Shown one piece after another: positions 1 to 64,000 of a stretch of DNA of 64,000 nucleotides. The stretch spans positions 124,001 to 188,000 of the forward strand of contig OZ024742.1 of the NCBI GenBank assembly GCA_964016885.1. Direction: 5' to 3'. The notes beneath the pieces were generated by a model. The model saw only the letters and a program-made list of their open reading frames with translations, was not told where the DNA came from and searched no databases. The translations under genes and the position numbers were made by a program. The stretch comes from Eledone cirrhosa (taxonomy: Eukaryota). The number at the start of each line of letters is the position of its first letter. The stretch's first letter is position 1.

Positions 1-3000
1 ACCCTCAACGTACATTCAACAGTAACCACCCTAACCCTAACCCTCAACGTACATTCAACAGTAACAACCCTAACCCTAACCCTAACCGTCAACGTACATT
101 CAACAGTAACCACCCTAACCCTAACCCTAACTCTAACCCTAACCACCCTAACCCTAACCCTCAACGTACATTCAACAGTAACCACCCTAACCCTAACCCT
201 AACCCTCAACGTACATTCAACAGTAACCACCCTAACCCTAACCCTAACCCTCAACGTACATTCAACAGTAACCACGCTAATCCTAACCCTAACCCTCAAC
301 GTACATTCAACAGTAACCACCCTAACCCTAACCCTAACCCTCAACGTACATTCAACAGTAACCACCCTAACCCTAACCCTCAACGTACATTCAACAGTAA
401 CCACCCTAACCCTAACCCTAACCCTCAACGTACATTCAACAGTAACCACTCTAACCCTAACCCTAACCCTCAACGTACATTCAACAGTAACCACCCTAAC
501 CCTAACCCTAACCCTCAACGTACATTCAACAGTAACCACTCTAACCCTAACCCTAACCCTCAACGTACATTCAACAGTAACCACCCTAACCCTAACCCTC
601 AACGTACATTCAACAGTAACCACCCTAACCCTAACCCTAACCCTCAACGTACATTCAACAGTAACCACCCTAACCCGAACCCTAACCCTCAACGTACATT
701 CAACTGTAACCATTCTAACCCTAACCCTCAACGTACATTCAACAGTAACCACTCTAACCCTAACCCTAACCCTCAACGTACATTCAACAGTAACCACCCT
801 AACCCTAACCCTCAACGTACATTCAACAGTAACCACCCTAACCCTAACCCTAACCCTCAACGTACATTCAACAGTAACCACTCTAACCCTAACCCTAACC
901 CTCAACGTACATTCAACAGTAACCACCCTAACCCTAACCCTCAACGTACATTCAACAGTAACCACCCTAACCCTAACCCTAACCCTCAACGTACATTCAA
1001 CAGTAACCACTCTAACCCTAACCCTAACCCTCAACGTACATTCAACAGTAACCACCCTAACCCTAACCCTCAACGTACATTCAACAGTAACCACCCTAAC
1101 CATAACCCTAACCCTCAACGTACATTCAACAGTAACCACCCTAACCCTAACCCTAACCCTCAACGTACATTCAACAGTAACCACCCTAACCCTAACCCTC
1201 AAAGTACATTCAACAGTAACCACCCTAACCCTAACCCTAACCCTCAACGTACATTCAACAGTAACCACCCTAACCCTAACCCTCAACGTACATTCAACAG
1301 TAACCACCCAAACCCTAACCCTAACCCTCAACGTACATTCAACAGTAACCACCCTAACCCTAACCCTAACCCTCAACGTACATTCAACAGTAACCACCCT
1401 AACCCTAACCCTAACCCTCAACGTACATTCAACAGTAACCACTCTAACCCTAACCCTAACCCTCAACGTACATTCAACAGTAACCACCCTAACCCTAACC
1501 CTCAACGTACATTCAACAGTAACCACCCTAACCCTAACCCTAACCCTCAACGTACATTCAACAGTAACCACCCTAACCCTAACCCTAACCCTCAACGTAC
1601 ATTCAACAGTAACCACTCTAACCCTAACCCTAACCCTCAACGTACATTCAACAGTAACCACCCTAACCCTAACCCTCAACGTACATTCAACAGTAACCAC
1701 TCTAACCCTAACCCTAACCCTCAACGTACATTCAACAGTAACCACCCTAACCCTAACCCTAACCCTCAACGTACATTCAACAGTAACCACTCTAACCCTA
1801 ACCCTAACCCTCAACGTACATTCAACAGTAACCACCCTAACCCTAACCCTCAACGTACATTCAACAGTAACCACCCTAACCCTAACCCTAACCCTCAACG
1901 TACATCCAACAGTAACCACCATAACCCTAACCCTAACCCTCAACGTACATTCAACTGTAACCATTCTAACCCTAACCCTCAACGTACATTCAACAGTAAC
2001 CACTCTAACCCTAACCCTAACCCTCAACGTACATTCAACAGTAACCACCCTAACCCTAACCCTCAACGTACATTCAACAGTAACCACCCTAACCCTAACC
2101 CTAACCCTCAACGTACATTCAACAGTAACCACTCTAACCCTAACCCTCAACGTACATTCAACAGTAACCACCCTAACCCTAACCCTCAACGTACATTCAA
2201 CAGTAACCACCCTAACCCTAACCCTAACCCTCAACGTACATTCAACAGTAACCACTCTAACCCTAACCCTAACCCACAACGTACATTCAACAGTAACCAC
2301 CCTAACCCTAACCCTCAACGTACATTCAACAGTAACAACCCTAACCCTAACCCTAACCCTCAAAGTACATTCAACAGTAACCACCCTAACCCTAACCCTA
2401 ACCCTCAACGTACATTCAACAGTAACCAACCTAACCCTAACCCTCAACGTACATTCAACAGTAACCACCCTAACCCTAACCCTAACCCTCAACGTTCATT
2501 CAACAGTAACCACCCTAACCCTAACCCTCAACGTACATTCAACAGTAACCACCCTAACCCTAACCCTAACCCTCAACGTACATTCAACAGTAACCACCCT
2601 AACCCTAACCCTAACCCTCAACGTACATTCAACAGTAACCACTCTAACCCTAACCCTAACCCTCAACGTACATTCAACAGTAACCACCCTAACCCTAACC
2701 CTCAACGTACATTCAACAGTAACCACCCTAACCCTAACCCTAACCCTCAACGTACATTCAACAGTAACCACCCTAACCCTAACCCTAACCCTCAACGTAC
2801 ATTCAACAGTAACCACTCTAACCCTAACCCTAACCCTCAACGTACATTCAACAGTAACCACCCTAACCCTAACCCTCAACGTACATTCAACAGTAACCAC
2901 TCTAACCCTAACCCTAACCCTCAACGTACATTCAACAGTAACCACCCTAACCCTAACCCTAACCCTCAACGTACATTCAACAGTAACCACTCTAACCCTA

Positions 3001-6000
3001 ACCCTAACCCTCAACGTACATTCAACAGTAACCACCCTAACCCTAACCCTCAACGTACATTCAACAGTAACCACCCTAACCCTAACCCTAACCCTCAACG
3101 TACATTCAACAGTAACCACCCTAACCCTAACCCTAACCCTCAACGTACATTCAACTGTAACCATTCTAACCCTAACCCTCAACGTACATTCAACAGTAAC
3201 CACTCTAACCCTAACCCTAACCCTCAACGTACATTCAACAGTAACCACCCTAACCCTAACCCTCAACGTACATTCAACAGTAACCACCCTAACCCTAACC
3301 CTAACCCTCAACGTACATTCAACAGTAACCACTCTAACCCTAACCCTAACCCTCAACGTACATTCAACAGTAACCACCCTAACCCTAACCCTTAACGTAC
3401 ATTCAACAGTAACCACCCTAACCCTAACCCTAACCCTCAACGTACATTCAACAGTAACCACTCTAACCCTAACCCTAACCCTCAACGTACATTTAACAGT
3501 AACCACCCTAACCCTAACCCTCAACGTACATTCAACAGTAACCACCCTAACCCTAACCCTAACCCTCAACGTACATTCAACAGTAACCACCCTAACCCTA
3601 TCCCTAACCCTCAACGTACATTCAACAGTAACCACCCTAACCCTAACCCTCAACGTACATTCAACAGTAACCACCCTAACCCTAACCCTAACCCTCAACG
3701 TACACTCAACAGTAACCACCCTAACCCTAACCCTCAACGTACATTCAACAGTAACCACCCTAACCCTAACCCTCAACGTACATTCAACAGTAACAACCCT
3801 AACCCTAACCCTAACCGTCAACGTACATTCAACAGTAACCACCCTAACCCTAACCCTAACTCTAACCCTAACCACCCTAACCCTAACCCTCAACGTACAT
3901 TCAACAGTAACCACCCTAACCCTAACCCTAACCCTCAACGTACATTCAACAGTAACCACCCTAACCCTAACCCTAACCCTCAACGTACATTCAACAGTAA
4001 CCACGCTAATCCTAACCCTAACCCTCAACGTACATTCAACAGTAACCACCCTAACCCTAACCCTAACCCTCAACGTACATTCAACAGTAACCACCCTAAC
4101 CCTAACCCTCAACGTACATTCAACAGTAACCACCCTAACCCTAACCCTAACCCTCAACGTACATTCAACAGTAACCACTCTAACCCTAACCCTAACCCTC
4201 AACGTACATTCAACAGTAACCACCCTAACCCTAACCCTAACCCTCAACGTACATTCAACAGTAACCACTCTAACCCTAACCCTAACCCTCAACGTACATT
4301 CAACAGTAACCACCCTAACCCTAACCCTCAACGTACATTCAACAGTAACCACCCTAACCCTAACCCTAACCCTCAACGTACATTCAACAGTAACCACCCT
4401 AACCCGAACCCTAACCCTCAACGTACATTCAACTGTAACCATTCTAACCCTAACCCTCAACGTACATTCAACAGTAACCACTCTAACCCTAACCCTAACC
4501 CTCAACGTACATTCAACAGTAACCACCCTAACCCTAACCCTCAACGTACATTCAACAGTAACCACCCTAACCCTAACCCTAACCCTCAACGTACATTCAA
4601 CAGTAACCACTCTAACCCTAACCCTAACCCTCAACGTACATTCAACAGTAACCACCCTAACCCTAACCCTCAACGTACATTCAACAGTAACCACCCTAAC
4701 CCTAACCCTAACCCTCAACGTACATTCAACAGTAACCACTCTAACCCTAACCCTAACCCTCAACGTACATTCAACAGTAACCACCCTAACCCTAACCCTC
4801 AACGTACATTCAACAGTAACCACCCTAACCATAACCCTAACCCTCAACGTACATTCAACAGTAACCACCCAAACCCTAACCCTAACCCTCAACGTACATT
4901 CAACAGTAACCACCCTAACCCTAACCCTCAAAGTACATTCAACAGTAACCACCCTAACCCTAACCCTAACCCTCAACGTACATTCAACAGTAACCACCCT
5001 AACCCTAACCCTCAACGTACATTCAACAGTAACCACCCAAACCCTAACCCTAACCCTCAACGTACATTCAACAGTAACCACCCTAACCCTAACCCTAACC
5101 CTCAACGTACATTCAACAGTAACCACCCTAACCCTAACCCTAACCCTCAACGTACATTCAACAGTAACCACTCTAACCCTAACCCTAACCCTCAACGTAC
5201 ATTCAACAGTAACCACCCTAACCCTAACCCTCAACGTACATTCAACAGTAACCACCCTAACCCTAACCCTAACCCTCAACGTACATTCAACAGTAACCAC
5301 CCTAACCCTAACCCTAACCCTCAACGTACATTCAACAGTAACCACTCTAACCCTAACCCTAACCCTCAACGTACATTCAACAGTAACCACCCTAACCCTA
5401 ACCCTCAACGTACATTCAACAGTAACCACTCTAACCCTAACCCTAACCCTCAACGTACATTCAACAGTAACCACCCTAACCCTAACCCTAACCCTCAACG
5501 TACATTCAACAGTAACCACTCTAACCCTAACCCTAACCCTCAACGTACATTCAACAGTAACCACCCTAACCCTAACCCTCAACGTACATTCAACAGTAAC
5601 CACCCTAACCCTAACCCTAACCCTCAACGTACATCCAACAGTAACCACCATAACCCTAACCCTAACCCTCAACGTACATTCAACTGTAACCATTCTAACC
5701 CTAACCCTCAACGTACATTCAACAGTAACCACTCTAACCCTAACCCTAACCCTCAACGTACATTCAACAGTAACCACCCTAACCCTAACCCTCAACGTAC
5801 ATTCAACAGTAACCACCCTAACCCTAACCCTAACCCTCAACGTACATTCAACAGTAACCACTCTAACCCTAACCCTCAACGTACATTCAACAGTAACCAC
5901 CCTAACCCTAACCCTCAACGTACATTCAACAGTAACCACCCTAACCCTAACCCTAACCCTCAACGTACATTCAACAGTAACCACTCTAACCCTAACCCTA

Positions 6001-9000
6001 ACCCACAACGTACATTCAACAGTAACCACCCTAACCCTAACCCTCAACGTACATTCAACAGTAACAACCCTAACCCTAACCCTAACCCTCAAAGTACATT
6101 CAACAGTAACCACCCTAACCCTAACCCTAACCCTCAACGTACATTCAACAGTAACCAACCTAACCCTAACCCTCAACGTACATTCAACAGTAACCACCCT
6201 AACCCTAACCCTAACCCTCAACGTTCATTCAACAGTAACCACCCTAACCCTAACCCTCAACGTACATTCAACAGTAACCACCCTAACCCTAACCCTAACC
6301 CTCAACGTACATTCAACAGTAACCACCCTAACCCTAACCCTAACCCTCAACGTACATTCAACAGTAACCACTCTAACCCTAACCCTAACCCTCAACGTAC
6401 ATTCAACAGTAACCACCCTAACCCTAACCCTCAACGTACATTCAACAGTAACCACCCTAACCCTAACCCTAACCCTCAACGTACATTCAACAGTAACCAC
6501 TCTAACCCTAACCCTAACCCTCAACGTACATTCAACAGTAACCACCCTAACCCTAACCCTCAACGTACATTCAACAGTAACCACTCTAACCCTAACCCTA
6601 ACCCTCAACGTACATTCAACAGTAACCACCCTAACCCTAACCCTAACCCCCAACGTACATTCAACAGTAACCACTCTAACCCTAACCCTAACCCTCAACG
6701 TACATTCAACAGTAACCACCCTAACCCTAACCCTCAACGTACATTCAACAGTAACCACCCTAACCCTAACCCTAACCCTCAACGTACATTCAACAGTAAC
6801 CACCCTAACCCTAACCCTAACCCTCAACGTACATTCAACTGTAACCATTCTAACCCTAACCCTCAACGTACATTCAACAGTAACCACTCTAACCCTAACC
6901 CTAACCCTCAACGTACATTCAACAGTAACCACCCTAACCCTAACCCTCAACGTACATTCAACAGTAACCACCCTAACCCTAACCCTAACCCTCAACGTAC
7001 ATTCAACAGTAACCACTCTAACCCTAACCCTAACCCTCAACGTACATTCAACAGTAACCACCCTAACCCTAACCCTTAACGTACATTCAACAGTAACCAC
7101 CCTAACCCTAACCCTAACCCTCAACGTACATTCAACAGTAACCACTCTAACCCTAACCCTAACCCTCAACGTACATTTAACAGTAACCACCCTAACCCTA
7201 ACCCTCAACGTACATTCAACAGTAACCACCCTAACCCTAACCCTAACCCTCAACGTACATTCAACAGTAACCACCCTAACCCTATCCCTAACCCTCAACG
7301 TACATTCAACAGTAACCACCCTAACCCTAACCCTCAACGTACATTCAACAGTAACCACCCTAACCCTAACCCTCAACGTACATTCAACAGTAACCACCCT
7401 AACCCTAACCCTAACCCTCAACGTACACTCAACAGTAACCACCCTAACCCTAACCCTCAACGTACATTCAACAGTAACCACCCTAACCCTAACCCTCAAC
7501 GTACATTCAACAGTAACAACCCTAACCCTAACCCTAACCGTCAACGTACATTCAACAGTAACCACCCTAACCCTAACCCTAACTCTAACCCTAACCACCC
7601 TAACCCTAACCCTCAACGTACATTCAACAGTAACCACCCTAACCCTAACCCTAACCCTCAACGTACATTCAACAGTAACCACCCTAACCCTAACCCTAAC
7701 CCTCAACGTACATTCAACAGTAACCACGCTAATCCTAACCCTAACCCTCAACGTACATTCAACAGTAACCACCCTAACCCTAGCCCTAACCCTCAACGTA
7801 CATTCAACAGTAACCACCCTAACCCTAACCCTCAACGTACATTCAACAGTAACCACCCTAACCCTAACCCTAACCCTCAACGTACATTCAACAGTAACCA
7901 CTCTAACCCTAACCCTAACCCTCAACGTACATTCAACAGTAACCACCCTAACCCTAACCCTAACCCTCAACGTACATTCAACAGTAACCACTCTAACCCT
8001 AACCCTAACCCTCAACGTACATTCAACAGTAACCACCCTAACCCTAACCCTCAACGTACATTCAACAGTAACCACCCTAACCCTAACCCTAACCCTCAAC
8101 GTACATTCAACAGTAACCACCCTAACCCGAACCCTAACCCTCAACGTACATTCAACTGTAACCATTCTAACCCTAACCCTCAACGTACATTCAACAGTAA
8201 CCACTCTAACCCTAACCCTAACCCTCAACGTACATTCAACAGTAACCACCCTAACCCTAACCCTCAACGTACATTCAACAGTAACCACCCTAACCCTAAC
8301 CCTAACCCTCAACGTACATTCAACAGTAACCACTCTAACCCTAACCCTCAACGTACATTCAACAGTAACCACCCTAACCCTAACCCTCAACGTACATTCA
8401 ACAGTAACCACCCTAACCCTAACCCTAACCCTCAACGTACATTCAACAGTAACCACTCTAACCCTAACCCTAACCCTCAACGTACATTCAACAGTAACCA
8501 CCCTAACCCTAACCCTCAACGTACATTCAACAGTAACCACCCTAACCATAACCCTAACCCTCAACGTACATTCAACAGTAACCACCCTAACCCTAACCCT
8601 AACCCTCAACGTACATTCAACAGTAACCACCCTAACCCTAACCCTCAAAGTACATTCAACAGTAACCACCCTAACCCTAACCCTAACCCTCAACGTACAT
8701 TCAACAGTAACCACCCTAACCCTAACCCTCAACGTACATTCAACAGTAACCACCCAAACCCTAACCCTAACCCTCAACGTACATTCAACAGTAACCACCC
8801 TAACCCTAACCCTAACCCTCAACGTACATTCAACAGTAACCACCCTAACCCTAACCCTAACCCTCAACGTACATTCAACAGTAACCACTCTAACCCTAAC
8901 ACTAACCCTCAACGTACATTCAACAGTAACCACCCTAACCCTAACCCTCAACGTACATTCAACAGTAACCACCCTAACCCTAACCCTAACCCTCAACGTA

Positions 9001-11142
9001 CATTCAACAGTAACCACCCTAACCCTAACCCTAACCCTCAACGTACATTCAACAGTAACCACTCTAACCCTAACCCTAACCCTCAACGTACATTCAACAG
9101 TAACCACCCTAACCCTAACCCTCAACGTACATTCAACAGTAACCACTCTAACCCTAACCCTAACCCTCAACGTACATTCAACAGTAACCACCCTAACCCT
9201 AACCCTAACCCTCAACGTACATTCAACAGTAACCACTCTAACCCTAACCCTAACCCTCAACGTACATTCAACAGTAACCACCCTAACCCTAACCCTCAAC
9301 GTACATTCAACAGTAACCACCCTAACCCTAACCCTAACCCTCAACGTACATCCAACAGTAACCACCATAACCCTAACCCTAACCCTCAACGTACATTCAA
9401 CTGTAACCATTCTAACCCTAACCCTCAACGTACATTCAACAGTAACCACTCTAACCCTAACCCTAACCCTCAACGTACATTCAACAGTAACCACCCTAAC
9501 CCTAACCCTCAACGTACATTCAACAGTAACCACCCTAACCCTAACCCTAACCCTCAACGTACATTCAACAGTAACCACTCTAACCCTAACCCTCAACGTA
9601 CATTCAACAGTAACCACCCTAACCCTAACCCTCAACGTACATTCAACAGTAACCACCCTAACCCTAACCCTAACCCTCAACGTACATTCAACAGTAACCA
9701 CTCTAACCCTAACCCTAACCCACAACGTACATTCAACAGTAACCACCCTAACCCTAACCCTCAACGTACATTCAACAGTAACAACCCTAACCCTAACCCT
9801 AACCCTCAAAGTACATTCAACAGTAACCACCCTAACCCTAACCCTAACCCTCAACGTACATTCAACAGTAACCAACCTAACCCTAACCCTCAACGTACAT
9901 TCAACAGTAACCACCCTAACCCTAACCCTAACCCTCAACGTTCATTCAACAGTAACCACCCTAACCCTAACCCTCAACGTACATTCAACAGTAACCACCC
10001 TAACCCTAACCCTAACCCTCAACGTACATTCAACAGTAACCACCCTAACCCTAACCCTAACCCTCAACGTACATTCAACAGTAGCCACTCTAACCCTAAC
10101 CCTAACCCTCAACGTACATTCAACAGTAACCACCCTAACCCTAACCCTCAACGTACATTCAACAGTAACCACCCTAACCCTAACCCTAACCCTCAACGTA
10201 CATTCAACAGTAACCACCCTAACCCTAACCCTAACCCTCAACGTACATTCAACAGTAACCACTCTAACCCTAACCCTAACCCTCAACGTACATTCAACAG
10301 TAACCACCCTAACCCTAACCCTCAACGTACATTCAACAGTAACCACTCTAACCCTAACCCTAACCCTCAACGTACATTCAACAGTAACCACCCTAACCCT
10401 AACCCTAACCCTCAACGTACATTCAACAGTAACCACTCTAACCCTAACCCTAACCCTCAACGTACATTCAACAGTAACCACCCTAACCCTAACCCTCAAC
10501 GTACATTCAACAGTAACCACCCTAACCCTAACCCTAACCCTCAACGTACATTCAACAGTAACCACCATAACCCTAACCCTAACCCTCAACGTACATTCAA
10601 CTGTAACCATTCTAACCCTAACCCTCAACGTACATTCAACAGTAACCACTCTAACCCTAACCCTAACCCTCAACGTACATTCAACAGTAACCACCCTAAC
10701 CCTAACCCTCAACGTACATTCAACAGTAACCACCCTAACCCTAACCCTAACCCTCAACGTACATTCAACAGTAACCACTCTAACCCTAACCCTCAACGTA
10801 CATTCAACAGTAACCACCCTAACCCTAACCCTCAACGTACATTCAACAGTAACCACCCTAACCCTAACCCTAACCCTCAACGTACATTCAACAGTAACCA
10901 CTCTAACCCTAACCCTAACCCTCAACGTACATTCAACAGTAACCACCCTAACCCTAACCCTCAACGTACATTCAACAGTAACCACCCTAACCCTAACCCT
11001 AACCCTCAACGTACATTCAACAGTAACCACCCTAACCCTAACCCTAACCCTCAACGTACATTCAACAGTAACCACCCTAACCCTAACCCTCAACGTACAT
11101 TCAACAGTAACCACCCTAACCCTAACCCTAACCCTCAACGTT
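1..11142. repeat. Higher-order repeat of ~3.72-3.73 kb built from ~1.2-kb subunits
   Basis: Rare variants recur in register: ACCGTC at 88/3817/7540; ACGTTCATT at 2496/6225/9942/11142; AACTGTAACCATT at 702, 1953, 3153, 4431, 5682, 6837, 8154, 9399, 10599. Confidence 0.9.
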
Positions 11143-14100
11143 CATTCAACAGTAACCACCCTAACCCTAACCCTCAACGTACATTCAACAGTAACCACCC
11201 TAACCCTAACCCTCAACGTACATTCAACAGTAACCACCCTAACCCTAACCCTAACCCTCAACGCACATTCAACAGTAACCACCCTAACCCTAACCCTAAC
11301 CCTCAACGTACATTCAACAGTAACCACTCTAACCCTAACCCTAACCCTCAACGTACATTCAACAGTAACCACCCTAACCCTAACCCTCAACGTACATTCA
11401 ACAGTAACCACCCTAACCCTAACCCTAACCCTCAACGTACATTCAACAGTAACCACCCTAACCCTAACCATAACCCTCAACGTACATTCAACAGTAACCA
11501 CTCTAACCCTAACCCTAACCCTCAACGTACATTCAACAGTAACCACCCTAACCCTAACCCTCAACGTACATTCAACAGTAACCACTCTAACCCTAACCCT
11601 AACCCTCAACGTACATTCAACAGTAACCACCCTAACCCTAACCCTAACCCTCAACGTACATTCAACAGCAACCACTCTAACCCTAACCCTAACCCTCAAC
11701 GTACATTCAACAGTAACCACCCTAACCCTAACCATCAACGTACATTCAACAGTAACCACCCTAACCCTAACCCTAACCCTCAACGTACATTCAACAGTAA
11801 CCACCATAACCCTAACCCTAACCCTCAACGTACATTCAACTGTAACCATTCTAACCCTAACCCTCAACGTACATTCAACAGTAACCACTCTAACCCTAAC
11901 CCTAACCCTCAACGTACATTCAACAGTAACCACCCTAACCCTAACCCTCAACGTACATTCAACAGTAACCACCCTAACCCTAACCCTAACCCTCAACGTA
12001 CATTCAACAGTAACCACTCTAACCCTAACCCTCAACGTACATTCAACAGTAACCACCCTAACCCTAACCCTCAACGTACTTTCAACAGTAACCACCCTAA
12101 CCCTAACCCTAAGCCTCAACGTACATTCAACAGTAACCACTCTAACCCTAACCCTAACCCTCAACGTACATTCAACAGTAACCACCCTAACCCTAACCCT
12201 CAACGTACATTCAACAGTAACCACCCTAACCCTAACCCTAACCCTCAACGTACATTCAACAGTAACCACCCTAACCCTAACCCTAACCCTGAACGTACAT
12301 TCAACAGTAACCACCCTAACCCTAACCCTCAACGTACATTCAACAGTAACCACCCTAACCCTAACCCTAACCCTCAACGTACATTCAACAGTAACCACCC
12401 TAACCCTAACCCTAACCCTCAACGTACATTCAACAGTAACCACCCTAACCCTAACCCTAACCCTCAACGTACATTCAACAGTAACCACCCTAACCCTAAC
12501 CCTCAACGTACATTCAACAGTAACCACCCTAACCCTAACCCTAACCCTCAACGTACATTCAACAGTAACCACCCTAACCCTAACACTAACCCTAAACGTA
12601 CATTCAACAGTAACCACCCTAACCCTAACCCTAACCCTCAACGTACATTCAACAGTAACCACCCTAACCCTAACCCTCAACGTACATTCAACAGTAACCA
12701 CCCTAACCCTAACCCTAACCCTCAACGTACATTCAACAGTAACCACCCTAACCCTAACCCTAACCCTCAACGTACATTCAACAGTAACCACCCTAACCCT
12801 AACCCTAACCCTCAACGTACATTCAACAGTAACCACCCTAACCCTAACCCTCAACGTACATTCAACAGTAACCACCCTAATCCTAACCCTAACCCTCAAC
12901 GTACATTCAACAGTAACCACCCTAACCCTAACCCTAACCCTCAACGTACATTCAACAGTAACCACCCTAACCCTAACCCTAACCCTCAACGTACATTCAA
13001 CAGTAACCACCCTAACCCTAACCCTCAACGTACATTCAACAGTAACCACCATAACCCTAACCCTAACCCTCAACATACATTCAACAGTAACCACCCTAAC
13101 CCTAACCCTCAACGTACATTCAACATTAACCACCCTAACCCTAACCCTAACCCTCAACGTACATTCAACAGTAACCACCCTAACCCTAACCCTCAACGTA
13201 CATTCAACAGTAACCACCCTAACCCTAACCCTAACCCTCAACGTACATTCAACAGTAACCACCCTAACCCTAATCCTCAACGTACATTCAACAGTAACAA
13301 CCCTAACCCTAACCCTAACCCTCAACGTACATTCAACAGTAACCACCCTAACCCTAACCCTAACCCTAACCACCCTAACCCTAACCCTCAACGTACATTC
13401 AACAGTAACCACCCTAACCCTAACCCTAACCCTCAACGTACATTCAACAGTAACCACTCTAACCCTAACCCTAACCCTCAACGTACATTCAACAGTAACC
13501 AGCCTAACCCTAACCCTAACCCTCAACGTACATTCAACAGTAACCACCCTAATCCTAACCCTAACCCTCAACGTATATTCAACAGTAACCACCCTAACCC
13601 TAACCCTCAACGTACATTCAACAGTAACAACCCTAACCCTAACCCTAACCCTCAACGTACATTCAACAGTAACCACCCTAACCCTAACCCTAACCCTCAA
13701 CGTACATTCAACAGTAACCACCCTAACCCTAACCCTCAACGTACATTCAACAGTAACAACCCTAACCCTAACCCTCAACGTACATTCAACAGTAACCACC
13801 CTAACCCTAACCCTAGCCCTAACCCTAACCCTAACCACCCTAACCCTAACCCTCAACGTACATTCAACAGTAACCACCCTAACCCTAACCCTAACCCTCA
13901 ACGTACATTCAACAGTAACCACTCTAACCCTAACCCTAACCCTCAACGTACATTCAACAGTAACCACCCTAACCCTAACCCTAACCCTCAACGTACATTC
14001 AACAGTAACCACCCTAACCCTAACCCTAACCCTCAACGTACATTCAACAGTAACCACCCTAACCCTAACCCTCAACGTACATTCAACAGTAACAACCCTA

Positions 14101-17100
14101 ACCCTAACCCTAACCCTAAACGTACATTCAACAGTAACCTCCCTAACCCTAACCCTAACCCTCAACGTACATTCAACAGTAACCACTCTAACCCTAACCC
14201 TAACCCTCAACGTACATTCAACAGTAACCACCCTAACCCTAACCCTAACCCTCAACGTACATTCAACAGTAATCACTCTAACCCTAACCCTAACCCTCAA
14301 CGTACATTCAACAGTAACCACCCTAACCCTAACTCTAACCCTCAACGTACATTCAACAGTAACCACCCTAACCCTAACCCTAACCCTCAACGTACATTCA
14401 ACAGTAACCACCCTAACCCTAACCCTAACCCTCAACGTACATTCAACAGTAACCACCCTAACCCTAACCCTAACCCTCAACGTACATTCAACAGTAACCA
14501 CCCTAACCCTAACCCTAACCCTAACCCTCAACGTACATTCAACAGTAACCACCCTAACCCTAACCCTAACCCTCAACGTACATTCAACAGTAACCACTCT
14601 AACCCTAAACCTAACCCTCAACGTACATTCAACAGTAACCACCCTAACCCTAACCCTCAACGTACATTCAACAGTAACCACTCTAACCCTAACCCTAACC
14701 CTCAACGTACATTCAACAGTAACCACCCTAACCCTAACCCTAACCCTCAACGTACATTCAACAGTAACCACCCTAACCCTAACCCTAACCCTCAACGTAC
14801 ATTCAACAGTAACCACTCTAACCCTAACCCTAACCCTCAACGTACATTCAACAGTAACCACCCTAACCCTAACCCTCAACGTACATTCAACAGTAACCAC
14901 TCTAACCCTAACCCTAACCCTCAACGTACATTCGACAGTAACCACCCTAACCCTAACCCTAACCCTCAACGTACATTCAACAGTAACCACTCTAACCCTA
15001 ACCCTAACCCTCAACGTACATTCAACAGTAACCACCCTAACCCTAACCCTCAACGTACATTCAACAGTAACCACCCTAACCCTAACCCTAACCCTCAACG
15101 TACATTCAACAGTAACCACCCTAACCCTAACCCTAACCCTCAACGTACATTCAACTGTAACCATTCTAACCCTAACCCTCAACGTACATTCAACATTAAC
15201 CACTCTAACCCTAACCCTAACCCTCAACGTACATTCAACAGTAACCACCCTAACCCTAACCCTCAACGTACATTCAACAGTAACCACCCTAACCCTAACC
15301 CTAACTCTCAACGTACATTCAACAGTAACCACCCTAACCCTAACCCTCAACGTACATTCAACAGTAACCACCCTAACCCTAACCCTAACCCTCAACGTAC
15401 ATTCAACAGTAACCACTCTAACCCTAACCCTAACCCTCAACGTACATTCAACAGTAACCACCCTAACCCTAACCCTCAACGTACATTCAACAGTAACCAC
15501 CCTAACCCTAACCCTAACCCTCAACGTACATTCAACAGTAACCACCCTAATCCTAACCCTAACCCTCAACGTACATTCAACAGTAACCACCCTAACCCTA
15601 ACCCTCAACGTACATTCAACAGTAACCACCCTAACCCTAACCCTCAACGTACATTCAACAGTAACCACCCTAACCCTAACCCTAACCCTCAACGTACATT
15701 CAACAGTAACCACCCTAACCCTAACCCTCAACGTACATTCAACAGTAACCACCCTAACCCTAACCCTCAACGTACATTCAACAGTAACAACCCTAACCCT
15801 AACCCTAACCGTCAACGTACATTCAACAGTAGCCACCCTAACCCTAACCCTAACCCTAACCCTAACCACCCTAACCCTAACCCTCAACGTACATTCAACA
15901 GTAACCACCCTAACCCTCACCCTAACCCTCAACGTACATTCAACAGTAACCACTCTAACCCTAACCCTAACCCTCAACGTACATTCAACAGTAACCACCC
16001 TAACCCTAACCCTAACCCTCAACGTACATTCAACAGTAACCACGCTAATCCTAACCCTAACCCTCAACGTATATTCAACAGTAACCACCCTAACCCTAAC
16101 CCTCATCGTACATTCAACAGTAACAACCCTAACCCTAACCCTAACCCTCAACGTACATTCAACAGTAACCACCCTAACCCTAACCCTAACCCTCAACGTA
16201 CATTCAACAGTAACCACCCTAACCCTAACCCTCAACGTACATTCAACAGTAACCACCCTAACCCTAACCCTAACCCTCAACGTACATTCAACAGTAACAA
16301 CCCTAACCCTAACCCTAACCCTCAACGTACATTCAACAGTAACCACCCTAAACCTAACCCTAACCCTCAACGTACATTCAACAGTAACAACCCTAACCCT
16401 AACCCTCAACGTACATTCAACGGTAACCACCCTAACCCTAACCCTCAACGTACATTCAACAGTAACCACCCTAACCCTAACCCTAACCCTCAACGTACAT
16501 TCAACAGTAACCACCCTAACCCTAACCCTCAACGTACATTCAACAGTAACCACCCTAACCCTAACCCTAACCCTCAACGTACATTCAACAGTAACCACCC
16601 TAACCCTAACCCTAACCCTCAACGTACATTCAACAGTAACCACCCTAACCCTAACCCTCAACGTACATTCAACAGTAACCACCCTAACCCTAACCCTAAC
16701 CCTCAACGTACATTCAACAGTAACAACCCTAACCCTAACCCTAACCCTCAACGTACATTCAACAGTAACCACCCTAACCCTAACCCTAACCCTCAACGTA
16801 CATTCAACAGTAACAACCCTAACCCTAACCCTCAACGTACATTCAACAGTAACCACCCTAACCCTAACCCTCAACGTACATTCAACAGTAACCACCCTAA
16901 CCCTAACCCTAACCCTCAACGTACATTCAACAGTAACAACCCTAACCCTAACCCTAACCCTCAACGTACATTCAACAGTAACCACCCTAACCCTAACCCT
17001 AACCCTCAACGTACATTCAACAGTAACAACCCTAACCCTAACCCTCAACGTACATTCAACAGTAACCACCCTAACCCTAACCCTCAACGTACATTCAACA

Positions 17101-20100
17101 GTAACCACCCTAACCCTAACCCTAACCCTCAACGTACATTCAACAGTAACCACCCTAACCCTAACCCTCAACGTACATTCAACAGTAACCACCCTAACCC
17201 TAACCCTAACCCTCAACGTACATTCAACAGTAACCACTCTAACCCTAACCCTAACCCTCAACGTACATTCAACAGTAACCACCCTAACCCTAACCCTCAA
17301 CGTACATTCAACAGTAACCACCCTAACCCTAACCCTAACCCTCAACGTACATTCAACAGTAACCACCCTAACCCTAACCCTAACCCTCAACGTACATTCA
17401 ACAGTAACCACCCTAACCCTAACCCTCAACGTACATTCAACAGTAACCACCCTAACCCTAACCCTAACCCTCAACGTACATTCAACAGTAACCACCCTAA
17501 CCCTAACCCTCAACGTACATTCAACAGTAACCACCCTAACCCTAACCCTCAACGTACATTCAACAGTAACCACCCTAACCCTAACCCTAACCCTCAACGT
17601 ACATTCAACAGTAACCACTCTAACCCTAACCCTAACCCTCAACGTACATTCAACAGTAACCACCCTAACCCTAACCCTCAACGTACATTCAACAGTAACC
17701 ACCCTAACCCTAACCCTAACCCTCAACGTACATTCAACAGTAACCACCCTAACCCTAACCCTCAACGTACATTCAACAGTAACCACCCTAACCCTAACCC
17801 TAACCCTCAACGTACATTCAACAGTAACCACTCTAACCCTAACCCTAACCCTCAACGTACATTCAACAGTAACCACCCTAACCCTAACCCTCAACGTACA
17901 TTCAACAGTAACCACCCTAACCCTAACCCTAACCCTCAACGTACATTCAACAGTAACCACCCTAACCCTAACCCTAACCCTCAACGTACATTCAACAGTA
18001 ACCACCCTAACCCTAACCCTCAACGTACATTCAACAGTAACCACCCTAACCCTAACCCTAACCCTCAACGTACATTCAACAGTAACCACCCTAACCCTAA
18101 CCCTCAACGTACATTCAACAGTAACCACCCTAACCCTAACCCTAACCCTCAACGTACATTCAACAGTAACCACCCTAACCCTAACCCTCAACGTACATTC
18201 AACAGTAACCACCCTAACCCTAACCCTCAACGTACATTCAACAGTAACCACCCTAACCCTAACCCTCAACGTACATTCAACAGTAACCACCCTAACCCTA
18301 ACCCTAACCCTCAACGTACATTCAACAGTAACCACCCTAACCCTAATCCTCAACGTACATTCAACAGTAACAACCCTAACCCTAACCCTAACCCTCAACG
18401 TACATTCAACAGTAACCACCCTAACCCTAGCCCTAACCCTCAACGTACATTCAACAGTAACCACCCTAACCCTAACCCTAACCCTCAACGTCCATTCAAC
18501 AGTAACCACCCTAACCCTAACCCTAACCCTCAACGTCCATTCAACAGTAACCACCCTAACCCTAACCCTAACCCTCAACGTCCATTCAACAGTAACCACC
18601 CTAACCCTAACCCTAACCCTCAACGTCCATTCAACAGTAACCACCCTAACCCTAACCCTAACCCTCAACGTACATTCAACAGTAACCACCCTAACCCTAG
18701 CCCTAACCCTCAACGTACATTCAACAGTAACCACCCTAACCCTAACCCTAACCCTCAACGTCCATTCAACAGTAACCACCCTAACCCTAACCCTAACCCT
18801 CAACGTCCATTCAACAGTAACCACCCTAACCCTAACCCTAACCCTCAACGTCCATTCAACAGTAACCACCCTAACCCTAACCCTAACCCTCAACGTCCAT
18901 TCAACAGTAACCACCCTAACCCTAACCCTAACCCTCAACGTCCATTCAACAGTAACCACCCTAACCCTAACCCTAACCCTCAACGTCCATTCAACAGTAA
19001 CCACCCTAACCCTAACCCTAACCCTCAACGTCCATTCAACAGTAACCACCCTAACCCTAACCCTAACCCTCAACGTCCATTCAACAGTAACCACCCTAAC
19101 CCTAACCCTAACCCTCAACGTCCATTCAACAGTAACCACCCTAACCCTAACCCTAACCCTCAACGTCCATTCAACAGTAACCACCCTAACCCTAACCCTA
19201 ACCCTCAACGTCCATTCAACAGTAACCACCCTAACCCTAACCCTCAACGTACATTCAACAGTAACCACCCTAACCCTAACCCTAACCCTCAACGTCCATT
19301 CAACAGTAACCACCCTAACCCTAACCCTAACCCTCAACGTACATTCAACAGTAACCACCCTAACCCTAACCCTAACCCTCAACGTCCATTCAACAGTAAC
19401 CACCCTAACCCTAACCCTAACCCTCAACGTACATTCAACAGTAACCACCCTAACCCTAACCCTAACCCTCAACGTCCATTCAACAGTAACCACCCTAACC
19501 CTAACCCTAACCCTCAACGTACATTCAACAGTAACCACCCTAACCCTAACCCTAACCCTCAACGTACATTCAACAGTAACCACCCTAACCCTAACCCTAA
19601 CCCTCAACGTCCATTCAACAGTAACCACCCTAACCCTAACCCTAACCCTCAACGTCCATTCAACAGTAACCACCCTAACCCTAACCCTAACCCTCAACGT
19701 ACATTCAACAGTAACCACCCTAACCCTAACCCTAACCCTCAACGTCCATTCAACAGTAACCACCCTAACCCTAACCCTAACCCTCAACGTCCATTCAACA
19801 GTAACCACCCTAACCCTAACCCTAACCCTCAACGTCCATTCAACAGTAACCACCCTAACCCTAACCCTAACCCTCAACGTACATTCAACAGTAACCACCC
19901 TAACCCTAACCCTAACCCTCAACGTCCATTCAACAGTAACCACCCTAACCCTAACCCTAACCCTCAACGTACATTCAACAGTAACCACCCTAACCCTAAC
20001 CCTAACCCTCAACGTACATTCAACAGTAACCACCCTAACCCTAACCCTAACCCTCAACGTCCATTCAACAGTAACCACCCTAACCCTAACCCTAACCCTC

Positions 20101-21054
20101 AACGTCCATTCAACAGTAACCACCCTAACCCTAACCCTAACCCTCAACGTCCATTCAACAGTAACCACCCTAACCCTAACCCTAACCCTCAACGTCCATT
20201 CAACAGTAACCACCCTAACCCTAACCCTAACCCTCAACGTACATTCAACAGTAACCACCCTAACCCTAACCCTCAACGTACATTCAACAGTAACAACCCT
20301 AACCCTAACCCTCACCCTCAACGTACATTCAACAGTAACCACCCTAACCCTAACCCTAACCCTCAACGTACATTCAACAGTAACCACCCTAACCCTAACC
20401 CTAACCCTCAACGTACATTCAACAGTAACCACCCTAACCCTAACCCTCAACGTCCATTCAACAGTAACCACCCTAACCCTAACCCTAACCCTCAACGTAC
20501 ATTCAACAGTAACCACCCTAACCCTAACCCTAACCCTCAACGTACATTCAACAGTAACCACCCTAACCCTAACCCTAACCCTCAACGTACATTCAACAGT
20601 AACAACCCTAACCCTAACCCTCACCCTCAACGTACATTCAACAGTAACCACCCTAACCCTAACCCTAACCCTCAACGTACATTCAACAGTAACAACCCTA
20701 ACCCTAACCCTCACCCTCAACGTACATTCAACAGTAACCACCCTAACCCTAACCCTAACCCTCAACGTACATTCAACAGTAACCACCCTAACCCTAACCC
20801 TAACCCTCAACGTACATTCAACAGTAACCACCCTAACCCTAACCCTCAACGTCCATTCAACAGTAACCACCCTAACCCTAACCCTAACCCTCAACGTACA
20901 TTCAACAGTAACCACCCTAACCCTAACCCTAACCCTCAACGTACATTCAACAGTAACCACCCTAACCCTAACCCTAACCCTCAACGTACATTCAACAGTA
21001 ACCACCCTAACCCTAACCCTAACCCTCAACGTACATTCAACAGTAACCCTAACC
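1..21054 (+). repeat. Telomere-motif compound tandem array: (CCCTAA)2-3 + CCCTCAACGTACATTCAACAGTAACCA (39- or 45-bp units), running off the window start
   Basis: Read directly. The unit repeats continuously until ...CAGTAACCCTAACC|GGATAC at ~21054. The C-rich strand is on +. No long pure (CCCTAA)n tract occurs in the window. Confidence 0.97.
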
Positions 21055-21204
21055 GGATACACTCTGCTCAATAGCAGCTGTCACCTTCACCAATCAATGT
21101 CTGCTAATCTTATCATCTGTTTATTTAAGGTTTATCTTTTTAATGATTATCTTTCTTATTCCCACCTTTATTTGTTTAATATTGTCAGACCTTGTTTACT
21201 TGCG

Positions 21205-21267
21205 TCCTCGTCGTCGTCGCCGTCGCCGTCGTCGTCGTCGTCGTCGTCGTCCTCGTCGTCGTCGTCG

Positions 21268-21299
<32 letters not shown>

Positions 21300-21320
21300 G
21301 CAGCTGCTGCTGCTGCTGTT
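21205..21320 (+). repeat. Compound trinucleotide microsatellite (TCG)n-(TTG)n-(CTG)n
   Basis: Read directly. It accounts for the poly-S/L/T ORFs in the ORF track. Confidence 0.95.
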
Positions 21321-21419
21321 GATATTGTAGTATGTTCGGAATTAAGATAAGTTGCAAGACCGCCATCATTTAAAACATGTTCGGAGTTAAGTTTACTTGT
21401 TATCACAGGCTACAACAAA

Positions 21420-22279
21420 TGGTCAGTCATCACCATTAATCTCTCTATTCTCTATTACATGCAGCAGGGTCTCAGTGTTGTGACCTGATGTTGTTGGACC
21501 AGGATTTTCTTTCTCTACCTCTTCTTTGCCCTCTCCCCGAGAGTTTCCATCTTTTCACCATCTCAAGGATGGTGGTTCCTGTCTGCCAACATATTTGTTG
21601 CCTGACAAAGCTTTGTTTTGTGTTCCATGTATGAGATGTCTAGTAACCATCTGAATCACCTGTGCTCGAATTTCAGGAATCTTCATTCCATGACAGCTGT
21701 GAGGGTCCAATTCTCACACTCATACAAAAGGATTAAAGTCAACAAGGACTTCTATAATTTGTGATTTGCTGGAGACTGATCGAGTTGCTCTTCCATATGA
21801 CATTCAGCTATAACATGGTAGAAGTGGACAGGGTGAGTTTTGTCAGTAACTCCTTTTGAGATTCACCATCTTAGATCAGAGTGGATCCTAGGTACTTGGA
21901 GGTGTCCACTTCTTCAAGTCTTCCTTGGTTCAGCATGGTGTTGGTTGCTGTATTCTGGTTATTACTATTAACCCAAATCTTGCTCTTTTCTGAGCTGATC
22001 TCCATTCCATATGCTCCTGATACATTTATCAGTCTGGTAATGATCTCCTGGAGTTCTGCTTCACTGCTTCCTAACGGTTCAATATCATCAGCAAATCGTA
22101 GGTTGGAAATGGGCCATCTTTCAATGGAAACAGGGGTGGGGGAATCTTGAAGAGTCTCTTACATGATGGTTTCCAGAAAAATGTTGAAAAGGACTGGAGA
22201 AAGAAGACACCCTTGTTGAACTCCCCCAATGTTGTTATTCAGGAGAACTGCACTGTTTCAGTTGTCATTCATTGTTTTA
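21420..22279 (-). mobile_element. Decayed RTE-like non-LTR retrotransposon, 3' part (RT domain C-terminal half)
   Basis: Minus-strand motifs SAVLLNN (~22225-22245), GVQQGCLLSPVLFNIF (~22177-22225), ISNLRFADDI (22081-22110), KYLGS (~21884-21898), LLYECENWTL (~21701-21730), with stops and frameshifts. The 3' boundary is approximate. Confidence 0.88.
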
Positions 22280-22385
22280 CTAGCAGAGGTACCCGGCGTT
22301 TCCCGGTATAACTCTCAATGGAGTAGTCGTTCAAATGAACCGAAAGACTTCCGTTAAACACGATTATAGAAGTAATAATTTATAG

Positions 22386-22590
22386 GTGTTGGCCCTAAAG
22401 ATGGCCTTTGAACGTTCACTTTGAAATATCTCTGCCACGGTGCTGCCAGCAAAGACGAATCCGATGGTAACAATTTAAACTTGGTGGCCCTAAAGAGGGC
22501 CTTGGATCGTTCACTGTTAAAAGTCTCAGCGGCACAGCTGTCAGCAAAGACGACTCCGATTAGAGGTAGTGGCCCTTAAGAAGTCCTTCA
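22386..22590 (-). promoter_or_regulatory. Three tandem histone-3'-end-like stem-loops in the Helitron 3' non-coding region (within ~85-95-bp repeat units)
   Basis: Minus strand CCAA-GGCCCT-CTTT-AGGGCC-ACCA (stem-loop 22486-22501, perfect); CAAA-GGCCAT-CTTT-AGGGCC-AACA (22391-22406); GGACTT-CTTA-AGGGCC-ACTA (22571-22586, degenerate). Confidence 0.6.
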
Positions 22591-22959
22591 CACCACTTTG
22601 GTGTGTCGTATTTGCTTTGCTTGTTATTTGAGATTGTAACCTAGAAAAGCATGTAACAGTCGGTGGCCACAACAACGCCTTGGCAAAATCACGCTGGAAT
22701 GTAAAAAAAATGTGTAAATAAGATGTAGGGAAAAGTAGATTAATTAGGTTAACACTACTGAACATCGATAGCAAAGCGTAATAGCAACATATAAATGCGG
22801 AAAACGGAGACATTGAACATTTATAACGTAGAGCAAAAGTAACCCCAGAGGCGTACGTGGTATTGTCAAAAGGACAAAAATAGCACACGGATACAGCAAA
22901 TGTAAGCACTTATACAAAAAAAAACAAAAAAAACAGCGATTACTTGTTGGCGGATGGGG

Positions 22960-25900
22960 TACCTTCAAAACTTCCTTATAGACTATATGTTGGGTTTTCT
23001 CGCGAGCTGCAAAGGCAAATAGGTTATGTCGGCTCCCCACTCGAGAGCAGCCAACATATGGTTGACCATTGGAGGAGCACGGTTCTTCTAAATTAAGCCC
23101 TACGACTGTCAGCATCTGACCCTATGATTTGTTAATCGACATGGCAAAACTGAGTCGGAGAGGGAATTGCAGCCTTCTGAATGTGAAAGGAATGTCTTTT
23201 CCGGATGGAATGAGAGGTATCCTTGGTATTAAGACAGTATCCCCCTTACCACATCCTGTAAGTATTGTTGCTTCAATAACATGAGGCATCGCCTTTTGGA
23301 TGACCAGACGCGTGCCGTTGGAAAGCCTTCGGAGTTCCAAATTCCTGAGGAGCATGACAGGGGCACCTTTCTTAAGTCACAGTAAGTGTGGTGGCAATCC
23401 GGGAGGGTCTAGGGAGTTAAGAAATTATGTGGGGTAATTAACAACTTCGTCCGGATCAGCCATAGAGTCAAGGGACTTGTAGACGTGCAGATTTCGAGGC
23501 AAGCACAGCATGAGCTGTTCATGGTGTTTCCAACTATGTTGTTTTTCGAAGCCAATATTGCGCGTTCACACAACCACTCTTGATTTGTGTAGTTCTCCTC
23601 AAGATTAGGAAAAACAGACGTCCGTAACTCAGCAATTGACTTAACTCATCTGCAAATCCCTGTGAGGTCCGCTGCACCATCTCCGTCGAGTGGGACTTTG
23701 CCATCTCCTAACAACAAAATGGCAGCAGCAAAACCCGCTGATGTCTCATCACCTTGCAGTTGTGCTCTCATGTTTGTTGTAAGCGTCAGCTTTCTTACAT
23801 AGCGCCAAAGTGGCGAGGCCTTAAGGCATGCACCAACCTCATCAGCCCGTGTACCTTTTGGGATTACAGGCAGAGTCTGTCAGAAGTCCCCAGATAACAA
23901 GAAAGTGACACCTCCCGTTGGTTCTTGACAGTCCCTGATGTCTCTGAGTGACCGGTCTAATGCATCGAAAGCCGCCCCGTGGGCCATTGTGCATTCGTCC
24001 CAAACAATTAGTAGGCAGCGCTTTAACACCAGTGCTTTTCCGGAAGACTTGCTGATGTTGCACGTGGGTGTCTCAGATGATGCCACGTTGAGAGGAAGAC
24101 TGAAGGCAGAATGGGCCGTCCTACCGCCAGGCAGCAAAGTTAAGGAATGCCGGAAGAAGCCACGGCCAATGCGATGTTTCCGTGTTGCCTCACTGCAGCG
24201 AGTAAAAGTTTGATTACAAATGTTTTTCCCGTGCCTCCAGGTGCGTCGAGGAAGAATATACCCCCCTCTCCGATTACGGATGGAATCAACGACAATGTTG
24301 TAGGCTTGTTTTTGATCCATTAGAAGTTTTGGTTCATTCTCTTCAACATACCTTTTGAATTCGTCGACATCCTATGACGTTTCACGTATAATGTCGTTGG
24401 GAATGTCAGATGGCGCATCTCGAAGTGTTTGCGGAAGCCCATATTTCTCCAAGACATCTCCGCCCATTGAAGCCACTCTGTCTTCAATATCGATCAGAGC
24501 TCTGTTATATATAGCGTCTGAAAAGCCGACATCTAAGTTTTGAGATTGCAATTGAACGAGACGCCTATATTCGTCTGCGAAATCATGTTTAAACTTTTGC
24601 CATAAAGAGTAAGCATCAATTCACAGACGTGAAAGAGGATAGCAAAAAGTGCTCTTAGACTACGGGATGATTGTGAGATGGCAGCTTTCGTCAAGGTTGC
24701 ATCCCATTGTGCGTCATCTTCTAAAAGTCCACGCCTCAAGCAGGCTTCCCTGTACGTTCCACAGGCATATCCATCGACGGTTCTCAGATGAGTGAAGCTG
24801 GTCGGCCCTCTTACCTCATGAAGCAGATGTCGCAGGTAGAAGCATTCGTATTGGGTAGGGTGGACCGTATAAACTCGCCCAAGGCAATTGTCGAATTTGA
24901 TGCCTGGATGTCCAACCACCTCTTGCCCTACCTTCCTTCGTAGCCATTTTGTCCGGTTCTATGTATAGTAAGACGGTATTTCAGAATACAGCAGAGTTCG
25001 AGCGAAGTCGTCGTGTTGACAAAGTTTGAAAAAAGCGGTGAGTGTAGTTTCCTTTGGTGAGATCGCTAGCTGAGCAGCTGTTGCATCGTTGAAATACACC
25101 CGTTGACCGTTTTCAAGGTGAACGACAAGTTGTTTAATGACGGGGTGTCGTTGGTGCAGTGGGAAGCTAAAAACGCGCCAAAAGGCTTCATTGTTGCTAA
25201 TGTATCGAACTGCTTGATAGTCAGATACCTCGTCTCTACTGTTTTCATGACGAAGACCAAAGACGGCAGCATCCGATCCCTTGTTTAAGTACTTACAAAC
25301 GTATTTAATTGATTTTACTGAGTTGCAAAATTCGACGTTTATATGGGCGTTGAACGCTTTCAAAAGGGGGGGGGGCAATATGGCACTATCCATCTGTTGT
25401 CGATTTCGCGTTCACCAACTTTTGCTGTGAACCCACCGTCTTCAGGTCTCCTGCGCCTATACAACGGATATCCGTCACCGCCAGTCTGTGTTTCCTGTAA
25501 AAACGGCGGGCCGTTTTTACAGGAAACAGTTTCCGTCGTGTATGCACGGGGACTTCATATTGAGTCCATGTCCGCAAGGACCATGGACCATGTTTGATGT
25601 GGCTATAGAGAAGAGGTCCTTGTCAATCGACGGATCAGGTAGTTCGGCAGAAGTGAATTTGTCGATGTAGTTTGAACTGATTTTTGTAACCAACCAAATC
25701 AAGATATGGGCATGCGGTAGCCCTCGTTTCTGCCATTCAACCGTGTACATGTCGCACCTGACAGGCCCAAAAACCTGTCCTTTCTTTAATAAATCCATTA
25801 ATTTGGATAATTTCAGGCGAAACACTCTTGCTATGAGAGCGTGCCTGTGTCTTGGCGCTTGACCGTGGAACAGTTCGTTTGTAATCTCCTTCCACTTGGG

Positions 25901-27669
25901 ATTGCATGTAAACGTCATGAAAAGGTCGGGGCGCCTATAATGGCGTACGTAAGTCATGCCGTCCTGAGTCCTCTCGAGCGTGTATCGGGGTCCCCCTGTG
26001 AACGTTGAAGGCAAAATACACACTTGCCCTAAATTGTCTGAGGATACGTCGTTATTAATTCCATCACGTAGATGAATGTAGCATTCAGATCGAAGTTTCT
26101 TTTGATTTAATTTAATGAACCATAATCTCTCGGACTCCATTTTAACGGCCATATCAACAGCAAATTGTTGGAAAAGGTCACGAGAACCATGTAGATGGTT
26201 GAATGAATTTTCCCTTACAATAAATCGGAAAGCGTAGAAATCCATGCAGGTCACAGTTTTACTAAGATGTGCCTCACCATTGCCTGTCGAATGTTGAGGA
26301 ATGCCGAAATGGTATCCATCCTCGCCATTGACAAATAGCAATGGATACTGGAGTGCATCGTATGACCTGTGTGTCTCATTGATACGCTGTAATATGCTGT
26401 CTCGCTGCTTTAGAATGATATCTCTCTTGTGCTGTTCACCACAAATAACCGCAGCAATCGCATTACATGTTGGTGCGTTGAACCGACCAGCGTGTTCTCC
26501 AGATGGTCTTCTGTCAGCATGTATGACCACACTAAAGTTTTGGTCGGTGGCTGTTTCGCAAAGCGTACTTGAAACTGCGAACGTAGCTGTTTTTTGTCAT
26601 GAAGCATTTCTTGAAGTTTTATTATGTTTCCAATGTTAGTTTCGGACGAAATAGAGTTTCGCATCTCTGCCTGCTCCTGGTGGTTTCCAACGAAGTATAA
26701 CTGAAGAAATTGAGGATCCTTTTCTGCCAGAGACTGAATAGACCCAATCAAGTGGTAGATCTGCCCTGGACCTTGAAAGTTGGCATGAACCCACGTTCCG
26801 AGGCAAGCTTTGCTCCGAAGGATGTCATCTGAAACGTGGAATTATAGCGGCGGATATTACGCAGAAACTTCGATGATTCCTCCGTCGTGTCTGTCAAAAG
26901 GAGTTGCAATATCTCTGGTGGGTCGTGAATATGAGGTAGCCTAAATTTACCGTTTGAACAGCACATTCCATCTCTCTCCCCTGGCCACTTTTTCGTACGA
27001 CAAAACTGGCAAGTAGAAGTCATTTCCCAAATTTTAATATCTGCATGGACGGCGTAGTCGGAAAAGGGGTCGTAGTTAAAGGCCTTCAACAACCATCGTG
27101 AATTGCAAGTCCTAGAAATGCCACGTAACGATGATCGCCGCTGTTCCCTTTGCAGAAGTCGGCCACGTCGTTGCTCTATTTCGTGCAGCAGCAGTGGCAG
27201 AGGCGTCCCTGCTTCGTCGAACAGCGCGTCGTCCTGCATCCTCTTGAGTGCGAGCAGCGGCTGTTGCAGTGGCGTCCCTGCTTCGTCGAACAGCGCGTCG
27301 TCCTTCATCCTCTTGAGTGCGAGCAGCGGCTGTTGCAGTGGCGTCCCTGCTTCGTCGAACGGCATGTCGTCTTTCATCCTCTCGAACGCGAGCAGCGAAT
27401 GTTGCAGCGGCATCCCTGCTTCGTCGAACGGCACGTCGTCCGTCAGCTTCTCGAGTGCGAGCAGCAGCAGTCGCGGCACCATTTTTGTTCCATCGAAGTT
27501 CACGCCGACTGTCATCTTCCTCCGTTCTTGCAGCTGACGTTTGCACAGCATTCTGTGAGAGCCTGATCGCAGTTGCATTTACATCTTCGGTGAGACACCT
27601 TCGCTTAGACCTACTTGCATCATTAGATAATCGACTAATGAAAGTTCTTTTCTTGAGGGGGGGGGGCAT
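22960..27669 (-). pseudogene. Helitron Rep/Helicase (RepHel) transposase, broken by frameshifts and stops
   Basis: Colinear ORF fragments: N-terminal charged repeats; Zn-finger-like CQFC..KWPGE..GMCCSNGK; HUH Rep motifs PDLFMTFTCNP, VEWQKRGLPHAH, KYVCKYLNKG; PIF1-family helicase motifs LDAPGGTGKT (~24220-24250), IVWDECTM, GDF, QFPLRLSFAMSINKS*GQ, GQPYVGCSRV. Confidence 0.93.
27180..27480 (-). repeat. 69-bp coding tandem repeat (~4 copies, 23 aa RRAVRRSRDATATAAARTQEDEG) in the RepHel N-terminus
   Basis: GC(G/A)TCCCTGCTTCGTCGAAC recurs at 27203, 27272, 27341, 27410. Confidence 0.92.
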
Positions 27670-28619
27670 TGTTTTTAGAAAATTAACCAGGGAAAACGAT
27701 AAATAGTGGACAAATAACGTTTAAGTAAACAAATCTAAACACGGATATAAATTGTGAAAAAATGTGATAAATCTATGTGGTCTGAGAAAGCGGGTATGTT
27801 TTGCAAGATTTTGTGTGCCAATCAAATTTCAGGTTTTAAGTTAGGGGCAACGCAGCGTACGGACTACCTGTGGTAAAGGAAATTAAATAGTGTGGCTACA
27901 GTGGTAGGTATATAAGTGTCAGTATGTTTATTCAGTTCGAACATAGCAATAAGTAAGTACTAACCATTGAAAGGATACAGACAAAAATGGCCGAAATATC
28001 ACAGCATGATAAACTGGAACCTTATGACCATAAACACATTAACTAAACCTCCTTTAAGGTGACAAATGTTGAAGAAGCATGCGTTTCAGAAATATGGGGT
28101 AGCTTATGTGAGTACGCAAGTACAAAAACGTACCACTTGTCAAAAGCCAAAAAAGAAGTGTGATCCTAGGTCGGACTTGACCGATATAAATAGGAGTGAT
28201 TTCGCTCAATGAACAACACTCAAGTTGTCTGATTGGTTAGATAATACAAATAAGTGTGATGAAATCTACTGAACACAACTCACTGATGTGTGGTTGGCCA
28301 GAGGTCGTCTTTTCGCACTTAATTGAGGTGCAATTAAACAGGAGACACAACCGGGTGCAAAAACTAATCAATCATTCGCACAGTTTAGGCATGAGTGTGA
28401 AATAGCACAATCCACATACAGTAGGCGTTAAAATTTACACCTGGGTTAAATCGCGCTTTCTTGGTTAGGAGTGTGAAATGACGCCAAAGTTGAAGGAAAA
28501 AAATGCGACTCCCCATTCCGTACTTAATTTAATTGTGGTGCAATTACACGGGGGAGACAACAGGGTGCAAAATTAAATTCAATTATCCTAAAGTTAAGTC
28601 AACAAACTAAAGTTAAGTC

Positions 28620-29770
28620 AGGGGGATTTAAAAATTCGCTACTCCATTTGTAGGACATGAGTAACCAATGCGTCAACTTTCGTTTATATTGACTTTTATT
28701 TCCAGAAGTTGAAATGCTTTGCTGCGACCATAATATGAACTTTAAAAGGCTCACTGCCCTCCCTAGGGGGTTACCTCGCAAAATTCAAGTGATAACGAAT
28801 GTGCGGTGCTTTATCTTATGGCAGGCAATAAACATTTCGTTTAGTTTTTGTAAGAATCAAGTATAAACTTCCGAGGTCATGGTGCTTTTTTATTGTGGAA
28901 GTTTGAAATTTTATAGGTTAATGAATTGGGCTCATTGTCCCCGAGGGGGTCCTCTTGCTGAATTGAAATGAAAGTAAATATGCCTCACTGTATCTTCATG
29001 TACATGAATAACAACTAAGTCGAAATTCATTTTTTTAGACTACCAATTATAATTATCGAAGTTATGACGCTTTGCTGCATTACAATAGCCAAATTCAATA
29101 AATGACTCTCCGGGGCTTACTGCCCCATGGGGGTCCCCTTGCTTGTTCCGGGTATAGACAGTGTCTTCAACATCATCTTTAGGCAATCGGTAACCAATGT
29201 GTCCGGTAAAGTTAAAATCGAACGTAAACTTCAAAAGTTATCAGGTACTAATACAGTGTTAATGTGAACTTCAATATATAAGTCGAAGGGGCTTACTACC
29301 CACCACCCACCCCCCGGGTCCCCTTGCTAAGTTCAAATAAAAGTTCATGTGTTCATCTTCCTTTATAAGCCATGGGTAACCAATACGTCTCGCTAATGAA
29401 AACCAAACACCAACTTAAGCAGTTATAACGTTTTGTTGCATTGATGATATCAACTTCAACAATCATCAAGTCGGTTTACTGCACCCCCAAGGGATCCCCT
29501 ACCTCAATTTTTGCGCGAGTGCATGCCTGCAAATTTATTTGTAGGCCATAAGCAAACAAAAGATTAATTTTGGTGAAGATGAGAGGCAAACTGCAGGAAT
29601 TATGGGCCTTTATGCAGTAGTACTGCTGACTCCAAGCGAGAGGCTTAAGGGGGTTATCTGCCCCTGGGGGGGGGGGGGGCACAATCGATGTACGGAAAAT
29701 TAAAATAGCCTACAACGCGTAATTGGGCTTCAGAAACTTATGTATGAAATTTGGTGCAAATCGGTTGTAA
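28620..29770. repeat. Highly diverged ~180-bp tandem repeat (~6 units) in the Helitron 5' non-coding region
   Basis: An (T)ACTGCCCC..GGGGGTCCCCTTGCT-like motif occurs at ~28752, 28935, 29118, 29293, 29477, 29655. A GTAACCAAT-like motif recurs at ~28661, 29190, 29375. Confidence 0.7.
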
Positions 29771-29856
29771 CATGTAGAAATGCATGCGGTTACATGTAGA
29801 AATGCATGCGGTTATACAAACAGACAGACAGACATCTTCTGTTTTATATATATAGA

Positions 29857-30351
29857 CTAGCAGAAAGCCACCCGGTGGGCGGTTTTCTGCTAGCTAATCT
29901 AGTGTATATACTGATATTGTTGAGATTTGGATGAGAAATGTTTTCGGCACCACATGTTCACCGTCTCTCGGTGTGTCTTTTATGCATGTATAAATATATA
30001 TGTTATCTATACGGTGAAATCTTTGAAATAAATATATGTTAAAACGAAAAAGGAGAAAAGGAGATTAGTGACGGAAATATAAACGTTATGATACATAAAC
30101 GTTATGATATAACGATCGAAATATATAAACGTTTACGATAAAACGATGTAAATAGAAACGTTTATATATAATAAGCCGAAACACTCGTAAGCCAAAACAC
30201 TCGTAAGTCGAAACGTATAAATAAAGATTAATGTAATGAATTTGAAAAGCATAGAGATTTGAAACCGCATCTATTTGTTTCCTTGGCATTTTTTACAGAC
30301 GGACAGACAGACAAACAAACAGAGAAATGCCCATTATATATTATAAGTAGA
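29857..30351 (-). mobile_element. Non-autonomous Helitron module joined head-to-tail to the autonomous element
   Basis: The minus-strand 5' end is TCTACTTATAATATATAATGGGCATTTCTCTGTTTG at 30351. The 3' end is a hairpin plus CTGCTAG at 29857, directly abutting the TC of the larger element. Confidence 0.75.
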
Positions 30352-30667
30352 CTTGGCATGGTGTCAAGTCAGAACCGCCTCGAACTGGTTACTTCTGGCT
30401 TGTGCAAGGTGTCTCTATAGCAACCAGCGATTCCCTCGGCCTCAGTGACCAAAGTCAGTGGAGAGGGGAAGGTAATGTTTCTATAGCGACAGTGTTTCTC
30501 TTGGTAGTACCAAAGTGGAGAAAGGAAGGGAAAGGTAATATTTCTGTAACACCTACATTTGAGTTTTAGGGAAGGACAGACAGACAAACAGAGAAATGCC
30601 CATATATTTCTGTGTGTGTATATATATATATATATATATTACACACACAGAAATGTATATATATTTC

Positions 30668-30712
<45 letters not shown>

Positions 30713-30967
30713 CACACACAGAAATGTATATATATTTCTGTGTGTATATATATATATATTACACACACAGAAATGTATATATATTTCTGTGTGTATATAT
30801 ATATATTTCTGTGTGTGTATATATATATATTACACACACAGAAATGTATATATATTTCTGTGTGTATATATATATATTACACACACTGAAATGTATATAT
30901 ATTTCTGTGTGTGTATATATATATATATATATATTACACACACAGAAGTGTATATATATTTCTTAGA
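30352..30967 (-). mobile_element. Probable further non-autonomous Helitron module with a microsatellite-expanded 5' end
   Basis: It repeats the subterminal motif GACAGACAGACAAACAGAGAAATGCCCAT (~30575-30603, also at ~30302-30334) and has internal ~60-bp repeats at 30410-30550. No canonical CTAG end was seen, and the boundaries are uncertain. Confidence 0.5.
30602..30963. repeat. Palindromic microsatellite array: TTTCTG(TG)n(TA)nT(AC)nAGAAA repeated ~5 times
   Basis: Read directly as alternating inverted arms around (TA)n. Confidence 0.92.
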
Positions 30968-31084
30968 ACAAAATTATTATTAATGTTTTGCTGTTCATAA
31001 CAATTGGAATTGAAAAATTACTTTTGAAATTATTAGTTATTTTACTAATGCTTAGATATGTAAAAATGAAGCAATGTTTCTAAT

Positions 31085-31275
31085 AATTGTTTCTACTTTT
31101 GGCACAAAGCCAGCAATTACCCAGTACATTACTGGTACTTTATTTTATCGACCCCGTGAGGATGAAAGGCAAAGTTAACCTCGGCGGTATTTGAACTCAG
31201 ACCGTAAAGGGACGTAACTCCATGCTATGAAGCATGGTGTCCGACTCTCTACAGATTCTGCCAATCCACCGCCCT
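31085..31275 (-). mobile_element. tRNA-derived SINE with a Nin/Deu-type conserved core
   Basis: Minus strand: Pol III box A-like TGGCAGAATCTG (31252-31263), box B-like GAGTTCAAATACC (31186-31198), then GCCTTTCATCCTCACGGGGTCGATAAAATAAAGTACCAG, which resembles the Nin core. The family call is from recall, not from a search. Confidence 0.75.
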
Positions 31276-31289
31276 AATGTCTGTACGTA

Positions 31290-31570
31290 ATGAGGGAGTG
31301 AGAGGGGAGAGAAAGAAAGGCAGAGGTGAAGTGACGAAGTGACTCTCTCCTCCTCCTCCTCCTCCTCCTCCTCCATCTCCCCATTCGTCACAGCGATAGA
31401 GGGGAGGAATGTTAGTGTGTTACAAAGAGAAAGAGTGAGAGTGAGAGAAACAGACAGACTAAAAGAGAGGGATAGCTGGAGAGAGAGAGAGATATAGCAA
31501 CCACGCGCGGACGTGTTTCCACTGTCGGACAGACAGACAGAGAAATTGCTGGTTATATATTATCAGGAGA
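31290..31570 (-). mobile_element. Outermost Helitron-type 5' terminal segment (with (CCT)n and (GA)n tracts)
   Basis: Minus strand A|TCTCCTGATAATATATAACCAGCAATTTCTCTGTCTGTCTGTCC at 31570, resembling the termini at 30351 and 29856. The LINE resumes at 31571. The inner boundary is unknown. Confidence 0.7.
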
Positions 31571-33217
31571 TTCGTTAAATGATCTTGCTGTCAAAGTCGT
31601 AGTCATTCATTACCATCCACAATCATCCCTCATACCAAACACAGGCAAAGGCTATGATAACGTCAAAGATGAAGTTATGATAGAGGAGGTCAAATTAGTG
31701 TTGCATGTATTACATCAATCTGATGTTAAATATTTGCTCTGTTGTACTTCTTTTGGGCCTTAATCCAGCCTGTTGGGCCTTAATCCAGCCCCTGTTGGGC
31801 CTTAATCTAGCCTGTTGGGCCTTAATCTAGCCCCTGTTCTTCTGCCAGGATTTCTTCTGTCCCTTCAGTCTGTTCCGAAGAACTCTTAGCAGTACTTTGC
31901 AAGGGTGGTTAATTAGGTTGATTGTTCTGTTGTTCTGGCAGTGATTGGGTCCACTCCTTTGGGTCCACTCCTTTGTTTTCCATATCTTCTGACAAGTTTG
32001 GCCCTGCATATTTTAGGAGCTCTGATGGAATATTATCAACTGCAGGGGATTTACCATCTTTAAGCACTAGCTCTTCTTCAACTTCCTCCTGGAGAATTGG
32101 ACTATCATCAATTTCATGGTTCTTATTGGTGGAATTCTCCAAGATGTTGATGTCATGTCTGTGTTTGTGGTTATAATGGTCTTCGCAATACTCAGACCAT
32201 TTTTTGATGAGGTGGGCCTCGTCCATGATGTGAAAACCAGTTTTCTTTTTCTTCAATGGTAGTGTGTGTGTGGGGGGGGGGGTTCTTTTCGTTAGCATTT
32301 TGAGGGTTTCATAAGCATCCTTACAGTTGCCCTTTTGGTCTGATATCCACTTCACTTTGGCTTCCCTCAATTTCTTTCTGACTTTCCTATTCACAGCGTT
32401 GTATTGTTGACTTGCCTCCTCTTCTGTTCGCTTAGTCTTTCTCAGGTCAAGTCATGTCTTAAATCACATAGGTCCAAGATGTCATCAGGGACTCATGGTT
32501 TATTTTTCCTTCTCTTTCTCCCCAGCACTTCTAAGCTGTTTCATGAAGTGCTTTATTGATATTATCTGTTAAGGATTAATATCTTTTTCTGGAAGGTTGA
32601 GGGTTGAAAACCTGCCACCTACGTTTGCCTCAAACATTGCTGTAACACTAGCATCTCTTAGTTTATCTACATCAAACCTGATATGTGTGGTTTCCTTTTT
32701 ATGGATCTTTTTCAATAAAAGCTATTGTGTCATCAGAACCACACCATGATCACTGCTGACATATGCACCAGGGAAGGTCCTAGTCCTGGCCTTATTGGCA
32801 CTGGACTTGAAGTTTTGAGGTGCGAGGATGAAGTCAATTTGGTTATGAGTCTTTACATTGGGTCCATGCCATGTTGTTCTCTGTGGGGTCTTGTGTGTGA
32901 TCAGTGTGTTGGCTAGGGCCAGCTTGTGGGTGTTGTGTGTGATCAGTGTGTTGGCTAGGGCCAGCTTGTGAGTACTAGCAAATTCTAGGAGGCTGAGTCC
33001 ACAGTAATTTGTTTCTCCAACTCCAAATCGTCCAACTGTCCCAGCCTAATGGCCATATGCACCCGAGCCTACCTTGTTATTCCAGTCTCCTGATTATGAT
33101 GTCTTTTTTAGGAGCTCTCCTCACCATTTTCTCCAGATCTTCACAGAACTCCTCAACAGCATCATCATAATTACGTGTTGGTACACAGACTTGTATGATG
33201 GTAATATTGTGTGGTCT
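31571..33217 (-). mobile_element. Decayed RTE-like LINE, 5' part (AP endonuclease C-terminal half, linker, RT N-terminus)
   Basis: Minus-strand motifs RPHNITIIQV (~33188-33217), GDWNNKVG (~33068-33091), HNQIDFIL (~32823-32847), GAYVSSDH (~32745-32768), KSPAVDNIPSELLK, RTINLINHPCKVLLRVL, QAGLRP, STTEQIFNI. Confidence 0.88.
31754..31838. repeat. 21-23-bp tandem repeat (TGGGCCTTAATC(C/T)AGCCTGT x4) inside the LINE
   Basis: Read directly. It duplicates the QAG(F/L)RP-coding segment. Confidence 0.9.
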
Positions 33218-36200
33218 GTGGTCTGGTAGTCACCAGCAAGGTGGTCAGTGGTTTGTGGTCTGGTAGCCACCGACATGGTGGTCAGTCAGCTGTGGTCTGG
33301 TAGCCACCGACATGGTGGTCAGTCAGCTGTGGTCTGGTAGCCACCGACATGGTGGTCAGTCAGCTGTGGTCTGGTAGCCACCAACATGGTGGTCATTCAG
33401 CTGTGGTCTGGTAGCCACCGACATGGTGGTCAGTCAGCTGTGGTCTGATAGCCACCGACATGGTGGTCAGTCTACTATCGTCTGTGGTCTGGTAGCCACC
33501 GACATGGTGGCCAGTGGTTTGTGGTCTGGTAGCCACCGACATGGTGGTCAGTCTACTATGGTCTGTGGTCTGGTAGCCACCAACAGGGTCAGTCAGTTGT
33601 GGTCTGGTAGCCACCAACATGGGTGGTCAGTCTACTATGGTCTGTGGTCTGGTAGCCACCAACATGGTGGTCAGTCAGCTGTGGTCTGGTAGTCACCAAC
33701 ATGGTGGTCAGTCAGCAGTGGTCTTGTAGCCACCAACATGGTCAGTCAGCAGTGGTCTTGTAGCCACGGACATGGTGGTCAGTCAGCTGTGGTCTGGTAG
33801 CCACCAACATGGTCAGTCAGCTGTGGTCTGGTAGCCACCGACATGGTGGTCAGTCAGCTGTGGTCTGGTAGCCACCAACATGGTCAGACAGCTGTGATCT
33901 GGTAGCCACCAACATGGTCAGTCAGCTGTGGTCTGGTAGCCACCGACATGGTGGTCAGTCAGCAGTGGTCTGGTAGCCACCAACATGGTGGTCAGTCAGC
34001 TGTGGTCTGGTAGCCACCGACATGGTGGTCACTCAGCTGTGGTCTGGTAGCCACCAACATGGTGGTCAGTCAGCTGTGGTCTGGTAGCCACCGTCATGGT
34101 GGTTAGTCAGCTGTGGTCTGGTAGCCACCGACATGGTGGTCACTCAGCTGTGGTCTGGTAGCCACCAACATGGTGGTCAATCGGCTGTGGTCTGGTAGCA
34201 ACCAAGAAGGTGGTCAGTCAGTTGTGGTCTGGTAGCCACCGACATGGTGGTCAGTCAGCTGTGGTCTCGTAGCCACCAAGAAGGTGGTCAGTCAGCTGTG
34301 GTCTGGTAGCCACCGACATGGTGGTTAGTCAGCTGTGGTCTGGTAGCCACCAACATGGTGGTCAGTCAGCTGTGGTCTGGTAGCCACCGTCATGGTGGTT
34401 AGTCAGCTGTGGTCTGGTAGCCACCGACATGGTGGTCACTCAGCTGTGGTCTGGTAGCCACCAACATGGTGGTCAATCGGCTGTGGTCTGGTAGCCACCG
34501 ACATGGTGGTCAGTCAGCTGTGGTCTGGTAGCCACCGACATGGTGGTCACTCAGCTGTGGTCTGGTAGCCACCGACATGGTGGTCAGTCAGCTGTGGTCT
34601 GGTAGCCACCAACATGGTCAGACAGCTGTGATCTGGTAGCCACCAACATGGTCAGTCAGCTGTGGTCTGGTAGCCACCAACAAGGTGGTCAGTCAGCTGT
34701 GGTCTGGTAGCAACCGACATGGTGGTCAGTCAGCTGTGGTCTGGTAGCCACCAACATGGTCAGACAGCTGTGATCTGGTAGCCACCAACATGGTCAGTCT
34801 GCTGTGGTCTGGTAGCCACCAACAAGGTGGTCAGTCAGCTGTGGTCTGGTAGCAACCAAGAAGGTGGTCAGTCAGTTGTGGTCTGGTAGCCACCGACATG
34901 GTGGTCAGTCAGCTGTGGTCTGGTAGCCACCAAGAAGGTGGTCAGTCAGCTGTGGTCTGGTAGCCACCGACATGGTGGTTAGTCAGCTGTGGTCTGGTAG
35001 CCACCAACATGGTGGTCAGTCAGCTGTGGTCTGGTAGCCACCGTCATGGTGGTTAGTAAGCTGTGGTCTGGTAGCCACCGACATGGTGGTCAGTCAGCTG
35101 TGGTCTGGTAGCCACCGTCATGGTGGTTAGTCAGCTGTGGTCTGGTAGCCACCGACATGGTGGTCAGTCAGCTGTGGTCTGGTAGCCACCGACATGGTGG
35201 TCAGTCAGCTGTGGTCTGGTAGCCACCGACATAGTGGTCAGTCAGCTGTGGTCTGGTAGCCACCGACATGGTGGTCAGTCAGCTGTGGTCGGGTAACCAC
35301 CGACATGGTGGTCAGTCAGCTGTGGTCTGGTAGCCACCGTCATGGTGGTTAGTCAGCTGTGGTCTGGTAGCCACCGACATGGTGGTCAGTCAGCTGTGGT
35401 CTGGTAGCCACCGACATGGTGGTCAGTCAGCTGTGGTCTGGTAGCCACCGACATGGTGGTCAGTCAGCTGTGGTCTGGTAGCCACCGACATGGTGGTCAG
35501 TCAGCTGTGGTCTGGTAGCCACCGACATGGTGGTCAGTCAGCTGTGGTCTGGTAGCCACCGACATGGTGGTCAGTCAGCTGTGGTCTGGTAGCCACCGAC
35601 ATGGTGGTCAGTCAGCTGTGGTCTGGTAGCCACCGACATGGTGGTCAGTCAGCTGTGGTCTGGTAGCCACCGACATGGTGGTCAGTCAGCTGTGGTCTGG
35701 TAGCCACCGACATGGTGGTCAGTCAGCTGTGGTCTGGTAGCCACCGTCATGGTGGTTAGTCAGCTGTGGTCTGGTAGCCACCGACATGGTGGTCAGTCAG
35801 CTGTGGTCTGGTAGCCACCGACATGGTGGTCAGTCAGCTGTGGTCTGGTAGCCACCGACATGGTGGTTAATCAGCTGTGGTCTGGTAGCCACCGACATGG
35901 TGGTCAGTCAGCTGTGGTCTGGTAGCCACCAACATGGTCAGTCAGCTGTGGTCTGGTAGCCACCAACATGGTCAGTCAGCTGTGGTCTGGTAGCCACCGA
36001 CATGGTGGTCAGTCAGCTGTGGTCTGGTAGCCACCAACATGGTGGTCAGTCAGCTGTGGTCTGGTAGCCACCAACATGGTGGTCAGTCAGCTGTGGTCTG
36101 GTAGCCACCAACATGGTGGTCAGTCAGCTGTGGTCTGGTAGCCACCGACAAGGTGGTCAGTCAGCTGTTATCTGGTAGCCACCAACATGGTGGTCAGTCA

Positions 36201-39200
36201 GCTGTGGTCTGGTAGCCACCCACATGGTGGTCAGTCTGCTGCGGTCTGTTAGCCACCGACATGGTGGTCACTCAGCTGTGGTCTGGTAGCCACCAACATG
36301 GTGGTCAGTCAGCTGTGGTCTGGTAGCCACCGACATGGTGGTCAGTCAGCTGTGGTCTGGTAGCCACCGTCATGGTGGTCAGTCGGCTGTGGTCTGGTAG
36401 CCACCGACATGGTGGTCAGTCCGCTGTGGTCTGGTAGCCACCGACATGGTCAGTCAGCTGTGATCTGGTAGCCACCAACATGGTGGTCAGTCCGCTGTGG
36501 TCTGGTAGCCACCGACATGGTGGTCAGTCAGCTGTGGTCTGGTAGCCACCAACATGGTCAGTCAGCTTTGGTCTGGTAGCCACCAACATGGTCAGTCAGC
36601 TGTGGTCTGGTAGCCACCAACATGGTGGTCAGTCAGCTGTGGTCTGGTAGCCACCAAGAAGGTGGTCAGTCAGCTGTGGTCTGGTAGCCACCAAGAAGGT
36701 GTTCAGTCAGCAGTGGTCTGGTAGCCACCAAGAAGGTGGTCAGTCAGCTGTGGTCTGGTAGCCACCGACATGGTGGTAAGTCAGCTGTGGTCGGGTAGCC
36801 ACCGACATGGTGGTCAGTCAGCTGTGGTCTGGTAGCCACCGACATGGTGGTCAGTCAGCTGTGGTCTGGTAGCCACCGACATGGTGGTCAGTCAGCTGTG
36901 GTCTGGTAGCCACCAACATGGTGGTAAGTCAGCTGTGGTCTGGTAGCCACCGACATGGTGGTCAGTCAGCTGTGGTCTGGTAGCCACCGACATGGTGGTC
37001 AGTCAGCTGTGGTCTGGTAGCCACCAACGTGGTGGTCAGTCAGCTGTGGTCTGGTAGCCACCAACATGGTGGTCAGTCAGCTGTGGTCTGGTAGCCACCA
37101 ACATGGTGGTCAGTCAGCTGTGGTCTGGTAGCCACCGACATGGTGGTCAGCTGTGATCTGGTAGCCACCAACATGGTGGTCAGTCAGCTGTGGGCTGGTA
37201 GCCACCAACATGGTCAGTCAGCTGTGGTCTGGTAGCCACCGACATGGTGGTCAGCTGTGATCTGGTAGCCACCAACATGGTGGTCAGTCAGCTGTGGGCT
37301 GGTAGCCACCAACATGGTCAGTCAGCTGTGGTCTGGTAGCCACCGACATGGTGGTCAGCTGTGATCTGGTAGCCACCAACATGGTGGTCAGTCAGCTGTG
37401 GTCAGGTAGCCACCGACATGGTGGTCAGTCAGCTGTGGTCTGGTAGCCACCGACATGGTGGTCAGTCAGCTGTGGTCTGGTAGCCACCGACATGGTGGTC
37501 AGTCAGCTGTGGGCTGGTAGCCACCAACATGGTCAGTCAGCAGTGGTCTGGTAGCCACCGACATGGTGGTCAGCTGTGATCTGGTAGCCACCGACATGGT
37601 GGTCAGTCCGCTGTGGTCTGGTAGCCACCGACATGGTGATCAGTCAGCTGTGGTCTGGTAGCCACCAACATGGTGGTCAGTCAGCTGTGGTCTGGTAGCC
37701 ACCAAGAAGGTGGTCAGTCAGCTGTGGTCTGGTAGCCACCGACATGGTGGTCAGTCAGCTGTGGTCTGGTAGCCACCAACATGGTGGTCAGTCAGCTGTG
37801 GTCTGGTAGCCACCGACATGGTGGTCAGTCAGCTGTGGTCTGGTAGCCACCGACATGGTGGTCAGTCAGCTGTGGTCTGGTAGCCACCGACATGGTGGTC
37901 AGTCAGCTGTGGTCTGGTAGCCACCAACATGGTGGTCAGTCAGCTGTGGTCTGGTAGCCACCGACATGGTGGTCAGTCAGCTGTGGTCTGGCAGCCACCG
38001 ACATGGTGGTAAGTCAGCAGTGGTCTGGTAGCCACCGACATGGTGGTCAGTCAGCTGTGGTTTGGTAGCCACCGACATGGTGGTCAGTCAGCTGTGGTCT
38101 GGTAGCCACCAACATGGTGGTCAGTCAGCTGTGGTCTGGTAGCCACCAACATGGTGGTCAGTCTGCTGTGGTCTGGTAGCCACCAACATGGTGGTCAGTC
38201 AGCTGTGGTCTGGTAGCCACCAACATGGTGGTCAGTCTGCTGTGGTTTGGTAGCCACCGACATGGAGGTCAGTCAGCTGTGGTCTGGTAGCCACCAACAT
38301 GGTGGTCAGTCAGCTGTGGTCTGGTAGCCACCAACATGGTGGTCAGTCAGCTGTGGTCTGGTAGCCACCAACATGGTGGTCAGTCAGCTGTGGTTTGGTA
38401 GCCACCGACATGGTGGTCAGTCAGCTGTGGTCTGGTAGCCACCGACATGGTGGTCAGTCAGCTGTGGTCTGGTAGCCACCAACATGGTGGTCAGTCAGCT
38501 GTGGTTTGGTAGCCACCAACATGGTGGTCAGTCAGCTGTGGTTTGGTAGCCACCGACATGGTGGTCAGTCAGCTGTGGTCTGGTAGCCACCGACATGGTG
38601 GTCAGTCAGCTGTGGTCTGGTAGCCACCGACATGGTGGTCAGTCAGCTGTGGTCTGGTAGCCACCGACATGGTGGTCAGTCAGCTGTGGTCTGGTAGCCA
38701 CCAAGAAGGTGGTCAGTCAGCTGTGGTCTGGTAGCCACCGACATGGTGGTCAGTCAGCTGTGGTCTGGTAGCCACCAACATGGTGGTCAGTCAGCTGTGG
38801 TCTGGTAGCCACCAAGAAGGTGGTCAGTCTGCTGTGGTCTGGTAGCCACCAAGAAGGTGGTCAGTCAGCTGTGGTCTGGTAGCCACCAAGAAGGTGGTCA
38901 GTCAGCTGTGGTCTGGTAGCCACCGACATGGTGGTCAGTCAGCTGTGGTCTGGTAGCCACCAACATGGTGGTCAGTCAGCTGTGGTCTGGTAGCCACCAA
39001 GAAGGTGGTCAGTCTGCTGTGGTCTGGTAGCCACCAAGAAGGTGGTCAGTCAGCTGTGGTCTGGTAGCCACCGACATGGTGGTCAGTCAGCTGTGGTCTG
39101 GTAGCCACCAAGAAGGTGGTCAGTCAGCTGTGGTCTGGTAGCCACCGACATGGTGGTCAGTCTGCTGTGGTCTGGTAGCCACCGACATGGTGGTCAGTCA

Positions 39201-42200
39201 GCTGTGGTCTGGTAGCCACCAAGAAGGTGGTCAGTCAGCTGTGGTCTGGTAGCCACCGACATGGTGGTCAGTCAGCTGTGGTCTGGTAGCCACCAAGAAG
39301 GTGGTCAGTCAGCTGTGGTCTGGTAGCCACCAAGAAGGTGGTCAGTCAGCTGTGGTCTGGTAGGCACCAACATGGTGGTCAGTCTGCTGTGGTCTGGTAG
39401 CCACCAAGAAGGTGGTCAGTCAGCTGTGGTCTGGTAGGCACCAACATGGTGGTCAGTCAGCTGTGGTCTGGTAGCCACCGACATGGTGGTCAGTCAGCTG
39501 TGGTCTGGTAGCCACCGACATGGTGGTCAGTCAGCTGTGGTCTGGTAGCCACCAAGAAGGTGGTCAGTCTGCTGTGGTCTGGTAGCCACCAAGAAGGTGG
39601 TCAGTCAGCTGTGGTCTGGTAGCCACCAAGAAGGTGGTCAGTCAGCTGTGGTCTGGTAGCCACCGACATGGTGGTCAGTCAGCTGTGGTCTGGTAGCCAC
39701 CAAGAAGGTGGTCAGTCAGCTGTGGTCTGGTAGCCACCGACATGGTGGTCAGTCAGCTGTGGTCTGGTAGCCACCAAGAAGGTGGTCAGTCAGCTGTGGT
39801 CTGGTAGCCACCGACATGGTGGTCAGTCTGCTGTGGTCTGGTAGCCACCAAGAAGGTGGTCAGTCAGCTGTGGTCTGGTAGCCACCGACATGGTGGTCAG
39901 TCAGCTGTGGTCTGGTAGCCACCAAGAAGGTGGTCAGTCAGCTGTGGTCTGGTAGCCACCAAGAAGGTGGTCAGTCAGTTGTGGTCTGGTAGGCACCAAC
40001 ATGGTGGTCAGTCAGCTGTGGTCTGGTAGCCACCAAGAAGGTGGTCAGTCTGCTGTGGTCTGGTAGCCACCAAGAAGGTGGTCAGTCAGCTGTGGTCTGG
40101 TAGGCACCAACATGGTGGTCAGTCAGCTGTGGTCTGGTAGCCACCGACATGGTGGTCAGTCAGCTGTGGTCTGGTAGCCACCGACATGGTGGTCAGTCAG
40201 CTGTGGTCTGGTAGCCACCAACATGGTGGTCAGTCAGCTGTGGTCTAGTAGCCACCAAGAAGGTGGTCAGTCAGCTGTGGTCTGGTAGCCACCAAGAAGG
40301 TGGTCAGTCAGCTGTGGTCTGGTAGCCACCAAGAAGGTGGTCAGTCAGCTGTGGTCTGGTAGGCACCAACATGGTGGTCAGTCAGCTGTGGTCTGGTAGC
40401 CACCAAGAAGGTGGTCAGTCAGCTGTGGTCTGGTAGCCACCAAGAAGGTGGTCAGTCAGCTGTGGTCTGGTAGCCACCGACATGGTGGTCAGTCAGCTGT
40501 GGTCTGGTAGCCACCAAGAAGGTGGTCAGTCAGCTGTGGTCTGGTAGCCACCAAGAAGGTGGTCAGTCAGCTGTGGTCTGGTAGCCACCGACATGGTGGT
40601 CAGTCAGCTGTGGTCTGGTAGCCACCAACATGGTGGTCAGTCAGCTGTGGTCTGGTAGCCACCAAGAAGGTGGTCAGTCAGCTGTGGTCTGGTAGCCACC
40701 AAGAAGGTGGTCAGTCAGCTGTGGTCTGGTAGGCACCAACATGGTGGTCAGTCAGCTGTGGTCTGGTAGCCACCAAGAAGGTGGTCAGTCAGCTGTCGTC
40801 TGGTAGCCACCAAGAAGGTGGTCAGTCTGCTGTGGTCTGGTAGCCACCAAGAAGGTGGTCAGTCAGCTGTGGTCTGGTAGGCACCAACATGGTGGTCAGT
40901 CAGCTGTGGTCTGGTAGCCACCAAGAAGGTGGTCAGTCAGCTGTGGTCTGGTAGCCACCGACATGGTGGTCAGTCAGCTGTGGTCTGGTAGCCACCGACA
41001 TGGTGGTCAGTCAGCTGTGGTCTGGTAGCCACCGACATGGTGGTCAGTCTGCTGTGGTCTGGTAGCCACCGACATGGTGGTCAGTCTGCTGTGGTCTGGT
41101 AGCCACCGACATGGTGGTCAGTCAGCTGTGGTCTGGTAGCCACCGACATGGTGGTCAGTCAGCTGTGGTCTGGTAGACACCAAGAAGGTGGTCAGTCAGC
41201 TGTGGTCTGGTAGCCACCAAGAAGGTGGTCAGTCAGCTGTGGTCTGGTAGCCACCGACATGGTGGTCAGTCTGCTGCGGTCTGGTAGCCACCAAGAAGGT
41301 GGTCAATCTGCTGTGGTCTGGTAGCCACCGACATGGTGGTCAGTCAGCTGTGGTCTGGTAGCCACCAAGAAGGTGGTCAGTCAGCTGTGGTCTGGTAGCC
41401 ACCAAGAAGGTGGTCAGTCTGCTGTGGTCTGGTAGCCACCGACATGGTGGTCAGTCTGCTGTGGTCTGGTAGCCACCGACATGGTGGTCAGTCAGCTGTG
41501 GTCTGGTAGCCACCGACATGGTGGTCAGTCTGCTGTGGTCTGGTAGCCACCGACATGGTGGTCAGTCAGCTGTGGTCTGGTAGCCACCGACATGGTGGTC
41601 AGTCAGCTGTGGTCTGGTAGCCACCAACATGGTGGTCAGTCAGCTGTGGTCTGGTAGCCACCGACATGGTGGTCAGTCTGCTGTGGTCTGGTAGCCACCA
41701 ACATGGTGGTCAGTCAGCTGTGGTCTGGTAGCCACCGACATGGTGGTCAGTCAGCTGTGGTCTGGTAGCCACCAAGAAGGTGGTCAGTCAGCTGTGGTCT
41801 GGTAGCCACCGACATGGTGGTCAGTGTGCTGTGGTCTGGTAGCCACCGACATGGTGGTCAGTCTGCTGTGGTCTGGTAGCCACCAAGAAGGTGGTCAGTC
41901 AGCTGTGGTCTGGTAGCCACCGACATGGTGGTCAGTCTGCTGTGGTCTGGTAGCCACCGACATGGTGGTCAGTCTGCTGTGGTCTGGTAGCCACCAAGAA
42001 GGTGGTCAGTCTGCTGTGGTCTGGTAGCCACCAACAAGGTGGTCAGTCAGCTGTGGTCTGGTAGCCACCGACATGGTGGTCAGTCTGCTGTGGTCTGGTA
42101 GCCACCGACATGGTGGTCAGTCTGCTGTGGTCTGGTAGCCACCAAGAAGGTGGTCAGTCTGCTGTGGTCTGGTAGTCACCAACAAGGTGGTCAGTCAGCT

Positions 42201-45200
42201 GTGGTCTGGTAGCCACCGACATGGTGGTCAGTCTGCTGTGGTCTGGTAGCCACCAAGAAGGTGGTCAGTCTGCTGTGGTCTGGTAGCCACCAACAAGGTG
42301 GTCAGTCAGCTGTGGTCTGGTAGCCACCAAGAAGGTGGTCAGTCAGCTGTGGTCTGGTAGCCACCGACATGGTGGTCAGTCAGCTGTGGTCTGGTAGCCA
42401 CCGACATGGTGGTCAGTCAGCTGTGGTCTGGTAGCCACCGACATGGTGGTCAGTCTGCTGTGGTCTGGTAGCCACCGACATGGTGGTCAGTCTGCTGTGG
42501 TCTGGTAGCCACCAAGATGGTCAGTCTGCTGTGGTCTGGTAGACACCAACAAGGTGGTCAGTCAGCTGTGGTCTGGTAGCCACCGACATGGTGGTCAGTC
42601 AGCTGTGGTCTGGTAGCCACCGACATGGTGGTCAGTCAGCTGTGGTCTGGTAGCCACCGACATGGTGGTCAGTCAGCTGTGGTCTGGTAGCCACCGACAT
42701 GGTGGTCAGTCTGCTGTGGTCTGGTAGCCACCAAGAAGGTGGTCAGTCAGCTGTGGTCTGGTAGCCACCGACATGGTGGTCAGTCAGCTGTGGTCTGGTA
42801 GCCACCGCATGGTGGTCAGTCAGCTGTGGTCTGGTAGCCACCAACATGGTGGTCAGTCAGCTGTGGTCTGGTAGCCACCAACATGGTGGTCAGTCAGCTG
42901 TGGTCTGGTAGCCACCAACATGGTGGTCAGTCAGCTGTGGTCTGGTAGCCACCGACATGGTGGTCAGTCAGCTGTGGTCTGGTAGCCACCGACATGATGG
43001 TCAGTCTGCTGTGGTCTGGTAGCCACCAACATGGTGGTCAGTCAGCTGTGGTCTGGTAGCCACCAACATGGTGGTCAGTCAGCTGTGGTCTGGTAGCCAC
43101 CGATATGGTGGTCAGTCAGCTGTGGTCTGGTAACCACCAAGAAGGTGGTCAGTCAGCTCTGGTCTGGTAGCCACCGACATGGTGGTCAGTCAGCTGTGGT
43201 CTGGTAGCCACCGACATGGTGGTCAGTCAGCTGTGGTCTGGTAGCCACCAAGAAGGTGGTCAGTCAGCTGTGGTCTGGTAGCCACCGACATGGTGGTCAG
43301 TCAGCTGTGGTCTGGTAACCACCAAGAAGGTGGTCAGTCAGCTGTGGTCTGGTAGCCACCGACATGGTGGTCAGTCAGCTGTGGTCTGGTAGCCACCAAG
43401 AAGGTGGTCAGTCTGCTGTGGTCTGGTAGCCACCGACATGGTGGTCAGTCAGCTGTGGTCTGGTAGCCACCAAGAAGGTGGTCAGTCAGCTGTGGTCTGG
43501 TAGCCACCGACATGGTGGTCAGTCAGCTGTGGTCTGGTAGCTACCAAGAAGGTGGTCAGTCAGCTGTGGTCTGGTAGCCACCGACATGGTGGTCAGTCAG
43601 CTTTGGTCTGGTAGCCACCAAGAAGGTGGTCAGTCTGCTGTGGTCTGGTAGCCACCGACATGGTGGTCAGTCAGCTGTGGTCTGGTAGCCACCAAGAAGG
43701 TGGTCAGTCTGCTGTGGTCTGGTAGCCACCAAGAAGGTGGTCAGTCAGCTGTGGTCTGGTAGCCACCGACATGGTGGTCAGTCAGCTGTGGTCTGGTAAC
43801 CACCAAGAAGGTGGTCAGTCAGCTGTGGTCTGGTAGCCACCGACATGGTGGTCAGTCAGCTGTGGTCTGGTAGCCACCAAGAAGGTGGTCAGTCAGCTGT
43901 GGTCTGGTAGCCACCGACATGGTGGTCAGTCAGCTGTGGTCTGGTAGCCACCGACATGGTGGTCAGTCTGCTGTGGTCTGGTAGCCACCAAGAAGGTGGT
44001 CAGTCTGCTGTGGTCTGGTAGCCACCAAGAAGGTGGTCAGTCAGCTGTGGTCTGGTAGCCACCGACATGGTGGTCAGTCAGCTGTGGTCTGGTAGCCACC
44101 GACATGGTGGTCAGTCTGCTGTGGTCTGGTAGCCACCAACAAGGTGGTCAGTCAGCTGTGGTCTGGTAGCCACCGACATGGTGGTCAGTCAGCTGTGGTC
44201 TGGTAGCCACCGACATGGTGGTCAGTCAGCTGTGGTCTGGTAGCCACCGACATGGTGGTCAGTCAGCTGTGGTCTGGTAGCCACCGACATGGTGGTCAGT
44301 CTGCTGTGGTCTGGTAGCCACCAAGAAGGTGGTCAGTCAGCTGTGGTCTGGTAGCCACCGACATGGTGGTCAGTCAGCTGTGGTCTGGTAGCCACCGACA
44401 TGGTGGTCAGTCTGCTGTGGTCTGGTAGCCACCAACAAGGTGGTCAGTCAGCTGTGGTCTGGTAGCCACCGACATGGTGGTCAGTCAGCTGTGGTCTGGT
44501 AGCCACCGACATGGTGGTCAGTCTGCTGTGGTCTGGTAGCCACCAAGAAGGTGGTCAGTCAGCTGTGGTCTTGTAGACACCGACATGGTGGTCAGTCAGC
44601 TGTGGTCTGGTAGCCACCGACATGGTGGTCAGTCAGCTGTGGTCTGTTAGCCACCGACATGGTGGTCAGTCTGCTGTGGTCTGGTAGCCACCAAGAAGGT
44701 GGTCAGTCTGCTGTGGTCTGGTAGCCACCAAGAAGGTGGTCAGTCAGCTGTGGTCTGGTAGCCACCGACATGGTGTTCAGTCAGCTGTGGTCTGGTAGCC
44801 ACCAAGAAGGTGGTCAGTCAGCTGTGGTCTGGTAGCCACCAAGAAGGTGGTCAGTCAGCTGTGGTCTGGTAGCCACCGACATGGTGGTCAGTCAGCTGTG
44901 GTCTGGTAGCCACCGACATGGTGGTCATTCAGCTGTGGTCTGGTAGCCACCAAGAAGGTGGTCAGTCAGCTGTGGTCTGGTAGCCACCAAGAAGGTGGTC
45001 AGTCAGCTGTGGTCTGGTAGCCACCGACATGGTGGTCAGTCAGCTGTGGTCTGGTAGCCACCGACATGGTGGTCAGTCAGCTGTGGTCTGGTAGCCACCG
45101 ACATGGTGGTCAGTCTGCTGTGGTCTGGTAGCCACCGACATAGTGGTCAGTCAGCAGTTGTCTGGTAGCCACCGACATGGTGGTCAGTCTGCTGTGGTCT

Positions 45201-48200
45201 GGTAGCCACCGACATGGTGGTCAGTCAGCTGTGGTCTGGTAGCCACCGACATGGTGGTCAGTCAGCTGTGGTCTGGTAGCCACCAACATGGTGGTCAGTC
45301 AGCTGTGGTCTGGTAGCCACCAACATGGTGGTCAGTCAGCTGTGGTCTGGTAGCCACCGACATGGTGGTCAGTCTGCTGTGGTCTGGTAGCCACCGACAT
45401 GGTGGTCAGTCTGCTGTGGTCTGGTAGCCACCAACAAGGTGGTCAGTCAGCTGTGGTCTGGTAGCCACCAAGAAGGTGGTCAGTCAGCTGTGGTCTGGTA
45501 GCCACCGACATGGTGGTCAGTCAGCTGTGGTCTGGTAGCCACCGACATGGTGGTCAGTCAGCTGTGGTCTGGTAGCCACCAACATGGTGGTCAGTCAGCT
45601 GTGGTCTGGTAGCCACCAAGAAGGTGGTCAGTCAGCTGTGGTCTGGTAGCCACCAAGAAGGTGGTCAGTCAGCTGTGGTCTGGTAGCCACCAACATGGTG
45701 GTCAGTCAGCTGTGGTCTGGTAGCCACCAAGAAGGTGGTCAGTCAGCTGTGGTCTGGTAGCCACCGACATGGTGGTCGGTCAGCTGTGGTCTGGTAGCCA
45801 CCAAGAAGGTGGTCAGTCAGCTGTGGTCTGGTAGCCACCAAGAAGGTGGTCAGTCAGCTGTGGTCTGGTAGCCACCAACATGGTGGTCAGTCAGCTGTGG
45901 TCTGGTAGCCACCAAGAAGGTGGTCAGTCAGCTGTGGTCTGGTAGCCACCGACATGGTGGTCAGTCAGCTGTGGTCTGGTAGCCACCGACATGGTGGTCA
46001 GTCAGCTGTGGTCTGGTAGCCACCGACATGGTGGTCAGTCAGCTGTGGTCTGGTAGCCACCAAGAAGGTGGTCAGTCAGCTGTGGTCTGGTAGCCACCAA
46101 GAAGGTGGTCAGTCAGCTGTGGTCTGGTAGCCACCAAGAAGGTGGTCAGTCAGCTGTGGTCTGGTAGCCACCAACATGGTGGTCAGTCAGCTGTGGTCTG
46201 GTAGCCACCAAGAAGGTGGTCAGTCAGCTGTGGTCTGGTAGCCACCAAGAAGGTGGTCAGTCAGCTGTGGTCTGGTAGCCACCAACATGGTGGTCAGTCA
46301 GCTGTGGTCTGGTAGCCACCAACATGGTGGTCAGTCAGCTGTGGTCTGGTAGCCACCAACAAGGTGGTCAGTCAGCTGTTGGCTGGTAGCCACCGACATG
46401 GTGGTCAGTCAGCTGTGGTCTGGTAGCCACCGACATGGTGGTCAGTCAGCTGTGGTCTGGTAGCCACCAAGAAGGTGGTCAGTCAGCTGTGGTCTGTTAG
46501 CCACCAACATGGTGGTCAGTCAGCTGTGGTCTGGTAGCCACCAACATGGTGGTCAGTCAGCTGTGGTCTGGTAGCCACCAAGAAGGTGGTCAGTCAGCTG
46601 TGGTCTGGTAGCCACCAAGAAGGTGGTCAGTCAGCTGTGGTCTGGTAGCCACCGACATGGTGGTCAGTCAGCTGTGGTCTGGTAGCCACCGACATGGTGG
46701 TCAGTCAGCTGTGGTCTGGTAGCCACCAAGAAGGTGGTCAGTCAGCTGTGGTCTGGTAGCCACCAAGAAGGTGGTCAGTCAGCTGTGGTCTGGTAGCCAC
46801 CAACATGGTGGTCAGTCAGCTGTGGTCTGGTAGCCACCAACATGGTGGTCAGTCAGCTGTGGTCTGGTAGCCACCAACAAGGTGGTCAGTCAGCTGTGGG
46901 CTGGTAGCCACCGACATGGTGGTCAGTCAGCTGTGGTCTGGTAGCCACCGACATGGTGGTCAGTCAGCTGTGGTCTGGTAGCCACCAAGAAGGTGGTCAG
47001 TCAGCTGTGGTCTGTTAGCCACCAACATGGTGGTCAGTCAGCTGTGGTCTGGTAGCCACCAACATGGTGGTCAGTCAGCTGTGGTCTGGTAGCCACCAAG
47101 AAGGTGGTCAGTCAGCTGTGGTCTGGTAGCCACCAAGAAGGTGGTCAGTCAGCTGTGGTCTGGTAGCCACCAACATGGTGGTCAGTCAGCTGTGGTCTGG
47201 TAGCCACCAAGAAGGTGGTCAGTCAGCTGTGGTCTGGTAGCCACCGACATGGTGGTCAGTCAGCTGTGGTCTGGTAGCCACCGACATGGTGGTCAGTCAG
47301 CTGTGGTCTGGTAGCCACCGACATGGTGGTCAGTCAGCTGTGGTCTGGTAGCCACCAAGGTGGTCAGTCAGCTGTGGTCTGGTAGCCACCAAGAAGGTGG
47401 TCAGTCAGCTGTGGTCTGGTAGCCACCAAGAAGGTGGTCAGTCAGCTGTGGTCTGGTAGCCACCAACATGGTGGTCGGTCAGCTGTGGTCTGGTAGCCAC
47501 CAACAAGGTGGTCAGTCAGCTGTGGTCTGGTAGCCACCAAGAAGGTGGTCAGTCAGCTGTGGTCTGGTAGCCACCAACATGGTGGTCAGTCAGCTGTGGT
47601 CTGGTAGCCACCAACATGGTGGTCAGTCAGCTGTGGTCTGGTAGCCACCAACATGGTGGTCAGTCAGCTGTGGTCTGGTAGCCACCAAGAAGGTGGTCAG
47701 TCAGCTGTGGTCTGGTAGCCACCAACATGGTGGTCAGTCAGCTGTGGTCTGGTAGCCACCAACATGGTGGTCAGTCAGCTGTGGTCTGGTAGCCACCAAC
47801 ATGGTGGTCAGTCAGCTGTGGTCTGGTAGCCACCAACAAGGTGGTCAGTCTGCTGTGGTCTGGTAGCCACCAAGAAGGTGGTCAGTCAGCTGTGGTCTGG
47901 TAGCCACCAACAAGGTGGTCAGTCAGCTGTAGTCTGGTAGCCACCGACATGGTGGTCAGTCAGCTGTGGTCTGGTAGCCACCAACATGGTGGTCAGTCAG
48001 CTGTGGTCTGGTAGCCACCAACATGGTGGTCAGTCAGCTGTGGTCTGGTAGCCACCAAGAAGGTGGTCAGTCAGCTGTGGTCTGGTAGCCACCAACATGG
48101 TGGTCAGTCAGCTGTGGTCTGGTAGCCACCAACAAGGTGGTCAGTCAGCTGTGGTCTGGTAGCCACCGACATGGTGGTCAGTGAGCTGTGGTCTGGTAGC

Positions 48201-51200
48201 CACCAAGAAGGTGGTCAGTCAGCTGTGGTCTGGTAGCCACCAACATGGTGGTCAGTCAGCTGTGGTCTGGTAGCCACCAACATGGTGGTCAGTCAGCTGT
48301 GGTCTGGTAGCCACCAACAAGGTGGTCAGTCAGCTGTGGTCTGGTAGCCACCAACAAGGTGGTCAGTCAGCTGTGGTCTGGTAGCCACCAAGAAGGTGGT
48401 CAGTCAGCTGTGGTCTGGTAGCCACCGACATGGTGGTCAGTCAGCTGTGGTCTGGTAGCCACCAAGAAGGTGGTCAGTCTGCTGTGGTCTGGTAGCCACC
48501 AAGAAGGTGGTCAGTCAGCTGTGGTCTGGTAGCCACCGACATGGTGGTCAGTCAGCTGTGGTCTGGTAGCCACCAAGAAGGTGGTCAGTCTGCTGTGGTC
48601 TGGTAGCCACCAAGAAGGTGGTCAGTCAGCTGTGGTCTGGTAGCCACCAAGAAGGTGGTCAGTCAGCTGTGGTCTGGTAGCCACCGACATGGTGGTCAGT
48701 CAGCTGTGGTCTGGTAGCCACCAAGAAGGTGGTCAGTCAGCTGTGGTCTGGTAGCCACCAAGAAGGTGGTCAGTCAGCTGTGGTCTGGTAGCCACCAAGA
48801 AGGTGGTCAGTCAGCTCTGGTCTGGTAGCCACCGACATGGTGGTCAGTCAGCTGTGGTCTGGTAGCCACCAAGAAGGTGGTCAGTCAGCTGTGGTCTGGT
48901 AGCCACCAAGAAGGTGGTCAGTCAGCTGTGGTCTGGTAGCCACCAACATGGTGGTCAGTCAGCTGTGGTCTGGTAGCCACCAACATGGTGGTCAGTCTGC
49001 TGTGGTCTGGTAGCCACCAAGAAGGTGGTCAGTCAGCTGTGGTCTGGTAGCCACCAAGAAGGTGGTCAGTCAGCTGTGGTCTGGTAGACACCGACATGGT
49101 GGTCAGTCAGCTGTGGTCTGGTAGCCACCAACATGGTGGTCAGTCAGCTGTGGTCTGGTAGCCACCAACATGGTGGTCAGTCAGCTGTGGTCTGGTAGCC
49201 ACCAAGAAGGTGGTCAGTCAGCTGTGGTCTGGTAGCCACCAAGAAGGTGGTCAGTCAGCTGTGGTCTGGTAGCCACCAACATGGTGGTCAGTCAGCTGTG
49301 GTCTGGTAGCCACCAAGAAGGTGGTCAGTCAGCTGTGGTCTGGTAGCCACCAAGAAGGTGGTCAGTCAGCTGTGGTCTGGTAGCCACCAAGAAGGTGGTC
49401 AGTCAGCTGTGGTCTGGTAGCCACCAAGAAGGTGGTCAGTCAGCTGTGGTCTGGTAGACACCGACATGGTGGTCAGTCAGCTGTGGTCTGGTAGCCACCA
49501 ACATGGTGGTCAGTCAGCTGTGGTCTGGTAGCCACCAAGAAGGTGGTCAGTCAGCTGTGGTCTGGTAGCCACCAAGAAGGTGGTCAGTCAGCTGTGGTCT
49601 GGTAGCCACCAAGAAGGTGGTCAGTCAGCTGTGGTCTGGTAGACACCGACATGGTGGTCAGTCAGCTGTGGTCTGGTAGCCACCAACATGGTGGTCAGTC
49701 TGCTGTGGTCTGGTAGCCACCAAGAAGGTGGTCAGTCAGCTGTGGTCTGGTAGCCACCAAGAAGGTGGTCAGTCAGCTGTGGTCTGGTAGCCACCAAGAA
49801 GGTGGTCAGTCAGCTGTGGTCTGGTAGCCACCAAGATGGTGGTCAGTCAGCTGTGGTCTGGTAGCCACCAAGAAGGTGGTCAGTCAGCTGTGGTCTGGTA
49901 GCCACCGACATGGTGGTCAGTCAGCTGTGGTCTGGTAGCCACCGACATGGTGGTCAGTCAGCTGTGGTCTGGTAGCCACCAAGAAGGTGGTCAGTCAGCT
50001 GTGGTCTGGTAGACACCGACATGGTGGTCAGTCAGCTGTGGTCTGGTAGCCACCAACATGGTGGTCAGTCAGCTGTGGTCTGGTAGCCACCAAGAAGGTG
50101 GTCAGTCAGCTGTGGTCTGGTAGCCACCAAGAAGGTGGTCAGTCAGCTGTGGTCTGGTAGCCACCAAGAAGGTGGTCAGTCAGCTGTGGTCTGGTAGCCA
50201 CCAAGAAGGTGGTCAGTCAGCTGTGGTCTGGTAGCCACCGACATGGTGGTCAGTCAGCTGTGGTCTGGTAGCCACCGACATGGTGGTCAGTCAGCTGTGG
50301 TCTGGTAGCCACCAAGAAGGTGGTCAGTCAGCTGTGGTCTGGTAGCCACCAAGAAGGTGGTCAGTCAGCTGTGGTCTGGTAGCCACCAACATGGTGGTCA
50401 GTCAGCTGTGGTCTGGTAGCCACCGACATGGTGGTCAGTCAGCTGTGGTCTGGTAGCCACCGACATGGTGGTCAGTCAGCTGTGGTCTGGTAGCCACCAA
50501 GAAGGTGGTCAGTCAGCTGTGGTCTGGTAGCCACCAACATGGTGGTCAGTCAGCTGTGGTCTGGTAGCCACCAAGAAGGTGGTCAGTCAGCTGTGGTCTG
50601 GTAGCCACCAAGAAGGTGGTCAGTCAGCTGTGGTCTGGTAGCCACCAAGAAGGTGGTCAGTCAGCTGTGGTCTGGTAGCCACCAAGAAGGTGGTCAGTCA
50701 GCTGTGGTCTGGTAGCCACCGACATGGTGGTCAGTCAGCTGTGGTCTGGTAGCCACCGACATGGTGGTCAGTCAGCTGTGGTCTGGTAGCCACCAAGAAG
50801 GTGGTCAGTCAGCTGTGGTCTGGTAGCCACCGACATGGTGGTCAGTCAGCTGTGGTCTGGTAGCCACCAACATGGTGGTCAGTCAGCTGTGGTCTGGTAG
50901 CCACCAAGAAGGTGGTCAGTCAGCTGTGGTCTGGTAGCCACCAACATGGTGGTCAGTCAGCTGTGGTCTGGTAGCCACCGACATGGTGGTCAGTCAGCTG
51001 TGGTCTGGTAGCCACCAAGAAGGTGGTCAGTCAGCTGTGGTCTGGTAGCCACCGACATGGTGGTCAGTCAGCTGTGGTCTGGTAGCCACCAACATGGTGG
51101 TCAGTCTGCTGTGGTCTGGTAGCCACCAAGAAGGTGGTCAGTCAGCTGTGGTCTGGTAGCCACCAACATGGTGGTCAGTCAGCTGTGGTCTGGTAGCCAC

Positions 51201-54200
51201 CAAGAAGGTGGTCAGTCAGCTGTGGTCTGGTAGCCACCAACATGGTGGTCAGTCAGCTGTGGTCTGGTAGCCACCGACATGGTGGTCAGTCAGCTGTGGT
51301 CTGGTAGCCACCAACATGGTGGTCAGTCTGCTGTGGTCTGGTAGCCACCAAGAAGGTGGTCAGTCAGCTGTGGTCTGGTAGCCACCAAGAAGGTGGTCAG
51401 TCAGCTGTGGTCTGGTAGCCACCAACATGGTGGTCAGTCAGCTGTGGTCTGGTAGCCACCAAGAAGGTGGTCAGTCAGCTGTGGTCTGGTAGCCACCGAC
51501 ATGGTGGTCAGTCAGCTGTGGTCTGGTAGCCACCAAGAAGGTGGTCAGTCAGCTGTGGTCTGGTAGCCACCAACATGGTGGTCAGTCAGCTGTGGTCTGG
51601 TAGCCACCAAGAAGGTGGTCAGTCTGCTGTGGTCTGGTAGCCACCAACATGGTGGTCAGTCAGCTGTGGTCTGGTAGCCACCAAGAAGGTGGTCAGTCAG
51701 CTGTGGTCTGGTAGCCACCGACATGGTGGTCAGTCAGCTGTGGTCTGGTAGCCACCAAGAAGGTGGTCAGTCAGCTGTGGTCTGGTAGCCACCAAGAAGG
51801 TGGTCAGTCAGCTGTGGTCTGGTAGCCACCGACATGGTGGTCAGTCAGCTGTGGTCTGGTAGCCACCGACATGGTGGTCAGTCAGCTGTGGTCTGGTAGC
51901 CACCAAGAAGGTGGTCAGTCTGCTGTGGTCTGGTAGCCACCAAGAAGGTGGTCAGTCTGCTGTGGTCTGGTAGCCACCAACATGGTGGTCAGTCAGCTGT
52001 GGTCTGGTAGCCACCAAGAAGGTGGTCAGTCTGCTGTGGTCTGCTAGCCACCAAGAAGGTGGTCAGTCAGCTGTGGTCTGGTAGCCACCGACATGGTGGT
52101 CAGTCAGCTGTGGTCTGGTAGCCACCAAGAAGGTGGTCAGTCTGCTGTGGTCTGGTAGCCACCAACAAGGTGGTCAGTCAGCTGTGGTCTGGTAGCCACC
52201 AAGAAGGTGGTCAGTCTGCTGTGGTCTGGTAGCCACCAAGAAGGTGGTCAGTCTGCTGTGGTCTGGTAGCCACCAACAAGGTGGTCAGTCAGCTGTGGTC
52301 TGGTAGCCACCAAGAAGGTGGTCAGTCAGCTGTGGTCTGGTAGCCACCAACATGGTGGTCAGTCAGCTGTGGTCTGGTAGCCACCAAGAAGGTGGTCAGT
52401 CAGCTGTGGTCTGGTAGCCACCAAGAAGGTGGTCAGTCAGCTGTGGTCTGGTAGCCACCAAGAAGGTGGTCAGTCAGCTGTGGTCTGGTAGCCACCAAGA
52501 AGGTGGTCAGTCAGCTGTGGTCTGGTAGCCACCAAGAAGGTGGTCAGTCTGCTGTGGTCTGGTAGCCACCGACATGGTGGTCAGTCAGCTGTGGTCTGGT
52601 AGCCACCAAGAAGGTGGTCAGTCAGCTGTGGTCTGGTAGCCACCAACATGGTGGTCAGTCAGCTGTGGTCTGGTAGCCACCAAGAAGGTGGTCAGTCTGC
52701 TGTGGTCTGGTAGCCACCGACATGGTGGTCAGTCAGCTGTGGTCTGGTAGCCACCAAGAAGGTGGTCAGTCAGCTGTGGTCTGGTAGCCACCAACATGGT
52801 GGTCAGTCAGCTGTGGTCTGGTAGCCACCAAGAAGGTGGTCAGTCAGCTGTGGTCTGGTAGCCACCAAGAAGGTGGTCAGTCAGCTGTGGTCTGGTAGCC
52901 ACCAAGAAGGTGGTCAGTCAGCTGTGGTCTGGTAGCCACCAAGAAGGTGGTCAGTCTGCTGTGGTCTGGTAGCCACCGACATGGTGGTCAGTCAGCTGTG
53001 GTCTGGTAGCCACCAAGAAGGTGGTCAGTCAGCTGTGGTCTGGTAGCCACCAACATGGTGGTCAGTCAGCTGTGGTCTGGTAGCCACCAAGAAGGTGGTC
53101 AGTCAGCTGTGGTCTGGTAGCCACCAACATGGTGGTCAGTCAGCTGTGGTCTGGTAGCCACCAAGAAGGTGGTCAGTCAGCTGTGGTCTGGTAGCCACCA
53201 ACATGGTGGTCAGTCAGCTGTGGTCTGGTAGCCACCGACATGGTGGTCAGTCAGCTGTGGTCTGGTAGCCACCAAGAAGGTGGTCAGTCTGCTGTGGTCT
53301 GGTAGCCACCAACATGGTGGTCAGTCAGCTGTGGTCTGGTAGCCACCAAGAAGGTGGTCAGTCTGCTGTGGTCTGGTAGCCACCGATATGGTGGTCAGTC
53401 AGCTGTGGTCTGGTAGCCACCAACATGGTGGTCAGTCAGCTGTGGTCTGGTAGCCACCAAGAAGGTGGTCAGTCAGCTGTGGTCTGGTAGCCACCAACAT
53501 GGTGGTCAGTCAGCTGTGGTCTGGTAGCCACCGACATGGTGGTCAGTCAGCTGTGGTCTGGTAGCCACCGACATGGTGGTCAGTCAGCTGTGGTCTGGTA
53601 GCCACCGACATGGTGGTCAGTCAGCTGTGGTCTGGTAGCCACCAAGAAGGTGGTCAGTCTGCTGTGGTCTGGTAGCCACCAAGAAGGTGGTCAGTCTGCT
53701 GTGGTCTGGTAGCCACCAACATGGTGGTCAGTCAGCTGTGGTCTGGTAGCCACCGACATGGTGGTCAGTCAGCTGTGGTCTGCTAGCCACCGACATGGTG
53801 GTCAGTCAGCTGTGGTCTGGTAGCCACCAAGAAGGTGGTCAGTCTGCTGTGGTCTGGTAGCCACCAAGAAGGTGGTCAGTCTGCTGTGGTCTGGTAGCCA
53901 CCAACATGGTGGTCAGTCAGCTGTGGTCTGGTAGCCACCGACATGGTGGTCAGTCAGCTGTGGTCTGGTAGCCACCGACATGGTGGTCAGTCAGCTATGG
54001 TCTGGTAGCCACCGACATGGTGGTCAGTCAGCTGTGGTCTGGTAGCCACCAAGAAGGTGGTCAGTCTGCTGTGGTCTGGTAGCCACCAACATGGTGGTCA
54101 GTCAGCTGTGGTCTGGTAGCCACCAACATGGTGGTCAGTCTGCTGTGGTCTGGTAGCCACCAACATGGTGGTCAGTCAGCTGTGGTCTGGTAGCCACCGA

Positions 54201-57200
54201 CATGGTGGTCAGTCTGCTGTGGTCTGGTAGCCACCAAGAAGGTGGTCAGTCTGCTGTGGTCTGGTAGCCACCAACATGGTGGTCAGTCAGCTGTGGTCTG
54301 GTAGCCACCGACATGGTGGTCAGTCAGCTGTGGTCTGGTAGCCACCGACATGGTGGTCAGTCAGCTGTGGTCTGGTAGCCACCAAGAAGGTGGTCAGTCT
54401 GCTGTGGTCTGGTAGCCACCAACATGCTGGTCAGTCTGCTGTGGTCTGGTAGCCACCGACATGGTGGTCAGTCAGCTGTGGTCTGGTAGCCACCAAGAAG
54501 GTGGTCAGTCTGCTGTGGTCTGGTAGCCACCAACATGGTGGTCAGTCAGCTGTGGTCTGGTAGCCACCAAGAAGGTGGTCAGTCTGCTGTGGTCTGGTAG
54601 CCACCAACATGGTGGTCAGTCAGCTGTGGTCTGGTAGCCACCAAGAAGGTGGTCAGTCTGCTGTGGTCTGGTAGCCACCAACATGGTGGTCAGTCAGCTG
54701 TGGTCTGGTAGCCACCGACATGGTGGTCAGTCAGCTGTGGTCTGGTAGCCACCGACATGGTGGTCAGTCAGCTGTGATCTGGTAGCCACCAAGAAGGTGG
54801 TCAGTCTGCTGTGGTCTGGTAGCCACCAACATGGTGGTCAGTCAGCTGTGGTCTGGTAGCCACCGACATGGTGGTCAGTCAGCTGTGGTCTGGTAGCCAC
54901 CGACATGGTGGTCAGTCAGCTGTGGTCTGGTAGCCACCGACATGGTGGTCAGTTAGCTGTGGTCTGGTAGCCACCAAGAAGGTGGTCAGTCAGTTGTGGT
55001 CTGGTAGCCACCGACATGGTGGTCAGTCAGCTGTGGTCTGGTAGCCACCGACATGGTGGTCAGTCAGCTGTGGTCTGGTAGACACCGACATGGTGGTCAG
55101 TCAGCTGTGGTCTGGTAGCCACCAACATGGTGGTCAGTCAGCTGTGGTCTGGTAGCCACCAAGAAGGTGGTCAGTCAGCTGTGGTCTGGTAGCCACCAAG
55201 AAGGTGGTCAGTCAGCTGTGGTCTGGTAGCCACCAAGAAGGTGGTCAGTCAGCCGTGGTCTGGTAGCCACCGACATGGTGGTCAGTCTGCTGTGGTCTGG
55301 TAGACACCGACATGGTGGTCAGTCAGCTGTGGTCTGGTAGACACCGACATGGTGGTCAGTCAGCTGTGGTCTGGTAGCCACCAAGAAGGTGGTCAGTCAG
55401 CTGTGGTCTGGTAGCCACCAACATGGTGGTCAGTCAGCTGTGGTCTGGTAGCCACCGACATGGTGGTCAGTCAGCTGTGGTCTGGTAGCCACCGACATGG
55501 TGGTCAGTCAGCTGTGGTCTGGTAGCCACCGACATGGTGGTCAGTCAGCTGTGGTCTGGTAGCCACCGACATGGTGGTCAGTCAGCTGTGGTCTGGTAGC
55601 CACCAAGAAGGTGGTCAGTCAGCTGTGGTCTGGTAGCCACCAACATGGTGGTCAGTCAGCTGTGGTCTGGTAGCCACCGACATGGTGGTCAGTCAGCTGT
55701 GGTCTGGTAGCCACCGACATGGTGGTCAGTCAGCTGTGGTCTGGTAGCCACCGACATGGTGGTCAGTCAGCTGTGGTCTGGTAGCCACCGACATGGTGGT
55801 CAGTCAGCTGTGGTCTGGTAGCCACCAAGAAGGTGGTCAGTCAGCTGTGGTCTGGTAGCCACCAAGAAGGTGGTCAGTCTGCTGTGGTCTGGTAGCCACC
55901 GACATGGTGGTCAGTCTGCTGTGGTCTGGTAGCCACCGACATGGTGGTCAGTCAGCTGTGGTCTGGTAGCCACCAAGAAGGTGGTCAATCTGCTGTGGTC
56001 TGGTAGCCACCGACATGGTGGTCAGTCAGATGTGGTCTGGTAGCCACCAAGAAGGTGGTCAGTCAGCTGTGGTCTGGTAGTCACCAAGAAGGTGGTCAGT
56101 CTGCTGTGGTCTGGTAGCCACCGACATGGTGGTCAGTCTGCTGTGGTCTGGTAGCCACCGACATGGTGGTCAGTCAGCTGTGGTCTGGTAGCCACCGACA
56201 TGGTGGTCAGTCTGCTGTGGTCTGGTAGCCACCGACATGGTGGTCAGTCAGCTGTGGTCTGGTAGCCACCGACATGGTGGTCAGTCAGCTGCGGTCTGGT
56301 AGCCACCAACATGGTGGTCAGTCAGCTGTGGTCTGGTAGCCACCGACATGGTGGTCAGTCTGCTGTGGTCTGGTAGCCACCAACATGGTGGTCAGTCAGC
56401 TGTGGTCTGGTAGCCACCGACATGGTGATCAGTCAGCTGTGGTCTGGTAGCCACCAAGAAGGTGGTCAGTCTGCTGTGGTCTGGTAGCCACCAAGAAGGT
56501 GGTCAGTCAGCTGTGGTCTGGTAGCCACCGACATGGTGGTCAGTCTGCTGTGGTCTGGTAGCCACCGACATGGTGGTCAGTCTGCTGTGGTCTGGTAGCC
56601 ACCAAGAAGGTGGTCAGTCTGCTGTGGTCTGGTAGCCACCAAGAAGGTGGTCAGTCAGCTGTGGTCTGGTAGCCACCGACATGGTGGTCAGTCAGCTGTG
56701 GTCTGGTAGCCACCGACATGGTGGTCAGTCAGCTGTGGTCTGGTAGCCACCGACATGGTGGTCAGTCTGCTGTGGTCTGGTAGCCACCAAGAAGGTGGTC
56801 AGTCAGCTGTGGTCTGGTAGCCACCGACATGGTGGTCAGTCAGCTGTGGTCTGGTAGCCACCGACATGGTGGTCAGTCAGCTGTGGTCTGGTAGCCACCA
56901 ACATGGTGGTCAGTCAGCTGTGGTCTGGTAGCCACCAACATGGTGGTCAGTCAGCTGTGGTCTGGTAGCCACCAACATGGTGGTCAGTCAGCTGTGGTCT
57001 GGTAGCCACCGACATGGTGGTCAGTCAGCTGTGGTCTGGTAGCCACCGACATGATGGTCAGTCTGCTGTGGTCTGGTAGCCACCAACATGGTGGTCAGTC
57101 AGCTGTGGTCTGGTAGCCACCAACATGGTGGTCAGTCAGCTGTGGTCTGGTAGCCACCGACATGGTGGTCAGTCAGCTGTGGTCTGGTAACCACCAAGAA

Positions 57201-60200
57201 GGTGGTCAGTCAGCTGTGGTCTGGTAGCCACCGACATGGTGGTCAGTCAGCTGTGGTCTGGTAGCCACCAACATGGTGGTCAGTCAGCTGTGGTCTGGTA
57301 GCCACCGACATGGTGGTCAGTCAGCTGTGGTCTGGTAGCCACCGACATGGTGGTCAGTCAGCTGTGGTCTGGTAGCCACCGACATGGTGGTCAGTCAGCT
57401 GTGGTCTGGTAACCACCAAGAAGGTGGTCAGTCAGCTGTGGTCTGGTAGCCACCGACATGGTGGTCAGTCAGCTGTGGTCTGGTAGCCACCAACATGGTG
57501 GTCAGTCAGCTGTGGTCTGGTAGCCACCGACATGGTGGTCAGTCAGCTGTGGTCTGGTAGCCACCGACATGGTGGTCAGTCAGCTGTGGTCTGGTAGCCA
57601 CCGACATGGTGGTCAGTCAGCTGTGGTCTGGTAGCCACCGACATGGTGGTCAGTCTGCTGTGGTCTGGTAGCCACCAAGAAGGTGGTCAGTCTGCTGTGG
57701 TCTGGTAGCCAACAAGAAGGTGGTCAGTCAGCTGTGGTCTGGTAGCCACCGACATGGTGGTCAGTCAGCTGTGGTCTGGTAGCCACCGACATGGTGGTCA
57801 GTCAGCTGTGGTCTGGTAGCCACCGACATGGTGGTCAGTCAGCTGTGGTCTGGTAGCCACCGACATGGTGGTCAGTCAGCTGTGGTCTGGTAGCCACCGA
57901 CATGGTGGTCAGTCTGCTGTGGTCTGGTAGCCACCAAGAAGGTGGTCAGTCTGCTGTGGTCTGGTAGCCACCAAGAAGGTGGTCAGTCAGCTGTGGTCTG
58001 GTAGCCACCGACATGGTGGTCAGTCAGCTGTGGTCTGGTAGCCACCGACATGGTGGTCAGTCTGCTGTGGTCTGGTAGCCACCGACATGGTGGTCAGTCA
58101 GCTGTGGTCTGGTAGCCACCGACATGGTGGTCAGTCAGCTGTGGTCTGGTAGCCACCGACATGGTGGTCAGTCAGCTGTGGTCTGGTAGCCACCGACATG
58201 GTGGTCAGTCTGCTGTGGTCTGGTAGCCACCAACATGGTCAGTCAGCTGTGGTCTGGTAGCCACCGTCATGGTGGTCAGTGGTTTGTGGTCTGGTAGCCA
58301 CCGACATGGTGGTCAGTCAGCTGTGGTCTGGTAGCCACCGAAATGGTGGTCAGTCAGCTGTGGTCTGGTAGCCACCGACATGGTGGTCAGTCTGCTGTGG
58401 TCTGGTAGCCACCAAGAAGGTGGTCAGTCTGCTGTGGTCTGGTAGCCACCGACATGGTGGTCAGTCAGCTGTGGTCTGGTAGCCACCAAGAAGGTGGTCA
58501 GTCAGTTGTGGTCTGGTAGCCACCAAGAAGGTGGTCAGTCAGCTGTGGTCTGGTAGCCACCAAGAAGGTGGTCAGTCAGCTGTGGTCTGGTAGCGACCAA
58601 GAAGGTGGTCAGTCTGCTGTGGTCTGGTAGCCACCAAGAAGGTGGTCAGTCAGCTGTGGTCTGGTAGCCACCAAGAAGGTGGTCAGTCAGCTGTGGTCTG
58701 GTAGCCACCAACATGGTGGTCAGTCAGCTGTGGTCTGGTAGCCACCAAGAAGGTGGTCAGTCTGATGTGGTCTGGTAGCCACCGATATGGTGGTCAGTCA
58801 GCTGTGGTCTGGTAGCCACCAACATGGTGGTCAGTCAGCTGTGGTCTGGTAGCCACCAAGAAGGTGGTCAGTCTGCTGTGGTCTGGTAGCCACCAAGAAG
58901 GTGGTCAGTCAGCTGTGGTCTGGTAGCCACCGACATGGTGGTCAGTCAGCTGTGGTCTGGTAGCCACCGACATAGTGGTCAGTCAGCTGTGGTCTGGTAG
59001 CCACCAAGAAGGTGGTCAGTCAGCTGTGGTCTGGTAGCTACCAAGAAGGTGGTCAGTCAGTTGTGGTCTGGTAGCCACCGACATGGTGGTCAGTCAGCTG
59101 TGGTCTGGTAGCCACCGACATGGTGGTCAGTCAGCTGTGGTCTGGTAGCCACCAAGAAGGTGGTCAGTCAGCTGTGGTCTGGTAGCCACCGACATGGTGG
59201 TCAGTCAGCTGTGGTCTGGTAGCCACCAAGAAGGTGGTCAGTCTGCTGTGGTCTGGTAGCCACCAAGAAGGTGGTCAGTCAGCTGTGGTCTGGTAGCCAC
59301 CGACATGGTGGTCTGTCAGCTGTGGTCTGGTAGCCACCAAGAAGGTGGTCAGTCTGCTGTGGTCTGGTAGCCACCAACATGGTGGTCAGTCAGCTGTGGT
59401 CTGGTAGCCACCGACATGGTGGTCAGTCAGCTGTGGTCTGGTAGCCACCGACATGGTGGTCAGTCAGCTGTGGTCTGGTAGCCACCAAGAAGGTGGTCAG
59501 TCAGCTGTGGTCTGGTAGCCACCGACATGGTGGTCAGTCAGCTGTGGTCTGGTAGCCACCAAGAAGGTGGTCAGTCTGCTGTGGTCTGGTAGCCACCAAC
59601 ATGGTGGTCAGTCAGCTGTGGTCTGGTAGCCACCGACATGGTGGTCAGTCAGCTGTGGTCTGGTAGCCACCAAGAAGGTGGTCAGTCAGTTGTGGTCTGG
59701 TAGCCACCGACATGGTGGTCAGTCAGCTGTGGTCTGGTAGCCACCGACATGGTGGTCAGTCAGCTGTGGTCTGGTAGCCACCAAGAAGGTGGTCAGTCAG
59801 CTGTGGTCTGGTAGCCACCGACATGGTGGTCAGTCAGCTGTGGTCTGGTAGCCACCGACATGGTGGTCAGTCAGCTGTGGTCTGGTAGCCACCAAGAAGG
59901 TGGTCAGTCTGCTGTAGTCTGGTAGCCACCAACATGGTGGTCAGTCAGCTGTGGTCTGGTAGCCACCGACATGGTGGTCAGTCAGCTGTGGTCTGGTAGC
60001 CACCAAGAAGGTGGTCAGTCAGCTGTGGTCTGGTAGCCACCGAGATGGTGGTCAGTCAGCTGTGGTCTGGTAGCCACCGACATGGTGGTCAGTAAGCTGT
60101 GGTCTGGTAGCCACCAAGAAGGTGGTCAGTCTGCTGTGGTCTGGTAGCCACCAACATGGTGGTCAGTCAGCTGTGGTCTGGTAGCCACCGACATGGTGGT

Positions 60201-63200
60201 CAGTCAGCTGTGGTCTGGTAGCCACCGACATGGTGGTCAGTCAGCTGTGGTCTGGTAGCCACCAAGAAGGTGGTCAGTCTGCTGTGGTCTGGTAGCCACC
60301 AACATGGTGGTCAGTCTGCTGTGGTCTGGTAGCCACCGACATGGTGGTCAGTCAGCTGTGGTCTGGTAGCCACCAAGAAGGTGGTCAGTCTGCTGTGGTC
60401 TGGTGGCCACCAACATGGTGGTCAGTCAGCTGTGGTCTGGTAGCCACCAAGAAGGTGGTCAGTCTGCTGTGGTCTGGTAGCCACCAACATGGTGGTCAGT
60501 CAGCTGTGGTCTGGTAGCCACCAAGAAGGTGGTCAGTCTGCTGTGGTCTGGTAGCCACCGACATGGTGGTCAGTCAGCTGTGGTCTGGTAGCCACCAAGA
60601 AGGTGGTCAGTCTGCTGTGGTCTGGTAGCCACCAACATGGTGGTCAGTCAGCTGTGGTCTGGTAGCCACCGACATGGTGGTCAGTCAGCTGTGGTCTGGT
60701 AGCCACCAACATGGTGGTCAGTCAGCTGTGGTCTGGTAGCCACCAAGAAGGTGGTCAGTCTGCTGTGGTCTGGTAGCCACCAACATGGTGGTCAGTCTGC
60801 TGTGGTCTGGTAGCCACCGACATGGTGGTCAGTCAGCTGTGGTCTGGTAGCCACCAAGAAGGTGGTCAGTCTGCTGTGGTCTGGTAGCCACCAACATGGT
60901 GGTCAGTCTGCTGTGGTCTGGTAGCCACCGACATGGTGGTCAGTCAGCTGTGGTCTGGTAGCCACCAAGAAGGTGGTCAGTCAGCTGTGGTCTGGTAGCC
61001 ACCAAGAAGGTGGTCAGTCTGCTGTGGTCTGGTAGCCACCAACATGGTGGTCAGTCTGCTGTGGTCTGGTAGCCACCGACATGGTGGTCAGTCAGCTGTG
61101 GTCTGGTAGCCACCAAGAAGGTGGTCAGTCAGCTGTGGTCTGGTAGCCACCAAGAAGGTGGTCAGTCTGCTGTGGTCTGGTAGCCACCAAGAAGGTGGTC
61201 AGTCAGCTGTGGTCTGGTAGCCACCAAGAAGGTGGTCAGTCTGCTGTGGTCTGGTAGCCACCAACATGGTGGTCAGTCAGCTGTGGTCTGGTAGCCACCG
61301 ACATGGTGGTCAGTCAGCTGTGGTCTGGTAGCCACCAAGAAGGTGGTCAGTCTGCTGTGGTCTGGTAGCCACCAACATGGTGGTCAGTCAGCTGTGGTCT
61401 GGTAGCCACCGACATGGTGGTCAGTCAGCTGTGGTCTGGTAGCCACCGACATGGTGGTCAGTCAGCTGTGGTCTGGTAGCCACCGACATGGTGGTCAGTC
61501 AGCTGTGGTCTGGTAGCCACCAAGAAGGTGGTCAGTCAGCTGTGGTCTGGTAGCCACCGACATGGTGGTCAGTCAGCTGTGGTCTGGTAGCCACCGACAT
61601 GGTGGTCAGTCAGCTGTGGTCTGGTAGACACCGACATGGTGGTCAGTCAGCTGTGGTCTGGTAGCCACCAACATGGTGGTCAGTCAGCTGTGGTCTGGTA
61701 GCCACCAAGAAGGTGGTCAGTCAGCTGTGGTCTGGTAGTCACCAAGAAGGTGGTCAGTCAGCTGTGGTCTGGTAGCCACCAACATGGTGGTCAGTCAGCT
61801 GTGGTCTGGTAGACACCGACATGGTGGTCAGTCAGCTGTGGTCTGGTAGCCACCAACATGGTGGTCAGTCAGCTGTGGTCTGGTAGCCACCGACATGGTG
61901 GTCAGTCAGCTGTGGTCTGGTAGCCACCGACATGGTGGTCAGTCAGCTGTGGTCTGGTAGCCACCAAGAAGGTGGTCAGTCAGCTGTGGTCTGGTAGCCA
62001 CCAAGAAGGTGGTCAGTCAGCTGTGGTCTGGTAGCCACCAAGAAGGTGGTCAGTCAGCTGTGGTCTGGTAGCCACCGACATGGTGGTCAGTCTGCTGTGG
62101 TCTGGTAGACACCGACATGGTGGTCAGTCAGCTGTGGTCTGGTAGACACCGACATGGTGGTCAGTCAGCTGTGGTCTGGTAGCCACCAAGAAGGTGGTCA
62201 GTCTACTGTGGTCTGGTAGCCACCGACATGGTGGTCAGTCAGCTGTGGTCTGGTAGCCACCGACATGGTGGTCAGTCAGCTGTGGTCTGGTAGCCACCAA
62301 GAAGGTGGTCAGTCAGCTGTGGTCTGGTAGCCACCAACATGGTGGTCAGTCAGCTGTGGTCTGGTAGCCACCAAGAAGGTGGTCAGTCAGCTGTGGTCTG
62401 GTAGCCACCAAGAAGGTGGTCAGTCAGCTGTGGTCTGGTAGCCACCAACATGGTGGTCAATCAGCTGTAGTCTGGTAGCCACCGACATGGTGGTCAGTCA
62501 GCTGTGGTCTGGTAGCCACCGACATGGTGGTCAGTCAGCTGTGGTCTGGTAGCCACCAAGAAGGTGGTCAGTCAGCTGTGGTCTGGTAGCCACCAACATG
62601 GTGGTCAGTCAGCTGTGGTCTGGTAGCCACCGACATGGTGGTCAGTCAGCTGTGGTCTGGTAGCCACCAAGAAGGTGGTCAGTCAGCTGTGGTCTGGTAG
62701 CCACCAACATGGTGGTCAGTCAGCTGTGGTCTGGTAGCCACCGACATGGTGGTCAGTCAGCTGTGGTCTGGTAGCCACCGACATGGTGGTCAGTCAGCTG
62801 TGGTCTGGTAGCCACCGACATGGTGGTCAGTCAGCTGTGGTCTGGTAACCACCGACATGGTGGTCAGTCAGCTGTGGTCTGGTAGCCACCGACATGGTGG
62901 TCAGTCAGCTGTGGTCTGGTAGCCACCAAGATGGTGGTCAGTCAGCTGTGGTCTGGTAGCCACCAAGAAGGTGGTCAGTCAGCTGTGGTCTGGTAGCCAC
63001 CGACATGGTGGTCAGTCAGCTGTGGTCTGGTAGCCACCAAGAAGGTGGTCAGTCAGCTGTGGTCTGGTAGCCACCAACATGGTGGTCAGTCAGCTGTGGT
63101 CTGGTAGTCACCGACATGGTGGTCAGTCTGCTGTGGTCTGGTAGCCACCGACATGGTGGTCAGTCAGCTGTGGTCTGGTAGCCACCGACATGGTGGTCAG

Positions 63201-64000
63201 TCTGCTGTGGTCTGGTAGCCACCGACATGGTGGTCAGTCAGCTGTGGTCTGGTAGCCACCAACATGGTGGTCAGTCAGCTGTGGTCTGGTAGCCACCGAC
63301 ATGGTGGTCAGTCAGCTGTGGTCTGGTAGCCACCAAGAAAGTGGTCAGTCAGCTGTGGTCTGGTAGCCACCAAGAAGGTGGTCAGTCAGCTGTGGTCTGG
63401 TAGCCACCGACATGGTGGTCAGTCTGCTGTGGTCTGGTAGCCACCGACATGGTGGTCAGTCAGCTGTGGTCTGGTAGCCACCGACATGGTGGTCAGTCAG
63501 CTGTGGTCTGGTAGCCACCGACATGGTGGTCAGTCAGCTGTGGTCTGGTAGCCACCGACATGGTGGTCAGTCAGCTGTGGTCTGGTAGCCACCGACATGG
63601 TGGTCAGTCAGCTGTGGTCTGGTAGCCACCGACATGGTGGTCAGTCTGCTGTGGTCTGGTAGCCACCGACATGGTGGTCAGTCAGCTGTGGTCTGGTAGC
63701 CACCAAGATGGTGGTCAGTCAGCTGTGGTCTGGTAGCCACCAAGAAGGTGGTCAGTCAGCTGTGGTCTGGTAGCCACCAACATGGTGGTCAGTCAGCTGT
63801 GGTCTGGTAGCCACCTAGAAGGTGGTCAGTCAGCTGTGGTCTGGTAGCCACCAAGAAGGTGGTCAGTCAGCTGTGGTCTGGTAGCCACCAAGAAGGTGGT
63901 CAGTCAGCTGTGGTCTGGTAGCCACCGACATGGTGGTCAGTCTGCTGTGGTCTGGTAGACACCGACATGGTGGTCAGTCAGCTGTGGTCTGGTAGCCACC
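33210..64000 (+). repeat. 37-bp satellite GGTCTGGTAGCCACC[GACAT|AACAT|AAGAA]GGTGGTCAGTC(A/T)GCTGT, >30 kb, running off the window end
   Basis: Period 37 (e.g. 35361 to 35398). Each unit has an internal inverted repeat CCACC/GGTGG. Length variants cluster near the left edge. Confidence 0.97.

Follow-up and report, generated by a model that had tools for sequence, protein, structure and literature searches.

Telomeric hexamers punctuated at regular intervals by a fixed 27-nt spacer fill the first third of a 64,000-nucleotide stretch of the Eledone cirrhosa assembly (the window; C3:124,001-188,000 of the 378.9-Mb contig C3), which raises the question of whether such an array caps a chromosome, accompanies a telomere as a satellite, or lies inside the chromosome. 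An initial annotation of the window proposed either a telomere-associated satellite born from a patch of variant repeats or the functional cap itself, in the form of a complex-repeat telomere. With a probability of about 80%, we read the array as a single-locus 73.7-kb subterminal satellite, likely telomere-derived and likely grown in blocks, which is not a cap in this assembly. The features of the window are as follows.

Window 1-21054, + strand (C-rich strand): compound array, proximal 21 kb, in which a 27-nt spacer and two to three CCCTAA hexamers together form units of 39/45 bp.
Window 1-17400, + strand: part of the array with a higher-order periodicity of ~3.72 kb, in which blocks recur at 3,723-3,729 bp and 7,452 bp.
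Window 18486-20847, + strand: locally homogenised patch with an A-to-C variant of the spacer (CGTCCATTC), 30 units, mostly 45 nt apart.
Window 21040-21202, + strand: proximal boundary, sharp at 21,054, with the last spacer, then a truncated CCCTAACC, then unique sequence.
Window 21203-21320, + strand: trinucleotide microsatellites (CGT)n(GTT)n(GCT)n adjoining the array.

The compound array first described by the initial annotation is real, and runs in a single orientation through the proximal part of the window, where Tandem Repeats Finder returns one array from position 1 to 21,048/21,054 (period 45, 488.6 copies, 89% matches, score 32,878) and the GC skew is -0.79 to -0.81 over the first 20 kb. 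Its + strand reads CCCTCAACGTACATTCAACAGTAACCA + (CCCTAA)2-3, of which the previously proposed G-strand unit is the exact reverse complement. Of the 484 spacers in the window, 375 are exact 27-mers, and the spacer-to-spacer distance is 45 nt in 329 and 39 nt in 147 of 483 cases. As had also been annotated, these 21 kb contain no long pure telomeric tract; pure CCCTAA runs comprise two (222 runs), three (222), four (3), or at most five hexamers (1). The reported size of more than 21 kb holds as a lower bound, the window containing only the proximal 21 kb of an array that spans C3:71,387-145,054 (73.7 kb), with 52.6 kb lying to the left of the window.

Over this whole array the spacer accounts for 60% of the sequence in ~1,650 copies (1,649 counted), including 1,297 exact spacer cores between C3:71,391 and 145,027, and there are 1,159 runs of at least two perfect CCCTAA hexamers, the longest with seven. 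Exact anchors are never more than 306 nt apart; no interruption is longer than about 300 bp, and no transposon was found inside the array. At the one CpG of the spacer, five C-to-T and four G-to-A changes occur among the 1,649 spacers, and all 30 copies of the A-to-C variant lie inside C3:142,486-144,847. The long open frames that pass through the array (e.g. 4,664 aa) were rejected as artefacts because all unit lengths (39, 45, and 51) are multiples of three.

The array is oriented as for a left chromosome end, in agreement with the initial annotation: its C-rich strand is the + strand, no TTAGGG occurs on the + strand inside it, and it begins 71 kb and ends 145 kb from the start of C3. Inspection to the left of the window for a pure (CCCTAA)n cap showed 71 kb of gap-free, non-telomeric DNA distal to the array and no such cap. 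C3:1-188,000 is free of N, CCCTAA occurs 0-1 times per 4 kb in C3:1-68,000, and the contig starts in an unrelated satellite of 21-24 bp. The distal 71 kb contain other satellites, ORFs for a LINE endonuclease and a LINE reverse transcriptase, two LicD-family ORFs, and old dispersed repeat copies (82-92% identity), and at the distal junction the array gives way abruptly to unique sequence within one contig. The idea that the distal flank was recently copied from a different chromosome end was rejected: the matches of C3:62-69 kb are confined to dispersed repeats (82-92% identity) and a nearby duplicate at C3:51.2-52.0 kb with 98% identity. At the level of the assembly the array is interstitial, the finding that the initial annotation had named as speaking against its telomeric reading. 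No telomere cap is present at either assembled end of C3, and so the true end of this chromosome is not seen.

On the proximal side, a query over the boundary had no other match in the genome at its positions 1-420, and window 21,055-21,420 is unique. A Helitron Rep/helicase lies 2.8 kb from the array (Helitron_like_N, E 2.5e-55; PIF1, E 1.2e-24), together with reverse transcriptase fragments. The distal flank has microsatellites of its own, (GAA)n(CAA)n(CAG)n, and a comparison of the two flanks for inverted or direct repeats, such as transposon ends or a target duplication, returned only low-complexity similarity between trinucleotide microsatellites. In a search of sequencing runs, three runs of one sample contained 22-38% of the sampled words and the other runs contained at most 12%.

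How many chromosome ends carry the unit, a question left by the initial annotation, has a simple answer: it is confined to one locus. In the 3.0-Gb assembly a 21-mer of the spacer has 1,611 forward and 0 reverse matches with at most one mismatch, and all 1,611 (1,297 + 314) lie inside the array. With a 24-mer and up to three mismatches there are 1,646 forward matches, again all inside the array, and a lone reverse match with three mismatches, which is the level expected by chance (control, 0 forward and 1 reverse). The spacer is found in no other contig among 1,796; thus there is no contig in which the array continues into a pure cap. A source for the spacer was likewise not found, either at up to four substitutions in 459,194 other bases examined or above chance genome-wide. 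The suggestion that a telomerase RNA might carry the spacer beside its template finds no above-chance copy outside the array to draw on. In a search of the genome for TERT with the Pfam Telomerase_RBD model, none of 13 candidates matched; as the control genomes were silent as well, this result does not count as absence of TERT.

The initial annotation had parsed the spacer as decayed hexamers, which the alignments do not bear out. In 5000 composition-preserving shuffles of the spacer, the best alignment to (CCCTAA)n was matched or beaten by 1473 in local mode and by 1270 in semi-global mode. The spacer resembles a telomere strand only in its A+C-rich composition; of 5000 random sequences of 40% GC, 306 score equally well. 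A telomeric origin of the unit is suggested by its hexamers and their end-facing orientation.

Canonical telomeres do exist in this genome. Correctly oriented pure TTAGGG caps, without the spacer, were found at 10 of 40 sampled ends (20 contigs), and four of these were traced to about 12-16 kb (12.5-15.8 kb) with 82-83 hexamers per 500 nt. They are pure distally and have a short variant zone of (CCCCAA)n (TTGGGG-type) proximally, and five capped ends share a sub-cap element of 1.2-1.6 kb at 84-90% identity. The other large telomere-type block sampled, at C1:~217.9-218.0 Mb, consists of plain degenerate hexamers.

These results bear on whether the array is a classical sub-cap satellite near a true telomere that an assembly artefact, with the first 71 kb of C3 flipped or chimerically joined at C3:~71.39 kb, has moved inward. 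The left-end orientation, the distance of 71-145 kb from the contig start, and the lack of a cap at both assembled ends are all in keeping with such an error. Against it, C3:1-188,000 is unbroken by N, the distal junction is sharp and falls within one contig, the absence of the spacer from all other contigs means that the array is never seen to run into a pure cap, and a BLAST search of C3:1-188,000 gave no hit for the sub-cap element of the five genuine ends. We consider a misassembly of this kind improbable.

The internal structure of the array points to how it grew. Only 13,498 of its 73,575 100-mers are unique, and identical 100-mers most often lie 3,567 (2,845 cases), 3,522 (2,010), or 3,729 bp (1,222) apart. 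Blocks of 1 kb reach an identity of 1.0 at offsets of 3,522 and 7,089, and the spacings of marker variants add up to a period of 3,522 or 3,567 bp (e.g. 2041+1526 and 1435+2132). In the proximal part, sub-rows of 6-mers repeat at window positions 66, 3795, and 7518, and identity over 1 kb is 0.999 at an offset of 7,452 (C3:123,381) and 0.916 at an offset of 3,723 (C3:127,381). The array is accordingly organised as a satellite with higher-order repeats, its head-to-tail monomers homogenised in blocks of 3,522, 3,567, or 3,729 bp at up to 100% identity. Pure runs make up 17-19% of bases in the distal part (71-113 kb) vs 26-34% in the proximal part (113-143 kb), a gradient that is the reverse of the telomere pattern of pure distal and variant proximal repeats. 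Tandem duplication of multi-kilobase blocks, and not telomerase, is the likely means by which the array grew.

The array is most likely a subterminal satellite that is telomere-derived and specific to this chromosome, because it occupies a single locus, canonical caps are present elsewhere, and its blocks repeat at up to 100% identity. The telomere-associated satellite of the initial annotation survives in its subterminal position, correct orientation, telomere motifs, and satellite-type higher-order structure; its proposed birth from a patch of variant repeats gains no support from the shuffles above. In the proposed course of events, a 27-nt non-telomeric piece would have been acquired by, or come to adjoin, a short telomeric tract that faced the nearby end of the chromosome; amplification of the compound unit would have followed, with unequal sister-chromatid exchange, replication slippage, or gene conversion maintaining its homogeneity.

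As a subterminal block of non-terminal hexamer tandems, with other DNA on both sides and one end-facing orientation, the array falls among subtelomeric or large-block interstitial telomeric sequences. The subtelomeric and heterochromatic examples described in PMC6410037 likewise form large, non-terminal, head-to-tail hexamer blocks in subterminal positions, flanked by satellites and transposons. Interstitial telomeric sequences are there said to amplify by unequal crossing-over, gene conversion, slippage, or rolling circle, and the growth proposed here would draw on the same mechanisms (PMC6410037). They are elsewhere described as occurring "with or without linker" (PMC9498494). Set against the accounts in these two sources, the present array is distinguished by a fixed 27-nt non-telomeric linker in each unit, a single locus, and clean higher-order repeats of 3.5-3.7 kb (PMC6410037; PMC9498494).

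Satellite monomers with embedded TTAGGG are described for PaB6 of the plant Prospero autumnale, in which intact and imperfect TTAGGG motifs are, as here, integral to a longer tandem monomer (PMC4273535). The PaB6 monomer is given as 249 bp, in 10^4-10^6 copies at pericentromeric sites on several to all chromosomes (PMC4273535), whereas the present array has a 39/45-bp monomer in ~1,650 copies at one subterminal locus in an animal. Because the monomer contains hexamers, a telomere probe would in both cases label a satellite that is not telomeric. No description of such an array in an octopus or other cephalopod was found in the literature searched.

A second alternative reads the array as a germline fossil left by end repair without telomerase. 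An ancestral end that had broken or eroded would have been repaired by a type-I-ALT-like or rolling-circle process, with the telomere-flanked 27-nt piece copied repeatedly as a miniature ALT-type template; later this end would have been re-capped and covered by distal DNA. The type I ALT templates described from mouse ES cells (mTALT) and C. elegans consist of a unique piece with short telomeric repeats on either side (PMC11551733), and the array resembles them in joining a unique piece to short telomeric repeats, in tandem, in one direction, and with high fidelity. Its orientation towards the nearby end and its near-identical block copies are also as such a history would have them. However, the templates in that account are kilobases long (7.3 kb), arise in telomerase-negative cells and, in the mouse cells, were found at all seven non-fused ends recovered (PMC11551733), whereas here the repeated piece has 27 nt and the compound unit sits at one internal locus, rather than at many terminal ones, in a genome with normal caps. 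The array is moreover non-terminal in the assembly, its distal flank contains old repeat copies, and ordinary unequal exchange predicts higher-order repeats equally well. Such an origin therefore seems unlikely; if true, it would be a natural, heritable case of template-type ALT in an animal with otherwise normal telomeres.

It is more doubtful still that the array expanded from a tandem repeat carried by a mobile element, for example the Helitron 2.8 kb away. The Rep/helicase and reverse transcriptase fragments of the proximal flank suit that origin, and Helitron-type elements in bivalves carry satellite-like arrays. Against it, the spacer occurs in no other element copy in 3.0 Gb, window 21,055-21,420, which separates the array from the first dispersed repeat, is unique sequence, and the flanks have no terminal repeats, their only similarity being that of microsatellites.

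In some dipterans, such as Chironomus, satellite-type telomeres consist of complex tandem repeats near the ends that are maintained by recombination, and every chromosome there ends in these repeats themselves in place of short telomerase repeats; the present array is neither terminal nor shared, and canonical caps are present. The cap put forward by the initial annotation, a functional complex-repeat telomere whose 45-bp unit is made by a long-template telomerase or by satellite-type capping, can for practical purposes be set aside: the many TRF-type half-sites and the G-rich 3'-ward strand polarity agree with it, but the unit is at a single locus with 71 kb of N-free other DNA distal to it, 10 of 40 sampled ends bear pure TTAGGG without the spacer, no spacer copy outside the array could act as an RNA template, the growth pattern is one of block duplication, and the purity gradient is reversed.

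For the subterminal satellite that we favour, motif counts on the G strand give 2,540 YTAGGGTTR half-sites and 506 canonical G-quadruplex motifs. Given these motifs, binding by telomere-repeat-binding proteins and a heterochromatic state would be expected of the array, and its replication could be difficult. Its existence can be explained without any role in the cell.

As an example of a satellite that combines telomeric hexamers with a linker, the array is clean and completely assembled; its one locus looks young, and its higher-order structure is clear. The spacer would serve as a chromosome-specific cytogenetic marker. It is also a warning for telomere calling by hexamer density, as such pipelines would mark the array as a chromosome end. 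For the animal itself, the reading of its telomeres as complex repeats is removed: the caps are plain TTAGGG tracts, accompanied by a short variant zone of the TTGGGG type and by a conserved sub-cap element.

Window positions 1-21,054 form a single tandem array without a break (period 45, 488.6 copies, 89% matches by Tandem Repeats Finder) with a GC skew of about -0.8 along the whole array part of the window. On the plus strand the unit consists of CCCTCAACGTACATTCAACAGTAACCA and then two or three CCCTAA hexamers, and the G-strand unit given in the initial annotation is its exact reverse complement. The window holds 484 of the fixed 27-nt spacers (375 exact 27-mers), spaced 45 nt apart in 329 of 483 intervals and 39 nt apart in 147, and the longest pure hexamer run is five hexamers; these counts, spacings and short runs confirm the earlier observation of a compound array without a long pure telomeric tract. 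The size of more than 21 kb first reported is real and describes the window part only, as the array reaches left to C3:71,387 (C3 is contig OZ024742.1, the window being C3:124,001-188,000) and is therefore 73.7 kb long. Among the 1,649 spacers of the whole array, 1,088 are exact, 450 carry one substitution and 111 carry two to four, and spacer makes up 60% of the array's length.

Spacer sequences were searched across the assembly (2,995,841,428 bases in 1,796 contigs; C3 is 378.9 Mb). A 21-nt spacer core (≤1 mismatch) gave 1,611 forward and 0 reverse matches, the former being 1,297 + 314 copies inside C3:71,391-145,027. All 1,646 forward matches of a 24-mer (≤3 mismatches) fall within the array, and its single reverse match, on contig C1, is no more than the control yields by chance (1). 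Every above-chance match thus lies inside the array, and the unit is used nowhere else in the assembly. Genome-wide, the spacer was found on no other chromosome end, unplaced contig or candidate RNA-template gene, so that neither the same unit at other ends nor a telomerase RNA template containing the spacer (≤3 mismatches), both raised earlier, was recovered.

The sequence left of the window (C3:1-124,000) was examined in full and contains no pure (CCCTAA)n cap, which had been proposed as a check; distal to the array (toward the contig start) no telomere was found in C3:1-71 kb, which comprises the following.

Features distal to the array
C3:1 to ~19 kb (~19 kb), G/T-rich on the plus strand: AT-rich satellite with a 21-24-bp unit, unrelated to the array, opening the contig
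C3:20-71 kb: mixed DNA
C3:50,560-52,008 and C3:62,189-63,178, plus strand: two ORFs of the LicD family (E 1.1e-14 and 3.4e-14)

The mixed DNA also includes LINE-type endonuclease and reverse-transcriptase ORFs, satellites built from units of 40 and 28 bp, and dispersed repeats whose copies, spread genome-wide, are 82-92% identical. The two LicD-family ORFs share 98% identity across 850 nt, a local duplication. On the minus strand of C3:41,800-43,800, a repetitive frame that stays open for up to 643 aa, repeating GAVVHHLLQSSGTSSLTEQWYIFSY, is probably a tandem repeat with a unit length that is a multiple of three, and no gene. The distal junction is sharp, with (GAA)n(CAA)n(CAG)n and then unique sequence leading directly into spacer. 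Within its last 20 kb, C3 finishes on the right in a different satellite (unit roughly 25 bp) and not in a cap, and a telomere is absent from both assembled ends of C3.

The left and right ends of 20 contigs, 40 altogether, were sampled for genuine telomeres, and interstitial blocks were located with pure (CCCTAA)10, which has 17,395 forward and 17,677 reverse overlapping matches genome-wide, large interstitial blocks among them.

Telomeric tracts elsewhere (L, left end; R, right end of a contig)
C5R, C6R, C7L, C9L, C10L, C13L, C13R, C14R, C18R, C19L: capped ends
C1:217.86-218.01 Mb, G-strand: very large block midway along a 443-Mb contig (~150 kb spanned by the first matches listed)

At the 10 capped ends of 40, the closing hexamer tract has the correct orientation and the terminal 6 kb contains 445-998 hexamers; the remaining 30, like both ends of C3, terminate in other repeats or unique DNA. 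Four caps traced inward are ~12.5-15.8 kb long and essentially pure (82-83 hexamers per 500 nt), and a (CCCCAA)n variant zone forms the proximal edge at C6R, C14R and C19L, where junctions were seen. Directly beneath the cap, C14R, C19L, C6R, C5R and C7L have in common a 1.2-1.6-kb element at 84-90% identity; this sub-cap element has internal inverted matches and is carried by at least five chromosome ends. Two 10-kb samples of the C1 block (217.89-217.90 and 217.995-218.005 Mb) consist of degenerate hexamers (78% matches, frequent TTAGCTG) and contain no linker. Four contigs measure 379-443 Mb and many others 37-136 Mb.

A misjoin at C3:~71.39 kb, which would place the array truly beneath a cap, is improbable: the contig has no gaps (zero N bases in C3:1-188,000), no contig links the array to a cap, and BLAST found no match to the sub-cap element in C3:1-188,000. 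A fossil of type-I-ALT-like maintenance is just as improbable, given a single internal locus and a piece of 27 nt, although the unit architecture agrees with that described for mTALT (PMC11551733).

Proximal to the array, the window contains several other elements.

Features in the remainder of the window
21,422-22,280: fragment of a dispersed repeat carrying reverse transcriptase (at least 64 matches, many contigs)
23,880-26,596, perhaps to 27,578, minus strand: Helitron-type Rep/helicase ORFs, split over several frames
27,185-27,465: coding tandem repeat (69 bp, 4.1 copies) in the upstream ORF
30,619-30,934: compound repeat rich in TA, with a period of 120 and also of 71 and 49
33,216-64,000 (C3:157,216-188,000), probably further: second large satellite, 833.5 copies of a 37-bp unit (94% matches, GC 0.58)

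The fragment at 21,422-22,280 is the first repeat beyond the unique proximal flank of the array, and dozens of its copies, among the matches listed, have 74-82% identity. The TA-rich repeat is composed of (TA)n and the inverted pair ACACACAGAAATG / CATTTCTGTGTGT. A short inverted repeat (CCACC...GGTGG) lies within the 37-bp unit, which has 840 forward and 0 reverse matches genome-wide (≤2 mismatches), 689 of them within the window, so about 150 lie beyond its right edge or elsewhere. The Helitron-type ORFs (Helitron_like_N, E 2.5e-55; PIF1-like helicase, E 1.2e-24) lie 2.8 kb from the array, yet no further copy of the unit was found outside the array and a transposon-borne origin is very improbable. 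A functional complex-repeat cap, one of two readings in the initial annotation, is wrong as nearly as can be judged, every testable criterion contradicting it: the array is a single locus, internal in the assembly, and other ends carry pure TTAGGG caps.

The array is best read as a chromosome-specific, subterminal, telomere-motif satellite, that is, a linker-containing interstitial telomeric sequence. The other original reading, a telomere-associated satellite, was essentially right, corrected to a 74-kb element at one locus only and internal in the assembly. Identical 100-mers recur most often at spacings of 3,567 (2,845 cases), 3,522 (2,010) and 3,729 (1,222), and 13,498 of 73,575 100-mers are unique. 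Blocks of 1 kb are 100% identical at offsets of 3,522 and 7,089 and 99.9% identical at 3,567 and 7,452. Recurrence spacings of single-base spacer variants add up to the block length (e.g. 2041+1526, 1435+2132); several variants are present in 24-30 copies each, and 30 units with one variant cluster locally (window 18,486-20,847). No interruption exceeds 306 nt, whereas both flanks are rich in transposon copies, and bases in perfect runs rise from 17-19% in the distal two-thirds to 26-34% in the proximal third, a gradient opposite to that of telomerase-made caps in this genome. These features point to growth by satellite-type block duplication and homogenisation and not by the terminal addition of single units.

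Perfect hexamers oriented toward the nearby chromosome end suggest a telomeric origin. The proposal that the spacer consists of decayed hexamers fails, as shuffles match or beat it in 1473/5000 (local) and 1270/5000 (semi-global) trials; it resembles the telomeric C strand only in its A+C-rich composition. For subtelomeric and heterochromatic interstitial telomeric sequences, the routes of amplification described are unequal crossing-over, gene conversion, slippage or rolling circle (PMC6410037), and such sequences occur with or without a linker (PMC9498494). In Prospero, the satellite PaB6 has seven TTAGGG embedded in a 249-bp monomer (PMC4273535), and a crayfish repeatome paper cites plant examples of telomeric repeats within satellites (PMC7859515). 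The array belongs with these linker-type interstitial telomeric sequences and TTAGGG-embedding satellites but stands out by its regular 27-nt linker, one locus and clean higher-order structure; a limited literature search found no earlier account of an array like this from cephalopods or other molluscs. On the G strand lie 2,540 YTAGGGTTR half-sites and 506 G-quadruplex motifs of canonical form, from which the array is predicted to bind telomere-repeat proteins, to be heterochromatic and to be difficult to replicate.

Follow-up and report, generated by a model that had tools for sequence, protein, structure and literature searches.

A conserved histone-type hairpin module behind the RepHel gene in several Helitron lineages of Eledone cirrhosa, tentatively read as an SLBP-binding mimic

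Histone mRNAs are described as the sole cellular messages that end in this type of hairpin and as the sole targets of SLBP, and SLBP in human cells was found to bind histone mRNA only (PMC4604434). For the human protein, the loop bases U1 and U3 were given as binding determinants, with reduced binding for U1C and nearly abolished binding for U3C (PMC4604434). SLBP-linked storage in oocytes was reported for several animals (PMC12803260). The Helitron Helraiser transposes via double-stranded circles and needs DNA synthesis (PMC5876387). No published Helitron with a histone stem-loop or a link to SLBP was found in the literature searched, which was mostly open access, and repeat-database consensus files could contain such sequences; in PMC13282606 the words histone and stem-loop do not occur. 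Here, we describe a module in Helitron 3' regions which is undescribed in the literature searched and which is real, conserved and more widespread than first seen, while its function is one that we infer from sequence.

The window, i.e., the whole stretch of 64,000 nucleotides that was analysed, holds a decayed Helitron copy on the minus strand, located between a 45-bp telomere-type satellite and a 37-bp satellite. Its features are as follows.

22280..29856, minus strand: decayed Helitron copy, TC...CTAG, limits taken from the alignments of other copies
22966..27101, minus strand: RepHel gene with stops and frameshifts, found by tblastn with a full-length homologue and by Pfam
22963..22965, minus strand: site of the family RepHel stop codon, after ...VYKEVL; AAG in the window copy, TAG in the family majority
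22665..22679, minus strand: unit 0 hairpin, decayed, one base missing; family form GGCCGT TTTT GTGGCC, 30 bits with model R1
22571..22586, minus strand: unit 1 hairpin GGACTT CTTA AGGGCC, one mismatch, boxes decayed
22508..22515, minus strand: unit 2 upstream box AGTGAACG, GAACG invariant in five lineages
22486..22501, minus strand: unit 2 hairpin GGCCCT CTTT AGGGCC, perfect, flanks CCAA and ACCA
22467..22475, minus strand: unit 2 downstream box AATTGTTAC, ATTGTT invariant in five lineages, 10-12 nt past the stem
22413..22420, minus strand: unit 3 upstream box AGTGAACG
22391..22406, minus strand: unit 3 hairpin GGCCAT CTTT AGGGCC, one mismatch; family majority GGCCCT, perfect
22372..22380, minus strand: unit 3 downstream box, AATTATTAC in the window copy, AATTGTTAC in the family
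22280..22306, minus strand: right end of ordinary Helitron type, with a GC-rich terminal hairpin (22306-22292) and CTAG (22283-22280)

The element shows the canonical Helitron features, namely a RepHel with Rep and Pif1 domains, a 3' hairpin, CTRR and a target T, the latter at 22279 directly after CTAG. Using Pfam, the window frames matched Rep (PF14214) and the Pif1 helicase (PF05970), and PF21530 was matched in a family copy. The N-terminal repeat region of RepHel probably extends to about 27670; a 69-bp tandem repeat with 4 copies (window 27185-27465) lies in the N-terminal coding region. A search of the 3.0-Gb genome with the 3' region yielded 249 candidates, of which 40 were scored, with 92-96% identity when the window itself was excluded; the copy alignment of the window Helitron family consists of the best 30 of these 40. 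The window Helitron is about 92-96% identical to other copies, whose alignments cease at 22279 or a few bases from it. In three runs, contigs from one sample, loose ends at 22278/22279 match the Helitron 3' terminus, and reads show an inserted G at 22676 within unit 0 and another base at 22965 in the mutated stop codon site; these reads confirm the family end and the majority bases only. The 5' end is approximate, as three copies align to 29854-29862 and one to 29893; the 5' TC lies at about 29856-29855 and is preceded by a CTAG-ending palindrome, not by a plain A. This short CTAG-to-CTAG palindrome (window 29893-29857) was also seen directly before the 5' TC of a family-4 copy (L311, about 3455-3495).

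The 45-bp satellite (window 1-21054, about 489 copies, with embedded CCCTAA runs) lies 124 kb from the contig start and is probably subtelomeric, and the 37-bp satellite occupies 33216-64000 with about 833 copies and 94% matches. Decayed LINE-like reverse-transcriptase pieces were recognized by eye on the minus strand at 21560-22278 and at about 31700-33200; their shared orientation on the two flanks suggests that a LINE surrounds the Helitron together with the neighbouring sequences. Elsewhere in the genome, four tandem copies of a truncated piece from the window Helitron family lie 4.4 kb apart at C1:163.63-163.64 Mb (L109-L112).

The first-pass annotation had proposed three sense-strand hairpins downstream of RepHel with CCAA-GGCCCT-CTTT-AGGGCC-ACCA as the best unit. 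All three are present: units 1, 2 and 3 begin 377, 462 and 557 nt past the family stop codon, their hairpins end 288-108 nt upstream of CTAG, and the best unit lies at 22501-22486. A fourth unit (22679-22665) had been missed; it lies 94 nt further upstream, and its family form is fully paired, including two G-T pairs. Arrays in the family mostly hold four units, five or six in a few (38 loci scanned). The mismatches that had been noted in two of the hairpins hold for the window copy, but the one in the last unit marks a subfamily, most family copies being perfect there. Across the family copies the unit 2 loop reads CTTC or CTTT, and at least one fully paired YTTN hairpin was found in the last two units of 26 of the 30 aligned copies (both units in 10/30, neither in 4/30). 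The exact 16-mer GGCCCTCTTYAGGGCC gave 226 genome matches versus 0 for the reversed control, with a chance expectation of about 1.4e-6 host-type hairpins per 690 nt. On the basis of these three results the hairpins are not a product of chance; they are real and wider than first reported. The Rfam check of the window, in turn, went against the histone assignment: with the gathering score of Histone3 (RF00032) at 34 bits, the best unit, unit 2, reached 26.2 bits (E 2.9e-4 for 5 kb) and unit 3 16.7 bits, while host genes reached up to 42 bits.

Hairpins alone, as they had been read earlier, turned out to be only one part of what is conserved. The conserved unit is a module of about 50 nt composed of a GAACG box, the hairpin and an ATTGTT box, and host histone genes lack the two boxes. 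As had been asked of a genuine signal, the hairpin is conserved family-wide and always located on the sense strand. This holds for five lineages, four with RepHel upstream (window family and families 3, 4/6 and 5) and one non-autonomous (family 2). Among 30 loci drawn from the 226 GGCCCTCTTYAGGGCC matches, 14 belonged to the window family, 15 to family 2 and 1 was unrelated. Family 2 is a non-autonomous Helitron with a single hairpin copy in the same orientation and a helicase in 0/15 loci. Family 3 was obtained by a helicase-domain search without the motif (90 of 150 matches fetched), and 2 of its 13 loci carry a perfect GGCCCT TTTC AGGGCC about 280-300 nt past the stop codon. Two looser patterns, with 388 and 382 matches versus 1 and 0 in the controls, led to families 4, 5 and 6, for which a helicase was found upstream in 3/17, 3/4 and 6/7 fetched loci, respectively. 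Their loops are TTTT, TTTA or TTTC. Families 4 and 6 form one lineage, in which coding-less family-4 derivatives keep the module; family 6 has lost the ACCA flank, its downstream box lying 3 nt from the stem, and a third unit kept its boxes with a decayed hairpin.

Helicase identity among the four coding lineages is 55-70% over 165 residues, and the 3' alignment between lineages is confined to the terminal hairpin and the module, the latter over 28-57 nt at 76-94% identity. Each lineage retained at least one perfect copy, with position and strand constant. Searching with the boxes only, 660 matches were obtained versus 214 for the control. The first 100 of these 660 comprised 72 that hold the hairpin, intact or decayed, 13 with the decayed extra family-6 unit and 15 unrelated sequences, and no family with a different hairpin between the boxes was found among them. 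A repeat with both boxes and another hairpin (3 loci, no helicase nearby) was dropped as unrelated.

With each lineage represented by a single unit, all 12 stem columns were invariant, compared to 4 of the 18 in the spacers (p 2e-5 by Fisher test, a value inflated because three of the five units, those of families 2, 4/6 and 5, were found by the motif). Also invariant in the five lineages are GAACG, ATTGTT and loop positions 2-3, which are always T; loop position 1 is C or T and position 4 is free. An invariant stem next to varying spacers points to selection. Covariation of the stem, a further check proposed for the hairpins, was not seen above shuffles, and rare differences per column among copies amounted to 0.88 in the stem versus 0.95 in other G/C columns. 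An outer helix joining the boxes was predicted in three units, in differing registers, and in none of the others, and was not accepted. Readings as a telomere repeat (TTAGGG) or a heat-shock element were dropped, being incompatible with most units and with loops of the TTTC/TTTA type.

The host set comprised 37 distinct histone 3' ends taken from 30 of 67 histone matches. A perfect hairpin was present in 32 of the 37, located 19-38 nt after the stop codon, compared to 230-600 nt past the coding end in the Helitrons. The suggested comparison with the host gave a divided result. The GGCCCT/AGGGCC stem was found in 27 of the 32 host hairpins, but a loop starting with C in 0/32; tabulated without presupposing TTT, the host loops were TTTT (14), TTTC (12) and TTTA (6). 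The window family thus combines the host stem with the loop of C. elegans (CTTT). The U3 requirement of the loop is satisfied in all lineages and that for U1 in families 3, 4/6 and 5, with C instead in the window family and family 2.

An SLBP gene was found in the host genome. For the host U7 snRNA, none of 65 scored candidates was above the cut-off, and the best match was not complementary to the host element. The host downstream element, AGT-N-Y-Y-Y-T, begins at +16/17 in most host ends (25 of 31). Scored for this element, the Helitron boxes gave -3.9 to 5.3 versus 3.3-10.1 (median 8.2) for the 31 host ends, and 5-90% of background windows scored as well as the Helitron boxes. These boxes begin at +12 to +14 (one at +19), 3-4 nt too close compared to the host. 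ATTGTT has a weak likeness only to ATTGTTT of three host H2A rows, and neither GAACG nor ATTGTT has a counterpart conserved in host histone 3' ends. Flanking histone sequence within the element was not detected (0 blastn hits at E 1e-3 versus 60 histone and Rfam-hit loci). A separate repeat of the genome, an imperfect palindrome of about 620 bp, carries two inverted copies of the host H4 3' end, which match the end of the H4 gene at 97% along some 44 nt and have the loop TTTA. It accounts for most of the 75 scored Rfam Histone3 matches, many of them at 40 bits or more, and was located on C18 (4.9-12.7 Mb), C28, C7 (18.1 Mb), C2, C19 and small contigs (e.g., L346:2972-3588).

The occurrence of the module was followed in a helicase-picked sample of 70 of the 150 loci (the 30 best and 40 for varied match length), which formed 13 clusters. 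The hairpin was present in the window family (1/1), family 5 (4/6) and family 4/6 (3/3) and in 0/7 loci of family 3; it was found in 0/53 loci of the nine other clusters, including the largest one (36 loci), which has AATAAA at the stop codon. A distant family (about 40% identity) had it in 0 of 30 pattern-scanned loci, and 6 of 46 further loci in its cluster were covered by model R1. For metagenome Helitrons the count was 0 of 74 loci reaching the helicase end (of 80; either strand, 52.7 kb), a set in which 51 loci extend 400 nt or more downstream and the terminus pattern was recognized in only 12. Applied to 88 loci (80 metagenome, 8 own-genome from other families), model R1 gave one match of 17.3 bits without a hairpin, and viral contigs yielded 0 helicase relatives and 0 motif matches. 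Other repeats were observed past the stop codon of such elements. The metagenome Helitron L136 has tandem hairpins at about 2100-2400 (GCCTT/9-10-nt loop/AAGGC), which are not histone-like, and the module-less loci L413 and L418 of the same helicase clade have other tandem repeats, those of L418 with GTGAACG on the opposite strand.

Within family 3, a block of about 300 nt that holds the module was absent from 16 of 22 loci, present in 4 and cut off in 2. The short form makes up a separate branch with shorter tips and, in 20 loci picked by helicase, occurs 16 times compared to 2 for the long form; the module-less subfamily appears to be the younger and commoner one. In a helicase tree of 38 rows, the window family and families 3 and 4/6 fall into an own-genome clade (99/97), which also holds four lineages whose single sampled copies are module-less, and family 5 falls outside. 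At least 2 changes of gain or loss of the module are forced on the tree, with 4 on the best tree, and a single origin was not rejected (p-AU 0.07, 38-row tree). AATAAA precedes the hairpin in 0/5 module-bearing family representatives and occurs in the first 400 nt of 4/13 module-less own-genome representatives and of 28/53 metagenome loci (other strand 16/53), figures that lean towards the proposed end without poly(A) but whose comparison is confounded by base composition.

Taking these data together, we tentatively favour the module as an SLBP-binding mimic on RepHel RNA, a reading which we place somewhat short of an even chance and ahead of a DNA-level signal or a neutral capture. The module would be transcribed as part of the RepHel message and its hairpin bound by SLBP, perhaps more weakly in the window family with its C-initial loop, which the tandem copies could offset. 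RepHel output would then be raised when the replication machinery required by the Helitron circles is active, and such S-phase timing would pay, since Helraiser uses double-stranded circles and DNA synthesis. The module may have originated when a histone 3' end was captured long ago; inheritance, duplication, loss and, probably, exchange between lineages would have followed. The module would be an accessory, not a requirement, and the hairpin may act within a longer message. An RNA element binding SLBP appears to be the best fit to the invariant host-type stem, the one-sided U-rich loop, the fixed place past the stop codon and the dispensability in cis. Loss of the module in a subfamily that still multiplied would fit a message-level function supplied in trans. 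Also in favour are the stem shared with 27/32 host hairpins, a loop that obeys the SLBP pattern, the host SLBP gene, the host-type TTTC hairpin in the motif-free family 3, and the reappearance of families 5 and 4/6 in the helicase-picked sample.

The same reading has to face the Rfam scores below the cut-off, a loop C that is absent from the host and weakens binding by human SLBP, the exclusive binding of histone mRNA by SLBP in human cells, the lack of a host-type downstream element, the missing ACCA flank of family 6, the larger distance from the stop codon and the missing covariation. SLBP leaves the equally conserved non-histone boxes unexplained, the module is missing in 9/13 clusters, 74/74 metagenome loci and 16/22 family-3 loci, and family 2 keeps it without a RepHel to regulate. 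The histone-pathway idea of the first-pass annotation is retained in part, i.e., for the host stem, the family-wide occurrence on the sense strand in five lineages and the SLBP gene, and given up for a U7-cut end without poly(A). Cleavage of a RepHel mRNA at the hairpin in this way was not supported, considering the weak and too close downstream box, the U7 search, the distance of 230-600 nt, the Rfam result and the missing covariation. The fuller picture, in which a Helitron group would have hijacked the histone mRNA pathway, with SLBP-bound stem-loops (possibly non-polyadenylated ends), an S-phase or oocyte-stored transposase and a module of enough use to have been passed between unrelated lineages in this host, is possible but doubtful.

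A role at the DNA level, or as a site for a factor other than SLBP, with the histone likeness being one of origin, is kept open by the two boxes that SLBP does not explain. Here, a hairpin on the displaced plus strand could help to prime minus-strand synthesis, a mechanism left undecided in the Discussion of PMC5876387, or GAACG, the GGCCCT-N4-AGGGCC palindrome and ATTGTT could form a composite site. This would agree with boxes that all lineages share unchanged and that host histone ends lack, with extra units such as the third of family 6 in which the boxes outlived the hairpin, with the failed downstream-element test and with the module in the non-autonomous family 2 and the coding-less family-4 copies (helicase in 0/15 and 3/17 loci). 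A DNA palindrome, however, would not require the asymmetric YTTN loop, whose positions 2-3 read T without exception on the sense strand. Moreover, the 16 to 2 majority of the module-less family-3 form (20 helicase-picked loci) indicates that the module is not needed in cis. We regard such a role as rather unlikely.

A neutral relic, i.e., a captured histone 3' end spread by 3'-end chimerism and tandem duplication, is in our estimation unlikely as well. Helentrons did capture histone fragments (Culex H4 and H15-family; PMC4067079), and an evident capture of an H4 3' end exists in a separate repeat of this genome. A relic would also suit the patchy occurrence on the helicase tree, which needs at least 2 changes (4 in the best tree), the decay of extra units and the loss in one subfamily. 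The 76-94% module identity is compatible with a moderately recent swap, and stem decay is not lower than elsewhere (0.88 vs 0.95 per column), although this is expected of dead copies under any reading. Against neutrality, the changes between lineages fall in the spacers and spare stem and boxes, no flanking histone sequence could be aligned (0 blastn hits, 60 loci), and position and strand are constant with at least one perfect copy per lineage. A mere coincidental resemblance between the histone stem-loop and a subterminal tandem hairpin of the ordinary kind would go along with a short motif below the Rfam cut-off and with the separate tandem hairpins found in this region of the unrelated L136, but is very improbable at about 1.4e-6 expected per 3' region and with a perfect host-type copy in the motif-free family 3.

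If the SLBP-mimic reading is true, a DNA transposon would be the first non-histone client of the SLBP pathway, and a simple way to time a replication-dependent transposon to S phase or the germ line would be at hand. The idea lends itself to direct tests, given five natural variants, loops that start with C or T, and a sister subfamily lacking the module. Even without SLBP, Helitron 3' regions would hold here a conserved cis-element that is undescribed in the literature searched.

Comparing the module with known systems, the canonical Helitron Helraiser is alike in Rep and Pif1, a probable 5' TC, the terminal hairpin, CTAG followed by T and dispersed copies (PMC5876387). A histone-type module between the stop codon and the terminal hairpin is not part of the canonical Helitron, nor of the 74 related metagenome loci. 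Helentron-Cq-32A of Culex quinquefasciatus is likewise a rolling-circle element with histone-derived sequence. According to PMC4067079, its histone pieces are disrupted coding fragments, present in 8 copies from a single family, in contrast to the 3'-end hairpin only, in several lineages and with no coding remnant, described here. The histone hairpin of C. elegans shares the loop CTTT with the window family; CTTT is standard there, whereas 0/32 histone hairpins of this host are C-initial, and the AATCC and AATAAA elements of C. elegans are missing behind the Helitron hairpins (PMC1924863). From the metazoan histone mRNA 3' end (RF00032), a system of SLBP, 3'hExo, U7 snRNP and the histone downstream element, the Helitron hairpins differ by their location past a transposase, 230-600 nt off, in tandem and with extra boxes, by a C-initial loop in 2/5 lineages, by the mismatch of the downstream box and by scores below the Rfam cut-off. 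They are nevertheless alike in the 6-bp stem, which is identical to that of the host, the 4-nt loop with T at positions 2-3, the A/C-rich 5' flank, the ACC-type 3' flank and the place on the sense strand past the stop codon.
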